DNA of 64,000 nucleotides, taken from contig CAYLXA010000007.1 in assembly GCA_964387845.1 (NCBI GenBank), positions 32,001 to 96,000 of the forward strand. Direction: 5' to 3'. Shown piece after piece: positions 1 through 64,000 of this stretch. The number at the start of each line of letters is the position of its first letter. Positions within the stretch are counted from its first letter, which is position 1. Source of the stretch: an uncultured bacterium (lineage in GTDB: Bacteria > Omnitrophota > Omnitrophia > Omnitrophales > Abzuiibacteriaceae). The translations under genes and the position numbers were made by a program. The notes under the pieces were generated by a model that did no database searches, was not told where the DNA came from, and saw nothing but the letters and a program-made list of their open reading frames with translations.

Positions 1-783
1 CAAAGACACGCGAATCGGGACGCGCAAAATAAACATGCTCGAAAATACAATGCGCCATTTTATGCTTTTGATTCTTGAATGGAAAATGGCTTCGTAAGCC
101 CTTCTGATCAATAAACAAAACCTCGCCCGGTTCAATTTCGCGGACGAGCTCTGCTTGAATCAAGTCAAGCGCACAAGTCTCAGATGCTACCACATACGAA
201 CCGTTTACTTTTCCCAAACAGAGCGGCCTGAATCCGTGCGGATCCCGGAACGCTACCAGCATGTCATCAAACAACATCGTGCAGGAATAAGCACCTTCGA
301 CGCGCGAAATGGCGCCCAGCACACATTCTTCTTTCGTTTGGTATTCAGGCTTCGCCATCAGGTGAATAAAAATTTCGGAATCCATCGTGCTGCCGAAAAT
401 CGCACCATACGCTTCCAGCTCATCGCGCAAAATCTGCGCGTTCACCAAATTACCGTTGTGCGCAATCGCCACTTGGCCGCGCGAAAAATCGACCATATAA
501 GGTTGCGCATTCTGAACATTATTGGAACCGGTGGTCGAATACCGCACATGGCCGATGGCGATATTGCCCGGCAATGAATTCAGGGTCGATCGGTTGAACA
601 CTTCGCCGACAAGGCCCAGGTTTTTATAGAGGTTGATTTGCTTGCCATCATGAACTGCAATGCCGGCACTTTCCTCGCCCCGGTGCTGAAGCGCAAAAAG
701 CCCCAGATAGGCCAGCTCGGATGCCTGTTCGTGACCGTAAATTCCGACTATCCCGCAATACTCCTTAACGCCCTCGTCGCCCA
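1..783 (-). CDS. purF: amidophosphoribosyltransferase, partial (N-terminal ~261 aa; runs off window start)
   Basis: Translated the reverse complement by hand: MGDEGVKEYCGIVGIYGHEQASELAYLGLFALQHRGEESAGIA... This is the class-II glutamine amidotransferase N-terminus with catalytic Cys at CGIVGI. It is not in the ORF track because it is truncated by the window edge. It is last in the pur operon order. Confidence 0.85.
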
Positions 784-3018
784 TTAGTTTTTCATTCTCC
801 TTGGAATTGCGTTTCGATAAGTCTTTTCAATTTCTTCGGATGACAATTTTAACCGCTTCCCTACAACCAGATCTTTTTTCGTCACACTGCCGATTTTTTG
901 GCACGGCACACCGGCTTTTTTGGCGGCCGCTTCGAGTTTTTTCTCATTTTTTGGGTTGAGACTCACAATGGCGCGCGTCTGTGTTTCACCGAAAAACGCG
1001 GCATCTTCACGAATTCCTTGGGCCCAATCCAAATTCGTAATTTTTGCACCGAGCGGATGATTGATTGTTCCGAGCAAACATTCGGCGATTGCAACGGCAA
1101 AACCGCCGTCAGACAAATCGTGCGCCGAGCTCAAAATTTTCTTTGCGCTTAGATCGAGCATCAGTGCGCAAAGCGCTTTCTCTTTCTCGAATGAAATCTC
1201 AGGCGGCGTTCCTTTCCGTAAACCATGAACCGTCAGCAGATATTGCGATCCGCCCAGCTCTTCTTTGGTTTCGCCCAAAAGGTAAATGCTGTCGCCGGGA
1301 TTTTGAAAGAACGACGGGATCCGGCATTCAATGTCATCCAAGAGCCCAACCATGCTCACGGTCGGCGTCGGATAAATGGCACCCTTCGGGCTTTCATTAT
1401 AGAAGCTCACATTGCCGCCCGTGACCGGCGTCTCGAGCGCGCGGCACGCGGCAGACATCCCTTCGACGGCTTTTCTGAATTGCCAGAAAATCTCGGGCTT
1501 CATCGGATTGCCAAAATTGAGGCAGTTGGAAATCGCAAGCGGCCGGGCGCCTGAACAATAAACATTACGCGCAGATTCGCATACTGCGATTTTGCCGCCT
1601 TCAAAAGGATCCAGATACACATAAAGCCCGTTGCAATCCGTCGAAACGGCAATGGCTTTGTCCGTTCCCTTCACGCGCACGAGCGCCGCATCGTGGCCCG
1701 GCAGAAAAACCGTGTTGGTCTGAACCATGTGGTCATATTGCTGGAAAATCCATTTTTTAGACGCAATCGTCGGCGAATCGAGCAATCTCAGAAGCGTTTC
1801 GTTAAAATTCTTCGGAATTTTGATTTCGCCCAGATCCAGCCGCTGGGCCTCATCTAAATATTTCGGACGCGACATTTCGCGTTGGTAAAGCGGCGCATCA
1901 TCCGTGAGAGATTTCACCGGAATTTCAGCGGCAAGTTCCCCGTTGTCATAAATTTTCATCATCGAGCCGGTCGCCACTTCGCCGATTTTCTCGGCGTGCA
2001 GGTCCCACTTCTCAAGAATATCTTGAACGACTTTTTCTTTTCCTTTTTTCGCAATCACAAGCATGCGTTCCTGGGATTCCGAAATCATAAGCTCATAAGG
2101 AACCATACCCTCTTCGCGGCGCGGCACTTTTGCAAGATCCACCGCGATACCGGCATTGCCGCGTGAAGCGGTTTCGCAAACCGAACACGTGAGCCCTGCT
2201 GCGCCCATATCCTGCATCCCTACAAGCGCGCCGGATTTAACAAGCTCGAGGCATGCTTCGAGCAAAAGTTTTTCCATAAAGGGGTCGCCCACTTGAACGG
2301 CCGGCCGGTCTTCCATCGATTCATCCGTGAGTTCACGGGATGCGAAAGATGCGCCTCCGAGCCCATCGCGGCCGGTTGCGGCTCCGACGTAAAACACAGA
2401 ATTGCCGACGCCCGAAGCGGCGCCTTTCGTCAGTGCTGATTTTTCAATCACGCCGAGACAAAAAACATTCACGAGAGGGTTGCCTTCATAGAAATCATCA
2501 AAGTAAATCTCGCCGCCCACCGTCGGAATGCCGATGCAATTTCCGTAATGTGCGACACCGGCCACAACGCCTCGCAGGAGCCGCTTGTTACGTTCTTCAT
2601 CGAGACTGCCAAAGCGAAGTGAATTCATCAGCATGATGGGATAAGCGCCCATTGTAAAAATATCTCTGATGATGCCGCCAACGCCTGTCGCGGCCCCCTG
2701 GAAGGGTTCTACGGCTGAGGGATGATTGTGGCTTTCGATTTTAAAGACAATCGCCAGGCCGTTTCCGATATCCACACAGCCCGCGTTTTCTTCGCCGGCT
2801 TTGACGAGTAAATTCTTACCTTCCGTTGGAAACAACTTCAAAACGGGACGTGAATTTTTATAGGAGCAGTGCTCGCTCCACATCGCCGAGAAAATCCCGA
2901 GTTCTGTGATGTTCGGTCGGCGGCCCAAAATGTCGCAAATACGCGCGTACTCGCCCTGCGTCAGGCCGTGCGCCTTGATCACATTCTCTGTAATTTCAGA
3001 AGCGTCGAGTACTTTCAT
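784..3018 (-). CDS. purL: phosphoribosylformylglycinamidine synthase subunit II (PurL)
   Basis: 744 aa. N-terminus GIFSAMWSEHCSYKNS and AIR-synthase-related domains. Adjacent to purQ/purS. Confidence 0.92.
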   Translation of the reverse strand: MKVLDASEITENVIKAHGLTQGEYARICDILGRRPNITELGIFSAMWSEHCSYKNSRPVLKLFPTEGKNLLVKAGEENAGCVDIGNGLAIVFKIESHNHPSAVEPFQGAATGVGGIIRDIFTMGAYPIMLMNSLRFGSLDEERNKRLLRGVVAGVAHYGNCIGIPTVGGEIYFDDFYEGNPLVNVFCLGVIEKSALTKGAASGVGNSVFYVGAATGRDGLGGASFASRELTDESMEDRPAVQVGDPFMEKLLLEACLELVKSGALVGMQDMGAAGLTCSVCETASRGNAGIAVDLAKVPRREEGMVPYELMISESQERMLVIAKKGKEKVVQDILEKWDLHAEKIGEVATGSMMKIYDNGELAAEIPVKSLTDDAPLYQREMSRPKYLDEAQRLDLGEIKIPKNFNETLLRLLDSPTIASKKWIFQQYDHMVQTNTVFLPGHDAALVRVKGTDKAIAVSTDCNGLYVYLDPFEGGKIAVCESARNVYCSGARPLAISNCLNFGNPMKPEIFWQFRKAVEGMSAACRALETPVTGGNVSFYNESPKGAIYPTPTVSMVGLLDDIECRIPSFFQNPGDSIYLLGETKEELGGSQYLLTVHGLRKGTPPEISFEKEKALCALMLDLSAKKILSSAHDLSDGGFAVAIAECLLGTINHPLGAKITNLDWAQGIREDAAFFGETQTRAIVSLNPKNEKKLEAAAKKAGVPCQKIGSVTKKDLVVGKRLKLSSEEIEKTYRNAIPRRMKN

Positions 3019-3019
3019 C

Positions 3020-3712
3020 TTAATTGAGTGAGGTTAAAAGACTTTTCCAAATTCCGTATCCGTCATGCGAACCCAAAAGATTTTCGCTTGCACGCTCCGG
3101 ATGCGGCATCATGCCCATCACATTGCCGGTTTCATTCATAATCCCGGCGATTGAATCCACCGAGCCGTTCGGATTCGATGTGTCATTCACCTGGCCGGAT
3201 TCGGACGCATAACGAAACACAATACGTCCGTTATCCTGAAGCTCTTTGAGCGTATCGGTATCGCAATAGTAATTGCCTTCGCCGTGCGCAATCGGAATAT
3301 CGAGAAGCTGACTTTTTTTGAGCTGGTTCGTGAAAATGGTTTTCGGATTTTCGGTCCGGATAAAGACATTCTTGCAAATAAATTGAAGCGAACGATTGCG
3401 GAGCATCGCGCCCGGCAGCAGGCCGGATTCCAGGAGCATTTGAAAACCGTTGCAGATTCCGATCACGCTGCGCTTTTCAGCTGCGTGCTTCTTGATAGCG
3501 GTAAAAATCGGCGAAAAGCGTGCGATGGCGCCGGTTCGCAAATAATCGCCGTAGCTGAATCCGCCGGGCAAAACGACCAAATCCAATTTGGGGAGTGCGG
3601 TTTCTTTATGCCAAACAAACCGGACTTGCGCGCCGGCAATTTCCTTTAAAGCGTAGGCACAGTCCTTGTCGCAATTGGAACCCGGAAATACGACAACCGC
3701 CGCCTTGATCAC
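3020..3712 (-). CDS. purQ: phosphoribosylformylglycinamidine synthase glutamine amidotransferase subunit (PurQ)
   Basis: 230 aa. MIKAAVVVFPGSNCD..., class I GATase with Cys (ICNGFQ) and His/Glu triad. 1-nt spacing to purL. Confidence 0.9.
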   Translation of the reverse strand: MIKAAVVVFPGSNCDKDCAYALKEIAGAQVRFVWHKETALPKLDLVVLPGGFSYGDYLRTGAIARFSPIFTAIKKHAAEKRSVIGICNGFQMLLESGLLPGAMLRNRSLQFICKNVFIRTENPKTIFTNQLKKSQLLDIPIAHGEGNYYCDTDTLKELQDNGRIVFRYASESGQVNDTSNPNGSVDSIAGIMNETGNVMGMMPHPERASENLLGSHDGYGIWKSLLTSLN

Positions 3713-4017
3713 TTTTTGGATTCTCCCACATCAAACCTGTATTGTTCAATCACGGTATTGGCCAAAAGCTCATCGCACATTTTGGCGACTTGCGCTTTCG
3801 CATCAGCAAGATCTTTGGCCTTGATTTGGACTTCAAAATATTTTCCGACCCTCACCGCGCCCACCTGCTTGAAATTGAGCGAGTGCAAGGAATGTAAAAT
3901 CACTTTTCCCTGCGGATCAAGCACGGATTTTTTCAAAGTCACATAAACTTTTGCTTCAAATGCTTTTCCGGAACTTGCTTTCACCGTTTTTTTGCTTTTC
4001 ATCGTCATAGTTGCCAT
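3709..4017 (-). CDS. purS: phosphoribosylformylglycinamidine synthase subunit PurS (true start may be a few codons downstream)
   Basis: 102 aa. Core KVYVTLKKSVLDPQGK...GKYFEVQI matches PurS. 4-nt overlap with purQ. Confidence 0.75.
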   Translation of the reverse strand: MATMTMKSKKTVKASSGKAFEAKVYVTLKKSVLDPQGKVILHSLHSLNFKQVGAVRVGKYFEVQIKAKDLADAKAQVAKMCDELLANTVIEQYRFDVGESKK

Positions 4018-4028
4018 GTTCGTCCCGA

Positions 4029-4934
4029 TTAACTCAATGACTTGCCCGTTAAACGCTTGTACACGTCGCGATACGCTTCGCTTGTCTTTTCAACGATATC
4101 ATCCGGCAATGTGGGGGCCGGCGGTTTTTGATTCCATTTAATATCGAGAAGATAATTGCGGACAATTTGCTTGTCGTAGCTTGGCTGATCGTGTCCTTCC
4201 TGATAGGTATCTTTCGGCCAAAAGCGCGAGCTGTCGGGCGTCAGGACCTCGTCGATCAAAATGAGTTTGCCGTCTAGAATTCCAAATTCGAATTTCGTAT
4301 CGGCAATCAAAATTCCTTTTGTCGCGGCAAATTCGCGCCCTTTTAAATAAATTTGAATCGACAGATCGCGTGCTTTCTCGGCAATTTCTTTTCCGACAAT
4401 ATCCACGGCGCGTTTGAAATCGATATTTTCATCATGGCCCACCGTTGCTTTCGTGGCCGGCGTGAAAATAGGCTCTTCTAACTTCGCGCATTGCTTGAGA
4501 TTTTTGGGAAGCGTGTGGCCGCAGACTTGCCCTGTCTTTTGATAATCCTTCCAGCCGGATCCGGTCACATAGCCGCGCACTACACATTCAATCGCAAGCG
4601 GCTTGGCGCGCTTAACAAGCATCGTGCGCCCCTTAAGTTCCGGGCCGTGTTTTTCAATGATCTCTTTCGGAAGTACTTCTTTGTAGCAAGGGCCCAAGTG
4701 ATTAGGTACGAGATCTTTAAAATAATCGAACCAAAAACGGGAAATTTGGTTAAGAACCTGCCCTTTAAACGGAATCGGGTTCGGGAGCACAACATCGAAC
4801 GCGCTCAAGCGATCCGTCGTAATCAATAGAAGTTGATCGTCGCCCACCGCGTAAATGTCGCGCACTTTGCCGCGCGCGACCAACGGAAGCGGAAGTTTGG
4901 TTTCTTTTACCGGAACTGATTTATCGGTCATCAT
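4029..4934 (-). CDS. purC: phosphoribosylaminoimidazole-succinocarboxamide synthase (SAICAR synthetase)
   Basis: 301 aa. RGKVRDIY motif, long-form PurC. Confidence 0.9.
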   Translation of the reverse strand: MMTDKSVPVKETKLPLPLVARGKVRDIYAVGDDQLLLITTDRLSAFDVVLPNPIPFKGQVLNQISRFWFDYFKDLVPNHLGPCYKEVLPKEIIEKHGPELKGRTMLVKRAKPLAIECVVRGYVTGSGWKDYQKTGQVCGHTLPKNLKQCAKLEEPIFTPATKATVGHDENIDFKRAVDIVGKEIAEKARDLSIQIYLKGREFAATKGILIADTKFEFGILDGKLILIDEVLTPDSSRFWPKDTYQEGHDQPSYDKQIVRNYLLDIKWNQKPPAPTLPDDIVEKTSEAYRDVYKRLTGKSLS

Positions 4935-4947
4935 GGCTTTCTCCCCT

Positions 4948-6258
4948 TTAAATGCCTACCCGTTTAAAAATATCGTTTACATGTTTGGTATGGTAATTGT
5001 AATTAAATACCGCATCAATTTCTTTGTCGTTTAAGAATTTTCGGACACGGCTGTCGCGCTTGGCAACTTCTTTCATTTGCGCGCGCTTGTTTTCCCAAAC
5101 TTCTTTGGCACAATCCTGGATAATTTTATAAGCCACTTCACGCGTCGAGCCTTTCTCGATCAGGCGAAGCAAGAGGCCTTGCGAAAACACCATGCCGCGG
5201 CTGTGCTCCAAAGTTGCGGCCATGTTCTCCGGATAAACCGCAAGCCCGTCCACCACACGAATCGCAAGATTGAGCATATAGTCCAACAGGATCGTGCTGT
5301 CAGGGAAAATCACGCGCTCGACGGATGAATGCGTAATATCCCGCTCATGCCACAATGCAATATTTTCAACTGCTGCATGCGCATTGCCGCGCAAAATCCG
5401 CGCCAAACCGGCGATCCGTTCGCACGTGATGGGATTCCGTTTGTGCGGCATTGCGGACGACCCTTTTTGCCCCTTTGCAAATGCTTCTTCAACTTCCCTA
5501 ACTTCGGTTTTCTGCAGATGCCTGACTTCCGTCGCGAGTTTCTCGAGCGATGCACCGATAATCGAAATCGTGGTCAAATATTCCGCGTGGCGGTCGCGCT
5601 GAACAACTTGTGTTGAGATGGGATCCGGTTTTAGGCCCAATGCTTTACAAACAAACACTTCCACTTTCGGCGGAACGTTGGCAAAGGTGCCCACCGCACC
5701 TGAAATTTTGCCGTACTCGACATTTTCCATCGCGCGCTCAAAACGTTCGAGATTGCGGCTGAATTCCGCATAAAAAAGCGCCATCTTGAGGCCGAAAGTA
5801 ACCGGCTCGGCATGAATTCCGTGGCTCCTGCCGACCATAACGGTGAATTTATGTTCGCGCGCCCTCTTCTTCAGTGAAACCAAAAGGCGTTTCAAATCTT
5901 CGAGTAAGATCTTGGACGCGTCTTTGATTTGAAGCGCAAGCGCTGTGTCGAGAATGTCTGATGAGGTCAATCCGAAATGAACATAGCGGCCTGCCGGGCC
6001 AACGTTTTCCGCAAGATTCGTTAGAAATGCAATGACATCATGCTGGACGACCGCTTCGATTTCGTGGATTCGTTTTACGTTGAATTTTGCACGCTTTTTA
6101 ACCTGCGGCGGAATATTTTTCGGGATATAACCGTACTTCGCCAGCGCGTCTAACGCGGCCAACTCAACTTCCAACCATTTTTGAAGCTTATTTTCCTCGC
6201 TCCAAATTTGTCCCATTGCGGGACGTGTGTAGCGCTCAATCATGTGTTTGTCTGTCAT
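4948..6258 (-). CDS. purB: adenylosuccinate lyase
   Basis: 436 aa. MIERYTRPAMGQIWSEENK..., fumarate lyase signature GSSAMPHKRNP. Confidence 0.92.
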   Translation of the reverse strand: MTDKHMIERYTRPAMGQIWSEENKLQKWLEVELAALDALAKYGYIPKNIPPQVKKRAKFNVKRIHEIEAVVQHDVIAFLTNLAENVGPAGRYVHFGLTSSDILDTALALQIKDASKILLEDLKRLLVSLKKRAREHKFTVMVGRSHGIHAEPVTFGLKMALFYAEFSRNLERFERAMENVEYGKISGAVGTFANVPPKVEVFVCKALGLKPDPISTQVVQRDRHAEYLTTISIIGASLEKLATEVRHLQKTEVREVEEAFAKGQKGSSAMPHKRNPITCERIAGLARILRGNAHAAVENIALWHERDITHSSVERVIFPDSTILLDYMLNLAIRVVDGLAVYPENMAATLEHSRGMVFSQGLLLRLIEKGSTREVAYKIIQDCAKEVWENKRAQMKEVAKRDSRVRKFLNDKEIDAVFNYNYHTKHVNDIFKRVGI

Positions 6259-6340
6259 CCTGAGGCAAAGCCGAAGGATCTAAATCTTAGATTCTTCGCT
6301 GCGCTCAGAGTGACGGTAAAAATACAATTATAAAATCAGA

Positions 6341-6907
6341 TTAATCTTTTTCAATCACTGCGCAAGCAATCCGCGCACCCGCATTTCCGACGGGATCCGT
6401 TACGTGGTCGTCCGCATTTTCATGAATAATAAATGCGGTGCCCGCTTCGCCAAATAGAGAATTGTCACCTTCGGTAAGGGTCACACCCGAAACCACGATT
6501 TCCGAATCAACGGTACCGTCCGCTTCAACCGTCAAATTTTGCATGTCGCCCGCGTGATGCCCTTCGGGATTTTCAAGGCCATGCTGCTTGCCTGCCGGAT
6601 TGAAGTGAGAACCTGCTGAAGTAAAATCCGGCCCTTCGCACTTGCCGGCTTCATGAATATGAAAGCCATGAAGCCCGGGCGGTAAATTAGAAGCTTCGAT
6701 TGAAACAATGACGCCGTCCGCATCTTCGCTCAAAAGGGCTCTGCCGATTTTTTCACCGGCAGCGTTGACAAAATCAGCATGAGCAGAAAGAGCTTTCTCC
6801 TCTTCCATTTTTAATTCGTCGGCAAATAAATTTTGTGCGGAAAATACGACAACAGAAAAGCTGAACATGAGGACTGTTAGAAATTTCACGATTTTCTCCC
6901 TTTTCAT
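6341..6907 (-). CDS. sodC: periplasmic Cu/Zn superoxide dismutase
   Basis: 188 aa with signal peptide. [21 protein letters not shown] and [12 protein letters not shown] Cu/Zn-SOD motifs. Confidence 0.85.
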
Positions 6908-6913
6908 TAAAAG

Positions 6914-6988
6914 TAGCGCTAACGAGATTTGAACTCGTGTCTTCAGAATGAGAATCTGACGTCCTAGGCCGGCCTAGACGATAGCGCC
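6914..6988 (-). tRNA. tRNA-Glu (anticodon CUC), CCA not encoded
   Basis: Cloverleaf folded by hand from the reverse complement: GGCGCUA UC GUC UAGGCCGGCCUAGGAC G UCAGA UUCUCAU UCUGA AGAC ACGAG UUCAAAU CUCGU UAGCGCU A. The 3-bp D-stem and GUCUAG...AGGAC D-arm resemble bacterial tRNA-Glu. The anticodon loop is UU-CUC-AU. Confidence 0.65.
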
Positions 6989-6999
6989 GTGCGACGCCT

Positions 7000-7030
7000 T
7001 TTATATTAAAAAACAGCTAAAAACAATCAA
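7000..7030 (-). promoter_or_regulatory. candidate sigma70-like promoter for tRNA-Glu/sodC (TTGATT - ~18 nt - TATAAA)
   Basis: On the minus strand: TTGATTgtttttagctgttttttaaTATAAAaggcgtcgcac then the tRNA 5' end. AT-rich spacer. The spacing to +1 is somewhat long. Confidence 0.25.
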
Positions 7031-7192
7031 AGAAAAAGAAAATTCCCTCTATGGTCATAACCTATTGCACTGCAATATGTTTTGGATAGAGATTTTGAGA
7101 AGTGAAACAGGCGTAATATACAAGATATAGTGGTTATCGTCAATCTAAATCGAGTTGCTTGTGGTTTTAGAAGAAAAATAAGGAGAACAAGC

Positions 7193-7429
7193 TTAGCGGA
7201 TTTTCAGGTCTTTCACATCCCTATCAATCCGGTTCAATTTATCATCCAGCCGATCCAGCCGGCGATTCAAAATTTGCAAATCCCGCTGAATTTCGTAAAG
7301 TGCGCGTTTCATATCAGATGTTTCTTGCGCAATTAAGGTTTCTTTCGAATCCGGGCCCATTTCTGCTGATACAAAATGCGGGCTCACAAAAACTGCCAGT
7401 AACACGGCTGCCAGAATTATTTTTTTCAT
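7193..7429 (-). CDS. small secreted coiled-coil protein (hypothetical)
   Basis: 78 aa. Signal peptide MKKIILAAVLLAVFVSPHFVSA followed by a charged heptad-like region. No recognisable family. Confidence 0.4.
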   Translation of the reverse strand: MKKIILAAVLLAVFVSPHFVSAEMGPDSKETLIAQETSDMKRALYEIQRDLQILNRRLDRLDDKLNRIDRDVKDLKIR

Positions 7430-7442
7430 ATCTCTTCTCCTT

Positions 7443-8329
7443 TCACGCTCTCGGATGAAACTGATGATGAACCGATTTTAACCGATCCTTCGAGACGTGT
7501 GTATAAATTTGTGTAGTAGAAATATCCGCATGGCCCAACAGCTCCTGCACAACCCGCAAATCCGCACCGCCTTCCAATAAATGTGTCGCAAAAGAATGGC
7601 GAAACGTGTGCGGCGTAATTTTCTTGGAAATACGCGCAAGCTTTGCGTATTTTTTTACAATTGCCCAAATCGCTTGCCGAGTCATCTTCGCTTTCTGGCC
7701 CTTTCCGAGAAATAACGGTTCTCCGCCGGTGGATTTTTTATCCTCCAGGACTTTGAGATAAAATTGAATGGCTTCTTTCGCTTTGCTCCCGAGCGGCACA
7801 ATGCGCTCCTTGCCGCCTTTGCCGAAACATTTCAGAAATCCGGATTCTAAATTGACATCCTGCCGCTTCAGATTTGAAAGTTCGGAAACGCGCACACCCG
7901 AACTGTACAAAAACTCCAAAATCGCTTGGTCGCGCTTGCCTTCCTCCGTCCGGAGATTGGGTGCCTTTAAAATCGAATCCACTTCTTTTTGCGTAAGATA
8001 AGTCGGAAGCCGCTTCCAAAGACGCGGAAGCGTCAAAACATCCGTCACATCGGTTTTGATTCGTTTCTCGCGAGCTAAAAACCGGTGCAGCACTTTGATA
8101 GAAACTAAAAAACGCGCAATCGAAGATGCCTGGATTCCGGCGCCTTTCTCAGAAAATAAAAATTTGGTGATATGGTCGCGCGTGACTTGATTAAAATTGG
8201 AGATTTTTTGCTTCTTGAGAAACGCGGCGTACTTTTTGAGGTCGCGCGAATACGCGAGAATGCTATTTTCCGCGAGGCCGCGCTCTACGGAAAGATACTC
8301 TACGAATAACTGGATTTCGTCTTCGAGCA

Positions 8330-8330
<1 letters not shown>
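7443..8330 (-). CDS. tyrosine site-specific recombinase, XerC/XerD family
   Basis: 295 aa. N-terminal SAM-like domain (LAENSILAYSRDL). C-terminal catalytic HTFRHSFATHLLEGGADLRVVQELLGHADISTTQIYTHV with the R-H-R-Y residues. Confidence 0.85.
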
Positions 8331-10345
<2,015 letters not shown>

Positions 10346-10403
10346 TTATCTTATCGCTTCAGAAGCAAATAAACAACCGGGACTTCGAAGTGTGCGGAAG
10401 GCG

Positions 10404-11777
10404 TCAGTCGAATTTGTTAATGCCGATCGTGCGGTGAAAGAGAGAGCCGAGGTAGGAGTTACCATTTAGATTCATATCCGTGACAACCACTTGATTGATG
10501 CGGCGCTTTTCGTCTTTGATCGGGTCGGAGCCAATGCGCTCGGCCCAAGTAGAATGGATGATGTAAATTTGCCCGTTTTCCTCGCCCAAGTAGAGCATCA
10601 TGTGTTTCGGCATCTTAAAAAGTGTGATGGCCGGCACGGCACGCTCGCGGACTCTTGCGGCCTTAACTTCCAGTTTTTCGAAGGGTTCAAAATGGCCTAG
10701 CTGCGTTCCAACTCGTACCTGCTGATGGGAGTCTCTCGGAAGCGCCATACCCATACTGCGAAATACGTCAAACGTAAATCCTGAACAGTCGCGCCCGTTG
10801 TACTGCCCGCCCCATCCGTAACGCTCGCCCAACAACTTAAATGCTTGATTGAGAATGTTGCGCTGGGTAAACGGCGGAAAACCAACGCTCACATCGGCGC
10901 CACGTTTTACATAGTGCTTTTTGAGCAATACTTTGCCGCCTTCTCCGCGGTAAGGCATCCAGATAACAAAAGCAGTGTCGGTTCTACTAATTAAAGGGAG
11001 TATAGTGCCCATTGTAACTTTCTGGGCGCGTGATTGAAACTCCGGATCGTTGTAAATCCAAATGCTTTCACCGGTCACGGAAAGAAACGATTTGGATTTC
11101 ACTTTCTCCCGCAATGCTTCGCGGCTTTCAAAAAGCGCAATATTTTTGGACTCGACCCAGCCGCGCACATAATCGGTTTGCATGTAATACCATTTACCGT
11201 CCGAAGTCGTATGCAGAATCGCAACCGGTGTCCAGAGCTTGATCAAAGTAAATTGCAGCATGTCAAACTCCACATCACCCTTCTCTTCCAGCATCTTCAC
11301 CATCGTCGGAAGCGCCCGGACTGACGTTGCCCGTGTGGCAACACCCCATTTCAAACTGATTTTATCCGGCACTTGGTCAAATTGAATGTTCGGCTTTATG
11401 TTTTCATCAAAGTAACTTTTCTTAATGTATTTGTCATCAACACCAAAAAGTTTCCGGTTGGAAACCGTTTCATATTCCGTCTCTAATAGCTTCCGGATTT
11501 GCGAACCGCGCGGCGCTGTCCATTTGAGCGTATCAACCTGATCCGGAATCATCAACCGGATTTCATCGTTAAATTTTTCAAGCTGCTCGGGTGTTTTGAG
11601 AACTTTGTCAGGGTTCGGCAACTTCCGGATCCAATAATCGGCCGACTGCATAGCGGGCGTAGCACTGGTTAAAAGCATCGGCCCTTTCGGAAGCGGCGGC
11701 AGGGTTTCGTCCTGGGCAAACGCAACTGAGGCGGCTAGTAAAATAAAGATGGGGCTCAATAAGAATTTATTTTTCAT
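10404..11777 (-). CDS. secreted NlpC/P60 (C40) family peptidoglycan hydrolase with SH3-like domain
   Basis: 457 aa. Signal peptide. C-terminal NGRDCSGFTFDVF...H...H catalytic Cys/His arrangement typical of NlpC/P60. Confidence 0.6.
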   Translation of the reverse strand: MKNKFLLSPIFILLAASVAFAQDETLPPLPKGPMLLTSATPAMQSADYWIRKLPNPDKVLKTPEQLEKFNDEIRLMIPDQVDTLKWTAPRGSQIRKLLETEYETVSNRKLFGVDDKYIKKSYFDENIKPNIQFDQVPDKISLKWGVATRATSVRALPTMVKMLEEKGDVEFDMLQFTLIKLWTPVAILHTTSDGKWYYMQTDYVRGWVESKNIALFESREALREKVKSKSFLSVTGESIWIYNDPEFQSRAQKVTMGTILPLISRTDTAFVIWMPYRGEGGKVLLKKHYVKRGADVSVGFPPFTQRNILNQAFKLLGERYGWGGQYNGRDCSGFTFDVFRSMGMALPRDSHQQVRVGTQLGHFEPFEKLEVKAARVRERAVPAITLFKMPKHMMLYLGEENGQIYIIHSTWAERIGSDPIKDEKRRINQVVVTDMNLNGNSYLGSLFHRTIGINKFD

Positions 11778-11833
11778 GATGTCAAAAGCGTCCCTTATAT
11801 GTCGGCCAAACTGCGGGTTTGCTTAACAAAATC

Positions 11834-12343
11834 TCATGCTTTTCCGAGCTTGATGAGCTGTTTCGGCGTCATGAGCCATTCCAGCGCTGCGCAGCTGTCA
11901 TCCATCAGCATTTCAGTATGCAATTTGGCGAGACTCCCCTTTTTGAATTCAACCGAAACAAACTCTTTGCCGGATATCAGCTTTGCAGTCAAGCGGCTCA
12001 TGAACGGCTCGTGGCCGACCAGCAAAATATCTTCCAAATCGGAATGATAATTTTCAAGTTCGCGGATCAATTTGCTTGGTTCGGCCTCCACTTTTAAAAA
12101 ATTGGAAAGCTGAAGCTTCTTTTTGAGATTCAAAATGTCGGCCACGATTTCGGCTGTCTCGCGGGCGCGGACGTACGGGCTTGATAAAATGAGGTCGAAG
12201 GATAATTTGAGCGCTTTCATGCCTTTGGCGGCTTTCTTCATATCCTGAACGCCATCCTCCGTCAAAGGCCTTTCATCATCGCTGGCGTAGCGGTGGAGGT
12301 TTTTATCTTCCGCTTTTCCGTGCCTCAATAAGTAGAGATTCAT
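11834..12343 (-). CDS. histidine phosphatase family protein (SixA-like phosphohistidine phosphatase)
   Basis: The start is probably MNLYLLRHGKAED (RHG catalytic motif). Also SSPYVRARETAEI...LVGHEP. The track ORF 11834..12382 adds a 13-aa upstream extension. Confidence 0.6.
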   Translation of the reverse strand: MNLYLLRHGKAEDKNLHRYASDDERPLTEDGVQDMKKAAKGMKALKLSFDLILSSPYVRARETAEIVADILNLKKKLQLSNFLKVEAEPSKLIRELENYHSDLEDILLVGHEPFMSRLTAKLISGKEFVSVEFKKGSLAKLHTEMLMDDSCAALEWLMTPKQLIKLGKA

Positions 12344-12375
12344 GATAAACTGCATTATACAAAAAGAGGGCCGGA

Positions 12376-13008
12376 ATGACAAAGCGAGACTTTCGCGAAA
12401 TTGAATTCAAGTGGTCTGTAAAATCTGCAAAAGAATTTGCTATTTTCCTTCATCATGCCAAAAAAATGGGTATCCGAATCGGTCCTGCGAAAAAAATTTC
12501 GATCGTGGATACGTATTTGGATACCCGAAACGGAATGTTTGCAAAATCCGGCATCAAAACCAGAATCCGGCGCGCCAATCAAAAATGGGAGCTGACGCAA
12601 AAGCGTATGAGCAAGCTCCGAAGAGGCCTGGCGAGACGTCAGGAAAAAACAATACGTTTGCCAAATTTTGATTCGGTGATTCAAACCATTCAATATGCTT
12701 CCAAAGAATTCCTTCAGGAATTTTTATGCGGAAAGCATGCCTGCGTGCTTTTCACAATCCGCAATCAACGGATTGCGAGAAAGTTGAAAATAACCCGAAA
12801 GACATCGGCCGAACTCTGCTTTGATCAAACCGTGATAAAACGCGGAAAAAAATCCGTTGTTTTGAAAGAAATCGAACTCGAATTTTTAAAAGGAAGGTTT
12901 TCGGAATTTAAGAAATTTATTTCGGCAATCACCCACTCATCAAGCCTCAAGCCCGCCAAAATTTCCAAAGTTGCGACTGCGCTCAAAACTTTCGGGCTTA
13001 AAACATAA
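12376..13008 (+). CDS. CYTH domain protein (triphosphate tunnel metalloenzyme-like)
   Basis: 210 aa. N-terminal REIEFKW resembles the CYTH EIE[RK]KF signature. SD-like AGAGGG upstream. Divergent from the SixA-like gene. Confidence 0.5.
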   Translation: MTKRDFREIEFKWSVKSAKEFAIFLHHAKKMGIRIGPAKKISIVDTYLDTRNGMFAKSGIKTRIRRANQKWELTQKRMSKLRRGLARRQEKTIRLPNFDSVIQTIQYASKEFLQEFLCGKHACVLFTIRNQRIARKLKITRKTSAELCFDQTVIKRGKKSVVLKEIELEFLKGRFSEFKKFISAITHSSSLKPAKISKVATALKTFGLKT

Positions 13009-13010
13009 CC

Positions 13011-13706
13011 TTACTGCGGCGGAGGAGTCTCGGAAGGTTTTTCGGACTCTTCTTCAGATGAGGGCGCGGATATTTTTGGATCGAATTTTTCCCGTGGTTT
13101 TGCAAACTCTTTCTCAATAATCGCTTTATCGCCAAACCTCATCATGCCCGCCACCAGAGGCCCCGGAAAAGATTGTTTTAACTTATTGCAGGTTTTTGCA
13201 ATGAAATTATAATTTCTCACTTTCGCTTCCAATCTCTCTTCGCACGAATCCAAAGTCGTCCTTGCTACAATGTATTCATGTTTTCTCATTAAATAAGGAT
13301 ATTTGTCGGTGGCCTTTACAAGACGTGTAATAACATTGCCAAATTCAGCCTGGGCAGTTTGAAATTTACCTGTCTTGCCCGGATTAATGTAAAGTTCAGC
13401 CGAAGCTTGAAGCTGCTCAACCTGTAAAGCGATTCGATTGGCTTGAACCATCAAACCCTGATCTTCCTTCTCTTTTTCGTGAGATCCGAAAAGCGAAAAG
13501 ATGGTCGCAATAATTCCCAGGCGCTCCCTGCAGGAAGTGCACAATTCCCTCCAGCCGGTAGTCGCACGGGCATCAGCACTCACCATTTTTGCAAGCACAA
13601 TACAGAATAAAATCGCAAAAATGATATTGGCGCCAACGACCAGGACCAAAAACCCTATGAGCAACTGAATGCCCATTTCGCCTATTGAGCCGGACATTTT
13701 CAGCAT
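13011..13706 (-). CDS. LemA family membrane protein
   Basis: 231 aa. N-terminal TM helix. VRNYNFIAKTCNKLKQSFPGPLVAGMMRFGDK matches the LemA conserved YN...FP...A..FG block. Pro/Glu/Ser-rich C-terminal tail. Confidence 0.6.
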   Translation of the reverse strand: MLKMSGSIGEMGIQLLIGFLVLVVGANIIFAILFCIVLAKMVSADARATTGWRELCTSCRERLGIIATIFSLFGSHEKEKEDQGLMVQANRIALQVEQLQASAELYINPGKTGKFQTAQAEFGNVITRLVKATDKYPYLMRKHEYIVARTTLDSCEERLEAKVRNYNFIAKTCNKLKQSFPGPLVAGMMRFGDKAIIEKEFAKPREKFDPKISAPSSEEESEKPSETPPPQ

Positions 13707-13795
13707 TTTTTAGCGACCTTGGTTGATTGAAATAAGGTGTTCTACAGATAAAGCTTGGTATGGTAATTACGTCGGCTGGATGGATTTCTTGACTT

Positions 13796-13984
13796 TTAAT
13801 CCTGCCGGTCAACTGAAAATGCGACCAGCTCTTCATCTTCAAATTGCGCGGAGATTTGGATGGGCTGGCAGCAAACCGTGCAATCCTGAACAAAAGATTG
13901 CTTCCCGCCGCCTGTTATATCCAAAATAACGCTGTTTAATTGACCGCAGTAAGGGCACTCAAACTCGCAATCCTGCTCAATCAT
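13796..13984 (-). CDS. CPXCG-motif cysteine-rich small protein (zinc ribbon)
   Basis: 62 aa. CPYCG ... CTVCC, two Cys pairs. 9 nt downstream of ppk on the same strand. Confidence 0.5.
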   Translation of the reverse strand: MIEQDCEFECPYCGQLNSVILDITGGGKQSFVQDCTVCCQPIQISAQFEDEELVAFSVDRQD

Positions 13985-13993
13985 AGCCGGAGT

Positions 13994-16078
13994 TTACTTG
14001 GGCTTTTGAGGCTTTAATTCGCGTGGCGGAGCTTGCAAGGAAGCTTCCTCGCGGTCAAGGATGCGTTTGCACAAAAATTCCTGGGCGCGGAATTTTTTTC
14101 TTGAATCCGTTTCGACTTTCTGATAATTCCCGTCCGGCAAAAGCTTCCAAGATTTCACGTTGTCCTTAAAATAAATATCCAAAAGCTGAGTTAGTTCTTT
14201 TTTAATTTCCTTGCTTTCGATCGGAAACATGATTTCGACCCGGCGGTCCAGGTTGCGCGGCATCCAATCGGCGCTCGCCAAATAAACCTCATCCTCGCCG
14301 CCATTCTGAAAGTAGAAAATTCTCGCATGCTCGAGAAACATATCTACCAAACTAGTAACTTCAATGTTGTCGCTCAATCCCTGAACGCCCGGTTTTAAGC
14401 AGCAAATGCCGCGCACATTCAACTTGATTTTAACGCCGGCTTTAGACGCGCGGTACAAAGCTTCGATCACTATCGGATCCACAAGCGAGTTCATTTTGGC
14501 CATAATCAGGCCCGGTTTTTCGGTGCTTGAGCGCATGGATTCACGCGTAATCAGCCGGAGAAGTTTGCGCTTGAGCGTAAACGGCGCGACATCGATTTTG
14601 TTCCAACTGGCCGGCTCCGAAAATCCCGTGATCATATTGAAAAACGCAGACAAGTCACCTGCGATACCCTCGTCACATGTAAAGAGACCGACGTCGGAAT
14701 AAAGCCGTGCGGTTTTCTCATTGTAATTACCGGTTGATAAATGCGCGTAGCGCTTAATTCCTTCCGGCTCACGCCTGATGACAAGACATGCTTTGGCGTG
14801 CGTCTTGAGGCCGCGAACACCGTACAACACGTTGGCGCCTGCGATTTCAAGGCGTTTTGCCCATTCAATATTCCTCTCTTCATCAAAGCGGGCTTTGAGC
14901 TCAACGAGTGCTGTCACCTGCTTGCCGTTTTCCGCTGCGCGCTCCAGCGCACGCATGACGGCCGAATCTTTACCTGCTCGATAAAGTGTTTGCTTAATCG
15001 CAAGCACATCCGGATCGGCAGAAGCCGCATTGATAAATTGCAGAAACGCATCAAAAGATTCATAAGGATGCTGAACACAAACATCCTTTTGTTTGATCAA
15101 TTCCCAGATATCGTCGACGTTCGCAAATTCAACTGATGCGCGAGGCCCCCATTCCGGCTGTTTAAACTCATCAAATCCGGGCCGAAAAGCAATTTGTGAA
15201 ATGGTTTTCAAATCAAACCAGCTTTCGACCGGGCAAATCACCTCATCCGAAAATTCAAGCCGGGTCTTCAAAAATTGCGTGAGTACGGCCGAAGCCGCAA
15301 GCTCGGCGCGGACAATATCGCCGTGACGGCGCGCCCGCAATGCCTCACTCATCACCTGCGCAAAGTCATCATCTCTGTCTTCGTCAATATTAAATTCAGC
15401 GCCGCGCGTCAGACGCATCAAACCCTGATCGATGATTTCGTAGCCGGTAAAAAGTTCGCTCGCAAAAAGCGAAACCACATCTTCCAGCAATACAAATGAG
15501 AACCCCGCGCTCTGCGGTAGCGAAATCATGCGCGGAAGATTGCGCGGAATTTCAATGGCGGCAAACTCTTGCTTAACAGCTCCCGGTTTTAAGAGTGAAA
15601 CCACCATATAAAGCGCCAGATTTCCAAGCGTCGGTGTTCTTTCATTTTCGGAAATAGCGATCGGCGTCAGAACCGGAAACAATTCCTTCTCGAAAAAGTG
15701 GCGGATGTAACTTAGTTGAAACTCATTCAGTGCCTGCTTTTTAATGCGGGAAATCCCTGCTTTTTCAAGTTCCGGGATCAATGTCTTAAGAAAATAATCG
15801 TTCTGAACCTGAATCAGCTGATGCGCTTTAGCGCGAACCTGGCGGGCTTCTTCAGACCCGCTTTTGAGGCCCGCAACCCGTACCATGAAAAATTCGTCGA
15901 AATTTGAACTCACAATTCCGATAAATTTTAACCGCTCCAAAAGCGGATTGGCGGCGTCCATTGCTTCCGCTAAAACCCGTTCATTAAACTGAAGCCACGA
16001 AATTTCGCGGTTAAGCAGGCGATCCTGAATATCTTTGTTGATTTCTGAAGTCGGCATCTTGATAATCTCAAATTTCAA
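13994..16078 (-). CDS. ppk: polyphosphate kinase 1
   Basis: 694 aa. NRELSWLQFNERVL-type N-terminus and two PLD-like HKD regions (HAKACLV, HSKLAL-like). Confidence 0.92.
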   Translation of the reverse strand: MKFEIIKMPTSEINKDIQDRLLNREISWLQFNERVLAEAMDAANPLLERLKFIGIVSSNFDEFFMVRVAGLKSGSEEARQVRAKAHQLIQVQNDYFLKTLIPELEKAGISRIKKQALNEFQLSYIRHFFEKELFPVLTPIAISENERTPTLGNLALYMVVSLLKPGAVKQEFAAIEIPRNLPRMISLPQSAGFSFVLLEDVVSLFASELFTGYEIIDQGLMRLTRGAEFNIDEDRDDDFAQVMSEALRARRHGDIVRAELAASAVLTQFLKTRLEFSDEVICPVESWFDLKTISQIAFRPGFDEFKQPEWGPRASVEFANVDDIWELIKQKDVCVQHPYESFDAFLQFINAASADPDVLAIKQTLYRAGKDSAVMRALERAAENGKQVTALVELKARFDEERNIEWAKRLEIAGANVLYGVRGLKTHAKACLVIRREPEGIKRYAHLSTGNYNEKTARLYSDVGLFTCDEGIAGDLSAFFNMITGFSEPASWNKIDVAPFTLKRKLLRLITRESMRSSTEKPGLIMAKMNSLVDPIVIEALYRASKAGVKIKLNVRGICCLKPGVQGLSDNIEVTSLVDMFLEHARIFYFQNGGEDEVYLASADWMPRNLDRRVEIMFPIESKEIKKELTQLLDIYFKDNVKSWKLLPDGNYQKVETDSRKKFRAQEFLCKRILDREEASLQAPPRELKPQKPK

Positions 16079-16135
16079 AATTCAAATATCAAAATCAGAC
16101 TTTTTAAATTTTGATATTTGAAATTTGAATTTTAT
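16071..16135. repeat. AT-rich palindromic element, copy A (arms AAATTTCAAAATTCAAATATCAAAAT / ATTTTGATATTTGAAATTTGAATTTT)
   Basis: Near-perfect ~26-bp inverted repeat with an 11-nt loop. It exactly fills the ppx-stop to ppk-start spacer. Same core as the copies at 22717 and 27205. Confidence 0.7.
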
Positions 16136-17694
16136 GTTTTTGGCGGTTGACCTTGTTTCAATAAAATCGGCCGGCCGAAAATGTCGGAAAACATGCTGCC
16201 TTTTTTGGATAATCCGTCACGCTCGAGCGTCACATCGCCGATTTCTTCAGGAACCCATAAAACAAACGAATCTTTCTTGGACTCAAGTTCAAACGTACGG
16301 ATTTTTTGCTGATGACTCCGGTCTAATGAATCGGCCACCCGTAAAATAGCCGCAAGTTTTGAAACGGTGGCCCGGTCTTGCTTGGTCAGTGACATGTAGG
16401 CCACATGATCCGGCTGAGGAGACGCGCGGCGGTGATAACGCACAATATTTGAGACAAGATCTTTATCGCTTTTTCGAAGCCCGAAAATTTCGGCGGCATC
16501 GACTAAGTAACTGGAATGTTTATGGTGGCTTGTGGCCGCAATAAACATGCCGATATCGTGCAAAATAGCGGAGACCTCAAGTATCAGCCGGTCACGCGTT
16601 CCGAGCCCGTGCTCCTCTTTCAGCAAATCAAATAATTTAACCGACAAACTGGCGACATGCAGCGAATGGGATTCGTCATATTGATATTTTTTTGCCAAAT
16701 GCTTTGCCGAGTTAATGACCTGCTTTGACAAATCAGTTCTTTTATAGCCCGAAAGCAACTGGGAAAGTTCGATCAAAAGGCCGTCCCGGATACTGACCGC
16801 AGGCACCACAATCTTCTCCGCTTTCGTTTCATTCGCAAAATTAGCATAAATCAAGAGAGACGGATAAAGCGTTTCTGCTTCTACATAAGGAATGCCGTAT
16901 TTATCCACAATTTCTTCGGGGGTTAATTTTGAAAGGCTTGTTACAAATTTCTGGAAATCCTTGTTATCAATAATTGAAAAATCTTCCGCAGGTTTTTCAA
17001 TCAGCTGTTTGGCGGCAAAACGAATGTCGCCGCCTAAAGCAATAAACGTATCAATTTCACCCAGATTATATTCACGGCCCGCATAAACCGCGATTCCGTG
17101 AATGCTGCGCTTTAAAACGCGCTGCATCACTTCCGGTTCGGTCTTGCCTGCAATCGCCTGCTCGGGAAGCCGCACGGACCCGATCGAAAGCATCCGGGTC
17201 AATTCGACAACGCCTTTATTTAAAATAATCATTTCCGTACTTCCGGATCCTACTTCAATCACCAGACAATTCTTTTTACCAAAATCAAATTTATCCTGGA
17301 AGACACGCTCAATCGCAATCAGCACAAGCCGGTTTTCCTCCGCGCCTTCCACGACTTCCACATCAATTCCGGTTTGGACAAACACGCGGTCGACGAAATT
17401 ATCGCGGTTAGAAGCTTCTCGGACAGCGCTCGTCGCAATGGCATGAATATTTTTAATGTTGTAGCCGTCAATAACGGTCTTAAAATTCTTGAGAATTTCG
17501 ATACCGTCACGCATCACGCTGTTGCTGATTCTTCCGGAGGTAAACACATCTTTGCCGAAGGCGACGGGTTTTTGAAGATTCTCAAGATAATGAATTTCAG
17601 ACTTTCCTCCCACTTCGGCAACCGCCATGCGGATTCCGCTCGTTCCGATATCAATCACCGCAACCGGTTGTTTGACCGCTGTCTCCGCAGACAT
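16132..17694 (-). CDS. ppx: Ppx/GppA family exopolyphosphatase / guanosine pentaphosphate phosphohydrolase with C-terminal HD domain
   Basis: The start is probably MSAETAVKQPVAVIDIGTSGIRM (ASKHA fold N-terminus). The HD motif ILHDIG is present. The track ORF extends 41 aa further upstream into the ROK gene. The corrected start overlaps the ROK stop by 4 nt. Confidence 0.85.
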   Translation of the reverse strand: MSAETAVKQPVAVIDIGTSGIRMAVAEVGGKSEIHYLENLQKPVAFGKDVFTSGRISNSVMRDGIEILKNFKTVIDGYNIKNIHAIATSAVREASNRDNFVDRVFVQTGIDVEVVEGAEENRLVLIAIERVFQDKFDFGKKNCLVIEVGSGSTEMIILNKGVVELTRMLSIGSVRLPEQAIAGKTEPEVMQRVLKRSIHGIAVYAGREYNLGEIDTFIALGGDIRFAAKQLIEKPAEDFSIIDNKDFQKFVTSLSKLTPEEIVDKYGIPYVEAETLYPSLLIYANFANETKAEKIVVPAVSIRDGLLIELSQLLSGYKRTDLSKQVINSAKHLAKKYQYDESHSLHVASLSVKLFDLLKEEHGLGTRDRLILEVSAILHDIGMFIAATSHHKHSSYLVDAAEIFGLRKSDKDLVSNIVRYHRRASPQPDHVAYMSLTKQDRATVSKLAAILRVADSLDRSHQQKIRTFELESKKDSFVLWVPEEIGDVTLERDGLSKKGSMFSDIFGRPILLKQGQPPKT

Positions 17695-17695
17695 T

Positions 17696-18703
17696 TTAAT
17701 CCCTCTTCTTTTCCTGGTAGTGATCCCACGCCAGTTTGGCAGCGCCCAAAATAATCGCGTCATCTTTGAGCTGTGCCGGCACAACCGCAACGTATTTGGC
17801 GATCGACTGCATGGCATGCTGCCGCATTGATTCGCGCGCTTCGTTCACTACAATACGTGACATCGCTTCTACCAACCCTCCGCCCAAGACAATCATCTCG
17901 GGATTGAGGATATTGACCACATTCGCCATCGCAATACCGAGGATGCGCGACTTTCGGATCATCAGGTCTTTGATTTTTTGATCCCCGGCATCAATCGCAC
18001 GTTTCAATGCGCCGCTTTTAATGTCTTTGATGTCCGTCCCGGACATTTTGTATAGTTTCGGAGCCTGTTGCTTCGCTGCCAAGAGCGCTGCTTCTGAAGC
18101 AATCGCCAAGCGGCCCGCCAATGCCTCCAGACAACCGCGCTTGCCGCATCCGCACATCGGGCCCAGTGGATCCACCAAAATATGCCCGATTTCGCCTGCA
18201 GCGCCAGTAAATCCGCGATACAACGCGCCATTTAATATGAGAGCGCCGCCGATGCCGGTTCCCGGAAAAATACCGACCACATGCTTATGGCCTTTGGCGG
18301 CGCCGAAAACAAGTTCTCCATAGAGGCCTGCATTGACGTCATTTTCGAGGACAACCGGTACTTTAAAGATTTTGGATATTTTTTTTGCAAGCGGATATTG
18401 CTTCAGAAAACGAACATTTGGCGATTCAATCACAACACCGCGATCATCAATAATGCCCGGGCAGCCGATGCCGATGGCTTTCAGATTCTTAAGATCGACG
18501 TCCGATTCATCGGTAACTTGATAAATACTTTCTGCGATATCATCAATAAAATTTTTCCCGCCTTTAGACACTTCGGTTTTCATTTTTGTGGAAGCCAAAA
18601 CGCGGAAATGATCATTCATTAAAGCGGTCAGCATCTTGGTGCCGCCCAAATCAATGCCGACAATATATTTTTTCTTTTTCTTATTTTTTTTCTTTTTTGC
18701 CAT
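17696..18703 (-). CDS. ROK family sugar kinase (glucokinase-like) with poly-lysine N-terminus
   Basis: 335 aa. MAKKKKNKKKKKYIVGIDLGGTKM. Zinc motif CGCGKRGCLE typical of ROK kinases. Confidence 0.8.
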   Translation of the reverse strand: MAKKKKNKKKKKYIVGIDLGGTKMLTALMNDHFRVLASTKMKTEVSKGGKNFIDDIAESIYQVTDESDVDLKNLKAIGIGCPGIIDDRGVVIESPNVRFLKQYPLAKKISKIFKVPVVLENDVNAGLYGELVFGAAKGHKHVVGIFPGTGIGGALILNGALYRGFTGAAGEIGHILVDPLGPMCGCGKRGCLEALAGRLAIASEAALLAAKQQAPKLYKMSGTDIKDIKSGALKRAIDAGDQKIKDLMIRKSRILGIAMANVVNILNPEMIVLGGGLVEAMSRIVVNEARESMRQHAMQSIAKYVAVVPAQLKDDAIILGAAKLAWDHYQEKKRD

Positions 18704-18705
18704 CG

Positions 18706-19650
18706 CTAATTCCTTGACACTGCAAGCTCGGGAAAGTTAAGTTTTTGCCAGCCGGTCCCCTGATGACCAAAGCTGAAAAGCTCCGGGTGAAAAATCTCTG
18801 CCAAAATTTCAAATGATTCCAAAAGCCTCGGGCCGGGCCGGTTAAAATATTGATTACCGTCCGCCAAAAACACCTTTCTTTCGCGCACCGCTTTTAACTG
18901 GTTCCAACCGGGCTGCGCAAAAAGCGGTTCTAATTCGGTTTTGGTCCGGGCCATATCAAATCCGCACGGCACAATCATGATCACATCCGGATCTGCTTCT
19001 TTTAACTTTTCCCACTCAAGCCAGGGAGAATGTTTTCCGGCTTCGCCAAATAAATTATCAGCACCGGCTGCTTCCACGAGTTCCGGAACCCAATTACCGG
19101 ACGTCATTAAAGGATCGATCCATTCCAAAAGCACGGTACGCGGACGGTTATTTGCTTGGTGCGCTTTTTTGGCAATGGCTGCCATTTGATTTTCCATATC
19201 CCGGACAAGTTTTTCGCCATTTTGTTTCACACCAAGCTCGCCGGCAATTTTCAAAATATCCGAGAAAACATCTGAAAGTGAATTGGGTTTGAACGAAATG
19301 ATTCTTGCCTTAGATCCCATCATTTCACAAACTGCTTGTTCTACATCCTTCAAACTTACCGCACAAACCTCGCACTGATCCTGAGTCAGGATAAAATCGG
19401 GCGCCAGAGATTTAAGTTTTGCAGAATCGATCTCATAGATAGAGATCGCATTGTGCGCGAGCGATTTGACCGCCCGGTCGATCTCGGAGCTTTTGGCATA
19501 AATATCAATCTTGGGCTTGCTGAGCTGCGGAAGTTCTTTAACGGATCCGGGGAAATCACACTCATGCGAGCGGCCGATTAATTGATCTCGGAGCCCAAGT
19601 GCGCAAATAATTTCTGTTGCGCTCGACAGCAGAGATACAATTTTCGGCAT
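18706..19650 (-). CDS. periplasmic-binding-protein type (class III, BtuF/FhuD-like) protein lacking a signal peptide
   Basis: 314 aa. It starts directly with the first beta-strand motif KIVSLLSSATEIICALG. No hydrophobic leader. Confidence 0.6.
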   Translation of the reverse strand: MPKIVSLLSSATEIICALGLRDQLIGRSHECDFPGSVKELPQLSKPKIDIYAKSSEIDRAVKSLAHNAISIYEIDSAKLKSLAPDFILTQDQCEVCAVSLKDVEQAVCEMMGSKARIISFKPNSLSDVFSDILKIAGELGVKQNGEKLVRDMENQMAAIAKKAHQANNRPRTVLLEWIDPLMTSGNWVPELVEAAGADNLFGEAGKHSPWLEWEKLKEADPDVIMIVPCGFDMARTKTELEPLFAQPGWNQLKAVRERKVFLADGNQYFNRPGPRLLESFEILAEIFHPELFSFGHQGTGWQKLNFPELAVSRN

Positions 19651-19679
19651 AAAACACCTTCTGTCGCATTGAACACCCT

Positions 19680-20210
19680 TTAATTGATCGCGACAATGCG
19701 AGAATCGCGCAACGCAGGATTGATACGCTCAAACGACCAACTCAACCCAAAAAGAACAACGGTAAACAGCATATCGCCGGCTAAAGTATTTCTGAAAAAC
19801 GGGAGCGCCATGGCGAAACATTCCACAAGCCCAGCCATAGTCTTAGGATACAACGTGTCAATGAGCCATACGCCGAAATTAGTAATCATAAAAAACATGA
19901 CGGAACTTGCAAGCGCCGCAATCAAAATATTGCCGGCGCTTTTCTTTTGCCGAAGCCAAAACCCGATGCCAATCACCAAAGCCAGGCAGCCATAAGTCGC
20001 GATTACTTGACTATGAAAACCAATTACCAGATCGCTTAACAAGAGCGCGCCGAAAGTGACCAGAAAAGCAGCACGTTTATCGGAAAACTGTGCACCGCCA
20101 AAAAGCGCCATCGCCACAACGGGCGTTAAGTTCGGTGGATGAGGAATCAGCCGTGAAGCAGCTGCGGATAAGGTTAACGCAAGCAGCATCCAAAATCTGG
20201 GTTTTAACAT
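19680..20210 (-). CDS. small integral membrane protein (ECF S-component-like / putative substrate-capture protein)
   Basis: 176 aa, ~5-6 predicted TM helices (MLLALTLSAA..., LVIGFHSQV..., FFMITNFGVWLI...). Confidence 0.4.
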   Translation of the reverse strand: MLKPRFWMLLALTLSAAASRLIPHPPNLTPVVAMALFGGAQFSDKRAAFLVTFGALLLSDLVIGFHSQVIATYGCLALVIGIGFWLRQKKSAGNILIAALASSVMFFMITNFGVWLIDTLYPKTMAGLVECFAMALPFFRNTLAGDMLFTVVLFGLSWSFERINPALRDSRIVAIN

Positions 20211-20293
20211 TCAGTGTCTCCTTTTCGTCAATGACGAGTTATACAATAAACTTAATTATCGTTCTGATATGTAAAATCTTGGTAAGAAAAAAC

Positions 20294-22069
20294 TTAACCA
20301 AAACGCTTTTGCGTTGAGGTAAGTTCGTCGCGAATTTTTTTCGGTAAACGGCTGCCAATCCTATCAAAATGTTCGAGCTGGCTCTTAAGCTCTTCGGCCC
20401 ATTCTGCTTTATCGACCTTGAGAAGCGCTTCCATCGTTTCCTTAGAAAGATTCAAGCCTTCCAAATTAAGCGCGTCCGGAGTCGGCACATTTCCGATCGG
20501 CGTTTCCACTGCCTTTCCTTTTCCTTGGCAACGCTCTAAAATCCAGTTAATGACGCGCAAGTTTTCGCCGAATCCCGGCCACATAAATTTGCCATTTTGA
20601 TCAACCCGGAACCAGTTTACGTGGAAAATTTTGGGCGCATTCTTGATTTTCTTGCCCATATTGACCCAATGCTGAATGTAATCTCCAACGTGATAACCCA
20701 TAAATGGAAGCATTGCCATCGGATCACGGCGGACAACACCGACTGCCGATGTTGCAGCAGCAGTTGTTTCAGAGGCCATGGTGGCACCGATGTAAGTTCC
20801 GTGATTCCAGTTTTTGGATTCATATACAAGCGGCGCTACTTTCGCGCGGCGGCCGCCGAAAATAATCGCGCTCAGAGGAACGCCCTTCGGATTTTGCCAC
20901 TCGGGCGAAATGCACGGACATTGCGCGGCAGGCGCTGCAAAACGGCTGTTCGGATGCGCAGCTTTGTCTTTTGAAGCCGGCGTCCAGTGCTCGCCTTTCC
21001 AATTAATACCTTCTGCGGGAGCGGGCTCGTCGCTTCCTTCCCACCAAAGTGTTTTATCTTTTTTCACAAGCACGTTGGTGTAAACCGTGTTTTTCTGAAT
21101 GGTCGCAAGCGCGTTCGGATTGGATTTGGAATTGGTTCCCGGCACAACACCAAAAAATCCGGCTTCCGGATTAATCGCCCAGAGGCGTCCGTCTTCGCCG
21201 ATGCTGAGCCATGCGATATCGTCACCGACCGTCCAAACTTTGTAGCCTTGTTTACGCAACGCTTCAGGCGCGATCATCATCGCGAGGTTTGTCTTGCCGC
21301 ATTGACTTGGGAAAGCCGCCGCGATGTAATGAATTTCACCTTTTGGATTTTGAATGCCGGTAATCAGCATATGTTCCGCCATCCAACCCTGGGTTTTACC
21401 CAAATAGCTGCCAATCCTGAGTGCCAAACACTTTTTGCCGAGAAGCGCGTTTCCGCCGTATGCGGAACCGACGGACCAAATCGTGTTGTCTTCCGGAAAA
21501 TGCGCAATGAAGCGGCGATTGATGTTGAGGTCAGCCTTACTGTGCAAACAGCGCGTAAATTCCGGAGAATTGCCGAGATGTTTCCAAGCGGCCTCGCCCA
21601 TACGGGTCATGATGCCCATACTGAGCGTGACATACAAACTATCAGTTAATTGAATGCCGACTTTACTGAATTTGGAACCGGCAGGACCCATAATGAAAGG
21701 CACTACGTACATCGTACGGCCCTTCATGGAACCTTTGAAAATACCGGATAATTTTTCGTAAGCTTCTTTGGGTGCCATCCAATTATTCGTCGGGCCTGCG
21801 TCTTCTTTATTTTGTGTACAGATGAAAGTGAGATGTTCGGTGCGGGCAACATCATTGACGTCGGAGCGATGATGATAGCAACCGGGGAGTTTTTTCTGAT
21901 CCAGCTCTTCTAATTCACCTGTTTTGAGGCATTGGCCAATCAGTTCCTTTTTTTCCTGTTCGGAACCATCGCAAAAGTGAATATGATCCGGTTGACAGAG
22001 CTTAGTCATCTCGTCAATCCATTGAAGCGCCGCTTTATTAGAGGTAAGGGTCGTTTCCAGTGTCATCAT
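20294..22069 (-). CDS. pckG: phosphoenolpyruvate carboxykinase (GTP)
   Basis: 591 aa. Kinase-1a and GTP-PEPCK signature regions (AAFPSQCGKTNLAMM, FGGRR). Confidence 0.92.
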   Translation of the reverse strand: MMTLETTLTSNKAALQWIDEMTKLCQPDHIHFCDGSEQEKKELIGQCLKTGELEELDQKKLPGCYHHRSDVNDVARTEHLTFICTQNKEDAGPTNNWMAPKEAYEKLSGIFKGSMKGRTMYVVPFIMGPAGSKFSKVGIQLTDSLYVTLSMGIMTRMGEAAWKHLGNSPEFTRCLHSKADLNINRRFIAHFPEDNTIWSVGSAYGGNALLGKKCLALRIGSYLGKTQGWMAEHMLITGIQNPKGEIHYIAAAFPSQCGKTNLAMMIAPEALRKQGYKVWTVGDDIAWLSIGEDGRLWAINPEAGFFGVVPGTNSKSNPNALATIQKNTVYTNVLVKKDKTLWWEGSDEPAPAEGINWKGEHWTPASKDKAAHPNSRFAAPAAQCPCISPEWQNPKGVPLSAIIFGGRRAKVAPLVYESKNWNHGTYIGATMASETTAAATSAVGVVRRDPMAMLPFMGYHVGDYIQHWVNMGKKIKNAPKIFHVNWFRVDQNGKFMWPGFGENLRVINWILERCQGKGKAVETPIGNVPTPDALNLEGLNLSKETMEALLKVDKAEWAEELKSQLEHFDRIGSRLPKKIRDELTSTQKRFG

Positions 22070-22167
22070 GGCTATTCTTAAAAATCAGATAATATAGATT
22101 ACTTTTTTCGTCAACTTGCAGGCTTTTAGTCTATAAAACTGCGTGAATTTTGTCAAACTGAGAATGG

Positions 22168-22716
22168 CTATCGCCACTTAATGGAGCAACCCATGGAGGG
22201 GACTTGATTTGCAGGAATTGGCTTACCATCAACGAGGCAGTCTATGGCCTCTTTCAACTCCTGTTTCTTCACCTTGGATTCTTCTTTCCAATTGTCATCC
22301 AAGCGGCCGTGATAGACGAGTTCGTGATTAACGTCAAACAGATAAAGGTCGGGGGTGCACTGTGCCTGGAATTTCTTGGCAATTCCCTGCGTTTCATCAA
22401 CCAAATACGGAAATTGCAAATCCCATGCCTCGATATTGTCCCTCATTTTCTCAGGCGCATCTTCCGGATAACCCGGATGAATATTGGGATTAATCGCAAC
22501 CGTGTTCACATCCATTTCTTTGGCGTATTTCGCAAGCTTGATCAAGCGCGGCCAGATTGCCTGTGCGTAAGGACAATGGTTGCACGTAAAAACCACAAGC
22601 AACCCTTTCCTGCCCATGAGCTGCCGGCCCGAAAAATGTTCACCGTATGGATCCGGCAGGTCAAATGCCGGCATTTTGTTTCCGAGCGGAAGTTTTAAAG
22701 ATTCGACGAGTGCCAT
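22168..22716 (-). CDS. thioredoxin-fold redoxin (AhpC/TSA-like thiol-disulfide oxidoreductase)
   Basis: 182 aa. VVFTCNHCPYAQ CxxC-type motif in a thioredoxin-like context. Confidence 0.6.
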   Translation of the reverse strand: MALVESLKLPLGNKMPAFDLPDPYGEHFSGRQLMGRKGLLVVFTCNHCPYAQAIWPRLIKLAKYAKEMDVNTVAINPNIHPGYPEDAPEKMRDNIEAWDLQFPYLVDETQGIAKKFQAQCTPDLYLFDVNHELVYHGRLDDNWKEESKVKKQELKEAIDCLVDGKPIPANQVPSMGCSIKWR

Positions 22717-22790
22717 AATTTTAATATCAAAATCTAAATTTCAAATATCAAAACATCTTTTGAATTTTGATATTTGATATTTGAATTTAT
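22717..22790. repeat. AT-rich palindromic element, copy B (ATATCAAAATCTAAATTTCAAATATCAAAA ... TTTTGATATTTGATATTTGAATTT)
   Basis: Inverted repeat filling the spacer between the TPR-protein stop and the redoxin start. Shares the core AAATTTCAAATATCAAAA with copies A and C. Confidence 0.7.
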
Positions 22791-22798
22791 GTTGCTGG

Positions 22799-24679
22799 TT
22801 ATTGAGGTTTGTCGGTGAAACTTTCTTTCAAGTTATTATAAATTTGCCTGGCTTTTTGATTGTTCGGATCCAAGCTCATCACAGTTTCGAGCGATTTTCT
22901 GGCATCCACATAAAGCCCCTGCGCCAAATATGCGACCGCTAAATTTAAATGTGCTTCCGGGTCATTCCAGTTTTGATTAAGTGCAAACTGAAGCTCCATC
23001 TGAGCCGCATCAAAACGCCGGGCCCGATTATAAAGCATTCCCAGATTCTTGTGAAGCTGCGCTTCCTGCTTAGGCGTCTTTGCGTACTGTAATCCTTCAC
23101 GAAATACGCCGTCCGCCATCGGATACCTTTCCAACTGCGTTAAGCAAACACCGAGAATTCCGTAAATGTCCGGATCATCTTTCTTGCTCCTCAATAGACC
23201 GGCATACTCTTGAGCGCATTGCTCCCAAAGTCCCAATTGATAATAAGATTCGCCGAGCCGCTTGTGGCATTCAATGGTCGGATTGATCTTGCAGGCATTT
23301 TCAAATCCGTCAATCGCGTCTTTTTGCCGCCCGGTTTTTAAATAAAGATTTCCAAGCCGTATGAAAATTTCTGACGGCTGATCAGCATTCATTTCATTGA
23401 TCTCGCCGCGTACGGTTTGACTGGGAGCTGCTTGAAGCGCAAGCGATAGAAAATCGTAGGCTTTCTGATAATTGCCGAGATGAAAGTAAGACCATCCTAA
23501 ATTGCTTAATACTTTCGGATTCCTGTTTTGGATGCGCAGAGCTTCCGTCAATAATTTTGCGGCTTCGTCGTATTTTGCGCGCCTCATCTGAACAGCCGCC
23601 ATATTGATTTTCGCATCGTAATTTTTCGGATCCAAGACAAGCGCACGATTCCATGCGTAAAATGCCGGTTCATAATTTTCCTTGTTAAAATGAGAGATGC
23701 CAAGCCAGTTTAAGGCGTCGGCTTTCATCGGATTTTGGCTGGCGACGGTAAAAAGATCCACGGCGGTACCGAGCTCCTGAATAGCTTCCTCATATTTGCC
23801 CAATTTTGCATATAAAATTCCCAAATCAAGCCGCGCTTGGGGATTTTGAGGATTTAATTTAATCGCCGCCTGCCAGGCCTTGACGGCTTCGTCGGTTTTG
23901 CCGAGTTTGATTTCGAAAACACCAAGCCAATAATAAAAATCGAACGATTGTTCGGTTTGGACTAACTTTTTATAAGCCGACAGCAACTGCCCTGCATATC
24001 CTTGTTCGATAAATTCCGTTCCCTTTTTAAAATCAACTTCCCGGACAAGCCGTATAATTTCGCGGTTCACCGGGTCAAACGCCGTCGGCGTCTGCCGATC
24101 CGCGACAGGATACATCATCGAGCGAGAATCTTTGGTGTGGATGGCACCGAAAAGATGGCCGAGTTCGTGCGCGAGCACAGTTTCCTCCTGGACTTTAAGC
24201 AAAGGCTGCGCCGGATAGCGCATGATGAGGTAGCCGGAAAAGGGCCTCGCGCGCCCAATCACATCGAGGTCGCGAAGGCTCGTTAAATTCTGATAGGACC
24301 GGAGCCGCGTGAGGCCGATGACAATATCAACCTGCGCTTTCTCAAGCGGAAAGCTATTTCTCAAATCTTCGATCAAGTAGCCGGAATCATCGATGTCGCC
24401 TCCGAGCTTCCATTCCCAAACCACCACCGGCACAAAGCGAATTTGAAATTCACGTTCAAAAATTTGGGATGCATAGGCAAGCCGCTCTTTGAATTTTTCT
24501 TTCCAGGCAGTATCCGCGCGGATATCCTGTGTTGCGGCAATGCCGACTCTGAGCTCACGCAAAGTATCCGCATTCGCCGGATAACTCGCTAATAAAATCA
24601 AAAAGAGAAAAGACGGGAAAAATTTTCTAAGAAATGAGACGTGGTTTTGGGTTTGAGGGATAATTGGACATTCCGGCAT
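22799..24679 (-). CDS. secreted metzincin-type zinc metalloprotease domain fused to a long TPR repeat array
   Basis: 626 aa. Signal peptide. AHELGHLFGAIH fits HExxHxxGxxH, with a downstream SRSMMYP Met-turn. At least 10 TPR-like repeats follow. Confidence 0.65.
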   Translation of the reverse strand: MPECPIIPQTQNHVSFLRKFFPSFLFLILLASYPANADTLRELRVGIAATQDIRADTAWKEKFKERLAYASQIFEREFQIRFVPVVVWEWKLGGDIDDSGYLIEDLRNSFPLEKAQVDIVIGLTRLRSYQNLTSLRDLDVIGRARPFSGYLIMRYPAQPLLKVQEETVLAHELGHLFGAIHTKDSRSMMYPVADRQTPTAFDPVNREIIRLVREVDFKKGTEFIEQGYAGQLLSAYKKLVQTEQSFDFYYWLGVFEIKLGKTDEAVKAWQAAIKLNPQNPQARLDLGILYAKLGKYEEAIQELGTAVDLFTVASQNPMKADALNWLGISHFNKENYEPAFYAWNRALVLDPKNYDAKINMAAVQMRRAKYDEAAKLLTEALRIQNRNPKVLSNLGWSYFHLGNYQKAYDFLSLALQAAPSQTVRGEINEMNADQPSEIFIRLGNLYLKTGRQKDAIDGFENACKINPTIECHKRLGESYYQLGLWEQCAQEYAGLLRSKKDDPDIYGILGVCLTQLERYPMADGVFREGLQYAKTPKQEAQLHKNLGMLYNRARRFDAAQMELQFALNQNWNDPEAHLNLAVAYLAQGLYVDARKSLETVMSLDPNNQKARQIYNNLKESFTDKPQ

Positions 24680-26562
24680 TAGCTTGACTTGATGATTCCG
24701 TCTTCCAGCCAGCTGTAGTGGCCATCCAACACATTCATCGCGACTTTGTAGCCCATTTTATCGTCACTTTTAATCAAACCGTGGAACTGACGCTTGATGC
24801 GGCGTTCGGCTTCCCGTGAGAGCATGTTCGCCAGGTCGAGCGGGCTGCGGTCTGTCGGGTTTTTGGCGTAAAGCGCCGCCGCACGTGAGCAGCTGGTTGC
24901 AATTCCAAAGAGATCGCAGCCGATGTTGACAATCCGGAATAAAATCCGCTGTTTTTTCTCGAGTCCCGCTTGATGCTTGACCATCACATGAAAAAGCGAG
25001 CGGGCCAGTTTTCGTGAAGTCCGGTCAACAAAATCAAAATGTTTCCTGAGTTCGCCGGGCACAGGCCCCTTCAGTGACGCACGCTTCCAAAAAAACCACA
25101 GCTGCGGATACCAAACTACGTAAAAAAGTCCGGCTTTAATCGTAATCAGAATTTTATCTTTCAAACTGGTCTTTGGGTTCATGAGCGGCAGGATAAATTT
25201 TAAATGCTGGTCCATCGCTTCGCGCGCGATAAAAAGGCGCATGATTTCGCTTGTGCCTTCAATAATCAAATTAATGCGCACATCGCGCATCGCACGTTCG
25301 ACGGGAATTCCGGCTTCACCGCGTTTGCGGAGCGACTCGGCCGTTTCGTAGCCGCGGCCGCCGCGGATTTGGACCGTATCATCCACCACCCGCCAGCCAC
25401 CTTCCGTACAGAACAGTTTCGCCATCGCCGCTTCCAGCCGGATGTCGCTCTTTTTCTGATCCGCCATGTGCGAACTGAGCAGCATCACACTTTCAATCGC
25501 AAACGTGGTGGCCGCCATGGACGCCAATTTATAAGCAATGGCGTCGTGCTTTCCGATGACAGATCCCCACTGCTCGCGCTCATTGGCCCAATGCCGCGAA
25601 ACGTTCAAACACCATTTCGAAACACCGCTCATGGCAGCCGGTAAAGTCAGGCGGCCGGTATTAAGCGTCATCAAAGCAAGCTTTAATCCTTGCCCAATCC
25701 CCCACAAAATATTTTCCTTCGGGACTTTAACATTATTGAATCTCAACAAGCCGTTTTGAATCCCGTGAAGGCCCATGAAACTGCACCGGTGGATCACTTC
25801 AAAGCCAGGCATACTGGTTTCAACGATAAATGCAGTTATCTTCTTCTTTTCTTTTCCGTTAACCATCACCGGCGTCTGCGCCATCACAATCAAAATATCG
25901 GCTGCCGTGCCGTTCGTGCACCAAAGTTTTTCGCCGTTCAGCACATAATATTCACCGCCTTCAACAGGCGTCGCGGTTGTTTTCATTTTGGCCGGATCAG
26001 ATCCGACATCGGGTTCCGTGAGTGCAAACGCAGAAACAGCGCCCTGGGCAAATCGCGGTAAATATTTTTTCTTCTGCTCTTCCGTTCCGAATAGCATGAG
26101 CGGCTGCGGAACGCCGATTGATTGATGAGCGGAAAGCCACACGGTCGTGGATCCGCAATAACTGGAGATGAGCTGCATTGCGCGGTTGTAATTGAGCTGT
26201 GAAAGCCCGAGGCCGCCGTATTCCTTTGGAACTTTCATCGCAAAACAGCCCAACTTGGCAAGGCCTTCCAAAACTTTCTTCGGAATTTCGCCGGTTTTAT
26301 CGACGGCGTCAGGATCTAAATTTTCACGCAGGAATACTTCAAGCTCTTGGCAAAACCGGTCGCCTACTTTGCGGTCTTCCGGGCTTTGCTCGGGAAACGG
26401 GAAAATCATGTCCCAACAGCATTTGCCCGCAAAAAGCTGCGCCAGGAAACTGGGCTGTTTCCACTCTTTTTCGCGGGATTCTTCCGCAACTTCAAGCGCC
26501 TGTTTCTTGCTTTCGTCGATCCCTTTAACATATTCCATGTTGGTTCCCCGGAATTGATGCAA
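24679..26562 (-). CDS. acyl-CoA dehydrogenase family protein (long form)
   Basis: 627 aa. ACAD N-terminal, middle and C-terminal domains (ITAFIVE..., IGQGLKLAL, ...TVQIRGGRGY). The start may instead be the internal MEYVKG at 26538. Confidence 0.8.
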   Translation of the reverse strand: MHQFRGTNMEYVKGIDESKKQALEVAEESREKEWKQPSFLAQLFAGKCCWDMIFPFPEQSPEDRKVGDRFCQELEVFLRENLDPDAVDKTGEIPKKVLEGLAKLGCFAMKVPKEYGGLGLSQLNYNRAMQLISSYCGSTTVWLSAHQSIGVPQPLMLFGTEEQKKKYLPRFAQGAVSAFALTEPDVGSDPAKMKTTATPVEGGEYYVLNGEKLWCTNGTAADILIVMAQTPVMVNGKEKKKITAFIVETSMPGFEVIHRCSFMGLHGIQNGLLRFNNVKVPKENILWGIGQGLKLALMTLNTGRLTLPAAMSGVSKWCLNVSRHWANEREQWGSVIGKHDAIAYKLASMAATTFAIESVMLLSSHMADQKKSDIRLEAAMAKLFCTEGGWRVVDDTVQIRGGRGYETAESLRKRGEAGIPVERAMRDVRINLIIEGTSEIMRLFIAREAMDQHLKFILPLMNPKTSLKDKILITIKAGLFYVVWYPQLWFFWKRASLKGPVPGELRKHFDFVDRTSRKLARSLFHVMVKHQAGLEKKQRILFRIVNIGCDLFGIATSCSRAAALYAKNPTDRSPLDLANMLSREAERRIKRQFHGLIKSDDKMGYKVAMNVLDGHYSWLEDGIIKSS

Positions 26563-26641
26563 AAGTTAGATTTAACGAGCCATTAAAAGTCTAGATGATA
26601 TATCGACAGAATGGAAGAGTTGAGTGAGCTATTTTTAGGGG

Positions 26642-27148
26642 TCAAAACGGCGATGCGGCGACCAGGGCCGCCTGAATATAAACCAGCTGAATCCACACCG
26701 GAACCGCGCTTGGATCCGATACGCTCCGCTCGCCAGTGACTTTGGTCACGCCGATGGCAATCCAGACAAAACCCGTTAAACGCTTAAAGAAATTTTGAAA
26801 AACCGGTTCCGCGACTGCATCATTCGGAATTTGGAGCAATACCCCAACCAGCACAAGCCCGAGCCAAACCGCGCCGCTCGGCCATCTGGAAAGTTTGCGG
26901 ATATTGACGAAAAAAGCCTGGGCAGCGCAAATCATAAGGACGATACCCATCGCCAAAAAAGAAACGTGGCCGCGCCTTAAAAATGGTTCCAGACAAAACA
27001 AGCCGAATAAAAATGCAAACAAAGGCCATAAGAAAAGGGATTTCGGAATCAAAGAAGACGATTTTGCTTCAAGCAATGCAAAAGTAGCCATCGCGATGAG
27101 AAGCCCTGCCGCAACCCAGTGACTGATGATCGGAATATAGGGATTCAT
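26642..27148 (-). CDS. integral membrane protein (hypothetical)
   Basis: 168 aa, 4-5 predicted TM helices. No recognisable family. Confidence 0.4.
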   Translation of the reverse strand: MNPYIPIISHWVAAGLLIAMATFALLEAKSSSLIPKSLFLWPLFAFLFGLFCLEPFLRRGHVSFLAMGIVLMICAAQAFFVNIRKLSRWPSGAVWLGLVLVGVLLQIPNDAVAEPVFQNFFKRLTGFVWIAIGVTKVTGERSVSDPSAVPVWIQLVYIQAALVAASPF

Positions 27149-27204
27149 TCTGGTTTAAATGACGGCTCAAATTTGGCGATTCTTTAACTCAATAGAGTAT
27201 AATA

Positions 27205-27335
27205 AAACCCAATTTCAAATATCAAAATCTAAAACAAATTCTAAATTTAAATGTTTCAATAGCCGTTTTGAAATTCAATATTTAGTAATTTGAAATTGTT
27301 TGGATATTTGAAATTTGACATTTGAATTTAAATAT
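27205..27335. repeat. AT-rich palindromic element, copy C (extended; AATTTCAAATATCAAAATCTAAAAC ... GGATATTTGAAATTTGACATTTGAATTT)
   Basis: Lies in the divergent spacer between the membrane protein and the Rieske gene. Same core as copies A and B, with additional internal TTTGAAATT repeats. Confidence 0.65.
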
Positions 27336-27346
27336 GAGGAGGACTC

Positions 27347-27652
27347 ATGGGAAATTTCACAAAAGCAGCATCGGCAAAAGATATTCAAGACGGTGCTGGA
27401 GTCGCTGTAGAAGTCGGCGGAAAATCAATTGCTGTTTTTAATTGCGGCGGACAATTCTACGCCATCGATAATACTTGCAAACATCGCGGCGGCCCGCTTG
27501 GGGAAGGCAGTTTGGACGGCAATGTGGTCACCTGCCCCTGGCACGGCTGGCAATTTGATATTACAAACGGAAATTGTGTCACCAACCCTGCCGGTAAAGT
27601 GGAGTCTTATCCTGTCAAAGTCGAAGGCAGCGATATTTTAGTTGAGATTTAG
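27347..27652 (+). CDS. Rieske [2Fe-2S] domain protein (NirD-like small ferredoxin)
   Basis: 101 aa. CKHRGGPL ... CPWHGWQF Rieske Cys/His boxes. GGAGG Shine-Dalgarno 7 nt upstream. Confidence 0.8.
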   Translation: MGNFTKAASAKDIQDGAGVAVEVGGKSIAVFNCGGQFYAIDNTCKHRGGPLGEGSLDGNVVTCPWHGWQFDITNGNCVTNPAGKVESYPVKVEGSDILVEI

Positions 27653-27664
27653 AAAAAACTTGTT

Positions 27665-28210
27665 TTATTGAACTGTCTGCTCCGTAAACGCGAGCATGCG
27701 GTCGGCCTTCTCGATCTCGCGGCGGCACTCTTCAATTTCTTCCTGGGCTTTTAGCGATTGGCGTGCGAACTTCCGGTGTTCCTCAAGCGCCTCCGCTTCA
27801 ACCGCGCGCGCCGCTCTCAATTTTTCGTGGAGATCTAAAATAATATCAGCATCACGCTCATTACTGCGTTCCATGCGGCTCTGCTCGATAAAAAGCTGCC
27901 AGGCTTCCTGCTTGCGCTGTTCGTAAACTATTCTTGAATCCTCAACCCGGCTGCTTAATTTCTTGATTTTGGCATTTAATGTTTCTATTTTATTTTCACA
28001 AAAACGCTTCATCTGTTTTGCCGACAAAATTCCCGGGCCGGATTCTATTTTGCTGCCTTTCTGATCTTTCTTGAAAATGCTTTTAATTCGATGCGCAATC
28101 GACTCCTGCTTCTCGCCTGCATTCGCCGCAAAAATAATTTGCCGGCCGGGTAAACATAGTAAAACAAAAAGAAGAATTCGAATGAAGAGCTGCGCCAACC
28201 GAAGAGACAT
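27665..28210 (-). CDS. secreted coiled-coil protein (hypothetical)
   Basis: 181 aa. Signal peptide. Charged Glu/Arg/Lys-rich heptads. Confidence 0.35.
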   Translation of the reverse strand: MSLRLAQLFIRILLFVLLCLPGRQIIFAANAGEKQESIAHRIKSIFKKDQKGSKIESGPGILSAKQMKRFCENKIETLNAKIKKLSSRVEDSRIVYEQRKQEAWQLFIEQSRMERSNERDADIILDLHEKLRAARAVEAEALEEHRKFARQSLKAQEEIEECRREIEKADRMLAFTEQTVQ

Positions 28211-28212
28211 GA

Positions 28213-28617
28213 TTACAAGCTTTCCGAAAGTTTAATGATTTCGCCGCGAACCTGATCATTCATGGGCATCACAGACAATCTGGACATGCGGACAAGCTCC
28301 CAATTTTTCATCTTAGAATTTTGCTTGATTGCCTGCAATGAAACCGGCTGCTTCAACATTTTGTTAACCGCAATATCAATAACGGCTAGCTTGGTGTTTT
28401 TCTGATCCGGATAAGAATCGCTCACGGCTTTTGCGATTCCGACAATCGATTTTTCATCGCCGGAGTGATAGATAAAAATTTCATCTCCCTTTTGGATGGA
28501 GCGTAAATGCTTCAAGGCGAGATTATTTGCAACACCGTCCCAGGTCGTTTGCCGGTCTTTCACAAGATCCTGCCAGGAATAAGTCTCGGGATCCGATTTA
28601 AAAAGCCAGCTGCTCAT
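28213..28617 (-). CDS. EVE (PUA-like) domain protein
   Basis: The start is probably MSSWLFKSDPETYSW, giving a 4-nt overlap with the upstream lipoprotein gene. The track ORF has a 25-aa basic extension. EVE-like core WLFKSDP...IFIYHSG...GIAKAV. Confidence 0.6.
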   Translation of the reverse strand: MSSWLFKSDPETYSWQDLVKDRQTTWDGVANNLALKHLRSIQKGDEIFIYHSGDEKSIVGIAKAVSDSYPDQKNTKLAVIDIAVNKMLKQPVSLQAIKQNSKMKNWELVRMSRLSVMPMNDQVRGEIIKLSESL

Positions 28618-29066
28618 GGCTTTTCTTTTTGTGCCGCCTTTGGAGTGATGCGCGGAAGGATTTCGGTAGGTTCGGCGACCGCTTCTTCCCATTTCAAAAG
28701 CCGGTCGCCTTTAAAATAAAGGCGGTAAGTTTCCTTGCCCGTATCGCTCGGCGGAAAGAAAAACGCAGCACCCAAACTTCCGATGATTCCGACTGTCCGG
28801 TCAAGCGACTTTAGAAAGCGGTCATATTGGCCTTTGTATGGAAAAAGGCGGTAATCCCAAACTTCCGTGATTTTCGAATTCGGGTCTTCTGATTCGTAAT
28901 AAAGTTCGTAGGATTTACCCAGAGCCTTTAACACATCTTGCTTGGTAGAATCTTCCGGGAGGCTGTCGATTTTCCGGCTTGTTGAAACACAGCCTGCTAA
29001 AACCGAAACGCACAACACAAAACTCAAGATTCGAAATGTTGGATGCATGAGTTGCATGATAATCAA
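28614..29066 (-). CDS. lipoprotein (hypothetical)
   Basis: 150 aa. Lipobox LAGC after a hydrophobic leader. Confidence 0.45.
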   Translation of the reverse strand: MIIMQLMHPTFRILSFVLCVSVLAGCVSTSRKIDSLPEDSTKQDVLKALGKSYELYYESEDPNSKITEVWDYRLFPYKGQYDRFLKSLDRTVGIIGSLGAAFFFPPSDTGKETYRLYFKGDRLLKWEEAVAEPTEILPRITPKAAQKEKP

Positions 29067-29092
29067 TCCCAGCTTGAATGTCCAGAATCAGC

Positions 29093-30412
29093 TTACAGCA
29101 AAGTTCCGCGCAAAAGAAGTGCCGCAACGCTAAAGTAAATAACAATGCCGAAAACGTCTACCAGCGTCGCCACAAACGGCGCGGATGCGCTTGCGGGATC
29201 AAAATTGAGCCGTCTTAATATAAAAGGAAGCATGGAACCGACGACGGTTCCCCACATTACAACACCGATCAGGCTGATTGAAACGACAGATGCGATCAAA
29301 AGGTATTGCTCACCATAGACATGAAAAATCGCTTCCCAGGCAACGATTCTGATGAATCCAATCACCGCTAAAAGAGCACCGAGGCCGAGGCCCATGCCGA
29401 ATTCACGGTAAATAATGCGCCACCAATCTTTCAAATGAACTTCGCCGAGCGCCATCGCGCGGATGATCAAAGTTGTGGCCTGTGAGCCTGAATTTCCACC
29501 GCTTGAAATAATGAGCGGAACAAACAGCATTAAAATCACAGCTTTCGCAATCTCCGCTTCATAATGCGCCATGACACTCGCCGTCAACATTTCGCCCACA
29601 AATAAAATCGCAAGCCAAACCGAACGTTTTTTGAGCATCGTAAAGAAATTGATTTGCAGGTACGGCTTTTGCAGCGCTTCCATACCGCCCAACTTTTGGA
29701 TATCTTCGGTGGCTTCGGTCTGAACGGCATGCAGCACGTCATCGGCGGTGATAATGCCTTTGATCCTGCTCTCTTTATCCACCACCGGCAGTGCCAGAAA
29801 TTTATATTGCGCAAAAAGGCGGCCCACATGTTCCCGGTCTTCTTCTTCCGAAACAGTCACCATGTCTGCCTTCATGATCTCGGAAACCTTTTTGTCATGA
29901 GGTGCCCGGAAAAGATCATGAAAAGAGATAACGCCCAAAAGATGCTGTGCATCGTCACACACAAAAACGTAATAAATACCTTCCGGGCGTTCCTGGGCTT
30001 GCAGTCTGAGATAACGGATCGCTTCATCGACTGTGACTTCCGGCCGGATGCGGGCAAACCGGGGGTTCATGAGGCCGCCCGCAACATCGTGTTTATAGGA
30101 AAGTAAGGCTTTCACTTCCGTTTGCGTCCGTTCGTCTAAAAGCTCGAGCAGCATCATGTTCATCGGCTCGGGCGCTTCTTGAATCAGGTCCGCGGCATCA
30201 TCCGGTGGCAGAAGACGCATCCAAAGCCTTCGTTCACCTTCTTTTAAATCCATGATAATAGCCATTCGAGCTCGGACTGAAAGTGTGAGGAAAAATTCTT
30301 GCGCTGATTCACGATCTAGCATACAGAATGCTTCTGTGCGTTCGTCACGCGAAAGCACATCCCACATTTGCCGGATTTCTTCAAGTGTCAGCAGATCTTC
30401 AGCAGTCGCCAT
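29093..30412 (-). CDS. mgtE: magnesium transporter MgtE
   Basis: 439 aa. MgtE_N, tandem CBS and C-terminal 5-TM MgtE domain (GNSGSQ motif). Confidence 0.88.
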   Translation of the reverse strand: MATAEDLLTLEEIRQMWDVLSRDERTEAFCMLDRESAQEFFLTLSVRARMAIIMDLKEGERRLWMRLLPPDDAADLIQEAPEPMNMMLLELLDERTQTEVKALLSYKHDVAGGLMNPRFARIRPEVTVDEAIRYLRLQAQERPEGIYYVFVCDDAQHLLGVISFHDLFRAPHDKKVSEIMKADMVTVSEEEDREHVGRLFAQYKFLALPVVDKESRIKGIITADDVLHAVQTEATEDIQKLGGMEALQKPYLQINFFTMLKKRSVWLAILFVGEMLTASVMAHYEAEIAKAVILMLFVPLIISSGGNSGSQATTLIIRAMALGEVHLKDWWRIIYREFGMGLGLGALLAVIGFIRIVAWEAIFHVYGEQYLLIASVVSISLIGVVMWGTVVGSMLPFILRRLNFDPASASAPFVATLVDVFGIVIYFSVAALLLRGTLL

Positions 30413-30467
30413 TAATATTCCAATCCTTCTAATTTGCCGTAAATTCTACGGTAGATCGGTATCTTCA

Positions 30468-31568
30468 TCAACGGATTTTCACAACCGCTTGTCCAAGTGC
30501 CGGATTTTCAATTAAGTTCTCGTAATGAAAAAAAGCACAGCCGCGGCCGCCTGCGGCGTGGCACAATTCCGTCTGCCTGGCAAAATCTTGCGGAACATTC
30601 AGAAGTTCATAAGCACCGATTCCGATATTAACCTTCCTGAAATCTGTAACGCGCAAGCGCGCATCCTCGATTTGCTTGCGGAACGCCTCCGGCTCGCGCT
30701 TGTAACTCATGATCGTCACAAAATCAATGAGCCCGCTTTCAATCCAATGCGGCCAATCCTGGAAAGCTTCATGATACGCGCGAATATAAGACATGCAACC
30801 TGTTGTGGATACTTGAATGCCCGGACGGATGGAGCGGGCTTTTTGAATTAATTCCGTAAGCAATTCCGTTACTTGTGTGCGCTTCCAGTTTTGCCAAGTC
30901 TCGCTTTTCTCCTCAATCACTTGAATGCCCGTTGCCTTCTTGAACCGTTCAACATTAACTTTTGTAAATCCATAATGCGGATTTTGATCCGGATAGCGGA
31001 TGTAATCAAATTGAATTCCGTCTAAAGCCGGATAAGTTTGAACTATCTCACCCACGATTTTCACAAGCTCTTCCCTGACTCTAGGATCGCCGGGTTCTAG
31101 AAAATATTGGTTATCGATTTTGTAATCTTGAATGGTTCTTTTGTCCTGAAGATTTTTTGTCAAGACGTCGGGGCCGTATTTCTGAAGAAGCGGCGCATTT
31201 TCATTAGCACTCAGGCTGAGCAGATTCAGCCAAGCATGGACTTCGATTCCTTTTTGATGCGCTTTTTGAATCAAAAGCCGGAACGGATCTTCGCCGACAT
31301 TTTTGAAGGCTTGATGATAGAGAGCGGAATCTGCCGCTTCGAACGGAAAATAGGATTTACCCGCACGGTAGATCTGGACAAAGAGAGTTTTGATTTGTTT
31401 TTGCTCGGCAAATTCAACCAATTCGGTGATTTCCCGGGCATCGGAAAGCGGAAAAGGATCTTGGATCATGGATATAAATAAGCTGCGCTCAACTGATAAT
31501 TCTGATTTTACGTCAGTGGGAAATATAGAGAGCAAGCATACCAGAATCAGCAATATCCCTTTTTTCAT
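30468..31568 (-). CDS. glycoside hydrolase-like family 10 (GHL10/DUF187) lipoprotein
   Basis: 366 aa. Signal peptide. GIEVHAWLNL and DGIQFDYIRYP blocks typical of GHL10 TIM-barrel proteins. Confidence 0.6.
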   Translation of the reverse strand: MKKGILLILVCLLSIFPTDVKSELSVERSLFISMIQDPFPLSDAREITELVEFAEQKQIKTLFVQIYRAGKSYFPFEAADSALYHQAFKNVGEDPFRLLIQKAHQKGIEVHAWLNLLSLSANENAPLLQKYGPDVLTKNLQDKRTIQDYKIDNQYFLEPGDPRVREELVKIVGEIVQTYPALDGIQFDYIRYPDQNPHYGFTKVNVERFKKATGIQVIEEKSETWQNWKRTQVTELLTELIQKARSIRPGIQVSTTGCMSYIRAYHEAFQDWPHWIESGLIDFVTIMSYKREPEAFRKQIEDARLRVTDFRKVNIGIGAYELLNVPQDFARQTELCHAAGGRGCAFFHYENLIENPALGQAVVKIR

Positions 31569-31578
31569 AGTAATCTAA

Positions 31579-32157
31579 TTATCGGATGGATTTTACGTCT
31601 CTGTAACGGAAGCAATCCGTTAAATGGTCGTTCACCATTCCCGCCGCTTGCATGTAAGCGTAGCAAATGGTAGAGCCCACGAAGGTAAAGCCGCGCTTTT
31701 TGAGGTCAATGCTCATCGCGTCGGATTCTTTGGTTTTGGCAGGAACTTGCTTGAAGGATTTCCAGCGGTTTTGCAGTGTTTTGTAATTCGTAAAGCGCCA
31801 GATATATTTATCAAAAGAACCGAATTCTTTTTGGACTTCTAGAAATGCTTTGGCATTTTTAACAGAGCCCCAGATTTTCAGCCGGTTGCGGATGATTCCT
31901 TCGTTTTTCATCAAAGCTTGAAGCTTTTGATTCTTAAATTTCGCAATGGCTTGAGGATTGAAATTGCTAAACGCTTTCCTGAAATTCTCGCGCTTGTGCA
32001 AAATCGTCCGCCACGAGAGCCCCGCCTGAAACGCATCCAAAATCAGAAATTCAAAGTGTTTTCGGTCATCATGCACCTGGTTTCCCCACTCTTGGTCGTG
32101 ATAGTCGATCATTAATTGATCATCTGACGGCCACGGACAACGTTGGACTGTGTTCAT
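31579..32157 (-). CDS. tag: DNA-3-methyladenine glycosylase I
   Basis: 192 aa. CPWPSDDQLMIDYHDQEWG...FEFLILDAFQAGLSW Tag signature including the zinc-binding Cys/His. Confidence 0.88.
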   Translation of the reverse strand: MNTVQRCPWPSDDQLMIDYHDQEWGNQVHDDRKHFEFLILDAFQAGLSWRTILHKRENFRKAFSNFNPQAIAKFKNQKLQALMKNEGIIRNRLKIWGSVKNAKAFLEVQKEFGSFDKYIWRFTNYKTLQNRWKSFKQVPAKTKESDAMSIDLKKRGFTFVGSTICYAYMQAAGMVNDHLTDCFRYRDVKSIR

Positions 32158-32159
32158 TA

Positions 32160-33815
32160 TTATTTTCCTAAAATTTTCCGGCTTTTCTCAATCGCATCTT
32201 CAATTGTATCAAAGAAATTTTCCGAGCCAATCAAATTATAAAGTTCGCTGGCTTTCAAAGCCTCAAGTGGCTGCTTTTGAATGCCGGCGATCATCAAATG
32301 AATATGGCTTGCGTGCGACTTTCTGACAAATTCTTTAAGAGCACGGACACCGGTAGAATCCATGACAGGCACATGGCGGAGTCTCAGGATTCTAACTTTC
32401 GGCGGCTTGGAAACCACGCGCGCCGCTTCTTCAAATTCATGCGCCACCCCAAAAAAGAATGGCCCGTTAATTTCATAAACATCCACATCTTTCGGCACTT
32501 TGACGTGGTCGATATCGCTAGCATCATCTTCCGGAATTTCTTCATCTTCATCCACCAGGCGGATTTTCGTCACTTTGCTCATCCGGTGCATAAATAAAAA
32601 TAGGGACAAAATCATGCCGACTTCAATCGCGACGGTGAGATCAAATATCACCGTGATCAAGAAGGTAATAACAAGCACGGCAGCACTGCCGCGGAGACCC
32701 TTGAGGTCCGCGCGAAAAGAGCGCCACTCGCTCATATTATAAGCCACTACCGTCAGGATCCCGGCCAAACATGCCAGCGGGATCAATTTTGCCCATTGGC
32801 CAAAGAAAAGCACGATCGCCAAAAGCGTAACGGCATGCACAATGCCGGCAACCGGCGTTCTTCCCCCATTCTTGATGTTGGTTACAGTACGTGCAATTGC
32901 GCCTGTGGCCGGAATGCCGCCAAAAAGCGCGGAACCCAAATTGGCAGTTCCCTGCGCGATTAACTCCATATTGGAACGATGCTTTCCGCCGATCATGCCG
33001 TCTGAAACCACCGCCGAAAGAAGCGATTCGATAGCACCCAAAAGTGCAATGGTAATCGCGGGCTGAATTAAGGCCTGGATATTTGCAAAATGAAATTCGG
33101 GAAAAGACGGCGCAGGAAGCGAGCGCGGCAGATTGCCAAATTTGCTGCCGATGGTTTCCACCGGCCAATGAAAATACTGAACGGCCAAAACCGACAAAAT
33201 CAGCGCGATGACCGAACCTGGTACTTTGCGTGAAATTCTAGGCCAAACCGCAATTAATAAAACGGTTCCAAGTGCGATTGCGAAGGCGTAAGGATTGAAA
33301 GTGTGCAGATTTTCAAAAATGACTTTCCATTTATCCAGAAAATCCGCCGGGACTTTGTCGATTGAAAGCCCGAGAAAATCTTTCACCTCGGATGAGAAAA
33401 TCACCACCGCGATTCCGCTCGTAAAACCTACAATGACAGGATGCGGGATTAGCTTGATGGCATTGCCAAGTTTCGCGATGCCCATTGCGATCAATAAAAT
33501 CCCGGCCAAAAATGTTGCAATAATAAGCCCGTCAATCCCGTGCTGCTCGACAATGCCGTAAACAATCACGACAAAGGCACCCGTCGGCCCGCCGATTTGC
33601 ACGCGGCTGCCGCCCAATGCGGAAATAATGAATCCTGCCACCACTGCGGTAACAATGCCCTTCTCCGGCGAAACACCGGACGCAATGGCAAACGCAATCG
33701 CAAGCGGCAGCGCCACAATGCCCACAATGACGCCGGCCATCAGATCTTGGCCGAATTGTCTGTGCGAATAATCTTTTAACGTTGTAAAGAGTTTTGGGTA
33801 TAGCATTAAAATCAC
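32160..33815 (-). CDS. SulP family anion (sulfate) permease with C-terminal STAS domain
   Basis: 551 aa. SulP TM core plus STAS domain. Confidence 0.88.
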   Translation of the reverse strand: MILMLYPKLFTTLKDYSHRQFGQDLMAGVIVGIVALPLAIAFAIASGVSPEKGIVTAVVAGFIISALGGSRVQIGGPTGAFVVIVYGIVEQHGIDGLIIATFLAGILLIAMGIAKLGNAIKLIPHPVIVGFTSGIAVVIFSSEVKDFLGLSIDKVPADFLDKWKVIFENLHTFNPYAFAIALGTVLLIAVWPRISRKVPGSVIALILSVLAVQYFHWPVETIGSKFGNLPRSLPAPSFPEFHFANIQALIQPAITIALLGAIESLLSAVVSDGMIGGKHRSNMELIAQGTANLGSALFGGIPATGAIARTVTNIKNGGRTPVAGIVHAVTLLAIVLFFGQWAKLIPLACLAGILTVVAYNMSEWRSFRADLKGLRGSAAVLVITFLITVIFDLTVAIEVGMILSLFLFMHRMSKVTKIRLVDEDEEIPEDDASDIDHVKVPKDVDVYEINGPFFFGVAHEFEEAARVVSKPPKVRILRLRHVPVMDSTGVRALKEFVRKSHASHIHLMIAGIQKQPLEALKASELYNLIGSENFFDTIEDAIEKSRKILGK

Positions 33816-33965
33816 TACCGATAGGGTTAGTCAGAAATTGGCAAACGCCGCTTTATTAGACCATTCGGTAGGGTGAAATGCAATAGCGGAGAATGGAGAT
33901 TTGATTCAGCGCGGCACTGTCAGTAACGCCTCTGGATTATGTAATGTTTTTGTCTGCCGATTTTT

Positions 33966-34631
33966 TCATTTGAATCTTGCCTGCTTGATCCGGTCCAAAC
34001 TTTCGTTTTTGTGCATGCGCTCATCCAGGCCGATATTCCGGAACAAATCGGCCAGCGAATTAAAAGAGCCGTAATCGTTTCGAAAATTGCTTTCAAACGG
34101 CTCTGTTTCAAATTGAGGACTTTGCTTCACAAATTCCATATATTCATGCTCGGCGTGGTCTTCAAAATCCGCGTTGAGCAAATAACTCCAATCTGGCTTT
34201 ATCACATACAAAAGCCAGCTCACATGGTAATACAAAAATGCCACAAATTGCGGAAGGATCCGGTAGAGAAAAAAGTTTTCCTGGATTGCTTTTTTCTGTG
34301 TGAGCTCCTCTAAAATCAAAAGGTGCCATTGTTCGTTGTCTTGCTGCGCGCGCGATTCGCGCACAAATTCAAATATTCGCCGCGCGAAATGAGGTTCAGC
34401 GTAAGTGTGCGTCATCGCAATGTAGGCCACATGCTCCCACGATTGATACGGCACGCGTGCAATGACTTCGAGCACTTTGAATTTCGAGAAGGTCCTCGAC
34501 TTGCCGTAGACAAGATCCATAAAGGCAAACAGCGCTTTTCCGAACAAGCCATAGCGGCGCCTCGGAGAATTCAGGGTCTTTTGCTGTTCGGTTTTGAGGT
34601 CTGTGGAATTGACCGCGGATTTCATAGCCAT
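33966..34631 (-). CDS. alternative oxidase / PTOX family di-iron carboxylate protein
   Basis: 221 aa. LEVIARVPY, NEQWHLLILEE (ExxH), EDHAEHEY (ExxH) and DERMH blocks are collinear with AOX/PTOX iron-binding helices. Confidence 0.55.
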   Translation of the reverse strand: MAMKSAVNSTDLKTEQQKTLNSPRRRYGLFGKALFAFMDLVYGKSRTFSKFKVLEVIARVPYQSWEHVAYIAMTHTYAEPHFARRIFEFVRESRAQQDNEQWHLLILEELTQKKAIQENFFLYRILPQFVAFLYYHVSWLLYVIKPDWSYLLNADFEDHAEHEYMEFVKQSPQFETEPFESNFRNDYGSFNSLADLFRNIGLDERMHKNESLDRIKQARFK

Positions 34632-34652
34632 TATTTTACGCTTAATGATTGA

Positions 34653-37022
34653 TTATTTCTCAGGGATTATTGAAACATTGTCATACGCCGTATTGGCACG
34701 ATAACTCTTAAAACCAACACGCCCTGATTGAAATGTGTCATCCTTGACTTTAATTTTATGCCTATCGTTGAGGTAAACCTGAATTTTTCTTTCGTTGACC
34801 GCCACTCTCAATTGATACTTCCTTCCGATTTCAATCAAATTTTCACGTTCCGCCAAATCGACCACTACCCCTTGATGTTTCTTTTGCAATCGAATTTTAT
34901 TCTTAGAAGCATCCAAAAGGACTGCATAATAATTATCCGGATCTTGATATCGGAAAAGCAGGCCCGCAACATTGCTTCCAACCATAGCTTCATTGCCCAG
35001 CTGCACATCAGCTTGAAAAACGTAATTATCCCAATCTTGACGCTCCGACAACGCAATCGCATCCAAGAAATCAATATTCTTAGCCTTGTAATTAATTTTA
35101 AATTGCCTTTCCACCGGCAAGCCAAAACTATACAAGTTTGCATGATGGGCAGAATCGGCAGATCCTTGCCAATATGCGTTTCTTAAATCCCAATGATACG
35201 AATCTTTTCTGACGGCATGCACTTCCATCCGATCCTGATAAATTTCGACGTAATGGTATTCTCCCATATTATTAAAACCAGTCGTATGAACATAGTAAAT
35301 GCTATCCAGCTTGCTTAAACCGCTGATATGAGAATGCCCCGCAAATTCCGCGACAACACGCCTGCTAGCCTCCAAAATATCTTTAACATCGTTCGAATTC
35401 CCGCCTCCCCACCAATAACCATAAGCGTCCCCATCATCACGGACAGCAGCATGCCCGTAATGACAAAACAAAAACGCTTTCTTGGTTGGATGCGCTGCTA
35501 ATTCATTTTTTAACCATACTAAATAATTTGAAAAGTCGGAACCGTTTTGCTTTCCCTTAAACATAGTAGCACCGTCTTCGGCAAGAAATAAAAAATCGCC
35601 GAACGTCCAACTATAGGAAAGCTTGTTAGGGCCAAATACTTCTGACCAAAAATGGCCCCTCGGGAATCCCAGCCGAAGATCTTCTCCCCAATCGTGATTG
35701 CCTAAAACCGGATAATAAGGAACCGAGAGTTGATCCAAAACATTCTTGACGGATTCTAATTCCGACAAAGTACCGTTGTCCGTCAAATCACCGGTAATTA
35801 CCACAAAACTTGGCAGCGGAAAATCCCGGCTTTGATTAATATCAGCAACAAAACTCTGAAGATCCTTCAAACTATTGTTATCAGTATCACGAATATGGGT
35901 ATCTGATATCACCGCGAATGAAAAAAGAGGTTTTCCCCGAACTTCGATAGGGATAACCGACCGGTGACTTTCTTCATCCAGCACAACCGTATAAGTTCCC
36001 GCTTCGTTCGCATTCATAGAAAAAGCATCCGGAAATAAAAGTTTACAATCTGATGATAACGAACAATCTGTCAAAGAAATCGGCCCATGCACTTTACCCG
36101 AAGGACTAATTGCAGACACTTGGGCTTCGCTTAAATTTGCCGTCGATGAAAAATGAAGTGTCGAATGTCCGCCGACATACAAATGCGACGGCCTTGCTTT
36201 GATTGTTGTGATTGAAAGTACGGTAACTTCATCAAACACAGAAACCCCGCCCTGAGAACCAATCCCTATCGAGCCGCTTGGGTAAGATTGATCATAAACA
36301 CGTATATCAGGATCTTGATCTTCGGGCTTGTCGAACCACACTTTAATTTCAGGGCCCACCGCTGAAATCGCGACGGTCGACAATTTGCCGTGTTCCGGTT
36401 TTGGAACTGAAATACTCGCAAGTCTCCGGTCGAATAAACCATTGGTTCGCGCATATAAATCAAGCGCTCCATCATTGCTCAGCACTAAAGCGTAAGAGTT
36501 GTCATTTTTTTTGCCGGTCATCGTTAAACGAAAATAAACAATGGAAGAATTGAATGGATTTTGGTCAATTTTGCTTCCTAATTTTACGCGGATTAGATAA
36601 TCAGATTGGCTAAACTTGCCTTTTTTGTCGGGAAGCATTAAAGCAAGATTGTGTTTTTTATCATCAAAAAAACATTGTCCGTCTTTCAGATTGAAAGCAC
36701 CGCGTTTCTTGGTCCATTGTTTTTTCGTATTCTTCGGATTGCTGAAATCATCATGGAATAATTTTTGTTCATTTTCATTTTGAACATCCCCATGCCCGGC
36801 CCGTATTCCAAAGCTTTCTCCAACTTCCCGTTGCTGATACTGCCCATTAACCGCTACCCAAGCTCCGGAAACAGGGCTCCATGCGGTTGAATGGTTGGAA
36901 AAATCATCTGAAAATGTTGCATTGACATTCGCAGTTTGTAAACAAAAAATACTTATTAACGCCAGTATCGTACGCACATTGCGCTCCGCCAAACTTTTAA
37001 TTTTTTGTTTTACTTTCTTCAT
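34653..37022 (-). CDS. secreted DUF1080(jelly-roll) - metallophosphoesterase - DUF1080 protein, paralog A
   Basis: 789 aa. Signal peptide. Calcineurin-like motifs VISDTHIRD, VVITGDLTD, GNHDW, GHSH. N- and C-terminal DUF1080/LamG-like domains (NYYAVLLD, GRVGFKSYRANTAYDNVSI). Confidence 0.7.
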   Translation of the reverse strand: MKKVKQKIKSLAERNVRTILALISIFCLQTANVNATFSDDFSNHSTAWSPVSGAWVAVNGQYQQREVGESFGIRAGHGDVQNENEQKLFHDDFSNPKNTKKQWTKKRGAFNLKDGQCFFDDKKHNLALMLPDKKGKFSQSDYLIRVKLGSKIDQNPFNSSIVYFRLTMTGKKNDNSYALVLSNDGALDLYARTNGLFDRRLASISVPKPEHGKLSTVAISAVGPEIKVWFDKPEDQDPDIRVYDQSYPSGSIGIGSQGGVSVFDEVTVLSITTIKARPSHLYVGGHSTLHFSSTANLSEAQVSAISPSGKVHGPISLTDCSLSSDCKLLFPDAFSMNANEAGTYTVVLDEESHRSVIPIEVRGKPLFSFAVISDTHIRDTDNNSLKDLQSFVADINQSRDFPLPSFVVITGDLTDNGTLSELESVKNVLDQLSVPYYPVLGNHDWGEDLRLGFPRGHFWSEVFGPNKLSYSWTFGDFLFLAEDGATMFKGKQNGSDFSNYLVWLKNELAAHPTKKAFLFCHYGHAAVRDDGDAYGYWWGGGNSNDVKDILEASRRVVAEFAGHSHISGLSKLDSIYYVHTTGFNNMGEYHYVEIYQDRMEVHAVRKDSYHWDLRNAYWQGSADSAHHANLYSFGLPVERQFKINYKAKNIDFLDAIALSERQDWDNYVFQADVQLGNEAMVGSNVAGLLFRYQDPDNYYAVLLDASKNKIRLQKKHQGVVVDLAERENLIEIGRKYQLRVAVNERKIQVYLNDRHKIKVKDDTFQSGRVGFKSYRANTAYDNVSIIPEK

Positions 37023-37076
37023 AAATTTGTTGAGTGCCAGACGAAATTGCTTTGAAGTATCAAATAGAAGAATCTA

Positions 37077-37185
37077 AAAACTAGAGAATGGCTCTCTGCA
37101 CAGCCAATCGCTACTCCTGGTCAAAATCAAAAGGCGCCACTGTTCGTTTTCCTGCTGCGCGCGCGATATGGCCGCCACCTTTTAA
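37077..37185 (-). pseudogene. remnant of an AOX/PTOX-family gene between the two phosphoesterase paralogs
   Basis: 45 nt (37130..37174) match 34319..34363 with 4 mismatches, counted by eye. Translates to SRAQQENEQWRLLIL versus SRAQQDNEQWHLLIL in the intact gene. In-frame stops lie on both sides. Confidence 0.45.
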
Positions 37186-37191
37186 CAGCGC

Positions 37192-39567
37192 TCACTTTTT
37201 AACTACTACATTGTCATAAAAGGTATGCGCCCGATAACTTTTAAATCCAATTTTTCCTGACGAAAAAGCTGAGTCGGTAGCTTTAATTTTTAATACATCA
37301 TTGAGATAAACCTGGATTTCATTTCCTTTTGTCACAATCCGCAATTGATAAACCTTATCCTGCTGAACCAATGTTCGTTCACTGCCTAAATCAGCCACTA
37401 CCCCCTTTTGCTTCTTCTGCAGCTTAATTTCACGCCTTGATTTGTCTAATAAAACCGCATAATAATTGTTGGGGTCGTGATAATGAAAAACAAGTCCTGC
37501 CACATTATCCCCGACCAACAACTCCTTGCCCAACTTAATATCAGCTTGAAACATATAATCACGCCAATTGCTATTTCTGGACACCGAAATCGCATCCAGA
37601 AAATCGATGGTTTTTGCGCCGTAATCAATCTTAAATTGTCTTTCAATCGGCAAGCCAAAGCTGTAAAGTTTGGTATTGTGGGTAGAGTCTGCGGATCCTT
37701 GCCAATATGCTTCTGCTAAATCCCAGCGATATGAGCTTTTCTGCACTGCATGCACTTCCATATGATTTTTGTAAATTTCAACATAGCGATATTCTCCCAT
37801 ATTATTAAAACCGGTTGTATGAACATAATAAATATTATCTGATTTTTTTAAGCCGCTGACATGAGAATGCCCTGCAAATTCAGCCACAACACGCCCGCTG
37901 GCCTCCAGAATATCCTTAACATCGTTCGAATTCCCGCCGCCCCACCAATAACTAAAAGCGTCTCCATCGTCCCTGATCCTGGTATGTCCATAATGACAAA
38001 ATAAAATAACCCGTTTGTTCTTATTTGATGCCAACTGATGCCGCAGCCATTTTGTATAATTTAAAAAATCAGGATCATTCTTTTTACTACCATACGTTAC
38101 ACTTGAATCTTCAGTCAAAAAAAGAAAATCTCCATAACTCCAACCATAGAAACGTTTATCCGCACCAAAAACATCTGACCAGTGTTTGCCTTTTGGTGTT
38201 TTTCTTCGAAGGTCTTCGACCCAATCATGGTTTCCAAGAATGGGATAATACGGAATTAAAAGCTGATCAAAAGCATCTTTAACAATTCGCATTTCATCCG
38301 TCGTTCCACTATCAGTCAAATCTCCTGTAATTACGACAAAAGCTGGAAGCGGGAAATGCCGGCTCTTATTTGTATCGGAAACAAAATCGCGGAGGTCCTG
38401 CAGGTCTTGATCGTGATGATCACGGTAATGAGTATCGCTGAGTACCATAAAAGAAAACAAAGGCTTTTCCCTGACTTCAAGCAATAAAATGGTAGAATTT
38501 TGTCTGTCATTGACCGTGACCTTATAAGTTCCTAGTTCATTCAGATTCATGGAAAACGCATCCGGAAACGTTGCAGAACAACTTGATTGCCCCAAGCAGT
38601 CAGATGGATAAATCGGACCATAGATTTTCCCGGAAGGACTAACGATGGAAACCTGGATAGATTCAAAATCCAGGCTTGAGCTAAAACGAAGAGTTGTTTT
38701 ACCGTCTTGATAGAAATGCGGCGGCCATGCTTCAGCTTTCAATACCGGCAGGACTTCGATGTCATCAAATTCAAACATGCCCCCATAAGCTCCTAAACCG
38801 ATTGTGCCGGATGGAAACGAGCGATCATGCACAATTATATCCGGAATTTGATCTTCGGTTTTATCAAGCCAAATTTTAATTTCAGACCCGACAACCAAAG
38901 CAATAACATTATAAGCCTCTTTGTTCTCGGGAATGGCAACGCTAGCCAGCCGGTCACCAAATTTTCCATCAATTTTTTTATATAAATCAAGAATTCCTCT
39001 TCTCCGGAAAAGCAGAGCATAGGAATTGTCATCTTCCTTATTCGCCATCGTAAGCCGGAAATAAAGAATGGCGGCCCCAAAATCACCAGGGGCTTTCTTG
39101 CACGCAATGCTAGCTTGAATTCGATAGTCAGACCACTGCATAAATTTTTTGTCAGAAGGAATGCTTAAGGCAATGTCGGAACCTTTCGTTATATACCGAT
39201 CATTTTCAATGATAAAAACTCCCCGTTTATTAGCCCACAATTGATTGCTAGTAGTATTACTATTAAAATTATCAAAAAATAATGTTTGCGAATCTTTTGG
39301 TTCAAATCCTGCGCTTGGATTATCCGGGACTATTTCATAACTGTCGCCCACGGTTCTCTGCTGATATTCTCCATTGATCTGGACCCAGGCGCCGGACACA
39401 GCCTGCCAATGAGCAGGATTTACGGCTGAGAAATCGTCTGAAAAGACAACTGATGTTTGTTCAATATTTTGAGAGCAACCGGCCGCTAGAGCAAGAATAA
39501 TCCATACGGCTTGGGTTAATAAATGGTGGGTCACTTTTCCAGAAATTCCCTGAGAGAGTAATTTCAT
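37192..39567 (-). CDS. DUF1080 - metallophosphoesterase - DUF1080 lipoprotein, paralog B
   Basis: 791 aa. Lipobox LAAGC. Same motif set as paralog A (VLSDTHYRD, GNHDW, GHSH). Roughly 50% aa identity to paralog A along the whole length. Confidence 0.7.
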   Translation of the reverse strand: MKLLSQGISGKVTHHLLTQAVWIILALAAGCSQNIEQTSVVFSDDFSAVNPAHWQAVSGAWVQINGEYQQRTVGDSYEIVPDNPSAGFEPKDSQTLFFDNFNSNTTSNQLWANKRGVFIIENDRYITKGSDIALSIPSDKKFMQWSDYRIQASIACKKAPGDFGAAILYFRLTMANKEDDNSYALLFRRRGILDLYKKIDGKFGDRLASVAIPENKEAYNVIALVVGSEIKIWLDKTEDQIPDIIVHDRSFPSGTIGLGAYGGMFEFDDIEVLPVLKAEAWPPHFYQDGKTTLRFSSSLDFESIQVSIVSPSGKIYGPIYPSDCLGQSSCSATFPDAFSMNLNELGTYKVTVNDRQNSTILLLEVREKPLFSFMVLSDTHYRDHHDQDLQDLRDFVSDTNKSRHFPLPAFVVITGDLTDSGTTDEMRIVKDAFDQLLIPYYPILGNHDWVEDLRRKTPKGKHWSDVFGADKRFYGWSYGDFLFLTEDSSVTYGSKKNDPDFLNYTKWLRHQLASNKNKRVILFCHYGHTRIRDDGDAFSYWWGGGNSNDVKDILEASGRVVAEFAGHSHVSGLKKSDNIYYVHTTGFNNMGEYRYVEIYKNHMEVHAVQKSSYRWDLAEAYWQGSADSTHNTKLYSFGLPIERQFKIDYGAKTIDFLDAISVSRNSNWRDYMFQADIKLGKELLVGDNVAGLVFHYHDPNNYYAVLLDKSRREIKLQKKQKGVVADLGSERTLVQQDKVYQLRIVTKGNEIQVYLNDVLKIKATDSAFSSGKIGFKSYRAHTFYDNVVVKK

Positions 39568-39736
39568 TGCAATCGCCTACCGCACTGTGCCATCGAAAAT
39601 GGTCGGAGCGAGAGGGGTCATGCGGTACGAGGCATTCCTTGTGCCGCGACAGCACGCACTCACGCATCGGCGTGAGTGTCACGTTCTCGCCCACGATTTC
39701 GGTAGCTCCACGTCGCAGCTTCGCTGCTCCTGGAGC

Positions 39737-39790
39737 GATACTCGCCTATCATTGCTATTCACCTAGAACTATCTACTGTAGGCGAGTATC
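39737..39790. repeat. 12-bp-stem hairpin (GATACTCGCCTA / TAGGCGAGTATC, 30-nt loop) abutting the tRNA-Pro 3' end
   Basis: Perfect inverted repeat read directly. The right arm overlaps the tRNA discriminator base. Confidence 0.6.
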
Positions 39791-39862
39791 GGGGCGAGAG
39801 GAGTTGAACCTCCGACCTCACGGTCCCGAACCGTGCGCTCTACCAAGCTAAGCTACGCCCCG
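39789..39862 (-). tRNA. tRNA-Pro (anticodon CGG), CCA not encoded
   Basis: Hand fold: CGGGGCG UA GCUU AGCUUGGUA GAGC G CACGG UUCGGGA CCGUG AGGUC GGAGG UUCAACU CCUCU CGCCCCG A. 7-bp GC-rich acceptor stem. Anticodon loop UU-CGG-GA. Confidence 0.75.
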
Positions 39863-39914
39863 ATGTTTGCCTACTTTAGAACTTCCCAGATGTTTATTCA
39901 TTAAAGGCAAACAT
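39863..39914. repeat. 10-bp-stem hairpin (ATGTTTGCCT / AGGCAAACAT, 32-nt loop) abutting the tRNA-Pro 5' end
   Basis: Perfect inverted repeat immediately upstream of the tRNA 5' end on the transcript strand. Confidence 0.55.
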
Positions 39915-39915
39915 C

Positions 39916-39945
39916 GCCCTGATGCGGCTTGTGCTGAATCAGGGC
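39916..39945 (-). terminator. possible terminator-like hairpin downstream of the gshA-like gene (GCCCTGAT-N14-ATCAGGGC)
   Basis: 8-bp GC-containing stem ~60 nt after the gshA stop. Followed by GAUGUUUG rather than a clean U-tract. Confidence 0.25.
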
Positions 39946-40007
39946 TTCGCCAATTCGAATAAGTCCAGATATGGTCTAAAAAGAAGATTGATAATATACC
40001 AAGGAGG

Positions 40008-41375
40008 TTAGATTTTCAAATACTGAATCAACGCCTTTCGGCTCTTGCCGAACGAACCCTTCCAAAGCGAAACCAATTGATCCGCTTGGGTTTTCCCGGT
40101 TTTTAGAACTTCATGCTTCAAAGGCTCCAGGAAAATCCGCTCATCCTGCTCCGCCGCGTTGAAAGACGGATGCTTCTCGAGGCCTTTTTCGCTTAACTTC
40201 ACAAGCTGCTTGGCAATATCCAAAATGGGTTTGCCTTTTACTTTTGCCTTCAGGCCTTGAGTTTCGACATCTTGATGAAGTTTGAGGAAATCTTTCTCGG
40301 TCCACTTTTTGATTAATGCGCAGGCTTCAAGCCGCGCTTCATCGTCATACAAAATTCCCTTCCAGAACGCCGCAACCGCCGGAATCATATGCGAACGCTG
40401 GCCGTCAGCGCCGCGGATTTCCAAATACTGCTTGAAACGCGCTTCCGGAAATACGGTGCTTAAATGAAGCGCGAAATCTTCCTCGGTGGCATGTTCGCCG
40501 CGAAAACCTTTTTCGATGAATTTCCGGAATGTTAAATTCGGAATATTAATCCATTTCCCTTTTCGAACAATGAACATCATCGGAAGGTCTAATAAATAAT
40601 TTAAATATGCATCGAATGAAGCTTGCGGGCACAGAAGCTTTTCCAAGAGGCCGGAGCGCTGGGGATCCGTGTAACGCCAAATATGGAGCCGTTCGGTCGC
40701 AAATCCGCTCGGGCGGCCCTTCGAGAATGAGGAATTGGCAAACATTGCCGATACGATGGACGCGAGGCGCATCGCGATGCACATTTTTTCAAACGCGTCA
40801 TGTTCGCTCGAATAATCAAACGAGACTTGATTGGAAGCCGTCCGCTTCATCATGTCGTGCGCCAGGCGGCCGCGCTTTCCCAAATATTTTGACATAATGC
40901 CGTAACGAAACTTCGGGACCCACTCGATTTTTGCAGTCTGGCTAAAAGGCTGGATTCCGTAAGCCAAAAATTCAATGTGGCCGATAAACTGCGCGACGGT
41001 TTTTAATTGAAAGAAAAAATCATCCAGTTGGGCGCGGATTTGATGAACGCTTTTAACGGGCTCAGCGCTCAGTTCGATTTGACCTCCGGGTTCCAATGCA
41101 ACAAAATTAGAACCCTTCTTCAAACCGATCGTATGATCATTTTCGATGATTTTTTCGTAGCCGAATTCATACGCCAGTTCATTCAATACTGCTTCAATAC
41201 CCCGCATTCCCGAATATGGGAGCGCTTCACCGGTTTTATCGTCAACGGCCAACAGTTCGCACTCAACGCCCACCAGCCGCTCGGAAGTCGGCTTGGCAAA
41301 ACGGTGAAAATATTGCTGTAAAACATTAACTGATTTAAGGCGCTTTTGATGGTCTGACTGAAGAAATGTGCTCAT
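40008..41375 (-). CDS. glutamate--cysteine ligase, GCS2 (plant/alpha-proteobacterial) type
   Basis: 455 aa. N-terminal VGVECELLAVD block and overall collinearity with GCS2-family gamma-glutamylcysteine synthetases. Divergent partner gshB. Confidence 0.7.
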   Translation of the reverse strand: MSTFLQSDHQKRLKSVNVLQQYFHRFAKPTSERLVGVECELLAVDDKTGEALPYSGMRGIEAVLNELAYEFGYEKIIENDHTIGLKKGSNFVALEPGGQIELSAEPVKSVHQIRAQLDDFFFQLKTVAQFIGHIEFLAYGIQPFSQTAKIEWVPKFRYGIMSKYLGKRGRLAHDMMKRTASNQVSFDYSSEHDAFEKMCIAMRLASIVSAMFANSSFSKGRPSGFATERLHIWRYTDPQRSGLLEKLLCPQASFDAYLNYLLDLPMMFIVRKGKWINIPNLTFRKFIEKGFRGEHATEEDFALHLSTVFPEARFKQYLEIRGADGQRSHMIPAVAAFWKGILYDDEARLEACALIKKWTEKDFLKLHQDVETQGLKAKVKGKPILDIAKQLVKLSEKGLEKHPSFNAAEQDERIFLEPLKHEVLKTGKTQADQLVSLWKGSFGKSRKALIQYLKI

Positions 41376-41420
41376 AGATTTGCTTGTCTGTTCCCTTAAT
41401 CTCCGCTAAGATTTTACACT

Positions 41421-42380
41421 ATGAAACACTCGAACCGGAAAAATATTTTGTTCGTGATGGACCCGCCGGAGAAAATCCTGCTTGAATTTGACACCTCTCT
41501 GGCCATCATGATGGAAGCGATGGGCCGCAGCCACCGGGTTTTTTACACGGAACCGCATGAATTATCACTGGCCAATGGTGCATTGAACGGAATGGCGCGT
41601 GAGGTCGAGTCTGCCGGCCGAGAATCGGGATTTCGATTTAAGGCAGCACGCCTTTCTTCAATCAGTGAATTTGATGCGGTTTTGATACGCAAAGACCCGC
41701 CCGTTGATATTCACTATTTCAATATGCTTTACTTGCTGGATTATGCCGTGAAAAAAACTTTGGTCATTAATTCCCCTTCCGGCATCCGCCAAGCCAATGA
41801 AAAACTTTTTCCGTTTTACTTCAAAGATTTGATGCCGCCTTCCGTCGCCACATCACAAGAATCTGAGATTCTAAAATTTCAGGAGCACGTCAATTCCGAT
41901 GTCATTTTAAAACCGCTCAACCGAAAAGGCGGTGAAGGAATTTTGCTTTTAAAAAAATCGGCTTCGGCAAAATCAAAATCTGAAAAGATCAAGAAAGTCA
42001 CACGCGGCGGTTTGGAAACCATTTTGGCCCAGAAATTTATCAAAGCAGGAATCACGGAAGGCGACCGGCGGATTTTATTGTGGGACGGTGAAATCCTGGG
42101 CGCTTTCGGCCGTGTGCCGAAATTCGGCGAATATCGCTCCAATCTGTCGCTTGGCGGATCGATGAAGAAAATCGAAGCAACCAAGCAAGAACAAAGAATG
42201 GTTCAGAAATTGAGACCGACTTTAAAAAAGCTGGGCCTTATTTTTGTCGGAATCGATATGATTGACGGCTGGATGACCGAAATCAATGTCACAAGTCCTG
42301 CCGGCATTACGGAAATTGACGAACTTTATAATGCACATGTTGAATCCCGCGTTTTAGATTCGTTGGAAAAATGGATGTAG
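41421..42380 (+). CDS. gshB: glutathione synthetase (prokaryotic ATP-grasp type)
   Basis: 319 aa. N-terminal GSH-synthase domain (ILFVMDP...) and ATP-grasp C-terminal half (VILKPLNRKGGEGILLL). Confidence 0.85.
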   Translation: MKHSNRKNILFVMDPPEKILLEFDTSLAIMMEAMGRSHRVFYTEPHELSLANGALNGMAREVESAGRESGFRFKAARLSSISEFDAVLIRKDPPVDIHYFNMLYLLDYAVKKTLVINSPSGIRQANEKLFPFYFKDLMPPSVATSQESEILKFQEHVNSDVILKPLNRKGGEGILLLKKSASAKSKSEKIKKVTRGGLETILAQKFIKAGITEGDRRILLWDGEILGAFGRVPKFGEYRSNLSLGGSMKKIEATKQEQRMVQKLRPTLKKLGLIFVGIDMIDGWMTEINVTSPAGITEIDELYNAHVESRVLDSLEKWM

Positions 42381-42397
42381 CCGCAATAAGCCGGAAT

Positions 42398-44215
42398 TTA
42401 TCTGGCGGCAGTAACGGGAATGGAAGGATTTGCGGGCGAACTAACAACTTTCTTTGCGGCGGTTTCTTTTTGCTGGTTAATTTTGTCCGTCTTTAATTTA
42501 CTCTCCGGCTCTTCATTCGGAAAATAACCCAAGTAACGCAAGCTGTCTTCAATCACCTCCTGAAAAACCGGTGCAGCCACGACACCGCCGTAATAAGCGC
42601 CGCGCGGCTCATCAATCACAACGAGCATCGCCAACATGGGGTTATCGGCCGGTGCATAGCCCACGAATGAGCCCACATGCTTAGAATGTGAGTAAGTGCC
42701 ATTCTCCAGTTTTTGTGATGTGCCGGTTTTCCCCGCAACTTTAATTCCTTTGATGGCGGCAGCTTTTCCGGTTCCGCCCTCACCCACTACGAGTTGAAGC
42801 ATTTCATTAATCACTTCTGCTGTTTCCGGCTCCACCACCATTTGCCGGACCATCGGCTCCGTTTGTTTTAAAACAACACCTTCGTTATCTTTAATTTCAC
42901 GAATCATAAACGGCCGCACAAGCCGGCCGCCGTTTGCGATCACAGAAACCGCGTTCAACATCTGCATACCGGTCGCCGCAACTTCTTGGCCGTACGGAAC
43001 CGATGTAATAGAAATCTTGGACCATTTATTCAAAGGATGCACAATGCCGTTTACTTCGCCGGGCAAATCAATACCGGTTTGCTGTCCAAAGCCGAACTTA
43101 CGGATATATTCATAAAGTCCTTTTTCACCAAGCCGCATCGCGATTTTGACCGTACCGATGTTGCTTGATTTTTGCATGACTTGGGGAAATGTGAGCATGC
43201 CGTAAGGATGGACGTCGTGGATCACGCGGGATCTTGTGATTTGCCAAGTCCCTTTTTCGCAGTTAAATTGATCCGCAATCGACACTTTTCCGGCATCAAA
43301 CGCCGCAGCGGCTGTCACAATTTTAAAAACAGAGCCGGGTTCATAAATATCCGTGATTGCGCGATTACGCCGCTCAGCCGGGTCGCCCGCGCTGATGCTT
43401 TCGTTTGGATTAAACGTGGGCCGGTTCGCCATGGCCAAAATTTCACCCGTATTCGGATTCATCACAACCGCTGAAGCGCCCTTGGCTTTCCATTTTTTGA
43501 AAGCTTCATCGAGGCTTCGCTCTGTCAGATATTGGATATATTGATCGATCGTGAGCGTGATGTTGGCTCCGTCCACCGGCGGCACCAACTTTTCTTCAAA
43601 CGCGACGACTTCGCGGCCCAACGCATCCCGCTTCGTGAACCGGTAACCGGTCCGGCCCTTCAGAAATTTATCGTGGATCATTTCGATGCCTTCAATGCCC
43701 TGATTGTCGATATCACAGAATCCGATGATGTTGGCAAACAACTCGCCGTTCGGATAAAGCCGTTTATTCTCATAAACAATCCCGAGCTTCTGGCTCTTCA
43801 TATCGCGGATGGCGTCGGCTTCTTTTTGGCTTGCGTGGCGCTTGAGCCACACAAACGCTTTGTCGCGTTCGATCCGTGACATGATAAACGCCTTGTCCTT
43901 GTCCAGGATTTTTGAGAGTGTGCGCGCCATTTCTTCTTTGTCGCGAATTATACGCGGCACCGCGTAAATCGAAGGAACTTTGATGTTCATCGCCAGCTCT
44001 TTCATGTTCCGGTCGAGGATCCGGCCGCGGTTTTGTTTGATTTCAACCACGAGGCTGTGCTGGCGGTCAACAAGCTGAAGGAGGGCGTCGCGTTCAATAA
44101 AGCTGAGGCGGATAAGCTGGCCCGTAATGAGCAGGAAAATGGCGATGACGCCTATGTGGATAACCCAAAACCTTCTTTCAGAAATTCGGGCTAGCATATG
44201 GGATGCCGGTGTCAA
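42398..44215 (-). CDS. ftsI: penicillin-binding protein (peptidoglycan D,D-transpeptidase, FtsI-like)
   Basis: 605 aa. N-terminal TM, PBP dimerisation domain, transpeptidase motifs SxxK (SVFK), SxN (SSN), KTG(T) (KTGTS). Directly follows ftsL-rsmH-mraZ. Confidence 0.88.
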   Translation of the reverse strand: MTPASHMLARISERRFWVIHIGVIAIFLLITGQLIRLSFIERDALLQLVDRQHSLVVEIKQNRGRILDRNMKELAMNIKVPSIYAVPRIIRDKEEMARTLSKILDKDKAFIMSRIERDKAFVWLKRHASQKEADAIRDMKSQKLGIVYENKRLYPNGELFANIIGFCDIDNQGIEGIEMIHDKFLKGRTGYRFTKRDALGREVVAFEEKLVPPVDGANITLTIDQYIQYLTERSLDEAFKKWKAKGASAVVMNPNTGEILAMANRPTFNPNESISAGDPAERRNRAITDIYEPGSVFKIVTAAAAFDAGKVSIADQFNCEKGTWQITRSRVIHDVHPYGMLTFPQVMQKSSNIGTVKIAMRLGEKGLYEYIRKFGFGQQTGIDLPGEVNGIVHPLNKWSKISITSVPYGQEVAATGMQMLNAVSVIANGGRLVRPFMIREIKDNEGVVLKQTEPMVRQMVVEPETAEVINEMLQLVVGEGGTGKAAAIKGIKVAGKTGTSQKLENGTYSHSKHVGSFVGYAPADNPMLAMLVVIDEPRGAYYGGVVAAPVFQEVIEDSLRYLGYFPNEEPESKLKTDKINQQKETAAKKVVSSPANPSIPVTAAR

Positions 44216-44218
44216 TCG

Positions 44219-44602
44219 CTAACGCGACATTTTGGCCTGGGCTTCTTTAATAAACCCAACCACCGACGTAAGGCTCTTTTTCAGGAGCGGTGAATATTCC
44301 GAGTTCGGAACGGGCTCTTCCATGATTCTGGAAGAAGGCACCGGCACCCGGATGGTTTTTACTTTTTCCGGAGCCACCAGGCCGACGTCTTTTTCGCGGC
44401 GCTTTTTGTCTAAGTAATTGAGTGATTTTAAATGGGAAACTTCAAACTTGAGTTCGCGGTATTGGTCGGAAAGTTTCGAAAGTTTTTTTTCCTTTTCCGC
44501 GATGCTGTAGGAAACACGGAACACTTCCGTCTGAAGATGCACATAGCACAGCATCACAAACGTAACCGAAATAATGAGTGAAATCATGTTTTTGAATAAC
44601 AT
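44219..44602 (-). CDS. ftsL: cell division protein FtsL
   Basis: 127 aa. Single TM (LIISVTFVMLCYV) followed by coiled coil. Sits between rsmH and ftsI. Confidence 0.55.
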   Translation of the reverse strand: MLFKNMISLIISVTFVMLCYVHLQTEVFRVSYSIAEKEKKLSKLSDQYRELKFEVSHLKSLNYLDKKRREKDVGLVAPEKVKTIRVPVPSSRIMEEPVPNSEYSPLLKKSLTSVVGFIKEAQAKMSR

Positions 44603-45532
44603 TTAATTTTCCGTCTTCCTTTTTTCCGCAATTCTTAATTTTGCACTGCGTGCACGGTCGTTGGCTTCGATTTCTTGCTCGCCCGGCACGATCGGTTTTT
44701 TGTTAATCAAGAGCAAATTGCCTTTTTCTTTCTCGGCCCGGAAGAAATTCTTAACGATCCTGTCTTCGAGCGAATGAAACGTGATGACCGCAACCCGCCC
44801 GCCGGGCTTCAAAACCTTTAACGCTTGAGCGATGCCTTCTTCCAGCACTTCCAACTCCCCGTTCACCGCAATCCGGAGCGCTTGAAATACGCGCGTGGCC
44901 GGATGCAGCCTGCCGTACCTAACTTTGGCCGGAACCCGGCTTTCAATTAATTCCGCAAGCTCTCGGGTGGTCCGGATCGGTTTTGCTTGCCGCGCTTCCA
45001 CAATCCATCTTGCAATCGTGCGCGATTTTCTTTCTTCGCCGAAGTGAAAGAACAAATCTGCCAACTCTTTTTCGGATAAGCCCGCCACCAAATCTGCGGC
45101 GGTCACTCCGCCCGATTGATCCATCCGCATATCAAGCGAGCCGTCAAAACGAAAACTAAAACCGCGTTCCGGCGTATCGAATTGATAGGATGAGACGCCG
45201 ATATCTAGTAAAACGGCATCTACAGATAAAACCTTAGATTGCGCTAGGATTTCACCCAGATTTCTGAAGTTGCTTTTAGCTAAAATAAGCTGATGCGAAA
45301 ACGCTTGGAGCCGCTTGCGGCACCGGTTGATCGCTTCTTCATCTTGATCAAGGCCGATGAGAATTCCTTTTGGACCGATTTTTTTCAGAATTTCTTCCGC
45401 GTGGCCGCCGCCGCCCAGAGTGCCGTCAAGGACAACGGAACCTGCTTTTAAGCAAAGTCCTTCGAGGGTTTCTTGCAGCAAAACCGGGATATGGACGGAT
45501 GATCGGGCCGCATTAGACACGGGACGCTTCAT
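44603..45532 (-). CDS. rsmH: 16S rRNA (cytosine1402-N4)-methyltransferase
   Basis: 309 aa. HIPVLLQE, DGTLGGGGH SAM-binding motif, ITFHSLEDRIVK. Confidence 0.9.
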   Translation of the reverse strand: MKRPVSNAARSSVHIPVLLQETLEGLCLKAGSVVLDGTLGGGGHAEEILKKIGPKGILIGLDQDEEAINRCRKRLQAFSHQLILAKSNFRNLGEILAQSKVLSVDAVLLDIGVSSYQFDTPERGFSFRFDGSLDMRMDQSGGVTAADLVAGLSEKELADLFFHFGEERKSRTIARWIVEARQAKPIRTTRELAELIESRVPAKVRYGRLHPATRVFQALRIAVNGELEVLEEGIAQALKVLKPGGRVAVITFHSLEDRIVKNFFRAEKEKGNLLLINKKPIVPGEQEIEANDRARSAKLRIAEKRKTEN

Positions 45533-45555
45533 GCGCGCTGAAAGCGCCCTTGGGT

Positions 45556-45900
45556 TTAATGAGCTGATCCGAAACTCTGGATCGCTTCCGTTTTGGAGGC
45601 AAATGTAATAATGAAGCGCTCAAGGCCCAGCCGGTTAAACGTTTCCGAAATTTCAGGACGCGCAATCACGCGCAGCTCTTCGCCGCGTTTGGCGTGAATT
45701 TTCTGAAGCCGTTCGATGAGGATGCCGATCCCCGCAAAATCAAAACGTTTTGCTTTTGCGAGATCAAGAATGAAGCGCCGGTTGCGCTGATTAAGATAAC
45801 GCGAAATGCGGCTTTTCATGTTCACCATCGTCGCTGCATTCAAGTCGCCGTTGCATGTGAGAACGCTGATATTCGATTTATGATTTCCGTTTGCGCGCAT
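45556..45900 (-). CDS. STAS domain protein (anti-sigma-factor antagonist, SpoIIAA-like)
   Basis: The start is probably MRANGNHKSNISVLT, 4 nt after the mraZ stop. ISVLTCNGDLNAATMVNMKS...RFILDL...FDFAGIGIL fits the STAS/SpoIIAA fold. Confidence 0.6.
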   Translation of the reverse strand: MRANGNHKSNISVLTCNGDLNAATMVNMKSRISRYLNQRNRRFILDLAKAKRFDFAGIGILIERLQKIHAKRGEELRVIARPEISETFNRLGLERFIITFASKTEAIQSFGSAH

Positions 45901-45904
45901 GATA

Positions 45905-46384
45905 TTAATCCCCCTTTTGTTTTGGCCGTTCAATCAGTTGTTCCGCAAGTTCTTCAAATGAGTTCAGGTTGCCTTTAAAAAATTCGTCCCACTTCTCTTT
46001 CGCCCAAATTTCGATACGGTCCGAGACGCCGATGATGACGACATCCGTCTTAATGTCTCCGTATTCCTTTAAATAAACCGGAAGTAAAATTCTGCCCTGC
46101 TTGTCGCACACCACTTCCACTGCCCCTGAAAAATAAAGCCTGTTGAATTTCCTGGATTCCTGGCGTGTAAACGGGACTTCGCGGAATTTCTTTTCCTGGT
46201 TTTTCCATTCTTCTTCGGTAAACACAAACAAGCAGCGATCGAGGCCGCGCGTCACGAAAAACTTTTCGACGTAGTTCTCTTTGAAAATTTCCCGGAATTT
46301 CGCGGGAATAATCACGCGATCTTTTGCATCTAACGAATGTCTGTATTCACCGTAAAACATCCACAATCTCCCACTTTGTACCAC
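45905..46384 (-). CDS. mraZ: transcriptional regulator MraZ
   Basis: 159 aa. Two tandem MraZ repeats (RVIIPAKFRE... and RILLPVYLKE...). Confidence 0.88.
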   Translation of the reverse strand: MVQSGRLWMFYGEYRHSLDAKDRVIIPAKFREIFKENYVEKFFVTRGLDRCLFVFTEEEWKNQEKKFREVPFTRQESRKFNRLYFSGAVEVVCDKQGRILLPVYLKEYGDIKTDVVIIGVSDRIEIWAKEKWDEFFKGNLNSFEELAEQLIERPKQKGD

Positions 46385-46560
46385 TTAATAGTCAAAGTAT
46401 AAGCAGTTTTAGGAATAGCGTCAACAACAATTTTTCACTTTTTTAAGGGCTGATAACAGATAAAAATGGGTCCCGGTGGGAGGAAAATAAACACAAAAAT
46501 CCCCTGGAGAGATATGAGTCCTATTCGGAAAAACTTAGATTGAAGTGAGGAAAGAAACGC

Positions 46561-47265
46561 TTATGCTGCAGCGTAGAGAATGCGCGAACATTGTTCGCAG
46601 ATTACGACTTTATCGCGCATTTTGATTTCGTTGAGGAGTTGAGGACGTAACTGCATTTGGCATGCGGGGCAAACTTCGCCTTCGACTTTCACGAGCGCGA
46701 CGCCCTGCTTCTTGCTGACAATCTTTTCATAAAGCGACGCGATATCGGGATTCACCTGCTTCATCAATTCTTTTTTCTGTGCGCTTAATTCTTCGATTTT
46801 CTTTTTCGCGTCGTTCATTTGCGATTCGACCACCGCTTTTTTGGTCTGCACTTGCTTTTCAATTTCTTTCAGCCGTTCCTGCTCGACTTTGATCCTTTGC
46901 TGACATTCAGTCACCTGATCCATCAGCTTGATAATTTCCTCTTCGAGCATGGAGTTGTCCGCTTTGATTGCAGAAATTTCGGTTTGCAGTGAAGAATATT
47001 CTTTGTTGGTTTTGACTTGCGTCAACTGGACTTCATATTTTTGGATTGAACTTTCTTTTGTGGCCAAATCGCCTTCTTTTTGCTTCTGCTTCAGCTGCGC
47101 GTTTTTAAACTCAAGTTCAAGCGCCTTCAAATGCGCCTTCTCGGCATCCAGGCCTGCTTCCAGAACCTGGATTTGTTGCGGCGATTCAAAGAGAACGGAC
47201 CGGTGGGTATAAATCTGCAAATCAATGGCCTGAACTTGCTCAAGTGTCGGAATATCGTTAATCAT
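46561..47265 (-). CDS. COG1579-type coiled-coil protein with C-terminal C4 zinc ribbon
   Basis: 234 aa. Long coiled coil, then CPACQMQL...CEQCSRIL. Confidence 0.6.
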   Translation of the reverse strand: MINDIPTLEQVQAIDLQIYTHRSVLFESPQQIQVLEAGLDAEKAHLKALELEFKNAQLKQKQKEGDLATKESSIQKYEVQLTQVKTNKEYSSLQTEISAIKADNSMLEEEIIKLMDQVTECQQRIKVEQERLKEIEKQVQTKKAVVESQMNDAKKKIEELSAQKKELMKQVNPDIASLYEKIVSKKQGVALVKVEGEVCPACQMQLRPQLLNEIKMRDKVVICEQCSRILYAAA

Positions 47266-47377
47266 GGGTTGTATAAGACTTTTTAACTGTCAGTCTTAGC
47301 GGATAGTATAAAGGAGCGGGCAGGATAACGACAAGGAATTTTTAGACATGCGGAAAAGCGGTATTAAGAGATAGAGC

Positions 47378-47962
47378 CTAGTTTGATTCGCGCAATTTGC
47401 GCAGCTCTGCCCCGAATTGTGTGAATTCCGAGATTTCCTTGGGGCTGAGAGGGTTAATGGACGGCGCGGACCGCTCGCGATCTTGCGATCCGGACACTTC
47501 CTGGGCCGATATTGACGGATTTGAGTGTTTGTGAAAGTCCCGCACCAAAATAATATCCCGGTCGGCACTTCTCGAAATTGAAACATGATAAAGCTTGCAA
47601 TCGAGCTTTAAGAAGCCGAGTTTGGAAGTAAAAGATTCATGAAACTGGGCACCAAATAAATGAACGCCGATTTCTGAATGTCCTCCGTTGTGGCCGTTGC
47701 CGGATTTCGAAGCTCCGAGCCCGGAAAGGGTTTGCAAAAGATCGAGAATAAAATTTTGGTCAATCATTTGATGACTTAGCGCAAAGACTGACTGTGCCTT
47801 GCCGCAAGTATGGAGCTGGGCTGCGATATTCTGAGCCGGGAACGGAAGGTATGCAATAAACCGGCTCTCGGGAAGAACGAATTGAACAAGCTGACTTAGA
47901 ATGCCGTGCGCTTGAGATTCGCTCTCGGAGCGCGGCTGCCAATGCGTGTTGATTGGATTCAT
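47378..47962 (-). CDS. hypothetical protein (partner 2 of the ParA-CBM48 locus)
   Basis: 194 aa. No recognisable family. Start overlaps the upstream gene's stop by 4 nt (translational coupling). Confidence 0.35.
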   Translation of the reverse strand: MNPINTHWQPRSESESQAHGILSQLVQFVLPESRFIAYLPFPAQNIAAQLHTCGKAQSVFALSHQMIDQNFILDLLQTLSGLGASKSGNGHNGGHSEIGVHLFGAQFHESFTSKLGFLKLDCKLYHVSISRSADRDIILVRDFHKHSNPSISAQEVSGSQDRERSAPSINPLSPKEISEFTQFGAELRKLRESN

Positions 47963-48780
47963 AGCGAATGATGCAGTGAGTCTTGGCGCAACATTCGCGC
48001 CAATATCTTTTTCGACGGCTCCCAGAGTGACACGGTTTCCGGCCCGCCCAGAAAAAGATCCTCGTTAATACGGAGGTCGCTTCCCTCCATCCAGCCCATG
48101 AAACTAATTTCATGCGACATAAATTTGGAAGCGATCCGCGTGAATTTTTCGTATACCAGTTCAGAAATTTTTTCCGATGCCTTGCCGTCAACCAAAAGCA
48201 GAAAATGAAGCGACGGATTCCACTCCAGGCAAGCGCGAAAACTTTGATAGGCCGATACGAGACTGTCGGCTGAATCGGTTTTCACATGCAAAATGACATA
48301 ATCCAAAATTTGAAGCAAATTTTTCTCATATTCGAACATGGAGATAGGATCTATAAAAATTCCCATACTGCCTAAACGTTCGGTGTTTTGTCCCGCCTCG
48401 TGCCGATCAACCGGCTGAAGATGCAGTGCTTCCTGAATCTGAGCATCCGATAGAAACGCCTGCCGCACATTTGGGTGCTGAATACGCGTAATCGATGGCG
48501 AATATTGACCGATGGTCGCTAAATAGAGATCGCCAAATAATTGCCGAAACTTGGTCACAAATAAATGATGCGATAAAAGCTCTTCTTGGGATCCAAATGG
48601 CAGGATGCTCATACATCGAACCATATTTTCACCAGCTGCTCGCGGTGTCAGCAGTGCAGACGAGATCATGGCCGGAATATGCTGCGCAGGCGCGTGCGCA
48701 GAAGCTTCATGAGCCGAAAAAAGAGCCGGCGAAACGTCGTTGAGGCCTCTTTTTAACCTTTTTTCATCTGACATAAACAA
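47959..48780 (-). CDS. hypothetical protein (partner 1 of the ParA-CBM48 locus), possibly a degenerate P-loop-less MinD/FlhG-like fold
   Basis: 273 aa. The C-terminal half (VILHVKTDSADSLVSAYQSFRACLEWNPSLHFLLLVDGKASEK...ISFMGWM) loosely resembles MinD/FlhG switch regions, but there is no Walker A. Confidence 0.4.
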   Translation of the reverse strand: MFMSDEKRLKRGLNDVSPALFSAHEASAHAPAQHIPAMISSALLTPRAAGENMVRCMSILPFGSQEELLSHHLFVTKFRQLFGDLYLATIGQYSPSITRIQHPNVRQAFLSDAQIQEALHLQPVDRHEAGQNTERLGSMGIFIDPISMFEYEKNLLQILDYVILHVKTDSADSLVSAYQSFRACLEWNPSLHFLLLVDGKASEKISELVYEKFTRIASKFMSHEISFMGWMEGSDLRINEDLFLGGPETVSLWEPSKKILARMLRQDSLHHSL

Positions 48781-48801
48781 TCAGCTCCTGTTACTTAAGA
48801 T

Positions 48802-50046
48802 TTATAAAACACGGAGGACAGAATTTACGCCGCCGTAACGATTTTCTTCAAGCTCAGAATGAGTGGGATCCGTCTTCCATTCCCCGTCCACCAAAAATTT
48901 ATACCGGTAGGTGCCGGACGGCATCGAAATCACTTTCTGCCATGAATCCGGCATTCCTTCCGCCTTTGCCATGGCCTCGGGAACCCAGTGATTAAAATCG
49001 CCGGCAATTAATACTTCGCGCGCTTCTTTACTTTCATAGGAAAATAAAATACCGCCCAAAACGGGGCAAGGCGAGCCGGCATTTTGCGTTAATGTTTCAG
49101 TCTCGGATGCCTGTGTTTGCAACGCGGCCTGGCCTTCCGGAGCGCTCGATTCCCCTGCAGCCGGCTCAAGAACAGGCTCCGGCTCAGCCTTCGATAACTC
49201 TGAAAATGTTTCCCGAACCGCTTCGCCGTTGGCAGGTGCGCCCGGCTTTTCTCCGTTCACTTCCTCCGGCGCAATGGCAATGCGGATTCCGCGCTCAATG
49301 ACTTCAATCGCCAAATTCATATAATCCTGAAAACCGGTTGCTTTGCGGTCATAATCCACGATACTTTTTCCGGCAGCAGCCGCTTCTCTGAGCTTAATAT
49401 TTTCGCGGATATGATTCGTGAAGGTTTTTTCCTTGAAATGATGTTTCACCTCACCGAGAACTTCCTGAGCCAGCTTGATTCTCGATTCATAGCGTGTCAC
49501 CAGTGCATGAACTTCGACACTTTTTCCCGTAATTTGGCGGAGTGATTCAATCGTTTCGAATATCTTTGCCAGGCCATGCAATGAAAAAAATGAAGGTTCG
49601 ATCGGAATAATGACTTCGCCGGATGCGCGGAGGGCATTAAAAGTTAAAATGCCCAAATTCGGCGGGCAATCGATAATGACAAACTCGTAATTGGAAGTAA
49701 TCTGATTGAGTTGATTGAGCAGCTTATTTTCTCTGCCCGGCACACCGGCCAGCTCCTGCTCGATAACGCTCAAAACCACATGGGAAGGAACTAGATGAAG
49801 GAAAGTGCTCACGTTTACCAGCGCTTCGGAAATACCGGACGCTTGGTCGGATGATTTCAACAAATCATACGCCGTTCTGCTCAAGGATTCGGCCTTCACG
49901 CCAAGCCCGCAGGTAGCATGGCCTTGCGGATCCAAATCGATCAGCAGAACGCGCTTCTGTACAAATGCCAATGCAGCCGCCAAATTAATCGCGGTGGTGG
50001 TCTTACCGCAGCCACCCTTCTGATTGGCGATGGCGATTACTCTCAT
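48802..50046 (-). CDS. ParA/Soj-type P-loop ATPase fused to a C-terminal AMPK-beta/CBM48-like glycogen-binding domain
   Basis: 414 aa. Deviant Walker A IANQKGGCGKTTTAINLA and a ParA core of ~260 aa. A Pro/Glu/Ala-rich linker follows. Then GGILFSYESKEAREVLIAGDFNHWVP...SGTYRYKFLVDGEWKTDPTHSELEENRYGGVNSVL matches the AMPK1_CBM consensus. Confidence 0.8.
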   Translation of the reverse strand: MRVIAIANQKGGCGKTTTAINLAAALAFVQKRVLLIDLDPQGHATCGLGVKAESLSRTAYDLLKSSDQASGISEALVNVSTFLHLVPSHVVLSVIEQELAGVPGRENKLLNQLNQITSNYEFVIIDCPPNLGILTFNALRASGEVIIPIEPSFFSLHGLAKIFETIESLRQITGKSVEVHALVTRYESRIKLAQEVLGEVKHHFKEKTFTNHIRENIKLREAAAAGKSIVDYDRKATGFQDYMNLAIEVIERGIRIAIAPEEVNGEKPGAPANGEAVRETFSELSKAEPEPVLEPAAGESSAPEGQAALQTQASETETLTQNAGSPCPVLGGILFSYESKEAREVLIAGDFNHWVPEAMAKAEGMPDSWQKVISMPSGTYRYKFLVDGEWKTDPTHSELEENRYGGVNSVLRVL

Positions 50047-50171
50047 TCCAGCAACTCCCCAAAATAGATTTGATATGAATCTTATAATGATTCCAAAAGG
50101 AGCTCTTTGCTAAGATGAGACTGCACTTAATTATCGGTGAATCAGATGGGAAACTTTAAGGAGGAAAACAG

Positions 50172-51125
50172 CTAAAAACGGATGAGATTATCAATACTGA
50201 CAACACCAATCACTTCAAACTCCGAGTTAGTCACGGCCGCATAGGAGCTGTGTTTAGACTGGAGGAGCAGGATGGTTTTCTCGACTGACTGGTCTTCGGG
50301 AATAAAAAGAGGCGGCCTGAGGTAATTCTTAAGGCCTTCCTCCCCGTTTTCTTCAAACAGAACATCGAACACATGAATGATTCCGACCACGATCGCCGGA
50401 ATTTCTTCATACACCAACACCACTTGTTTCTTAGAGTTTCGCGCCAGCTCTTTAACATCTTTGACTTTTTTGATCAATTCCAAAGTCGGAAATTCCCGAA
50501 GCGGCGTCATCACTTCACCGACACTGACGTTATCCAGGCTCAAAATCGTGTGTACGAGCCGTTTTTCATATTCTTTTAGAACACCTTTTTGCGCACTCTC
50601 TTCAACGACATAGCGAAATTCGTCTTTGGTTACCAGCGGATTGCGCTTCACTTTAGAAAAAGTCATTAAATTCAAGACATCCATCAGCCATAAAATTGAG
50701 AATGAGAGCGGCGCAAGAACACCTTCAAGCCAGCGCAACACAAATGCAAAGCGGTAAATATAAATGTCCGCTTTAATCCGGCACAGATCCTTCGGAATAA
50801 TTTCACAAAAAATAATAAGCAATGGCGCCAGAATCAGCGTGATCACCAGCTCCGAACGGATATTGAAATGATAACTCAACAAATACGTCAAGATCGAGGT
50901 AATGGCAACATTCGTCAAATTATTGCCGATGAGGACGGTTGCCAAAAGCCGCTTCGGATCTTTCCGGTAGCGGTGAATAATTTTTGCCGCCGGATCGCCT
51001 GAATCGATCCGGTGCCGGAGTTTTAATTTGTTGCACGACAGAAAAGCCATTTCCGAACCGCTAAAAAAAGCGGACAAGATGAATAGAATCAAGAACAGGA
51101 TTAGAATGCTAACGGCTGTGATCAT
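50172..51125 (-). CDS. CNNM/DUF21 transmembrane domain protein with CBS pair (HlyC/CorC family, short form)
   Basis: 317 aa. DUF21 N-terminus (FFSGSEMAFLS) and CBS pair. Lacks a clear CorC_HlyC C-terminal domain. Confidence 0.75.
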   Translation of the reverse strand: MITAVSILILFLILFILSAFFSGSEMAFLSCNKLKLRHRIDSGDPAAKIIHRYRKDPKRLLATVLIGNNLTNVAITSILTYLLSYHFNIRSELVITLILAPLLIIFCEIIPKDLCRIKADIYIYRFAFVLRWLEGVLAPLSFSILWLMDVLNLMTFSKVKRNPLVTKDEFRYVVEESAQKGVLKEYEKRLVHTILSLDNVSVGEVMTPLREFPTLELIKKVKDVKELARNSKKQVVLVYEEIPAIVVGIIHVFDVLFEENGEEGLKNYLRPPLFIPEDQSVEKTILLLQSKHSSYAAVTNSEFEVIGVVSIDNLIRF

Positions 51126-52360
51126 CAGTTTTTCTTTCGAATCAGGACGCGTAAAATCCGCTGTTTTGTCACTTCTGTGATTTGAAATTCAAAACCTTCG
51201 AATGTAAACGATTCATGAGTTCTCGGAATCCGGCCGAGCCGTTCAAGAACCCAGCCGCCCAGCGTTTCGGAAACCTCCGATTTCAGGTGCAAACCAAGTT
51301 TTTCATTGAGATCGTGCAGGCTGACAAGCGCCTGAACCAAATGACCGCTCTCCAGTTTTTTAACAGAAGGCTCGGTTTTTGCGTATTCATCATAAAATTC
51401 GCCGAAAATTTCTTCCAAGATGTCCTCAACCGTGACAAGCCCCGCCGTTCCGCCATATTCATCCACGCAAATCGCAAATTCCTTCTTTGTGGAGCGAAAC
51501 TCTTCCAGCGCTTCATCGATCAGTTTTGTTTCCGGAATAAAAACAGGCTGCTGAATAAGCTCGCGGAGCCGGCCTGTGGTATCCAGCATGAATTCCTGAA
51601 CAGCAATGACACCGGTCACATGATCTAAATTACCTTCATAAACCGGAATATAGGTGTGGTGATACTTTTTGATTAACTCGACCAACGCCTCCCGGCCGTC
51701 TTCGATATTGAATGCAACCAAATCGGGCCTTGGGACCATGATTTGTTTAACGTGACGCTTTCCCAAATCAATCAAATGACGGATCATTTTTTCTTCCTCT
51801 CTCCGCAGAGCCCCTTCTTCCTCGCTGATTCTGACGAGTGCTTTTAGTTCATCTTCCGAAATTAAATCCGTTTGAGTTTTGTCCTTAATTAGAAAAGAAA
51901 GCACATAATTAGAAATCGTTCGAAAAACAATACGGAGCGGCAAAAATATTCTTGCGATAATATCCAGAGGGATAGCGCAAACCAGCGAAAACAACATGTC
52001 ATGCCGCGCTGCAAATACTTTCGGAATAATTTCGCCGAATATAATCAAGGTCAGTGAAAATAGAGCGATCGTCATGCCGACACCCTCTTCTCCAAATTGC
52101 GAAATCGCCAAAAGGGTTACAACTGATGCGGCGGCAACATTGACCAAATTGTTGCTGATTAAAATCGTAATCAACGTCCGGCGCGGTTCAGAAAGCAGCC
52201 TCTCGACCACTTTCCCGACTTTGGGATGCTGCTGCACGAGCCTGCGCCGCTCGATTTGACTGAGTGAAAAAAGTGCGGTTTCGGCACTTGAGAAAAATGC
52301 GGAAAGTAGGAATAGCGCTATGAGAATTGCGGAATGAGAAATAAGATCCAGGAAAGCCAT
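51125..52360 (-). CDS. CNNM/DUF21 - CBS - CorC_HlyC family protein (hemolysin-family / putative Mg/Co efflux)
   Basis: 411 aa. FFSSAETALFSL, CBS pair, C-terminal transporter-associated domain. Confidence 0.8.
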   Translation of the reverse strand: MAFLDLISHSAILIALFLLSAFFSSAETALFSLSQIERRRLVQQHPKVGKVVERLLSEPRRTLITILISNNLVNVAAASVVTLLAISQFGEEGVGMTIALFSLTLIIFGEIIPKVFAARHDMLFSLVCAIPLDIIARIFLPLRIVFRTISNYVLSFLIKDKTQTDLISEDELKALVRISEEEGALRREEEKMIRHLIDLGKRHVKQIMVPRPDLVAFNIEDGREALVELIKKYHHTYIPVYEGNLDHVTGVIAVQEFMLDTTGRLRELIQQPVFIPETKLIDEALEEFRSTKKEFAICVDEYGGTAGLVTVEDILEEIFGEFYDEYAKTEPSVKKLESGHLVQALVSLHDLNEKLGLHLKSEVSETLGGWVLERLGRIPRTHESFTFEGFEFQITEVTKQRILRVLIRKKN

Positions 52361-52929
52361 TATCGGTACAATCGGCGGCGCTCGATGATTTCAAGCGCGG
52401 GTTTTGGAATCAATGATTGAACAGGTTTGTTTTGCTTTATCATCTCGCGGATCCGGGTAGATGAAATATCAAGCGGTTGAAAATCCAAGAACTTAACTTC
52501 GGGCGGCAAGTTCATTTTTTCATAGCCCGGCCTTTTCGCGACCACAAAAGTGCATAATGAAAAAATAGTCTGTATTTCTTTCCATTGATCCAAACTTTTT
52601 CCCCAGTCGCCGCCCGTGATAAAGAAAAGCTCGTGCGGTTCGGGGTGAATCCTGCGCAATTCGCGAATCGTATCCACAGTATAGGAAACACCTTCCCGCT
52701 TGATCTCAATGTCGCTTACATCATACCCTAAATTCCGGACAGCGGCTTGGGTCATTTCCAAGCGTGCCGGCGCAGGCGTAATTTGGTTGGCTTTTAAACC
52801 GAGTGGCGGAATAAACGCGGGAACGAAAATGATTTTTTCAAGTTTTAATTGCGAGCGTGCAGCGCCCGCAAGAGCCAGATGGCCGCTGTGGATCGGATCG
52901 AATGTTCCGCCGAGAATGCCGATGCGCAT
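52360..52929 (-). CDS. nadD: nicotinate-nucleotide adenylyltransferase
   Basis: The start is probably MRIGILGGTFDPIHSGH (the (H/T)xGH motif). The track ORF adds 13 aa that would overlap proA. Confidence 0.85.
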   Translation of the reverse strand: MRIGILGGTFDPIHSGHLALAGAARSQLKLEKIIFVPAFIPPLGLKANQITPAPARLEMTQAAVRNLGYDVSDIEIKREGVSYTVDTIRELRRIHPEPHELFFITGGDWGKSLDQWKEIQTIFSLCTFVVAKRPGYEKMNLPPEVKFLDFQPLDISSTRIREMIKQNKPVQSLIPKPALEIIERRRLYR

Positions 52930-52936
52930 GAAAAAT

Positions 52937-54196
52937 TTATTTTCGTATTTGGCCGTTTCCTTGGACAATATATTTGTAAGACGTTAAACCTTCAAGGCCC
53001 ATAGGCCCGCGTGCGTGAATTTTTTCTGTTGAGATGCCGATTTCGGCGCCGAACCCGAATTCGTTTCCGTCTGAGAACCGCGTAGACGCATTCACCATCA
53101 CGGATGACGAATCCACAAGCGACACAAACTCACGCGCTGCTTTCTTATCTTTGGTGATAATCGCATCCGTGTGCGCAGAACCATATTGTTGAATATGCCG
53201 AATGGCTTCGCCCGTGTTTTTCACAACCCGAATCGCAAGAATCTTATCCAAATATTCCGCATACCAATCGGATTCAACCGCCCTTTTGGCATCCGGAACC
53301 AGCCGGCGCACGGCTTGATCGCCCCGGATTTCACAGCCCGCTTTACGGAGCATTGCGGCATAGGATGGTAAAAACTTTTTCGCGACTGCCTGGTGAACCA
53401 AAAGCGTCTCCATCGCATTACAGACGCCTGTCCGCTGTAATTTGGCATTGAATGCAATCGTCAGTGCTTTCTTCAAGTCGGCGGCTTTGTCCACATACAC
53501 ATGACAAACGCCTTTATCGTGCTTTACGACCGGAATTCTCGATTTAGACGCTACGCGCTTGATGAGCGACTCGCCGCCGCGCGGAATGACCAAATTGATA
53601 GACGTATTCAATTTTAAAAGAATATCGATGGCTTTCCGGTCCACAGTTTGTACAAACACGACACAATCCTGTGAAAGCCCGGCACGTTTAAGGGCGGCTT
53701 GATAAATCCGTACGATGGCTTGATTCGAATGAAACGCTTCCCGGCCTCCGCGCAAGATGACGGCATTGTTGCTTTTCAGGCAAAGTGACGCACATTCGGA
53801 TGTGACGTTGGGCCGTGATTCATAAATAATCAGAATAACGCCAAGCGGAACGCTGACTTTTGAGATCCGGAGCCCGTTCGGGCGCGACCAGCTTGAAAGC
53901 GTGCGGTTAATTGGATCCGGAAGTTTTGCAACTTCGCTAACGGCATCGGCCATTTTAAAAATCCGGCCGCGATTGAGCATGAGCCGGTCGATCATGGCAC
54001 CCGAAAGCTGATTGGCGCGTGCAAAGGCAAGGTCTTTTTGATTGGCGGCCTGGATTTGCTTCCAATTTTTCTTGAGCTGCTTGGCAATACCAATTAAAAC
54101 CCGGTTTTTAGTCTTTGTGTCTACCGTCGCCAAACTTTGGGAAGCATGTTTTGCTTTTTCAGCCAGCTGCTTCATTTGTGATTCTAATGTTTTCAT
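52937..54196 (-). CDS. proA: gamma-glutamyl phosphate reductase
   Basis: 419 aa. Aldehyde-dehydrogenase fold with catalytic Cys (GVCNAMETLLVH). Confidence 0.9.
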   Translation of the reverse strand: MKTLESQMKQLAEKAKHASQSLATVDTKTKNRVLIGIAKQLKKNWKQIQAANQKDLAFARANQLSGAMIDRLMLNRGRIFKMADAVSEVAKLPDPINRTLSSWSRPNGLRISKVSVPLGVILIIYESRPNVTSECASLCLKSNNAVILRGGREAFHSNQAIVRIYQAALKRAGLSQDCVVFVQTVDRKAIDILLKLNTSINLVIPRGGESLIKRVASKSRIPVVKHDKGVCHVYVDKAADLKKALTIAFNAKLQRTGVCNAMETLLVHQAVAKKFLPSYAAMLRKAGCEIRGDQAVRRLVPDAKRAVESDWYAEYLDKILAIRVVKNTGEAIRHIQQYGSAHTDAIITKDKKAAREFVSLVDSSSVMVNASTRFSDGNEFGFGAEIGISTEKIHARGPMGLEGLTSYKYIVQGNGQIRK

Positions 54197-54203
54197 AAAA
54201 AAA

Positions 54204-55325
54204 TCAGGTAATGACTAAATTATCGCGGTGGATGACTTCATCCGCGTGTTTATAACCTAAAATTGAAACAATCTCGGTTGTTTTTTTTCCGGCAATTTTC
54301 TTCAATTCTTCACTCGAATAATTCACAATGCCCCGCGCAAAAACCTTGCCGTCTCCTGACGAAACTTTGACCGAATCACCGGCTTTGAAATGGCCTGTTA
54401 CTTCACGGATGCCGCTTGCGAGCAGGCTTTTGCCGCCGTCTTTCAGAGCCGTATGAGCACCGGAATCAACCGAGAGATTTCCGTGCGCTTCCGTCAAATT
54501 GGTAACCCAATTTTTTTTGAAACCTTTCTTAGTGCCGGATGCCAGAAACAAAGTGCCGATCTCTTCTCCGTTCGTTAATTGCTCGATCGATCCTTTCACT
54601 TTGCCGTTCAAAACAGCGACTGCTATACCGTTTTTCATCGCTCGTTTTGCGACTTCCAATTTAGATTCCATGCCGCCGCGTGTGATGATTTTTTTCTCGT
54701 GCGAAAATACGTGCTGAAATAAAACATCCACCGCATCGGCCGTCAGGACTTCCGAAATAATTTTTTTACGGTCGCCGTCCATGTACAATCCGTCGACATC
54801 CGTCAGCAAGACCAGCATGTCGGCTTCGATTAATTCGGCTACGGAAACTGAAAGCGCGTCATTATCGCCAAACCGGATTTCTTCAGTGCTGACCGTATCG
54901 TTCTCGTTGACAACCGGAATCACGCCAAGGCGCAGCAGCGATTCAAATGTGTTCTTCATATTAAAGCAGCGTACGCGGTCCTGGAATCCATCACGCGTAA
55001 CCAGCACCTGCGCGGCATGATGGCCGAAAGAAGAAAACAATTCCTCGTAGCGCTTCATCAATTTGCCTTGGCCGGTTGCGGCATAGGCCTGAAGGAGCGG
55101 CAGCTCTTTTGGTTTGCGCTTCATTCTAAGAACGCTCATTCCGCAGCCGATGGCGCCGGAACTGACAATCACCAGTTCGTATCCTAATTTCACCAAACCC
55201 CTTAATTGATCCACGATCGCATCGAGCGGCGCAAGCGTGAAATTACCGTCGGAATCGGTCAAAACACTCGTTCCGATCTTGATTACAATCCGTTTTACTT
55301 TATCAAAATTAAAATCTTTCCGCAT
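54204..55325 (-). CDS. proB: glutamate 5-kinase with C-terminal PUA domain
   Basis: 373 aa. Amino-acid kinase fold (VIKIGTSVLT...VVSSGAIG) plus PUA. Confidence 0.9.
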   Translation of the reverse strand: MRKDFNFDKVKRIVIKIGTSVLTDSDGNFTLAPLDAIVDQLRGLVKLGYELVIVSSGAIGCGMSVLRMKRKPKELPLLQAYAATGQGKLMKRYEELFSSFGHHAAQVLVTRDGFQDRVRCFNMKNTFESLLRLGVIPVVNENDTVSTEEIRFGDNDALSVSVAELIEADMLVLLTDVDGLYMDGDRKKIISEVLTADAVDVLFQHVFSHEKKIITRGGMESKLEVAKRAMKNGIAVAVLNGKVKGSIEQLTNGEEIGTLFLASGTKKGFKKNWVTNLTEAHGNLSVDSGAHTALKDGGKSLLASGIREVTGHFKAGDSVKVSSGDGKVFARGIVNYSSEELKKIAGKKTTEIVSILGYKHADEVIHRDNLVIT

Positions 55326-55328
55326 ATT

Positions 55329-56297
55329 TTAGGATTTCTGGCTTTCTAATATTTGAACTGCTTTCTTCATAAGCTTCCCGACGCCATCACCCGTTCGGGC
55401 CGAAATTTCAAACACAGGATCTTTTAATTTTATTTTTTTCTTCAAAAGTTTCTTGGCATCCGGCAAATCGCATTTATTGATAACAACCAGCCTCGAAATT
55501 TTTAAGAACTGGTGGTCAAATTGTTCGATTTGCTTGAGCAAAATATCATAACCTGCTTTAATGCCGTCCGCAAAAGAATTTGCGGGATCGATGATCAGAA
55601 AAATCAGTTTGGCACGCTTCAAATGCTTCAAAAATACGGTTCCAAGGCCGCGGCCGTCGGAGGAGCGGCCGTAAAGAGCCGGCAGCTCACAAATCCTCAG
55701 GCTTGCGGAGCCGTCATGATAAGTGCCGAGAAGCGGCGTGTTGGTCGCAAACGGATATTCGGTCGGCTCGATATGAGCGCCTGTCAAACGCCTGAGGAGC
55801 TCCGTTTTGCCGCTGTTCGGAAGCCCGATAAGAAAAATATCGGCAATAATTGAAAATGACAAAGTCAGTTCCAGCCGAACGCCATCTTCGGCTTGGGTCG
55901 ACGGGCGCCTGGCATGATTACCGTAACCACCGCGGCCGCCTCTTGCGACAATCACTTCATCGCCGCTTTCCACCAGATCCCGCAGCAAGAGATTATGATG
56001 CTGATCGTATACCGTGGTCCCGCAAGGAACATGAATTACGTAAGGCTTGGCGTTCTTCCCATAGCGGTTGTTTCCGGATCCCGCGCCGCCTGATTCCGCC
56101 TCAAAAATCCGCTTGGCCTTCAGCGACACAAGACTGCGCGTTTCCGAATCGGCGCGCAAAATCACATCACCGCCCCGGCCGCCGTCACCGCCGTCGGGGA
56201 CAAACTTTCGGTCCGTACGGCCCTGGTAACTTTCGCAGCCCCGGCCGCCGCGCCCCGATTGAACGGTAATACTGATTTCATCTAAAAAATGTTTCAT
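55329..56297 (-). CDS. obg: GTPase Obg
   Basis: The start is probably MKHFLDE. Gly-rich Obg fold (GGRGGRG, GGDGGRGGDV) and G-domain (GLPNSGKT, NKCD). Directly downstream of rpmA. Confidence 0.9.
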   Translation of the reverse strand: MKHFLDEISITVQSGRGGRGCESYQGRTDRKFVPDGGDGGRGGDVILRADSETRSLVSLKAKRIFEAESGGAGSGNNRYGKNAKPYVIHVPCGTTVYDQHHNLLLRDLVESGDEVIVARGGRGGYGNHARRPSTQAEDGVRLELTLSFSIIADIFLIGLPNSGKTELLRRLTGAHIEPTEYPFATNTPLLGTYHDGSASLRICELPALYGRSSDGRGLGTVFLKHLKRAKLIFLIIDPANSFADGIKAGYDILLKQIEQFDHQFLKISRLVVINKCDLPDAKKLLKKKIKLKDPVFEISARTGDGVGKLMKKAVQILESQKS

Positions 56298-56371
56298 GGC
56301 TCTAAAAAGAAAAAAGCTAAGCAAGATTCTAAATTCACGATTCCTGCTTAGCTTTTACGTTAATTGAAAAC

Positions 56372-56614
56372 TTAATTGGGAATGACGTCAACCAGCCGGT
56401 TTTCTCTGAAATGTACCACGCCGCTACGCATCGCGAAAAGAGAATCGTCTTTCGCACGTTTCACAAAGCGCCCCGGGCGAAACCGTGTTCCGCGCTGACG
56501 GATAATAATGCCGCCCTCACGAACCAGCTGCCCGCCGTACACTTTCACGCCCAGAAACTGCGGACATGAGTCGCGGCCGTTTGTACTACTTCCCTGACTT
56601 TTTGTATGTGCCAT
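56372..56614 (-). CDS. rpmA: 50S ribosomal protein L27
   Basis: It starts at MAHTKSQGSSTNGRDS... The track ORF has a spurious 47-aa upstream extension. Confidence 0.85.
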   Translation of the reverse strand: MAHTKSQGSSTNGRDSCPQFLGVKVYGGQLVREGGIIIRQRGTRFRPGRFVKRAKDDSLFAMRSGVVHFRENRLVDVIPN

Positions 56615-56619
56615 ATCGT

Positions 56620-56940
56620 TTAACCTTGAATTGCCTTCACTTGAAGCCGTGTCAATGTCTGCCGATGACCCTTTTTGCGGCGCGAATTTTTCCGGCGGCG
56701 ATACTTGAAACTGATCACTTTCGGCTGGCGCTCTTCTGCTTCCAAAACCTGACAAAGCACCTTGGCGCCGTTCACATAAGGCGTCCCGAAACTAGCCTTG
56801 TCACTCGATTTGATCATCAAAACATGATCCAGCGACACTTCACCGTCTTTAATCGCTTGCGGTTTTTCGACCAGGATAACGTCATCCTGCTTCACCAAAT
56901 ATTGTTTATTGCCTGTTTCGACCACTGCAAAGGTTGACAT
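56620..56940 (-). CDS. rplU: 50S ribosomal protein L21
   Basis: 106 aa. MSTFAVVETGNKQYLVKQDDVI... is the classic L21 start. Confidence 0.88.
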   Translation of the reverse strand: MSTFAVVETGNKQYLVKQDDVILVEKPQAIKDGEVSLDHVLMIKSSDKASFGTPYVNGAKVLCQVLEAEERQPKVISFKYRRRKNSRRKKGHRQTLTRLQVKAIQG

Positions 56941-57057
56941 CTGAATCCCCTGAACTTTCGTAAGTGATTTATATACAATAGGTTACGTATAGACGCAACC
57001 CGATATTTCAAAAGCGAACCCAAATTGTATTCGAGAAGCTCTCATCTGTCAACTGAT

Positions 57058-57870
57058 TTAATTCTTTAACTTCAGATGGGACATGACGGGAAACTCACGG
57101 CGGAGGCGCTGGACGCGGGCCGTATCAATTTCGGCAACTACAACCTCGGGCTTCCCCTCAGACCCCTCAGCCAATACCTTTCCCCAGGGATCAACCACGA
57201 GGCTATGGCCGTAACTTTTAACACGCGTGGAAGGATTTCTGCCGACTTGGGCGGGAGCCACGATAAACATTTGATTTTCAATCGCTCGCGAGCGCAGCAG
57301 CACATGCCAATGCACCCTGCCGGTTTCGTGGACAAAATTGGCCGGCACAAAAACAACCTCAGCGCCTCCCAACGCAAGCTTCCTGAAAAGTTCGGGAAAC
57401 CGGAGATCATAACAGATCGAAAAACCAAACCGGATACCGAACAACGACGCGGATTCTACGGAAGAACCGGAATCAATTTTCTCAGATTCCCGGAAGTTCA
57501 AACGGCCGGGCGTTTTCACATCAAACAAGTGAATCTTCCGGTATTTGGCAATGATGTGGCCCTTATCCGAAATCAAAAGTGAGGCGGAAAAATAACGGCC
57601 CGGCTTTTTTGACTTCTCCAGAATGCTGCCCAATAAAATCGGAACGCGGCTCATGCAGGCCATGTGCTGGAATTTATGGATAACATGTTCGGTTTTTTCA
57701 GCGATGTCCCGGTAGCTCGAGGATTTTCCGCGGTGGAGAAACGTTTCCGGATACGCAATCATTTGCGCGCCTTTGTGAACGGCCAAGTGCGCCATTTTGA
57801 ATGACTGCTTTAAATTTTGATTGAAATCACTGCCCGCCCCTATTTGGATGCAGGCGATTTTAATTTTCAT
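57058..57870 (-). CDS. carbon-nitrogen hydrolase family protein (nitrilase/amidase-like)
   Basis: 270 aa. Glu (YPETF), Lys and Cys (ICYD) catalytic triad positions. Confidence 0.75.
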   Translation of the reverse strand: MKIKIACIQIGAGSDFNQNLKQSFKMAHLAVHKGAQMIAYPETFLHRGKSSSYRDIAEKTEHVIHKFQHMACMSRVPILLGSILEKSKKPGRYFSASLLISDKGHIIAKYRKIHLFDVKTPGRLNFRESEKIDSGSSVESASLFGIRFGFSICYDLRFPELFRKLALGGAEVVFVPANFVHETGRVHWHVLLRSRAIENQMFIVAPAQVGRNPSTRVKSYGHSLVVDPWGKVLAEGSEGKPEVVVAEIDTARVQRLRREFPVMSHLKLKN

Positions 57871-58699
57871 TTTCTTTTTTCTCTAGAAATTGGGTGTCAT
57901 TAAGGCGCTCGTCCTTCTTTAGATACGACACTTTGTATTTAGACTGAACTATCCAATCCTGGATTTTCGGGTCTTTGAGATGAATTTTGACAAAATTAAG
58001 GACCGCAAATTCTTCCGCAGAAAACTTGCCCACACCTTCTGAACGCCCATACCCCAAGAGAAAATCACCCGCAAATTCCTTCAAAAGCGGCGAAAGACGA
58101 AGCTTCTTTTTTCCTTCGACCAGCTTGTTATAACGCACATGCGTCAGGAAAAAATTCATCTGATCCGAAAACTGCTCGGCAAGGCGGCTGCCTTCATATG
58201 CTTCGCTCCGAAGCGGCGGAGAACTCATCTCGCCGGCTGACAAAGCCAGGAGCGCGCGCTCGTCCCGGAAAGTGTTACGCAAAATTTCATCCCGGATTTC
58301 CTTGAAGTTATAAACCAGACCCGAAACAACAGGTCTCTTCTCTTCCCAGAAATTTTCAATTTGGCTGACGGAATCAACCGGATAATGACGCAGGACTTCT
58401 TGAATCACCAGCGCATTGAACGCATTCACCCAAAGCGCGATCCTGCCTTCCCGTGTTTCTTCGGCAAGCATGGCAAGCGGATATTCCGACAAACTTTTCA
58501 GATACTGATCGAGCTTGTCCGAATCATTCTGGAATGAAGCGTAGTCAACCAGGCCGTCTTCTGTGTGGGTTTTTAATAATTCATCCCAGACTTGATGATC
58601 AAATGCGCGGCCAGATGCTGGAAGTAGGATAAAAACGGTGAGAAAAATGAGAGAAATTCGGAGAAAAAAACAGCCGTGAAAATTAAAACGACATGCCAT
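57860..58699 (-). CDS. DUF547 domain protein, secreted
   Basis: 279 aa. Signal peptide. IALWVNAFNALVI and DERALLALSAGEMSSPPL blocks are typical of DUF547. Confidence 0.55.
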   Translation of the reverse strand: MACRFNFHGCFFLRISLIFLTVFILLPASGRAFDHQVWDELLKTHTEDGLVDYASFQNDSDKLDQYLKSLSEYPLAMLAEETREGRIALWVNAFNALVIQEVLRHYPVDSVSQIENFWEEKRPVVSGLVYNFKEIRDEILRNTFRDERALLALSAGEMSSPPLRSEAYEGSRLAEQFSDQMNFFLTHVRYNKLVEGKKKLRLSPLLKEFAGDFLLGYGRSEGVGKFSAEEFAVLNFVKIHLKDPKIQDWIVQSKYKVSYLKKDERLNDTQFLEKKENEN

Positions 58700-59015
58700 G
58701 ACGTTTCAGGAATTCAACGTCACTTTTGGTCCACTTGAAATCCGAAAAGAAATCGCCCTCTTCTCCGTTTGTTTCGTGAGAATCGGCGATATCTCCGTAC
58801 AAATCTTCAAACTCTTCCATCTCTTCGGGCGTTACGGGTATAAAATTGAAGAAGCAAAAATTGACGGTCATTTTGTCACCCGGCTTGCCTTCGAACAAAT
58901 TCATGAATTGAGACTCTGCATTCGGCGAATGTTTCATGATGCTCTTGAGAAGTTCAAGCAGTTGGGTCATTTTCTTTTCAAATTCATCACGCTGTAAAAA
59001 ATCATCGTATCTCAT
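58683..59015 (-). CDS. small acidic hypothetical protein
   Basis: 110 aa, Glu/Asp/Phe-rich. No family recognised. 17-nt overlap with the DUF547 gene. Confidence 0.3.
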   Translation of the reverse strand: MRYDDFLQRDEFEKKMTQLLELLKSIMKHSPNAESQFMNLFEGKPGDKMTVNFCFFNFIPVTPEEMEEFEDLYGDIADSHETNGEEGDFFSDFKWTKSDVEFLKRHGMSF

Positions 59016-59018
59016 GAA

Positions 59019-59942
59019 TTATTTGGCCTCCACATAGGCCTGCGCGGCCAATGCTGCTTCACAACCCTCGCCGCATGCCGAAACGAGCTGCTTAACGGCG
59101 CCCGCGCGCACCTCCCCGCAGGCAAAAACACCGGGAACCGATGTTTCCAGGCCGTTCTTTGTCACCACATAACCAAGCTTATCGAGCTCTACAAACCCTT
59201 GTAAAAATTTAGTCGCGGGATCCTGGCCGATAAAAACAAACAAGCCGTCGGTTTTAAAATCCTGAGCCTGATTGGTTTTTAAATTCTTGATTTGGACACC
59301 GTCGACTTTGCCGGAGCCGTTCACTTTTTCAACCACGCTGTCCCAAATAAATTTAATTTTCGGATTTTGTTTCGCGCGGTCCTGCAGGATGGCGCTTGCA
59401 CGCAAACTATCGCGCCGATGAACAACGGTTAACTTGTTGACAAAACGTGTGAGGAACAAACCTTCCTGCATCGCCGAATCGCCGCCGCCAACCACCACGA
59501 TTTCTTTATTTTTGAAAAATGCGCCGTCACAGACCGCACAATAGGAAACGCCTTTGCCGATCAATTCTTTTTCGCCCGGCACGCCGATTTGGCGGTAAAA
59601 AGCACCCGTCGCAATAATGATGGCTCCGGCTTCAATGGTTGCCTTAGATGTTTGAACTTTAAATCCGCTGCCGTTCTTTGAAATGGATTTGGCTTCGTCA
59701 TACTGGACCACGGCACCGTAACGCTTGGCCTGCTCTTCCATCTTCATGGAAATCTCGCCGCCCGTGACACCTTCCGGAAAACCCGGATAATTTTCAACGA
59801 TATCGGTGAGCGCGATTTGACCGCCCGGCGTGAGTTTTTCAAGAACGATGGTGGAAAGATTGGCGCGCGAGGCATAAAGCGCAGCCGTGAGGCCTGCTCC
59901 GCCGGCACCAATGATGAGGATATCGCAACGGTTGTTGGACAT
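59019..59942 (-). CDS. trxB: thioredoxin-disulfide reductase
   Basis: 307 aa. FAD motif ILIIGAGGAG and redox CAVCDG. Confidence 0.88.
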   Translation of the reverse strand: MSNNRCDILIIGAGGAGLTAALYASRANLSTIVLEKLTPGGQIALTDIVENYPGFPEGVTGGEISMKMEEQAKRYGAVVQYDEAKSISKNGSGFKVQTSKATIEAGAIIIATGAFYRQIGVPGEKELIGKGVSYCAVCDGAFFKNKEIVVVGGGDSAMQEGLFLTRFVNKLTVVHRRDSLRASAILQDRAKQNPKIKFIWDSVVEKVNGSGKVDGVQIKNLKTNQAQDFKTDGLFVFIGQDPATKFLQGFVELDKLGYVVTKNGLETSVPGVFACGEVRAGAVKQLVSACGEGCEAALAAQAYVEAK

Positions 59943-60002
59943 GGAGTAATCTGCGTCAGTTACAAAACGTGGATATGCTGATTTTCTAAAAAACGCTAAG
60001 TC

Positions 60003-60860
60003 TTATTCAAACTCAGCAACGAGCTCACGCTGTTCTTCCGGTTTCAAACCAAGCTTATGTTTGTAAACAGGAATTTCGAGCGTTTCTCTTTCGGATTCTT
60101 CATACTGCGGCCGTACTTCTTTATAGAAAATACCGGTCGCGATATACTCGGTTTCCTGAGCTTCACGAAAAGCCGCCACCAAATCACTGGTGTTATGGCC
60201 TTTTTCGTTGATGTCTTTGCATCTTTCTTTGTAGAACTGAGCCGTGTTGATTTCGTTAAATGTCACGCATGGGCTAAACGTATCAACCAATGCAAAACCG
60301 GGATGATCGATTGCAGCCTTAATGATATCGGAAAGCTGCTTTTGATTTCCGGTAAAGGCGCGCGCCACAAAGCCACAGCCCGAAGCAAGCGCCAAAGCGA
60401 TTGGATTAATCGGAAGCTCCGCGTTTCCGAATGGCGTTGACTTGGTTTTCATACTGATGCCGCTCGTGGGAGATGTCTGCCCCGTGGTTAAACCATAAAT
60501 CGAATTGTTCATGACGATATAAGTCATGTCAACGTTGCGGCGCATCGCGTGGATCAAGTGGCCGACGCCAATACCATAACCATCGCCGTCACCACCCACC
60601 GCCACCACTTTCATTTCGTGATTGCAAAGCTTAAAGCCCTGCGCAATCGGAAGCGAGCGGCCGTGCAAAGTGTGCATGCCGTAAGTATTGATAAAGCCGG
60701 GCAAATTGGAAGAACAGCCGATGCCGGAGACCGTCATCATATGATGCGGCTCAATTCCCATGCCGACATAGGTTTTCTTCATCGCTGCCAACAAGCCGAA
60801 ATCGCCGCAGCCTGGGCACCAATCTGGATGTACGCTGTCAAAATCTTTCATCGTTGCCAT
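60003..60860 (-). CDS. 2-oxoacid:ferredoxin oxidoreductase beta subunit (TPP-binding, KorB/OorB-like)
   Basis: 285 aa. WCPGCGDFG and TPP-binding GDG...N motif. Confidence 0.85.
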   Translation of the reverse strand: MATMKDFDSVHPDWCPGCGDFGLLAAMKKTYVGMGIEPHHMMTVSGIGCSSNLPGFINTYGMHTLHGRSLPIAQGFKLCNHEMKVVAVGGDGDGYGIGVGHLIHAMRRNVDMTYIVMNNSIYGLTTGQTSPTSGISMKTKSTPFGNAELPINPIALALASGCGFVARAFTGNQKQLSDIIKAAIDHPGFALVDTFSPCVTFNEINTAQFYKERCKDINEKGHNTSDLVAAFREAQETEYIATGIFYKEVRPQYEESERETLEIPVYKHKLGLKPEEQRELVAEFE

Positions 60861-60893
60861 TGGTTTGTTCCTCTCTTGAAGTCAAAAATTAAA

Positions 60894-62657
60894 TTATGCG
60901 AGAATCAATTCGTTTTTTTTTAATCTTTCGACAATGTCTTCGCCCGTAAACGGTTCACCGTCGTAGCGCGTGACTTGCCGCTTAATCTGGAATCCGGTTT
61001 CTGCCAAAATCAAACGCGACATTTGGCAGGAATAATTATTTTCAACGGCAATGACTTCATTGCAGCCGTTTAAAATATCCAATGTAGCCTGCACCGGCAG
61101 CGGATAAAGATCGGTAAAATGTAAATGATTGACTGACAACCCATCTTTATTGAGAAGCTTGACGGCTTCTTCAATAGCATCATAGGTGGAACCCCAGCCC
61201 ATCAAAGTCAATTTCGCATCTTTGGGGCCTGTCAAAACCGGCGGTTTCATATCATGCTCGCGCATGCCATCGAGCTTGCGCATCCGCTTTTCGTGCATTT
61301 TGTTGCGGATATCCAGCGATGACGGAAGCCCAGCCAAAACGTCGCTGATCACTTCACCGCGCTCATCGTGCTCGTCGCTGGCGGACACATACATACCCTT
61401 TTCCACACCCGGAAGTAGTCGGGGCGAAATGCCGTCATCGGTAATTAAGAAGCGCTTGTAAACATCGCCGCTAAATTTGTCGACGAGTTTGCCGCGTTCA
61501 ATTGCCATGTTGAATTTAAATTCGGTAACGGTCTGGAAATGTTCTGAGAGATATAAATCAGAGAGGATTAAAACCGGCGTCTGATATTTCTCCGCCAAGT
61601 TAAGCGCGCGGCCCGCGGTGTAAAACGCATCCTCCGTATCTTTCGGTGCGAGAATGATTTTCGGCGCATCGCCTTGCGCAGCTCCGAGCAGCAAATTCAA
61701 ATCGGCCTGCTCTTGCTTCGTCGGAATACCGGTCGAAGGACTGCCGCGCTGCACATTAATCACCACAATCGGCTCTTCCAGCATCGTGGCCAAACCGACG
61801 CCTTCTACCATTAATGAAAAACCGCCTCCCGAAGTTGCGGTTGCCGTACGCACGCCTGCATGCGCAGCACCGATAATAAAATTCACGGCTGCGATTTCGT
61901 CTTCGGTTTGCTTAACGACAATTTTATATTTTTTTGCTTTTTTGGCGAGGTAGTGAAGAATTCCGGTGGAAGGCGACATCGGGTAAGCCGCGTAGAATTT
62001 GCAGCCATGCGCCAAAAGGCCAAGCCCGAACGCTTCGTTTCCGGTCATGAACATGCGGCGCTTGCCGTCGCCTTTTAATTTCAAATTAAGCGGCTTGGCG
62101 TTTTTCTTCGTCCAATCAGCACCGATTTGGAAAATCTTTTTGTTGATATCAATGACTTCCTTGCTCTTTTTCTTGAATCGGTCCGCAATAAAATCGATGC
62201 CGACGCTGGTTTCAAGGCCCAACAGTTGAATCGTGGCGCCCATCAACATCACGTTCGCCATAACAGCTTTAATATTGGGGTCGTTGGCAAGTTCTCTGAA
62301 ATTGAGGCCATAATAATGAATGTCGTCGCGTTCTTTGGTGAGGTCTTGCGTAATTTGGGAGGAATTATAAATCACTGCACCGCCTGGTTTCACTTGCGGT
62401 ACATGGAGCCCGATGCTCGAAGGATTGAGCAATACCAATACGTCCGGTGCTTCGCCATGCGAAAGGGTTTTTTCCGAACCTACGTTCAGCTGCAGCCATA
62501 CGAAACCGCCGCGAATAGCGGATTGATAAGCATTGTAAGCCATGACATGCAACCCCAAGCGGGAGCACGTTTTACCAAAAATTTCTCCGGTCGACGCAAT
62601 ACCATCACCGGCCGCTCCGGCAATTCTAACAATCACACTATTCTTAGTTTCTGACAT
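60894..62657 (-). CDS. 2-oxoacid:ferredoxin oxidoreductase alpha subunit (fused gamma-alpha, KorA-like)
   Basis: The start is probably MSETKNSVIVRIAGAAGDGI. The track ORF adds 36 aa. Pyruvate/2-oxoglutarate:ferredoxin oxidoreductase domains I/II/III. Confidence 0.85.
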   Translation of the reverse strand: MSETKNSVIVRIAGAAGDGIASTGEIFGKTCSRLGLHVMAYNAYQSAIRGGFVWLQLNVGSEKTLSHGEAPDVLVLLNPSSIGLHVPQVKPGGAVIYNSSQITQDLTKERDDIHYYGLNFRELANDPNIKAVMANVMLMGATIQLLGLETSVGIDFIADRFKKKSKEVIDINKKIFQIGADWTKKNAKPLNLKLKGDGKRRMFMTGNEAFGLGLLAHGCKFYAAYPMSPSTGILHYLAKKAKKYKIVVKQTEDEIAAVNFIIGAAHAGVRTATATSGGGFSLMVEGVGLATMLEEPIVVINVQRGSPSTGIPTKQEQADLNLLLGAAQGDAPKIILAPKDTEDAFYTAGRALNLAEKYQTPVLILSDLYLSEHFQTVTEFKFNMAIERGKLVDKFSGDVYKRFLITDDGISPRLLPGVEKGMYVSASDEHDERGEVISDVLAGLPSSLDIRNKMHEKRMRKLDGMREHDMKPPVLTGPKDAKLTLMGWGSTYDAIEEAVKLLNKDGLSVNHLHFTDLYPLPVQATLDILNGCNEVIAVENNYSCQMSRLILAETGFQIKRQVTRYDGEPFTGEDIVERLKKNELILA

Positions 62658-62786
62658 CTGAATGTTCCCTTTCGTTAGCCCGATTTTAAGTGACAAGAAA
62701 TGATAATAATGACTGATTGCACAACGGAGCGAGATATTACCATAAAGCCGTTTAAATAACAACAAAAGTATTTATCTGTAATTTAC

Positions 62787-63212
62787 CTATATCTCGCTAA
62801 CACCAGCTTCATTTATCACATCTTCGTTCGCATATATCGGAATACCGGCCCGGAGCGCCACAGCGATACTATCGGAAGGCCGCGCATCAATTTCGACTTC
62901 TTCGTTTCCGCCTCCGGAACGCGCAATGATTAACTTCGCGTAAAACGTATTGTTCTCGAGTCTATCGATCAAAATGTTTTTGAGCTGCGCGCCCAGGCCT
63001 TCCACGATTTTACACAAAAGGTCATGCGTCAGCGGCCTTGGCGGCTCGACCCCGCTTAATTTCAATTTAATGGAATTAACCTCGGCGATACCGATAACAA
63101 CGGGAAGGAATCTGGAGCCTTCTTTTTCTTTCAGGATGATGATCTGTTCGCTTCGATTTTCATCAACCTTGATTTTACTTAAAACAAGCTCGATCGGCTT
63201 TCCATCGGTCAT
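62787..63212 (-). CDS. bifunctional nuclease family protein (DUF151/BFN domain)
   Basis: 141 aa. RFLPVVIGIAE...THDLL...AKLII collinear with the BFN domain. Confidence 0.6.
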   Translation of the reverse strand: MTDGKPIELVLSKIKVDENRSEQIIILKEKEGSRFLPVVIGIAEVNSIKLKLSGVEPPRPLTHDLLCKIVEGLGAQLKNILIDRLENNTFYAKLIIARSGGGNEEVEIDARPSDSIAVALRAGIPIYANEDVINEAGVSEI

Positions 63213-63994
63213 GGATGCTTCAAGCCGTTTTCACCGGGCTTCGAAATCTCAACGCCGCTGCGGCGGCTTGAAAAACGTTCCTGCGATTTTATTTTTTCTT
63301 TTTCCCTGAGCTTGAGCTGCTCCAGCAAATATTTATCGGCCTGACGGTCTTTCTGGATTTCTTTCTCGACTTGTTCGCGTTTGTTTAAAATTTCCCGGAC
63401 TTCGCCTTCTCGGTCTTTTAACTCACTGTTCAAAATTTCATGACGAACGCCAAGCTCCCTCAAGAGCGACTCTTTCTCAAGCAGCTGCGCAGCAAGCCGG
63501 TTCCGTTTTTCGATTAACTCTTGCTGTTCGGCGATGGCGGCATAATCGCGCAGCTGTTTTTGGGCAGCTTCATTTTGGGTTTGCAATTCCTGATTACGGG
63601 CCGTGAGAGTCTCAATGTCGGATGCGTGTTTGCGGCGGAGCTCTTCGAACTCACGCATCAATGCAGTATGAGAAACGGACCAATCTTCCGATTTCTGGCG
63701 CAAACCAGCGATTTCCTTGTCTTTGGCTTGAATCTTTTCGTCGTATGCTTTTTTGGCTGCTTCAAGCACCTGCTCCAATCCCGACACTTTTGACTTCAAA
63801 CTCTCAAGCGCTTGCTCGGTTTGGACTTTTTGATTCTGGATCGCGATAATTTCCGCTTCATGCGCCTTAGTATCCGTTGCCTTTTCAAGCGCCTGCTTGG
63901 TTTCTCGTAATTCGGCCAGTTGCTTTTCAACGGTTGATTTTAAATTCGAAAGCTGCTCTTCATATTCAAAGCGCTTTTCTTCGGATTTCTGCAA
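63209..63994 (-). CDS. long coiled-coil protein (hypothetical; N-terminus may extend beyond the listed start)
   Basis: More than 261 aa of Glu/Lys/Gln-rich heptads. 4-nt overlap with the BFN gene. Confidence 0.4.
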   Translation of the reverse strand: MQKSEEKRFEYEEQLSNLKSTVEKQLAELRETKQALEKATDTKAHEAEIIAIQNQKVQTEQALESLKSKVSGLEQVLEAAKKAYDEKIQAKDKEIAGLRQKSEDWSVSHTALMREFEELRRKHASDIETLTARNQELQTQNEAAQKQLRDYAAIAEQQELIEKRNRLAAQLLEKESLLRELGVRHEILNSELKDREGEVREILNKREQVEKEIQKDRQADKYLLEQLKLREKEKIKSQERFSSRRSGVEISKPGENGLKHP

Positions 63995-64000
63995 ATCAGC

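Follow-up and report, generated by a model that had tools for sequence, protein, structure and literature searches.

Tandem paralogous metallophosphoesterases accompanied by lectin-type jelly rolls in an uncultured Omnitrophota bacterium

What might two adjacent phosphoesterases act on when each is accompanied by domains of a carbohydrate-binding type? Most descriptions of carbohydrate-binding modules concern glycoside hydrolases and lyases. The question is raised by a locus within a 64,000-nucleotide stretch of DNA from an uncultured Omnitrophota bacterium, the whole of which is referred to here as the window. The first-pass annotation had named two neighbouring reading frames, an AOX-family gene and a tRNA-Pro, and each was found in its place:

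37192..39567, minus strand: gene A, 791-aa lipoprotein-type paralog
34653..37022, minus strand: gene B, paralog of 789 aa whose signal peptide is of the ordinary type
33966..34631, minus strand: di-iron protein of the AOX family (221 aa), its frame beginning 21 nt beyond gene B
39788..39863, minus strand: tRNA-Pro(CGG), upstream of gene A, at the same position in the related contig L001
39603..39615, minus strand: 13-nt near-copy of the tRNA-Pro 3' end, with 1 mismatch, within the 220-nt leader of gene A

Aligned end to end, the two proteins are identical at 424 of 793 positions (53%, E = 0), close to the 50% estimated beforehand. Each consists of a signal peptide, an N-terminal beta-hairpin, a jelly roll, an Ig-like domain, a metallophosphoesterase domain, a family-specific tail and a C-terminal jelly roll, located as follows:

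39475..39567, minus strand: gene A signal peptide and lipobox, residues 1-31 (LALAAG-C31, from inspection of the translation)
39334..39450, minus strand: gene A N-terminal hairpin, residues 40-78
38746..39282, minus strand: gene A N-terminal jelly roll, residues 96-274 (cross-match of the C-domain HMM at 142-272, 29 bits)
38464..38742, minus strand: gene A Ig-like domain, residues 276-368
37744..38460, minus strand: gene A metallophosphoesterase, residues 370-608
37600..37740, minus strand: gene A family-specific tail, residues 610-656
37195..37599, minus strand: gene A C-terminal DUF1080/CBM66-like body, residues 657-791
36918..37022, minus strand: gene B signal peptide, residues 1-35 (cleavage predicted between VNA and TF, from inspection)
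36801..36917, minus strand: gene B N-terminal hairpin, residues 36-74 (FSDDFS..W..VSGAW...NGQY.QR.vGeSF)
36210..36767, minus strand: gene B N-terminal jelly roll (lectin-like), residues 86-271, without a Pfam match and homologous to the C-terminal domain
35931..36209, minus strand: gene B all-beta Ig-like domain, residues 272-364
35208..35927, minus strand: gene B metallophosphoesterase, residues 366-605 (ligand positions D374, H376, D412, N442, H521, H563, H565)
35067..35207, minus strand: gene B family-specific tail, residues 606-652 (W.GS.DS.H...Y.fGLP.ERqF)
34656..35066, minus strand: gene B C-terminal DUF1080/CBM66-like body, residues 653-789, without its own first strands

The three-part layout proposed at first was right in placing a phosphoesterase between two jelly rolls and incomplete in its parts, missing the Ig-like domain, the tail and the orphan N-terminal hairpin. 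The tail following the phosphoesterase was detected in every one of the 26 family proteins under comparison, its match being weak in the most distant members. An AlphaFold2 model of the gene B product, built on an alignment of 21 sequences, reached a mean pLDDT of 85.3 and a pTM of 0.84; an earlier run on 5 sequences (mean pLDDT 57.5, residues 1-140 unmodelled) was discarded. The proteins are a new domain arrangement from known parts, with every domain of a known type, and not a new kind of system.

Pfam Metallophos (PF00149) matched residues 368-566 of gene B and 372-570 of gene A (E 1e-14 to 2e-15), scoring 56 and 58.1 bits against a gathering cutoff of 21.5. The motifs SDTHIRD, TGDLTD, GNHDW and GHSH, read at the first pass, all occur in the translations, and each of the two window copies has all seven metal ligands in place. 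D374, H376, D412, N442-H443, H521, H563 and H565 were invariant in five close relatives. D374, D412 and H565 never varied across 21 relatives, and H376, H521 and H563 hardly did; N442 is the exception. Six relatives of the wider set replace the Asn of GNHD, so catalysis is possibly not universal in the family; the core of both window copies is apparently still active, as predicted from these residues. A phosphoesterase fold can also serve as a scaffold, as in Plasmodium GAP50, and the window proteins could by that precedent be non-enzymatic surface adhesins or structural proteins. We consider this highly improbable, since every metal ligand is kept in both copies and in their closest relatives, and since the paralogs resemble each other most in the phosphoesterase domain and its tail.

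GpdQ residues D8, H10, D50 and N80 align with D374, H376, D412 and N442, and the remaining ligands were placed by motif order. Structural superposition of the catalytic domain showed a class III phosphodiesterase/GpdQ-like fold, and a profile searched against PDB sequences matched GpdQ at E 2e-8. GpdQ of Enterobacter aerogenes (PDB 2DXL, 3D03) and the class III phosphodiesterases (Rv0805, CpdA, SpdA, Lmo2642) share this fold and the motifs DxH, GDxxD, GNHD, H and GHxH. The window proteins differ from them in being only 17-22% identical, multi-domain and, by inspection, exported; their 47-residue tail (W.GS.DS.H...Y.fGLP.ER.F) lies outside the sequence alignment to GpdQ. The nearest structures to the model include nucleotide-acting enzymes, among them Lmo2642 and 2NXF. 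Purple acid phosphatases combine a beta-sandwich N-domain with a following metallophosphoesterase and use a chromophoric Tyr as a metal ligand. Their GDxxY motif is absent from both copies, which read GDLTD, and the window proteins therefore lack that ligand. Scores against NCBIfam equivalogs fell far below the cutoffs for SpdA (37.2 bits versus 400) and CpdA (PRK11148; 18.2 versus 225). Weak matches to NCBIfam antiphage models, at ~21 bits where the cutoffs are 790 and 420, reflected the shared N-terminal phosphoesterase motif only and were rejected.

The flanking domains had both been called DUF1080. The C-terminal domain matched Pfam 3keto-disac_hyd (DUF1080, PF06439) at 36.5 and 34.7 bits (cutoff 26.8), over profile positions 48-187 only, and this half of the call was borne out. 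The N-terminal jelly roll had no Pfam match even at E <= 10 and is DUF1080-like by profile-profile and HMM comparison only (hhalign probability 98%, E 2.5e-13 against the C-terminal domain, with reciprocal HMM cross-matches). Both flanking domains are of lectin type, and the C-terminal one is nearest to CBM66. The profile searched against PDB sequences matched the CBM66 of SacC at E 2e-18, and the C-terminal domain is 29-31% identical to that module in pairwise alignment and has the same fold as the solved structure; an accepted CBM66 module is only 24% identical to the SacC module (PMC12678895). CBM66 modules bind fructan ends or the side chains of lyase-treated xanthan (PMC11002231), and by analogy the jelly rolls would bind glycans. 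The CBM66 of Bacillus subtilis levanase SacC (PDB 4AZZ, 4B1L, 4B1M) has a DUF1080/PF06439-type fold and, as in the window, is a C-terminal module on an exported hydrolase, but SacC is a glycoside hydrolase, whereas the window module sits on a phosphoesterase. The Pfam name, 3-keto-disaccharide hydrolase, would suit DUF1080 domains that are themselves catalytic, making the proteins bifunctional glycan hydrolases and phosphoesterases. Such bifunctionality is very unlikely: the nearest characterised relative by sequence and structure is the non-catalytic CBM66, and the literature describes CBM66 as binding modules (PMC11002231).

Stand-alone DUF1080 proteins and the DUF1080 repeats of giant surface proteins (PDB 3HBK, 3IMM, 3U1X; P0139-P0281) are contiguous stretches of ~170 residues with their own start strands. 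In the window module, unlike these and unlike SacC CBM66, the first strands are apparently encoded ~580 residues upstream, at the mature N-terminus. Several results suggest that the N-terminal hairpin provides the missing strands. Aligned with residues 6-43 of CBM66, it is identical at 13/37 positions, and the score against CBM66 was 183 for hairpin plus C-terminal body and 146 for the body alone. The combination also aligns to the N-domain over its full length (169 columns, E 6e-18), and the hairpin was modelled at a pLDDT of 88-90. It was detected in 11/16 relatives with the C-domain and in 0/10 without it, counts that carry no correction for phylogeny. In the five divergent C-domain relatives the hairpin was seen by eye only, and a second-round hairpin HMM did not recover them. 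In P0144, which keeps the C-domain, the phosphoesterase apparently follows directly on the hairpin, as judged by eye (HMM score 4 bits, E 0.04). In a Pfam scan of hairpin-body chimeras, the DUF1080 match extended to profile position ~11, and a copy B control chimera with the N-domain start did nearly as well. HMMs of the hairpin and of the N-domain start gave no discrimination on the upstream strands of 431 canonical DUF1080 repeats. If the hairpin completes the C-terminal domain, the rest of the protein would be nested in the CBM66-like fold, a topology to which alignment lengths and co-occurrence point. A ~170-residue binding module apparently split by a 580-residue, three-domain insertion would be an unusual case of domain nesting.

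Export signals were read by inspection. Gene A has a permissive lipobox, ILALAAG-C31; those of its orthologs read LLVG-C and LFGG-C, and the lipobox Cys also occurs in the relatives P0002, P0005 and P0134. The gene B signal has a K-rich n-region and a hydrophobic core before its predicted cleavage site, and residues 2-27 form a helix in the AlphaFold2 model. The signal peptide in one copy and lipobox in the other, as annotated at first, were both seen in this reading, which supports the first description of the products as secreted. The products would be exported, A as a lipid-anchored and B as a soluble protein. The start of gene B may be the GTG at 36977, preceded by GGAG, instead of the ATG at 37022, giving 774 aa; the database copy of gene B, P0001, is 774 aa long.

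The family is rare and uncharacterised. Of 5.8 billion proteins searched, 5 belong to it at full length, and ~24 clusters turned up in a set of 1.84 billion representatives. A word-indexed search that used the alignment of 21 sequences recovered no proteins beyond those five, and a GTDB genome scan gave only phosphoesterase-domain relatives, at <=35% identity over that domain. The fused architecture, whose distribution had been proposed as a check, is neither common nor already characterised. Three relatives, from about two lineages, lie in polysaccharide-synthesis clusters; the cluster genes encode Wzy_C, a Wzx-like Polysacc_synt protein, GT4 glycosyltransferases, exosortase EpsH/EpsI, an acyltransferase and a sulfatase. 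One relative is neighboured by BacA and an epimerase, P0138 carries a fused peptidoglycan-binding domain (PG_binding_1), and one is found next to tail-like genes on a contig that was classified as viral. These contexts, together with the proximity of the C-terminal domain to CBM66, favour a glycan-targeted function.

Our best overall explanation, to which we give roughly even chances, is that both genes encode glycan-targeted, exported binuclear-metal phosphodiesterases whose place of action is the envelope or the extracellular space. The catalytic unit would comprise the GpdQ/class-III-phosphodiesterase-like metallophosphoesterase and the family-specific 47-residue tail, preceded by the Ig-like domain and accompanied by the two homologous lectin-type jelly rolls. 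The C-terminal CBM66-like module would take its first beta-strands from the mature N-terminus, so that the lectin-Ig-phosphoesterase cassette forms an insertion inside it and the chain ends are tied together. By way of its lectin domains the enzyme would most probably bind a glycan polymer, such as an exopolysaccharide, capsule or wall glycopolymer of the cell itself or of a neighbour, and would there hydrolyse phosphodiester (or phosphomonoester) groups that the polymer carries or that lie close to it; we infer a phosphodiester as the substrate. We know of no phosphodiester-linked surface glycopolymer in this uncultured lineage. Points against the explanation are the housekeeping surroundings of the gene in the window and in L001, a polysaccharide-cluster context drawn from about two independent lineages only, the low equivalog scores and the nucleotide-acting enzymes among the nearest structures. 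A bolder version, which we hold only tentatively and think rather unlikely, sees an undescribed class of glycan-directed extracytoplasmic phosphodiesterases with the cassette nested in a CBM66 fold, in which the A/B pair would remodel or degrade a phosphodiester-linked surface glycopolymer and phage-borne relatives would act as depolymerases.

The same proteins could instead scavenge nutrients as nucleotide or nucleic-acid phosphodiesterases, acting on extracellular cyclic or linear nucleotides or eDNA, with the lectins merely tethering them to the cell's own envelope glycans. The housekeeping context in the window, next to transport genes, would fit this, as would the wall-anchoring PG_binding_1 domain of P0138. 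We nevertheless judge scavenging unlikely, as the scores are far below every equivalog cutoff, relatives occur inside polysaccharide-synthesis clusters, and two lectin modules seem too many for mere tethering. Nor does similarity of fold pick out a substrate, GpdQ and enzymes of the acid sphingomyelinase kind being just as close. Another alternative is a lipid-headgroup phosphodiesterase of the SMPDL3/acid-sphingomyelinase type, whose substrates would be phospholipids of the membrane or outer leaflet, or lipoglycans. Its probability appears very small: GpdQ, Lmo2642 and 2NXF give stronger matches, and the accessory domains are of carbohydrate type, with no saposin-like or lipid-binding domain among them.

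Differences between the two copies fit the glycan-targeted explanation. The catalytic core is 66-74% identical between them, and the N-terminal lectin and Ig domains are the most diverged (43-46%), a pattern in keeping with two copies that have parted in anchoring and in the glycan they target. The NG86 dN/dS was about 0.07-0.13, with dS saturated. The single ortholog in L001 is 67% identical to gene A and 56% to gene B, and judged by sequence gene A is its ortholog. Genes A and B are about equally distant from outgroups. From these identities and distances, the duplication predates the split of the window and L001 genomes. An old duplication with both copies maintained, as first suggested, thus agrees with the 53% identity, a dN/dS of ~0.13 (dS saturated) and a duplication before the genome split. 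If the explanation is true, the joining of a carbohydrate-binding module to a phosphodiesterase would suggest that uncultured bacteria enzymatically turn over phosphate-linked glycans of envelope or matrix. The family is small and entirely uncharacterised, so one expressed member would give a function to all of it.

The locus had also been described as an accessory block, which the comparison with L001 contradicts. The gene order from FtsI to MgtE in the window is that of this related metagenome contig, including the tRNA-Pro, the phosphoesterase gene and an AOX remnant; L001 keeps a single phosphoesterase copy, and its AOX is a pseudogene. The neighbours in both are housekeeping genes (glutathione synthesis, SulP, Tag, MgtE), with no glycan cluster. 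No tRNA-derived direct repeats bracket the genes, the sole repeat lying between the tRNA and gene A. Because of this synteny and the lack of bracketing repeats, we rejected a tRNA-integrated genomic island. The 13-nt repeat is possibly an old integration scar that does not bracket the genes. An Rfam scan of 33700-40100 found the tRNA only, the intergenic region between genes A and B contained no significant structure and no terminator, and a promoter/terminator scan stayed at chance level. The G+C content of the block is modestly lower (0.40-0.43 versus 0.45-0.50).

The AOX reading frame matched Pfam AOX (PF01786) at 36.1 bits (cutoff 22.7), and the di-iron motifs LEV, NEQWH, EDHAEHEY and DERMH were seen by eye in its translation. 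It thus shares the Pfam family and di-iron motifs of the AOX/PTOX proteins and is short, at 221 aa. More than 4300 homologs are 72-80% identical to it, some labelled ubiquinol oxidase. A functional tie between AOX and the phosphoesterases did not hold for so common a family: AOX homologs elsewhere sit in unrelated gene neighbourhoods, which makes this protein a neighbour and not a functional partner. Its connection with the phosphoesterases is adjacency in this lineage only.

The two paralogs lie in tandem on the reverse strand, between a tRNA gene and a gene for an alternative-oxidase-family (AOX) di-iron protein:

39788..39863, - strand: tRNA-Pro(CGG), 220 nt upstream of gene A
37192..39567, - strand: gene A, ORF of 791 aa
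34653..37022, - strand: gene B, ORF of 789 aa
33966..34631, - strand: AOX-family gene, 221-aa ORF starting 21 nt after gene B

Genes A and B are separated by 169 nt, and their products share 53% identity in an alignment spanning the full length. Pfam places a Metallophos domain mid-protein and a 3keto-disac_hyd (DUF1080) domain at the C-terminus of both paralogs, above the curated cutoffs; the AOX match to the 221-aa ORF also exceeds its cutoff. By inspection, the gene A product carries a putative lipobox (LALAAG-C31) and the gene B product a putative ordinary signal peptide (VNA|TF). A possible alternative start of gene B is the GTG at 36977, with GGAG ahead of it; in the database, its product is 774 aa long. 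The first-pass annotation was right in its coordinates and motifs, in its estimate of identity, and in its tRNA and AOX assignments.

The proteins contain more parts than the three described in that annotation. The N-terminal ~235 residues gave no Pfam match even at E ≤ 10. Using HMMs built from alignment blocks, we found that the C-domain model matches the N-terminal domain (29 bits; E 2e-9 in a set of 26 proteins), and the reverse search also gave a match. An hhalign comparison of the two domain alignments extended over 125 columns (probability 98%, E 2.5e-13). By these matches, the N-terminal domain and the C-terminal jelly roll are homologous but diverged, so that the suggested sandwich of two DUF1080-type domains holds at the remote-homology level. 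The parts of the gene B product are as follows:

Residues 86-271: N-terminal jelly roll (HMM cross-matches, hhalign)
Residues 272-364: all-beta Ig-like domain, between the N-terminal jelly roll and the phosphoesterase
Residues 366-605: phosphoesterase
After the phosphoesterase: 47-residue tail, W.GS.DS.H...Y.fGLP.ER.F

The tail was found in every relative compared, including those with other accessory domains, and is weak in the most distant. A structure model from five sequences was poor, and that from 21 sequences reached a mean pLDDT of 85.3 and a pTM of 0.84.

At the C-terminus, the Pfam DUF1080 match starts only at profile position 48 and runs to 187, the last of the profile. The family profile matched CBM66, the carbohydrate-binding module of Bacillus subtilis levanase (E 2e-18), with profile positions 671-793 pairing with CBM66 residues 41-162 and a second, weak stretch pairing the N-terminal segment FSDDFS..W..VSGAW..NGQY with residues 6-40. 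In pairwise alignment, the hairpin at the mature N-terminus (gene B residues 36-74) alone showed 13/37 identities to CBM66 residues 6-43. The scores against CBM66 were 183 for the hairpin plus the C-terminal body (residues 653-789), 146 for the body alone, and 58 for the N-domain. The hairpin plus body aligned end-to-end with the complete N-domain, which possesses its own start strands (169 columns, E 6e-18; 125 columns, E 2.5e-13 without the hairpin). The 21-sequence model renders the hairpin as strands (pLDDT 88-90). Among the 26 family proteins, the hairpin scored at least 12 bits in 11 of 16 with the C-domain and in none of the 10 without it (Fisher p = 7e-4, uncorrected for phylogeny). 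Relative P0144, which keeps the C-domain, appears by eye to lack the N-domain and the Ig domain and to carry a hairpin immediately ahead of its phosphoesterase (HMM score 4 bits, E 0.04). These alignments, the DUF1080 coverage, the modeled strands, the co-occurrence, and P0144 make it quite likely that the hairpin and the C-terminal body form one CBM66-like domain, broken after its third strand by a ~580-residue lectin-Ig-phosphoesterase insertion. In canonical DUF1080 repeats of other proteins, by contrast, the start strands are contiguous with the domain. Two purpose-made sequence tests of the split were non-discriminating. Also in keeping with the split, the internally duplicated unit of P0004, P0134, P0136, P0137, and P0138 runs from the N-domain's own, second start motif to an FDD..V end.

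In the catalytic domain, D374, H376, D412, N442/H443, H521, H563, and H565 are invariant among five close relatives. D374, H376, D412, and N442 align with D8, H10, D50, and N80 of the glycerophosphodiesterase GpdQ, residues that are metal ligands in that enzyme. The Tyr in the second motif of purple acid phosphatases is absent, and the domain falls far short of the cutoffs for the NCBIfam equivalogs SpdA and CpdA. By sequence, the domain looks like a GpdQ or class III-type phosphodiesterase outside any named equivalog. The GNHD Asn is replaced by Ala, Gly or Thr in six relatives (P0137, P0138, P0140, P0151, P0153, and P0155) with the other ligands kept, and this part of the family may differ in its metal site or activity.

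Only five full-length family members came back from a word-indexed search of 5.8 billion proteins, and genes A and B account for two of them; no GTDB species representative encodes a full-length relative. When 1.84 billion representatives were searched exhaustively with HMMER, ~24 clusters showed the phosphoesterase-plus-tail core, ~16 of them also with the C-domain; their extra modules vary (PKD, FN3, beta-helix, PG_binding_1, duplicated lectin domains). On its own, the C-domain often occurs as a repeat unit of giant surface proteins. We found no description in the literature of DUF1080 and a metallophosphoesterase in one protein. The architecture is new and rare, its domain types are all known, and the likely nested CBM66 fold is its most unusual feature.

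The relatives occur in several contexts. P0004 comes after Wzy_C; the cluster also encodes GT4 glycosyltransferases, a sulfatase, an acyltransferase, and exosortase EpsH/EpsI. P0005 and P0134 come after methyltransferases, GT4, a Wzx-like Polysacc_synt gene, DUF1616, and an Rce1-like gene. P0135 adjoins BacA and an epimerase, P0138 contains PG_binding_1, and the P0136 neighbourhood gave no functional clue. P0140 is found on a contig classed as viral in IMG/VR (L085 1-6912, UViG_3300032173_000643), immediately upstream of tail-like ORFs whose order and size suggest a major-tail gene, a chaperone, and a 1318-aa tape-measure gene; a phage may carry this type of phosphoesterase. All in all, the most likely role is that of a phosphodiesterase acting in the envelope or outside the cell, where its lectin domains would dock it on a glycan polymer. 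The domains, motifs, and signal sequences support the earlier proposal of a lectin-flanked, exported phosphodiesterase. Alternatively, the proteins could be nucleotide or eDNA scavengers tethered by their own lectins, lipid-headgroup diesterases, enzymes whose DUF1080 domains are themselves catalytic, or non-enzymatic adhesins. As glycan-docked phosphodiesterases, A would be anchored to the membrane and B would be soluble, and their diverged lectin and Ig domains would possibly recognize different targets.

The related metagenome contig L001 shares the window's gene order: FtsI, GshB, GCS2, tRNA-Pro, one phosphoesterase gene, SulP, Tag, GHL10, and MgtE. Flanking proteins are 85-93% identical, except GshB (73%) and GHL10 (66-67%). 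GHL10 (PF02638; 30468-31568, - strand), whose product has a hydrophobic N-terminus, diverges as fast as copy A, unlike other neighbouring genes. The L001 phosphoesterase is 67% identical to copy A and 56% to copy B, and outgroups P0004 and P0005 are about equally distant from all three. This gives the tree ((A, L001), B), in which the duplication is older than the genome split and copy B was lost in L001; the proposed old duplication is upheld. Directly after the single copy, at the site of the window's gene B and AOX, L001 still has the remains of an AOX pseudogene at 12434-12829 (AOX residues 24-128 and 194-220; 78-84% identity), indicating that the second paralog was lost and AOX decayed in that lineage. 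The dS is saturated and dN/dS is ~0.07-0.13, consistent with purifying selection; between A and B, the phosphoesterase and tail are most conserved (66-74%), and the N-lectin and Ig domains least (43-46%).

The AOX family is very common (>4300 homologs, 72-80% identity) and its neighbours elsewhere are unrelated, so no functional link to the phosphoesterase genes is apparent. The short 221-aa protein is very strongly conserved (72-80% identity to >100 proteins). Few of its homologs carry names; those that do are from Omnitrophica- or Elusimicrobia-labelled MAGs, largely anaerobic lineages in which its role is possibly oxygen detoxification.

The tRNA-Pro end is repeated in both sequences. Its last 13 nt (CCTCTCGCCCCGA) recur ~170-186 nt downstream, with CCA-like bases next:

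Window 39789-39801 and 39603-39615, - strand: tRNA-Pro 13-nt end and repeat, 1 mismatch
L001 9916-9928 and 9749-9761: tRNA-Pro 13-nt end and repeat, exact

By chance, 0.07-0.09 such matches would be expected per sequence. The repeat resembles a scar of old integration or a 3' fragment of the tRNA. In the window and L001 alike, it occurs only between tRNA-Pro and gene A and does not bracket the phosphoesterase genes. G+C across the paralogs (34000-39000) is 0.40-0.43, modestly lower than the 0.45-0.50 of the flanks. The synteny with L001, the sole, non-bracketing repeat, and the modest G+C drop rule out a genomic island, and the accessory block first suggested is not supported. GC skew is stronger over 34000-39000, at about -0.15. 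The leader from tRNA-Pro to gene A (39568-39787, - strand; 220 nt) has no Rfam match; it is G+C-rich, folds at -90 kcal/mol (z = -3.2 vs shuffles), and shows patchy conservation in L001.

Follow-up and report, generated by a model that had tools for sequence, protein, structure and literature searches.

ATPases of the ParA/MinD family determine where chromosomes, plasmids, carboxysomes, chemoreceptor arrays and division sites lie in the cell, and to our knowledge the cargo specificity of these systems comes from a separate adaptor. In McdAB, PpfA/TlpT and ParC/ParP, a ParA-family ATPase is paired with a small, fast-evolving partner that has an N-terminal activating region, and the cargo, which is cytoplasmic and not DNA, is bound by the adaptor and not by the ATPase. 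Storage granules can be linked to the nucleoid as well: PhaM, which is not an ATPase, anchors granules of PHB on the nucleoid, and they are thereby partitioned at division. PomXYZ of Myxococcus xanthus, whose output is placement of the FtsZ ring, combines a ParA-like ATPase with two co-encoded partners, one of which is reported to activate the ATPase via an N-terminal peptide (PMC7993993, PMC13170346).

We analysed a window of 64,000 nucleotides (the whole stretch of Omnitrophota DNA under study), in which three consecutive minus-strand genes encode, in order, a ParA-type ATPase of 414 aa that ends in a carbohydrate-binding module (ParA-CBM) and two further proteins of 273 and 194 aa, here called partners 1 and 2 (Table 1). 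Our reading, which we hold at about an even chance of being right, is that the operon would be a ParA-type positioning system coupling glycogen to the nucleoid, with alpha-glucan bound directly by the ATPase. If this is true, there is a ParA family in which the cargo-binding domain lies inside the ATPase, glycogen being the likely cargo, and there are two new kinds of ParA partner: a pseudo-ParA with a ParB-like peptide, and a dead restriction-endonuclease fold. The likeness to PhaM lies in the concept of linking storage granules to the nucleoid; the protein families are unrelated. Our literature search retrieved no account of a ParA fused to CBM48, nor of an active glycogen positioning system, and neither ParA nor the nucleoid comes up in a 2024 review of how prokaryotes metabolise alpha-glucans.

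Table 1. Features of the ParA-CBM operon and the adjoining Zn-ribbon gene, in window coordinates.
Feature	Position	Strand	Description
ParA-CBM, 414 aa	48802..50046	-	Soj-type ParA ATPase + AMPK-beta-type CBM48 domain
ATPase core, aa 1-255	49282..50046	-	deviant Walker A K10-GGCGK15-TT
Linker, about aa 256-334	49045..49281	-	low-complexity Ala/Glu/Pro/Gly
CBM48 / AMPK-beta glycogen-binding-domain-like module, aa 335-414	48805..49044	-	
Partner 1, 273 aa	47959..48780	-	ParB-like N-terminal peptide + putative P-loop-less ParA/MinD-like domain
Partner 1 N-terminal peptide, aa 7-23, KRLKRGLNDVSPALFSA	48712..48762	-	consensus (K/R)(K/R)LGRGLxD(I/V)SHxFLS
Partner 2, 194 aa	47378..47962	-	catalytically dead PD-(D/E)xK-fold domain aa 13-142, disordered linker, C-terminal helix aa 174-193
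CT398/CdsZ-like coiled-coil Zn-ribbon protein (COG1579 type)	46561..47265	-	CT398_CC 1.4e-13, Zn_ribbon_9 2.1e-11

The preliminary description of this DNA had assigned the 414-aa protein a canonical ParA/Soj core with the motif KGGCGKTT, and the searches bear this out. Pfam AAA_31 covers aa 1-177 (1.5e-54, 185 bits against a cutoff of 27), CbiA also matches (1.8e-19, 70 bits against 25.4), and among solved structures M. xanthus ParA (8ray, 6.4e-54) and T. thermophilus Soj (1wcv, 2e-47) come nearest. The signature N-terminal lysine (K10) and the deviant Walker A of ParA/MinD ATPases are both present, and KGGCGKTT is found in 113 of 120 family members among the matches listed. Aspartates D37, D39 and D126 (Walker A′/B) are invariant in the family; R189, which aligns to the nsDNA-binding arginine of Soj, is kept in 71 of 75 homologs; and, by alignment to Soj structures, four positions of the ParB-binding pocket are retained (L131, G132, I133 and F136). 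With Walker A, catalytic Asp and R189 equivalent all kept, the ATPase looks active and Soj-like. In this respect it resembles the ATPase of ParABS (Soj/ParA with Spo0J/ParB), whereas its similarity to McdA structures is confined to aa 1-174 and, at about 1e-15, falls far short of that to Soj, and no McdB homology was found in the triad. Unlike ParABS, the triad has no ParB (neither a ParB/Srx CTPase domain nor an HTH) and no parS-like repeats near the operon; its ATPase bears a carbohydrate-binding domain, and its putative activator is a pseudo-ParA together with a dead-nuclease-fold protein. The linker behind the core is disordered; its length varies from 19 to 138 aa across 75 homologs, and the family consensus cannot be aligned there.

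The tail had been described as an AMPK-beta/CBM48 domain, and one of the two Pfam profiles proposed for it supports the assignment: AMPK1_CBM (PF16561) matches aa 340-413 (3.2e-14, 53.3 bits against a gathering cutoff of 26.8), while CBM_48 (PF02922) reaches 18.8 bits, under its cutoff of 22.4. The best PDB match in phmmer is the AMPK beta1 glycogen-binding domain (1z0n, 8.7e-10). Carbohydrate contacts in rat beta1 are W100, K126, W133, L146 and T148, and mutation of W100, W133 or K126 in AMPK beta1 abolishes glycogen binding (PMC2642990). The counterparts of W100, K126 and W133 in ParA-CBM are W354, K383 and W390. Both tryptophans are invariant across phyla, Lys or Arg occupies position 383 in 72 of 75 sequences, and this platform is kept also in clades without an adjacent partner. 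The module is among the most conserved stretches of the protein, and we predict that it binds glycogen. The other two contacts are changed in the family, L146 to Y/F and T148 to G/T/S, which counts against glycogen as the ligand. As in AMPK beta, a nucleotide-dependent regulatory enzyme carries the domain, but the host here is a bacterial ATPase and not a kinase scaffold.

Behind ParA-CBM, two same-strand genes with a 4-nt ATGA overlap had been reported and called unannotatable. Both are there: a spacing of 21-27 nt between ParA-CBM and partner 1 is followed by the overlap between partners 1 and 2, and neither protein has a Pfam or NCBIfam match. A promoter/terminator scan, whose site matches were not enriched over shuffles, placed no terminator-like site between the triad genes, which is weak support for the operon layout. 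The 273-aa reading frame starts with TTG; database orthologs of 271 aa begin at the ATG at 48774, which is the probable true start of partner 1 and would give it 271 aa as well.

Residues L9, R11, L13 and V16 near the N-terminus of partner 1 fit L-x-R/K-x-L-x-x-L, the experimentally defined ParA-binding motif of ParB (PMC12462528), as expected of a putative ParA-binding peptide. At least 25 loci, spread over many phyla, have such a ParB-like peptide conserved at the N-terminus of the directly downstream gene, and the partner bodies that carry it differ (pseudo-ParA, an HTH-like motif, RodZ_C, AAA_22). The adaptor-free arrangement implied in the preliminary description does not hold, because partner 1 starts with this conserved peptide. 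The guess that one of the genes encodes a P-loop-less MinD-like fold, on the other hand, is supported for partner 1 by profile-profile comparison. In HHalign, the 273-aa family matches the c11 partners of other phyla (98.1%, E 8e-14) and the N-terminal half of Planctomycetota c8 (96.5%); the c11 partners match the ParA core over 205 columns (95.4%, E 2e-8); and the merged partner 1 family matches the ParA core at 89.7%, with aa 55-215 of the partner 1 studied here on ParA aa 2-202. The homology to ParA is transitive, since the 273-aa family by itself gave no significant HHalign match to the ParA core. Partner 1 has no functional P-loop, reading 'ILPFGSQEELLSHH' where ParA has 'IANQKGGCGKTTTA', and 'SGKGVRGKT' is kept in some relatives. 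An AF2 model built from nine sequences has the alternating beta/alpha order, at low confidence (mean pLDDT 47.7), and in Foldseek it gave nothing significant, with only weak local matches to P-loop NTPases and FlhG/FleN; for this reason HHalign, and not the model, is the basis of the fold assignment. Taken this way, the comparisons support partner 1 as a P-loop-less ParA/MinD-like pseudo-ATPase.

Partner 2 has an alpha-beta-beta-beta-alpha-beta core, as in the PD-(D/E)xK nuclease superfamily. No acidic or Lys columns corresponding to the catalytic D...(D/E)xK are conserved in beta2 and beta3 of its family, in which L115, F117 and E176 are the only invariant columns, and its C-terminal helix has the motif LSxxEIxxF. 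To judge from its sequence family, partner 2 is a catalytically dead PD-(D/E)xK nuclease fold. In Planctomycetota, equivalents of partners 1 and 2 are joined in a single protein. The link of partner 2 to this fusion is transitive via the c17 family, because direct HHalign of the 194-aa family against the Planctomycetota C-terminal domain was negative. Comparative sequence analysis indicates that the 273-aa and 194-aa genes are real, conserved partners of ParA-CBM.

The ParA-CBM architecture is represented by at least 120 protein clusters, and the full-length fusion occurs in Omnitrophota, Planctomycetota, Myxococcota, Desulfobacterota, Rokubacteria, Latescibacterota and Margulisbacteria. Database homologs at 50-53% identity carry Omnitrophota names, in line with the assignment of this DNA. 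Conservation of the trio in relatives, a check set beforehand, was found as predicted: the genes keep the same arrangement in each of the related Omnitrophota loci examined. Many other ParA-CBM loci have no adjacent partner, among them a GH57-linked clade and Pirellulales, and this counts against our reading. In a descriptive neighbourhood survey, at least five lineages have a gene for glycogen synthase, branching enzyme or phosphorylase next to ParA-CBM. A Latescibacterota locus (L071) has, on the same strand, two GT5-type synthases, a GH57 with BE_C and a phosphorylase; in L053 and L018 a complete triad adjoins GH57 and DUF4912, with a GT5-like gene in L053 as well; GlgB lies near ParA-CBM in L060 (1e-248); and GH57 is found in 11 ParA-CBM loci of a second Omnitrophota clade. 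These neighbourhoods in other lineages are independent support for the glycogen link. Against it, the window itself has no glycogen gene, and in its clade the operon adjoins mraZ-rsmH-ftsL-ftsI. The triad is a widespread, unstudied system and probably tethers particles of storage sugar to the chromosome. Its spread over many phyla gives experimentalists a choice of organisms, and two predictions lend themselves to simple tests: that the tail binds glycogen, and that a 20-residue peptide activates the ATPase.

Observed for the system are the domain identities, the conserved catalytic, sugar-contact and peptide residues, a syntenic operon, partners that are homologous and in places fused, the fold of partner 2 and the association with glycogen genes. 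From these we infer glycogen and DNA binding, ATPase stimulation, a positioning outcome and a cell location of the partner complex as follows. ATP-bound ParA-CBM dimers would bind the nucleoid non-specifically through a Soj-like surface that includes R189, and the paired, flexibly tethered CBM48 modules of the dimer would hold glycogen particles or nascent glucan. Partner 1, acting in complex with partner 2 (and as one polypeptide with it in Planctomycetota), may insert its N-terminal peptide into the ParA dimer interface, which would stimulate ATP hydrolysis and release the tether. As this cycle repeats, glycogen, and perhaps the enzymes acting on it, would become distributed over the nucleoid, so that the daughters share it. 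The scheme has in common with McdAB, PpfA/TlpT and ParC/ParP the ATPase, the fast-evolving partner with its N-terminal activating region and the proposed non-DNA cytoplasmic cargo, but places the cargo-binding module in the ATPase. With PomXYZ it shares the two co-encoded partners; the triad showed no sequence relationship to either PomX or PomY, and PomXYZ has no CBM. One feature fits the scheme poorly: the nuclease-fold partner and the HTH-like variants raise the possibility of an activator seated on DNA and not on glycogen, which does not agree with a classical ratchet driven by a cargo-bound activator.

Several other explanations account for part of these observations. In AMPK the glycogen-binding domain both localises and regulates (PMC2642990), and ParA-CBM could likewise belong to a glycogen-sensing cell-cycle regulator, in which the CBM serves as sensor or sequestration site, glycogen load titrates the Soj-like ATPase and its partners, and the output is chromosome organisation or division-site control. 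The gene order of the window's clade agrees with this, as the triad and the Zn-ribbon gene lie directly upstream of mraZ-STAS-rsmH-ftsL-ftsI in every locus (ParA identity across mraZ-linked loci 44-96%), and yggT, proC, a YggS-like gene and ileS form a division-associated neighbourhood on the upstream side in L001 and L005. So do the closeness of the core to chromosomal ParA, the DNA-enzyme fold of partner 2, and the HTH-like motif or RodZ_C domain of some partner variants. However, the dcw/mraZ adjacency is confined to this single Omnitrophota clade, the neighbours elsewhere being glycogen enzymes or unrelated genes, and Pfam and NCBIfam find in the partners neither FtsZ nor MinC nor any other domain known from division regulators; we regard such a regulator as unlikely, though by no means negligible. 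A further arrangement, which strikes us as rather doubtful, would make glycogen bodies a landmark or matrix for the layout of the cell: ParA-CBM would move back and forth between glycogen and nucleoid, and a DNA-associated activator complex of pseudo-ParA and dead nuclease would organise the chromosome or the timing or placement of division, in phyla with unconventional division (Omnitrophota, Planctomycetota). This would give bacteria, if true, a counterpart of the AMPK-style link between energy store and cell cycle.

CBM-type domains can also serve as protein-interaction modules, which counts against glycogen, and the CBM48-like module may have lost glycogen binding in favour of a partner protein, another glycan or another polymer, so that a different cargo is positioned. 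The replacements at L146 and T148, an extra family-invariant Trp (W369), the conserved C-terminal helix of partner 2 as a candidate binding element, and the presence in the 64-kb window of polyP genes but of no glgA/B/C/P/X homolog would all suit a changed ligand. Yet the platform Trp pair and the Lys/Arg are present in essentially all members, partnerless clades included, which argues against a partner-binding role of the CBM, and glycogen genes recur beside the fusion in several phyla; a different ligand seems to us improbable. An ordinary chromosomal Soj/ParB pair, or a mobile-element partition or defence module, with a spurious or recent tail is scarcely credible. It would accommodate the Soj-like core and the label 'chromosome partitioning protein' that homologs carry in the sources, but the ParB signatures GERRxRA and GLGRGLxAL occur in 0 of 86 loci, against the chromosomal Soj beside parB that the preliminary description named as a refuting case, and the downstream proteins have no ParB Pfam match. 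NCBIfam ParA_partition scores 127.7 bits, under its cutoff of 180, the tail is too well conserved for a spurious addition, the flanking genes are housekeeping genes in a conserved order, PADLOC gave no defence-system match beyond P-loop and coiled-coil noise, and centromere-like repeats near the operon amount to chance-level two-copy matches with no repeat arrays. These options are largely refuted, and we reject them.

Other genes in the window had been brought into the same picture. PPK1, PPX and a ROK kinase are present, as described, but lie about 30 kb from the triad and lend the storage context no specific support. Rfam at gathering thresholds reports two tRNAs only. The COG1579 gene next in line is of the proposed type, with CT398_CC and Zn_ribbon_9 both above their Pfam cutoffs and NCBIfam CdsZ at 84 bits, under 275; a promoter-like site precedes it in the scan, in which site matches were not enriched over shuffles. 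Its adjacency to the triad is kept only in one Omnitrophota clade; there, in L001-L005 and L008, the triad lies on one side of it and mraZ on the other, and we consider it a clade-specific neighbour and candidate member of the system.

The ATPase of the triad (ParA-CBM, which is followed by partner 1 and partner 2) is ParA-type in its N-terminal part, as the preliminary description had proposed, with a Pfam AAA_31 match at aa 1–177 (1.5e-54) and a Walker A motif and catalytic aspartates that are invariant across family sequences. Judged by sequence, the core is closest to chromosomal ParA/Soj. The nearest structures are M. xanthus ParA (8ray, 6.4e-54), T. thermophilus Soj (2e-47) and H. pylori Soj (1e-41); McdA, ParF and MinD match far more weakly, and the NCBIfam ParA_partition cutoff is missed. 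R189, which aligns with the non-specific-DNA-binding arginine of Soj, is retained in 71 of 75 sequences. Cys13 invariance in the scanned loci is partly due to the scan pattern, which itself contained KGGCGKTT; independently of that pattern, the motif occurs in 113 of 120 homologs.

A linker of 19 to 138 residues across the family joins the core to the C-terminal module. The expected CBM48/AMPK-beta assignment held for AMPK1_CBM (PF16561; aa 340–413, 3.2e-14, 53.3 bits against a cutoff of 26.8), but the Pfam CBM_48 model stayed below threshold. The tail's closest PDB sequences are the rat and human AMPK beta1/beta2 glycogen-binding domains (8.7e-10), followed by plant glucan phosphatases and pullulanase CBM48s. 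The scanned family sequences all have W354 and W390, and 72 of 75 carry K/R at position 383. In AMPK beta1 the sugar contacts are W100, K126, W133, L146 and T148, mutation of which abolishes glycogen binding (PMC2642990); ParA-CBM keeps equivalents of W100, K126 and W133, with Y/F at the L146 position and G/T/S at T148.

This architecture is widespread. All of the best 120 homologs (43–96% identity) pair ParA domains with PF16561; their named members are Candidatus Omnitrophica/Omnitrophota, which makes an Omnitrophota MAG the most likely source of the window, and existing labels read only 'AAA family ATPase' or 'chromosome partitioning protein'. A family-alignment scan over GTDB species representatives gave at least 80 loci, with matches covering query residues 1 to ~413 and thus including the CBM. 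The matches listed include Omnitrophota, Planctomycetota (Phycisphaerae, Tepidisphaerales, Sedimentisphaerales, Pirellulales), Myxococcota, Desulfobacterota/'Deltaproteobacteria', Rokubacteria, Eisenbacteria, Latescibacterota and Margulisbacteria, together with one spirochaete and one Thiogranum MAG.

Neither partner matched Pfam, NCBIfam or PADLOC. Direct search found only four close relatives of partner 1, and positional orthologs are present in every related Omnitrophota locus, which bears out the anticipated synteny of the triad. In profile comparisons its family matched the ~300-aa genes located after ParA-CBM in loci from deltaproteobacteria, Myxococcota and other Omnitrophota (98.1%, E 8e-14, 216 columns) and the N-terminal half of 470–670-aa Planctomycetota genes (96.5%, E 1e-9). 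The ~300-aa family in turn matched the ParA core (95.4%, E 2e-8, 205 columns), and in the merged family window residues 55–215 align to ParA residues 2–202 (89.7%). The 273-aa family is thus tied to the ParA core transitively, through the ~300-aa family. The P-loop is absent from the window protein and half-preserved in some relatives (e.g., 'ITSGKGVRGKT'). The suggestion that one partner is a P-loop-less MinD/FlhG-like protein therefore stands for partner 1 at the profile level, but the AF2 model is too poor to add to it (pLDDT 47.7; compatible beta/alpha order at most).

All partner 1-type proteins open with a conserved peptide, consensus (K/R)(K/R)LGRGLxD(I/V)SHxFLS, which in the window reads KRLKRGLNDVSPALFSA and which also fronts downstream genes with quite different bodies (see table). 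The ParA-binding motif of M. xanthus ParB, mapped experimentally to residues 11–19, combines hydrophobic L11, L15, L18 and I19 with a central R13, a position that roughly half of ParBs fill with Lys, and a 20-mer peptide is enough to stimulate ParA when DNA is present (PMC12462528). L9, R11, L13 and V16 of the window peptide match this spacing. Pocket residues L150, G151, L152 and L155 (PMC12462528) correspond to L131, G132, I133 and F136 in ParA-CBM, while the equivalents of V116, L187 and L192 differ. Because the conserved peptide fits the ParB motif and the ParA pocket is partly kept, we infer that partner 1 is the cognate ATPase activator.

Searched exhaustively with HMMER, 1.84 billion representative proteins yielded nine partner 2 relatives; aligned, these nine sequences produced a usable model (pLDDT 77.2, pTM 0.65) with a predicted alpha-beta-beta-beta-alpha-beta-alpha-beta-beta core (aa 13–142), a disordered stretch (aa 147–168) and a C-terminal helix. 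The extended family matched 'second-gene' families of other phyla (87.9%, E 3e-6, 135 columns), and these matched the long Planctomycetota proteins in their C-terminal domain (92%). Since the N- and C-terminal profile matches chain together, partners 1 and 2 form one polypeptide of 470–670 aa in Planctomycetota (the gene after ParA-CBM in L010, L021, L027, L031 and L073; also P0125–P0129). The fused protein stops just past the nuclease-like domain, without the LSxxEIxxF helix of stand-alone partner 2; that the fused form dispenses with this helix suggests that it binds partner 1.

A neighbour-joining tree divided the ParA-CBM loci into four groups: the window's Omnitrophota clade, with the triad, the Zn-ribbon gene and then mraZ; a second Omnitrophota clade, with no adjoining peptide-bearing partner; a mixed group of Desulfobacterota, Myxococcota, Rokubacteria and some Omnitrophota, with peptide-bearing partners; and Planctomycetota, some with the fused partner. 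The second clade (L024, L028, L033–L035, L041, L043, L047, L054, L056) has the order Alginate_exp porin, GH57, TM/beta-sandwich protein (family c2), ParA-CBM, DUF4870-like, Lys-rich small protein (family c3), DUF134. The small protein, a Lys-rich N-terminal tail plus an EF-Tu-domain-2-like barrel, is a candidate ATPase activator for this clade.

With E. coli Glg proteins as probes against all locus genes and Pfam confirmation, ParA-CBM was found to adjoin glycogen genes in several unrelated lineages. In L071, a pair of GT5-type synthases shares its strand with a GH57 branching enzyme (with BE_C) and an alpha-glucan phosphorylase; L053 and L018 combine the triad with GH57 and DUF4912 (plus a GT5-like gene in L053); L060 has GlgB (1e-248); and GH57 occurs in 11 loci of the second Omnitrophota clade. 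Within the clade of the window, a GDE_N gene lies 8 kb upstream in the relative L002. By count, four to five independent lineages have such neighbours; on a rough estimate, if each genome has a handful of such genes, chance would place one within ~14 neighbouring genes in a few per cent of loci. The DUF4912 proteins lie between GH57 and glycogen-synthase-like genes beside the triad, and this domain may be a component of glycogen gene clusters of the GH57 type.

The best-supported reading, to which we give about even weight, is that a ParA-type system couples alpha-glucan to the nucleoid: the CBM48 domain on the ATPase itself would provide the coupling, and the ParB-like peptide of a pseudo-ParA/dead-nuclease partner complex would drive turnover. 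In its main rival, the CBM would sense glycogen, or act as a glycogen sink, on behalf of a Soj-like protein that regulates chromosome organisation or division. This rival would account for the strict mraZ adjacency in the window's clade and for the DNA-flavoured partners; we consider it unlikely. Re-purposing of the CBM to bind another ligand seems more doubtful still. No ParB signature occurs at any locus examined, and a plain chromosomal Soj beside parB, the outcome that the preliminary description had named as a refutation, is effectively excluded. The same applies to a mobile-element partition module and to a defence system, given the PADLOC result for the downstream proteins. The window shows no sign of a mobile element close to the operon. 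Neither literature searches nor a comprehensive alpha-glucan review yielded any account of a protein joining ParA to CBM48, or of glycogen being positioned by a ParA system. The glucan-coupling system would share its engine with ParA/MinD positioning systems; what is new is how cargo is bound, what the cargo probably is, and both types of partner.

Coordinates of the triad, other window features and selected genes at related loci
Feature	Position	Strand	Description
ParA-CBM	48802..50046	-	414 aa
Partner 1	47959..48780	-	273 aa, TTG start
Partner 2	47378..47962	-	194 aa; ATGA overlap with partner 1 stop
Division/cell-wall cluster head	42398-46384	-	mraZ, STAS gene, rsmH, ftsL-like gene, ftsI; unusually short
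RimK/GSH-S gene	41421-42380	+	
Tandem paralogs	34653-39567	-	two, ~790 aa each; calcineurin-like phosphoesterase and 3-keto-disaccharide-hydrolase (DUF1080-type) domains
PolyP and ROK genes	13994-18703	-	PPK1, Ppx/GppA phosphatase with HD domain, ROK-family kinase, side by side
Recombinase and ligase	7443-10336	-	XerC/D-type tyrosine recombinase gene adjoining NAD-dependent DNA ligase (ligA)
Peptide-fronted gene, L060	1614-2969		HTH_17-like motif (sub-threshold)
Peptide-fronted gene, L066	9077-9523		HTH + RodZ_C
Peptide-fronted gene, L051	5536-6462		AAA_22 ATPase
Peptide-fronted gene, L012	9088-9789		nuclease-like domain directly
DUF4912 protein, L053	8249-9343		
DUF4912 protein, L018	11725-13608		

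Identical 271-aa database entries start partner 1 at the ATG at 48774. The coiled-coil Zn-ribbon gene expected next in line was found after partner 2 as a CT398/CdsZ-like gene (Pfam; NCBIfam CdsZ below cutoff), followed in order by the genes of the division cluster head. The STAS-domain gene is an insertion between mraZ and rsmH, kept in the related Omnitrophota loci L001, L002, L004, L005 and L008; after ftsI come unrelated RimK/GSH-S and GCS2 genes instead of murE...ftsZ. The 64-kb window has no glg genes. The polyP locus and ROK kinase reported from it are present (PPK1, PPX, ROK), though ~30 kb from ParA-CBM; this row could be a polyphosphate/glucokinase module. Its ROK and PPX ORFs share ~120 nt as listed, probably reflecting the start-codon call. 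The XerC/D and ligA stretch looks like ordinary housekeeping content.
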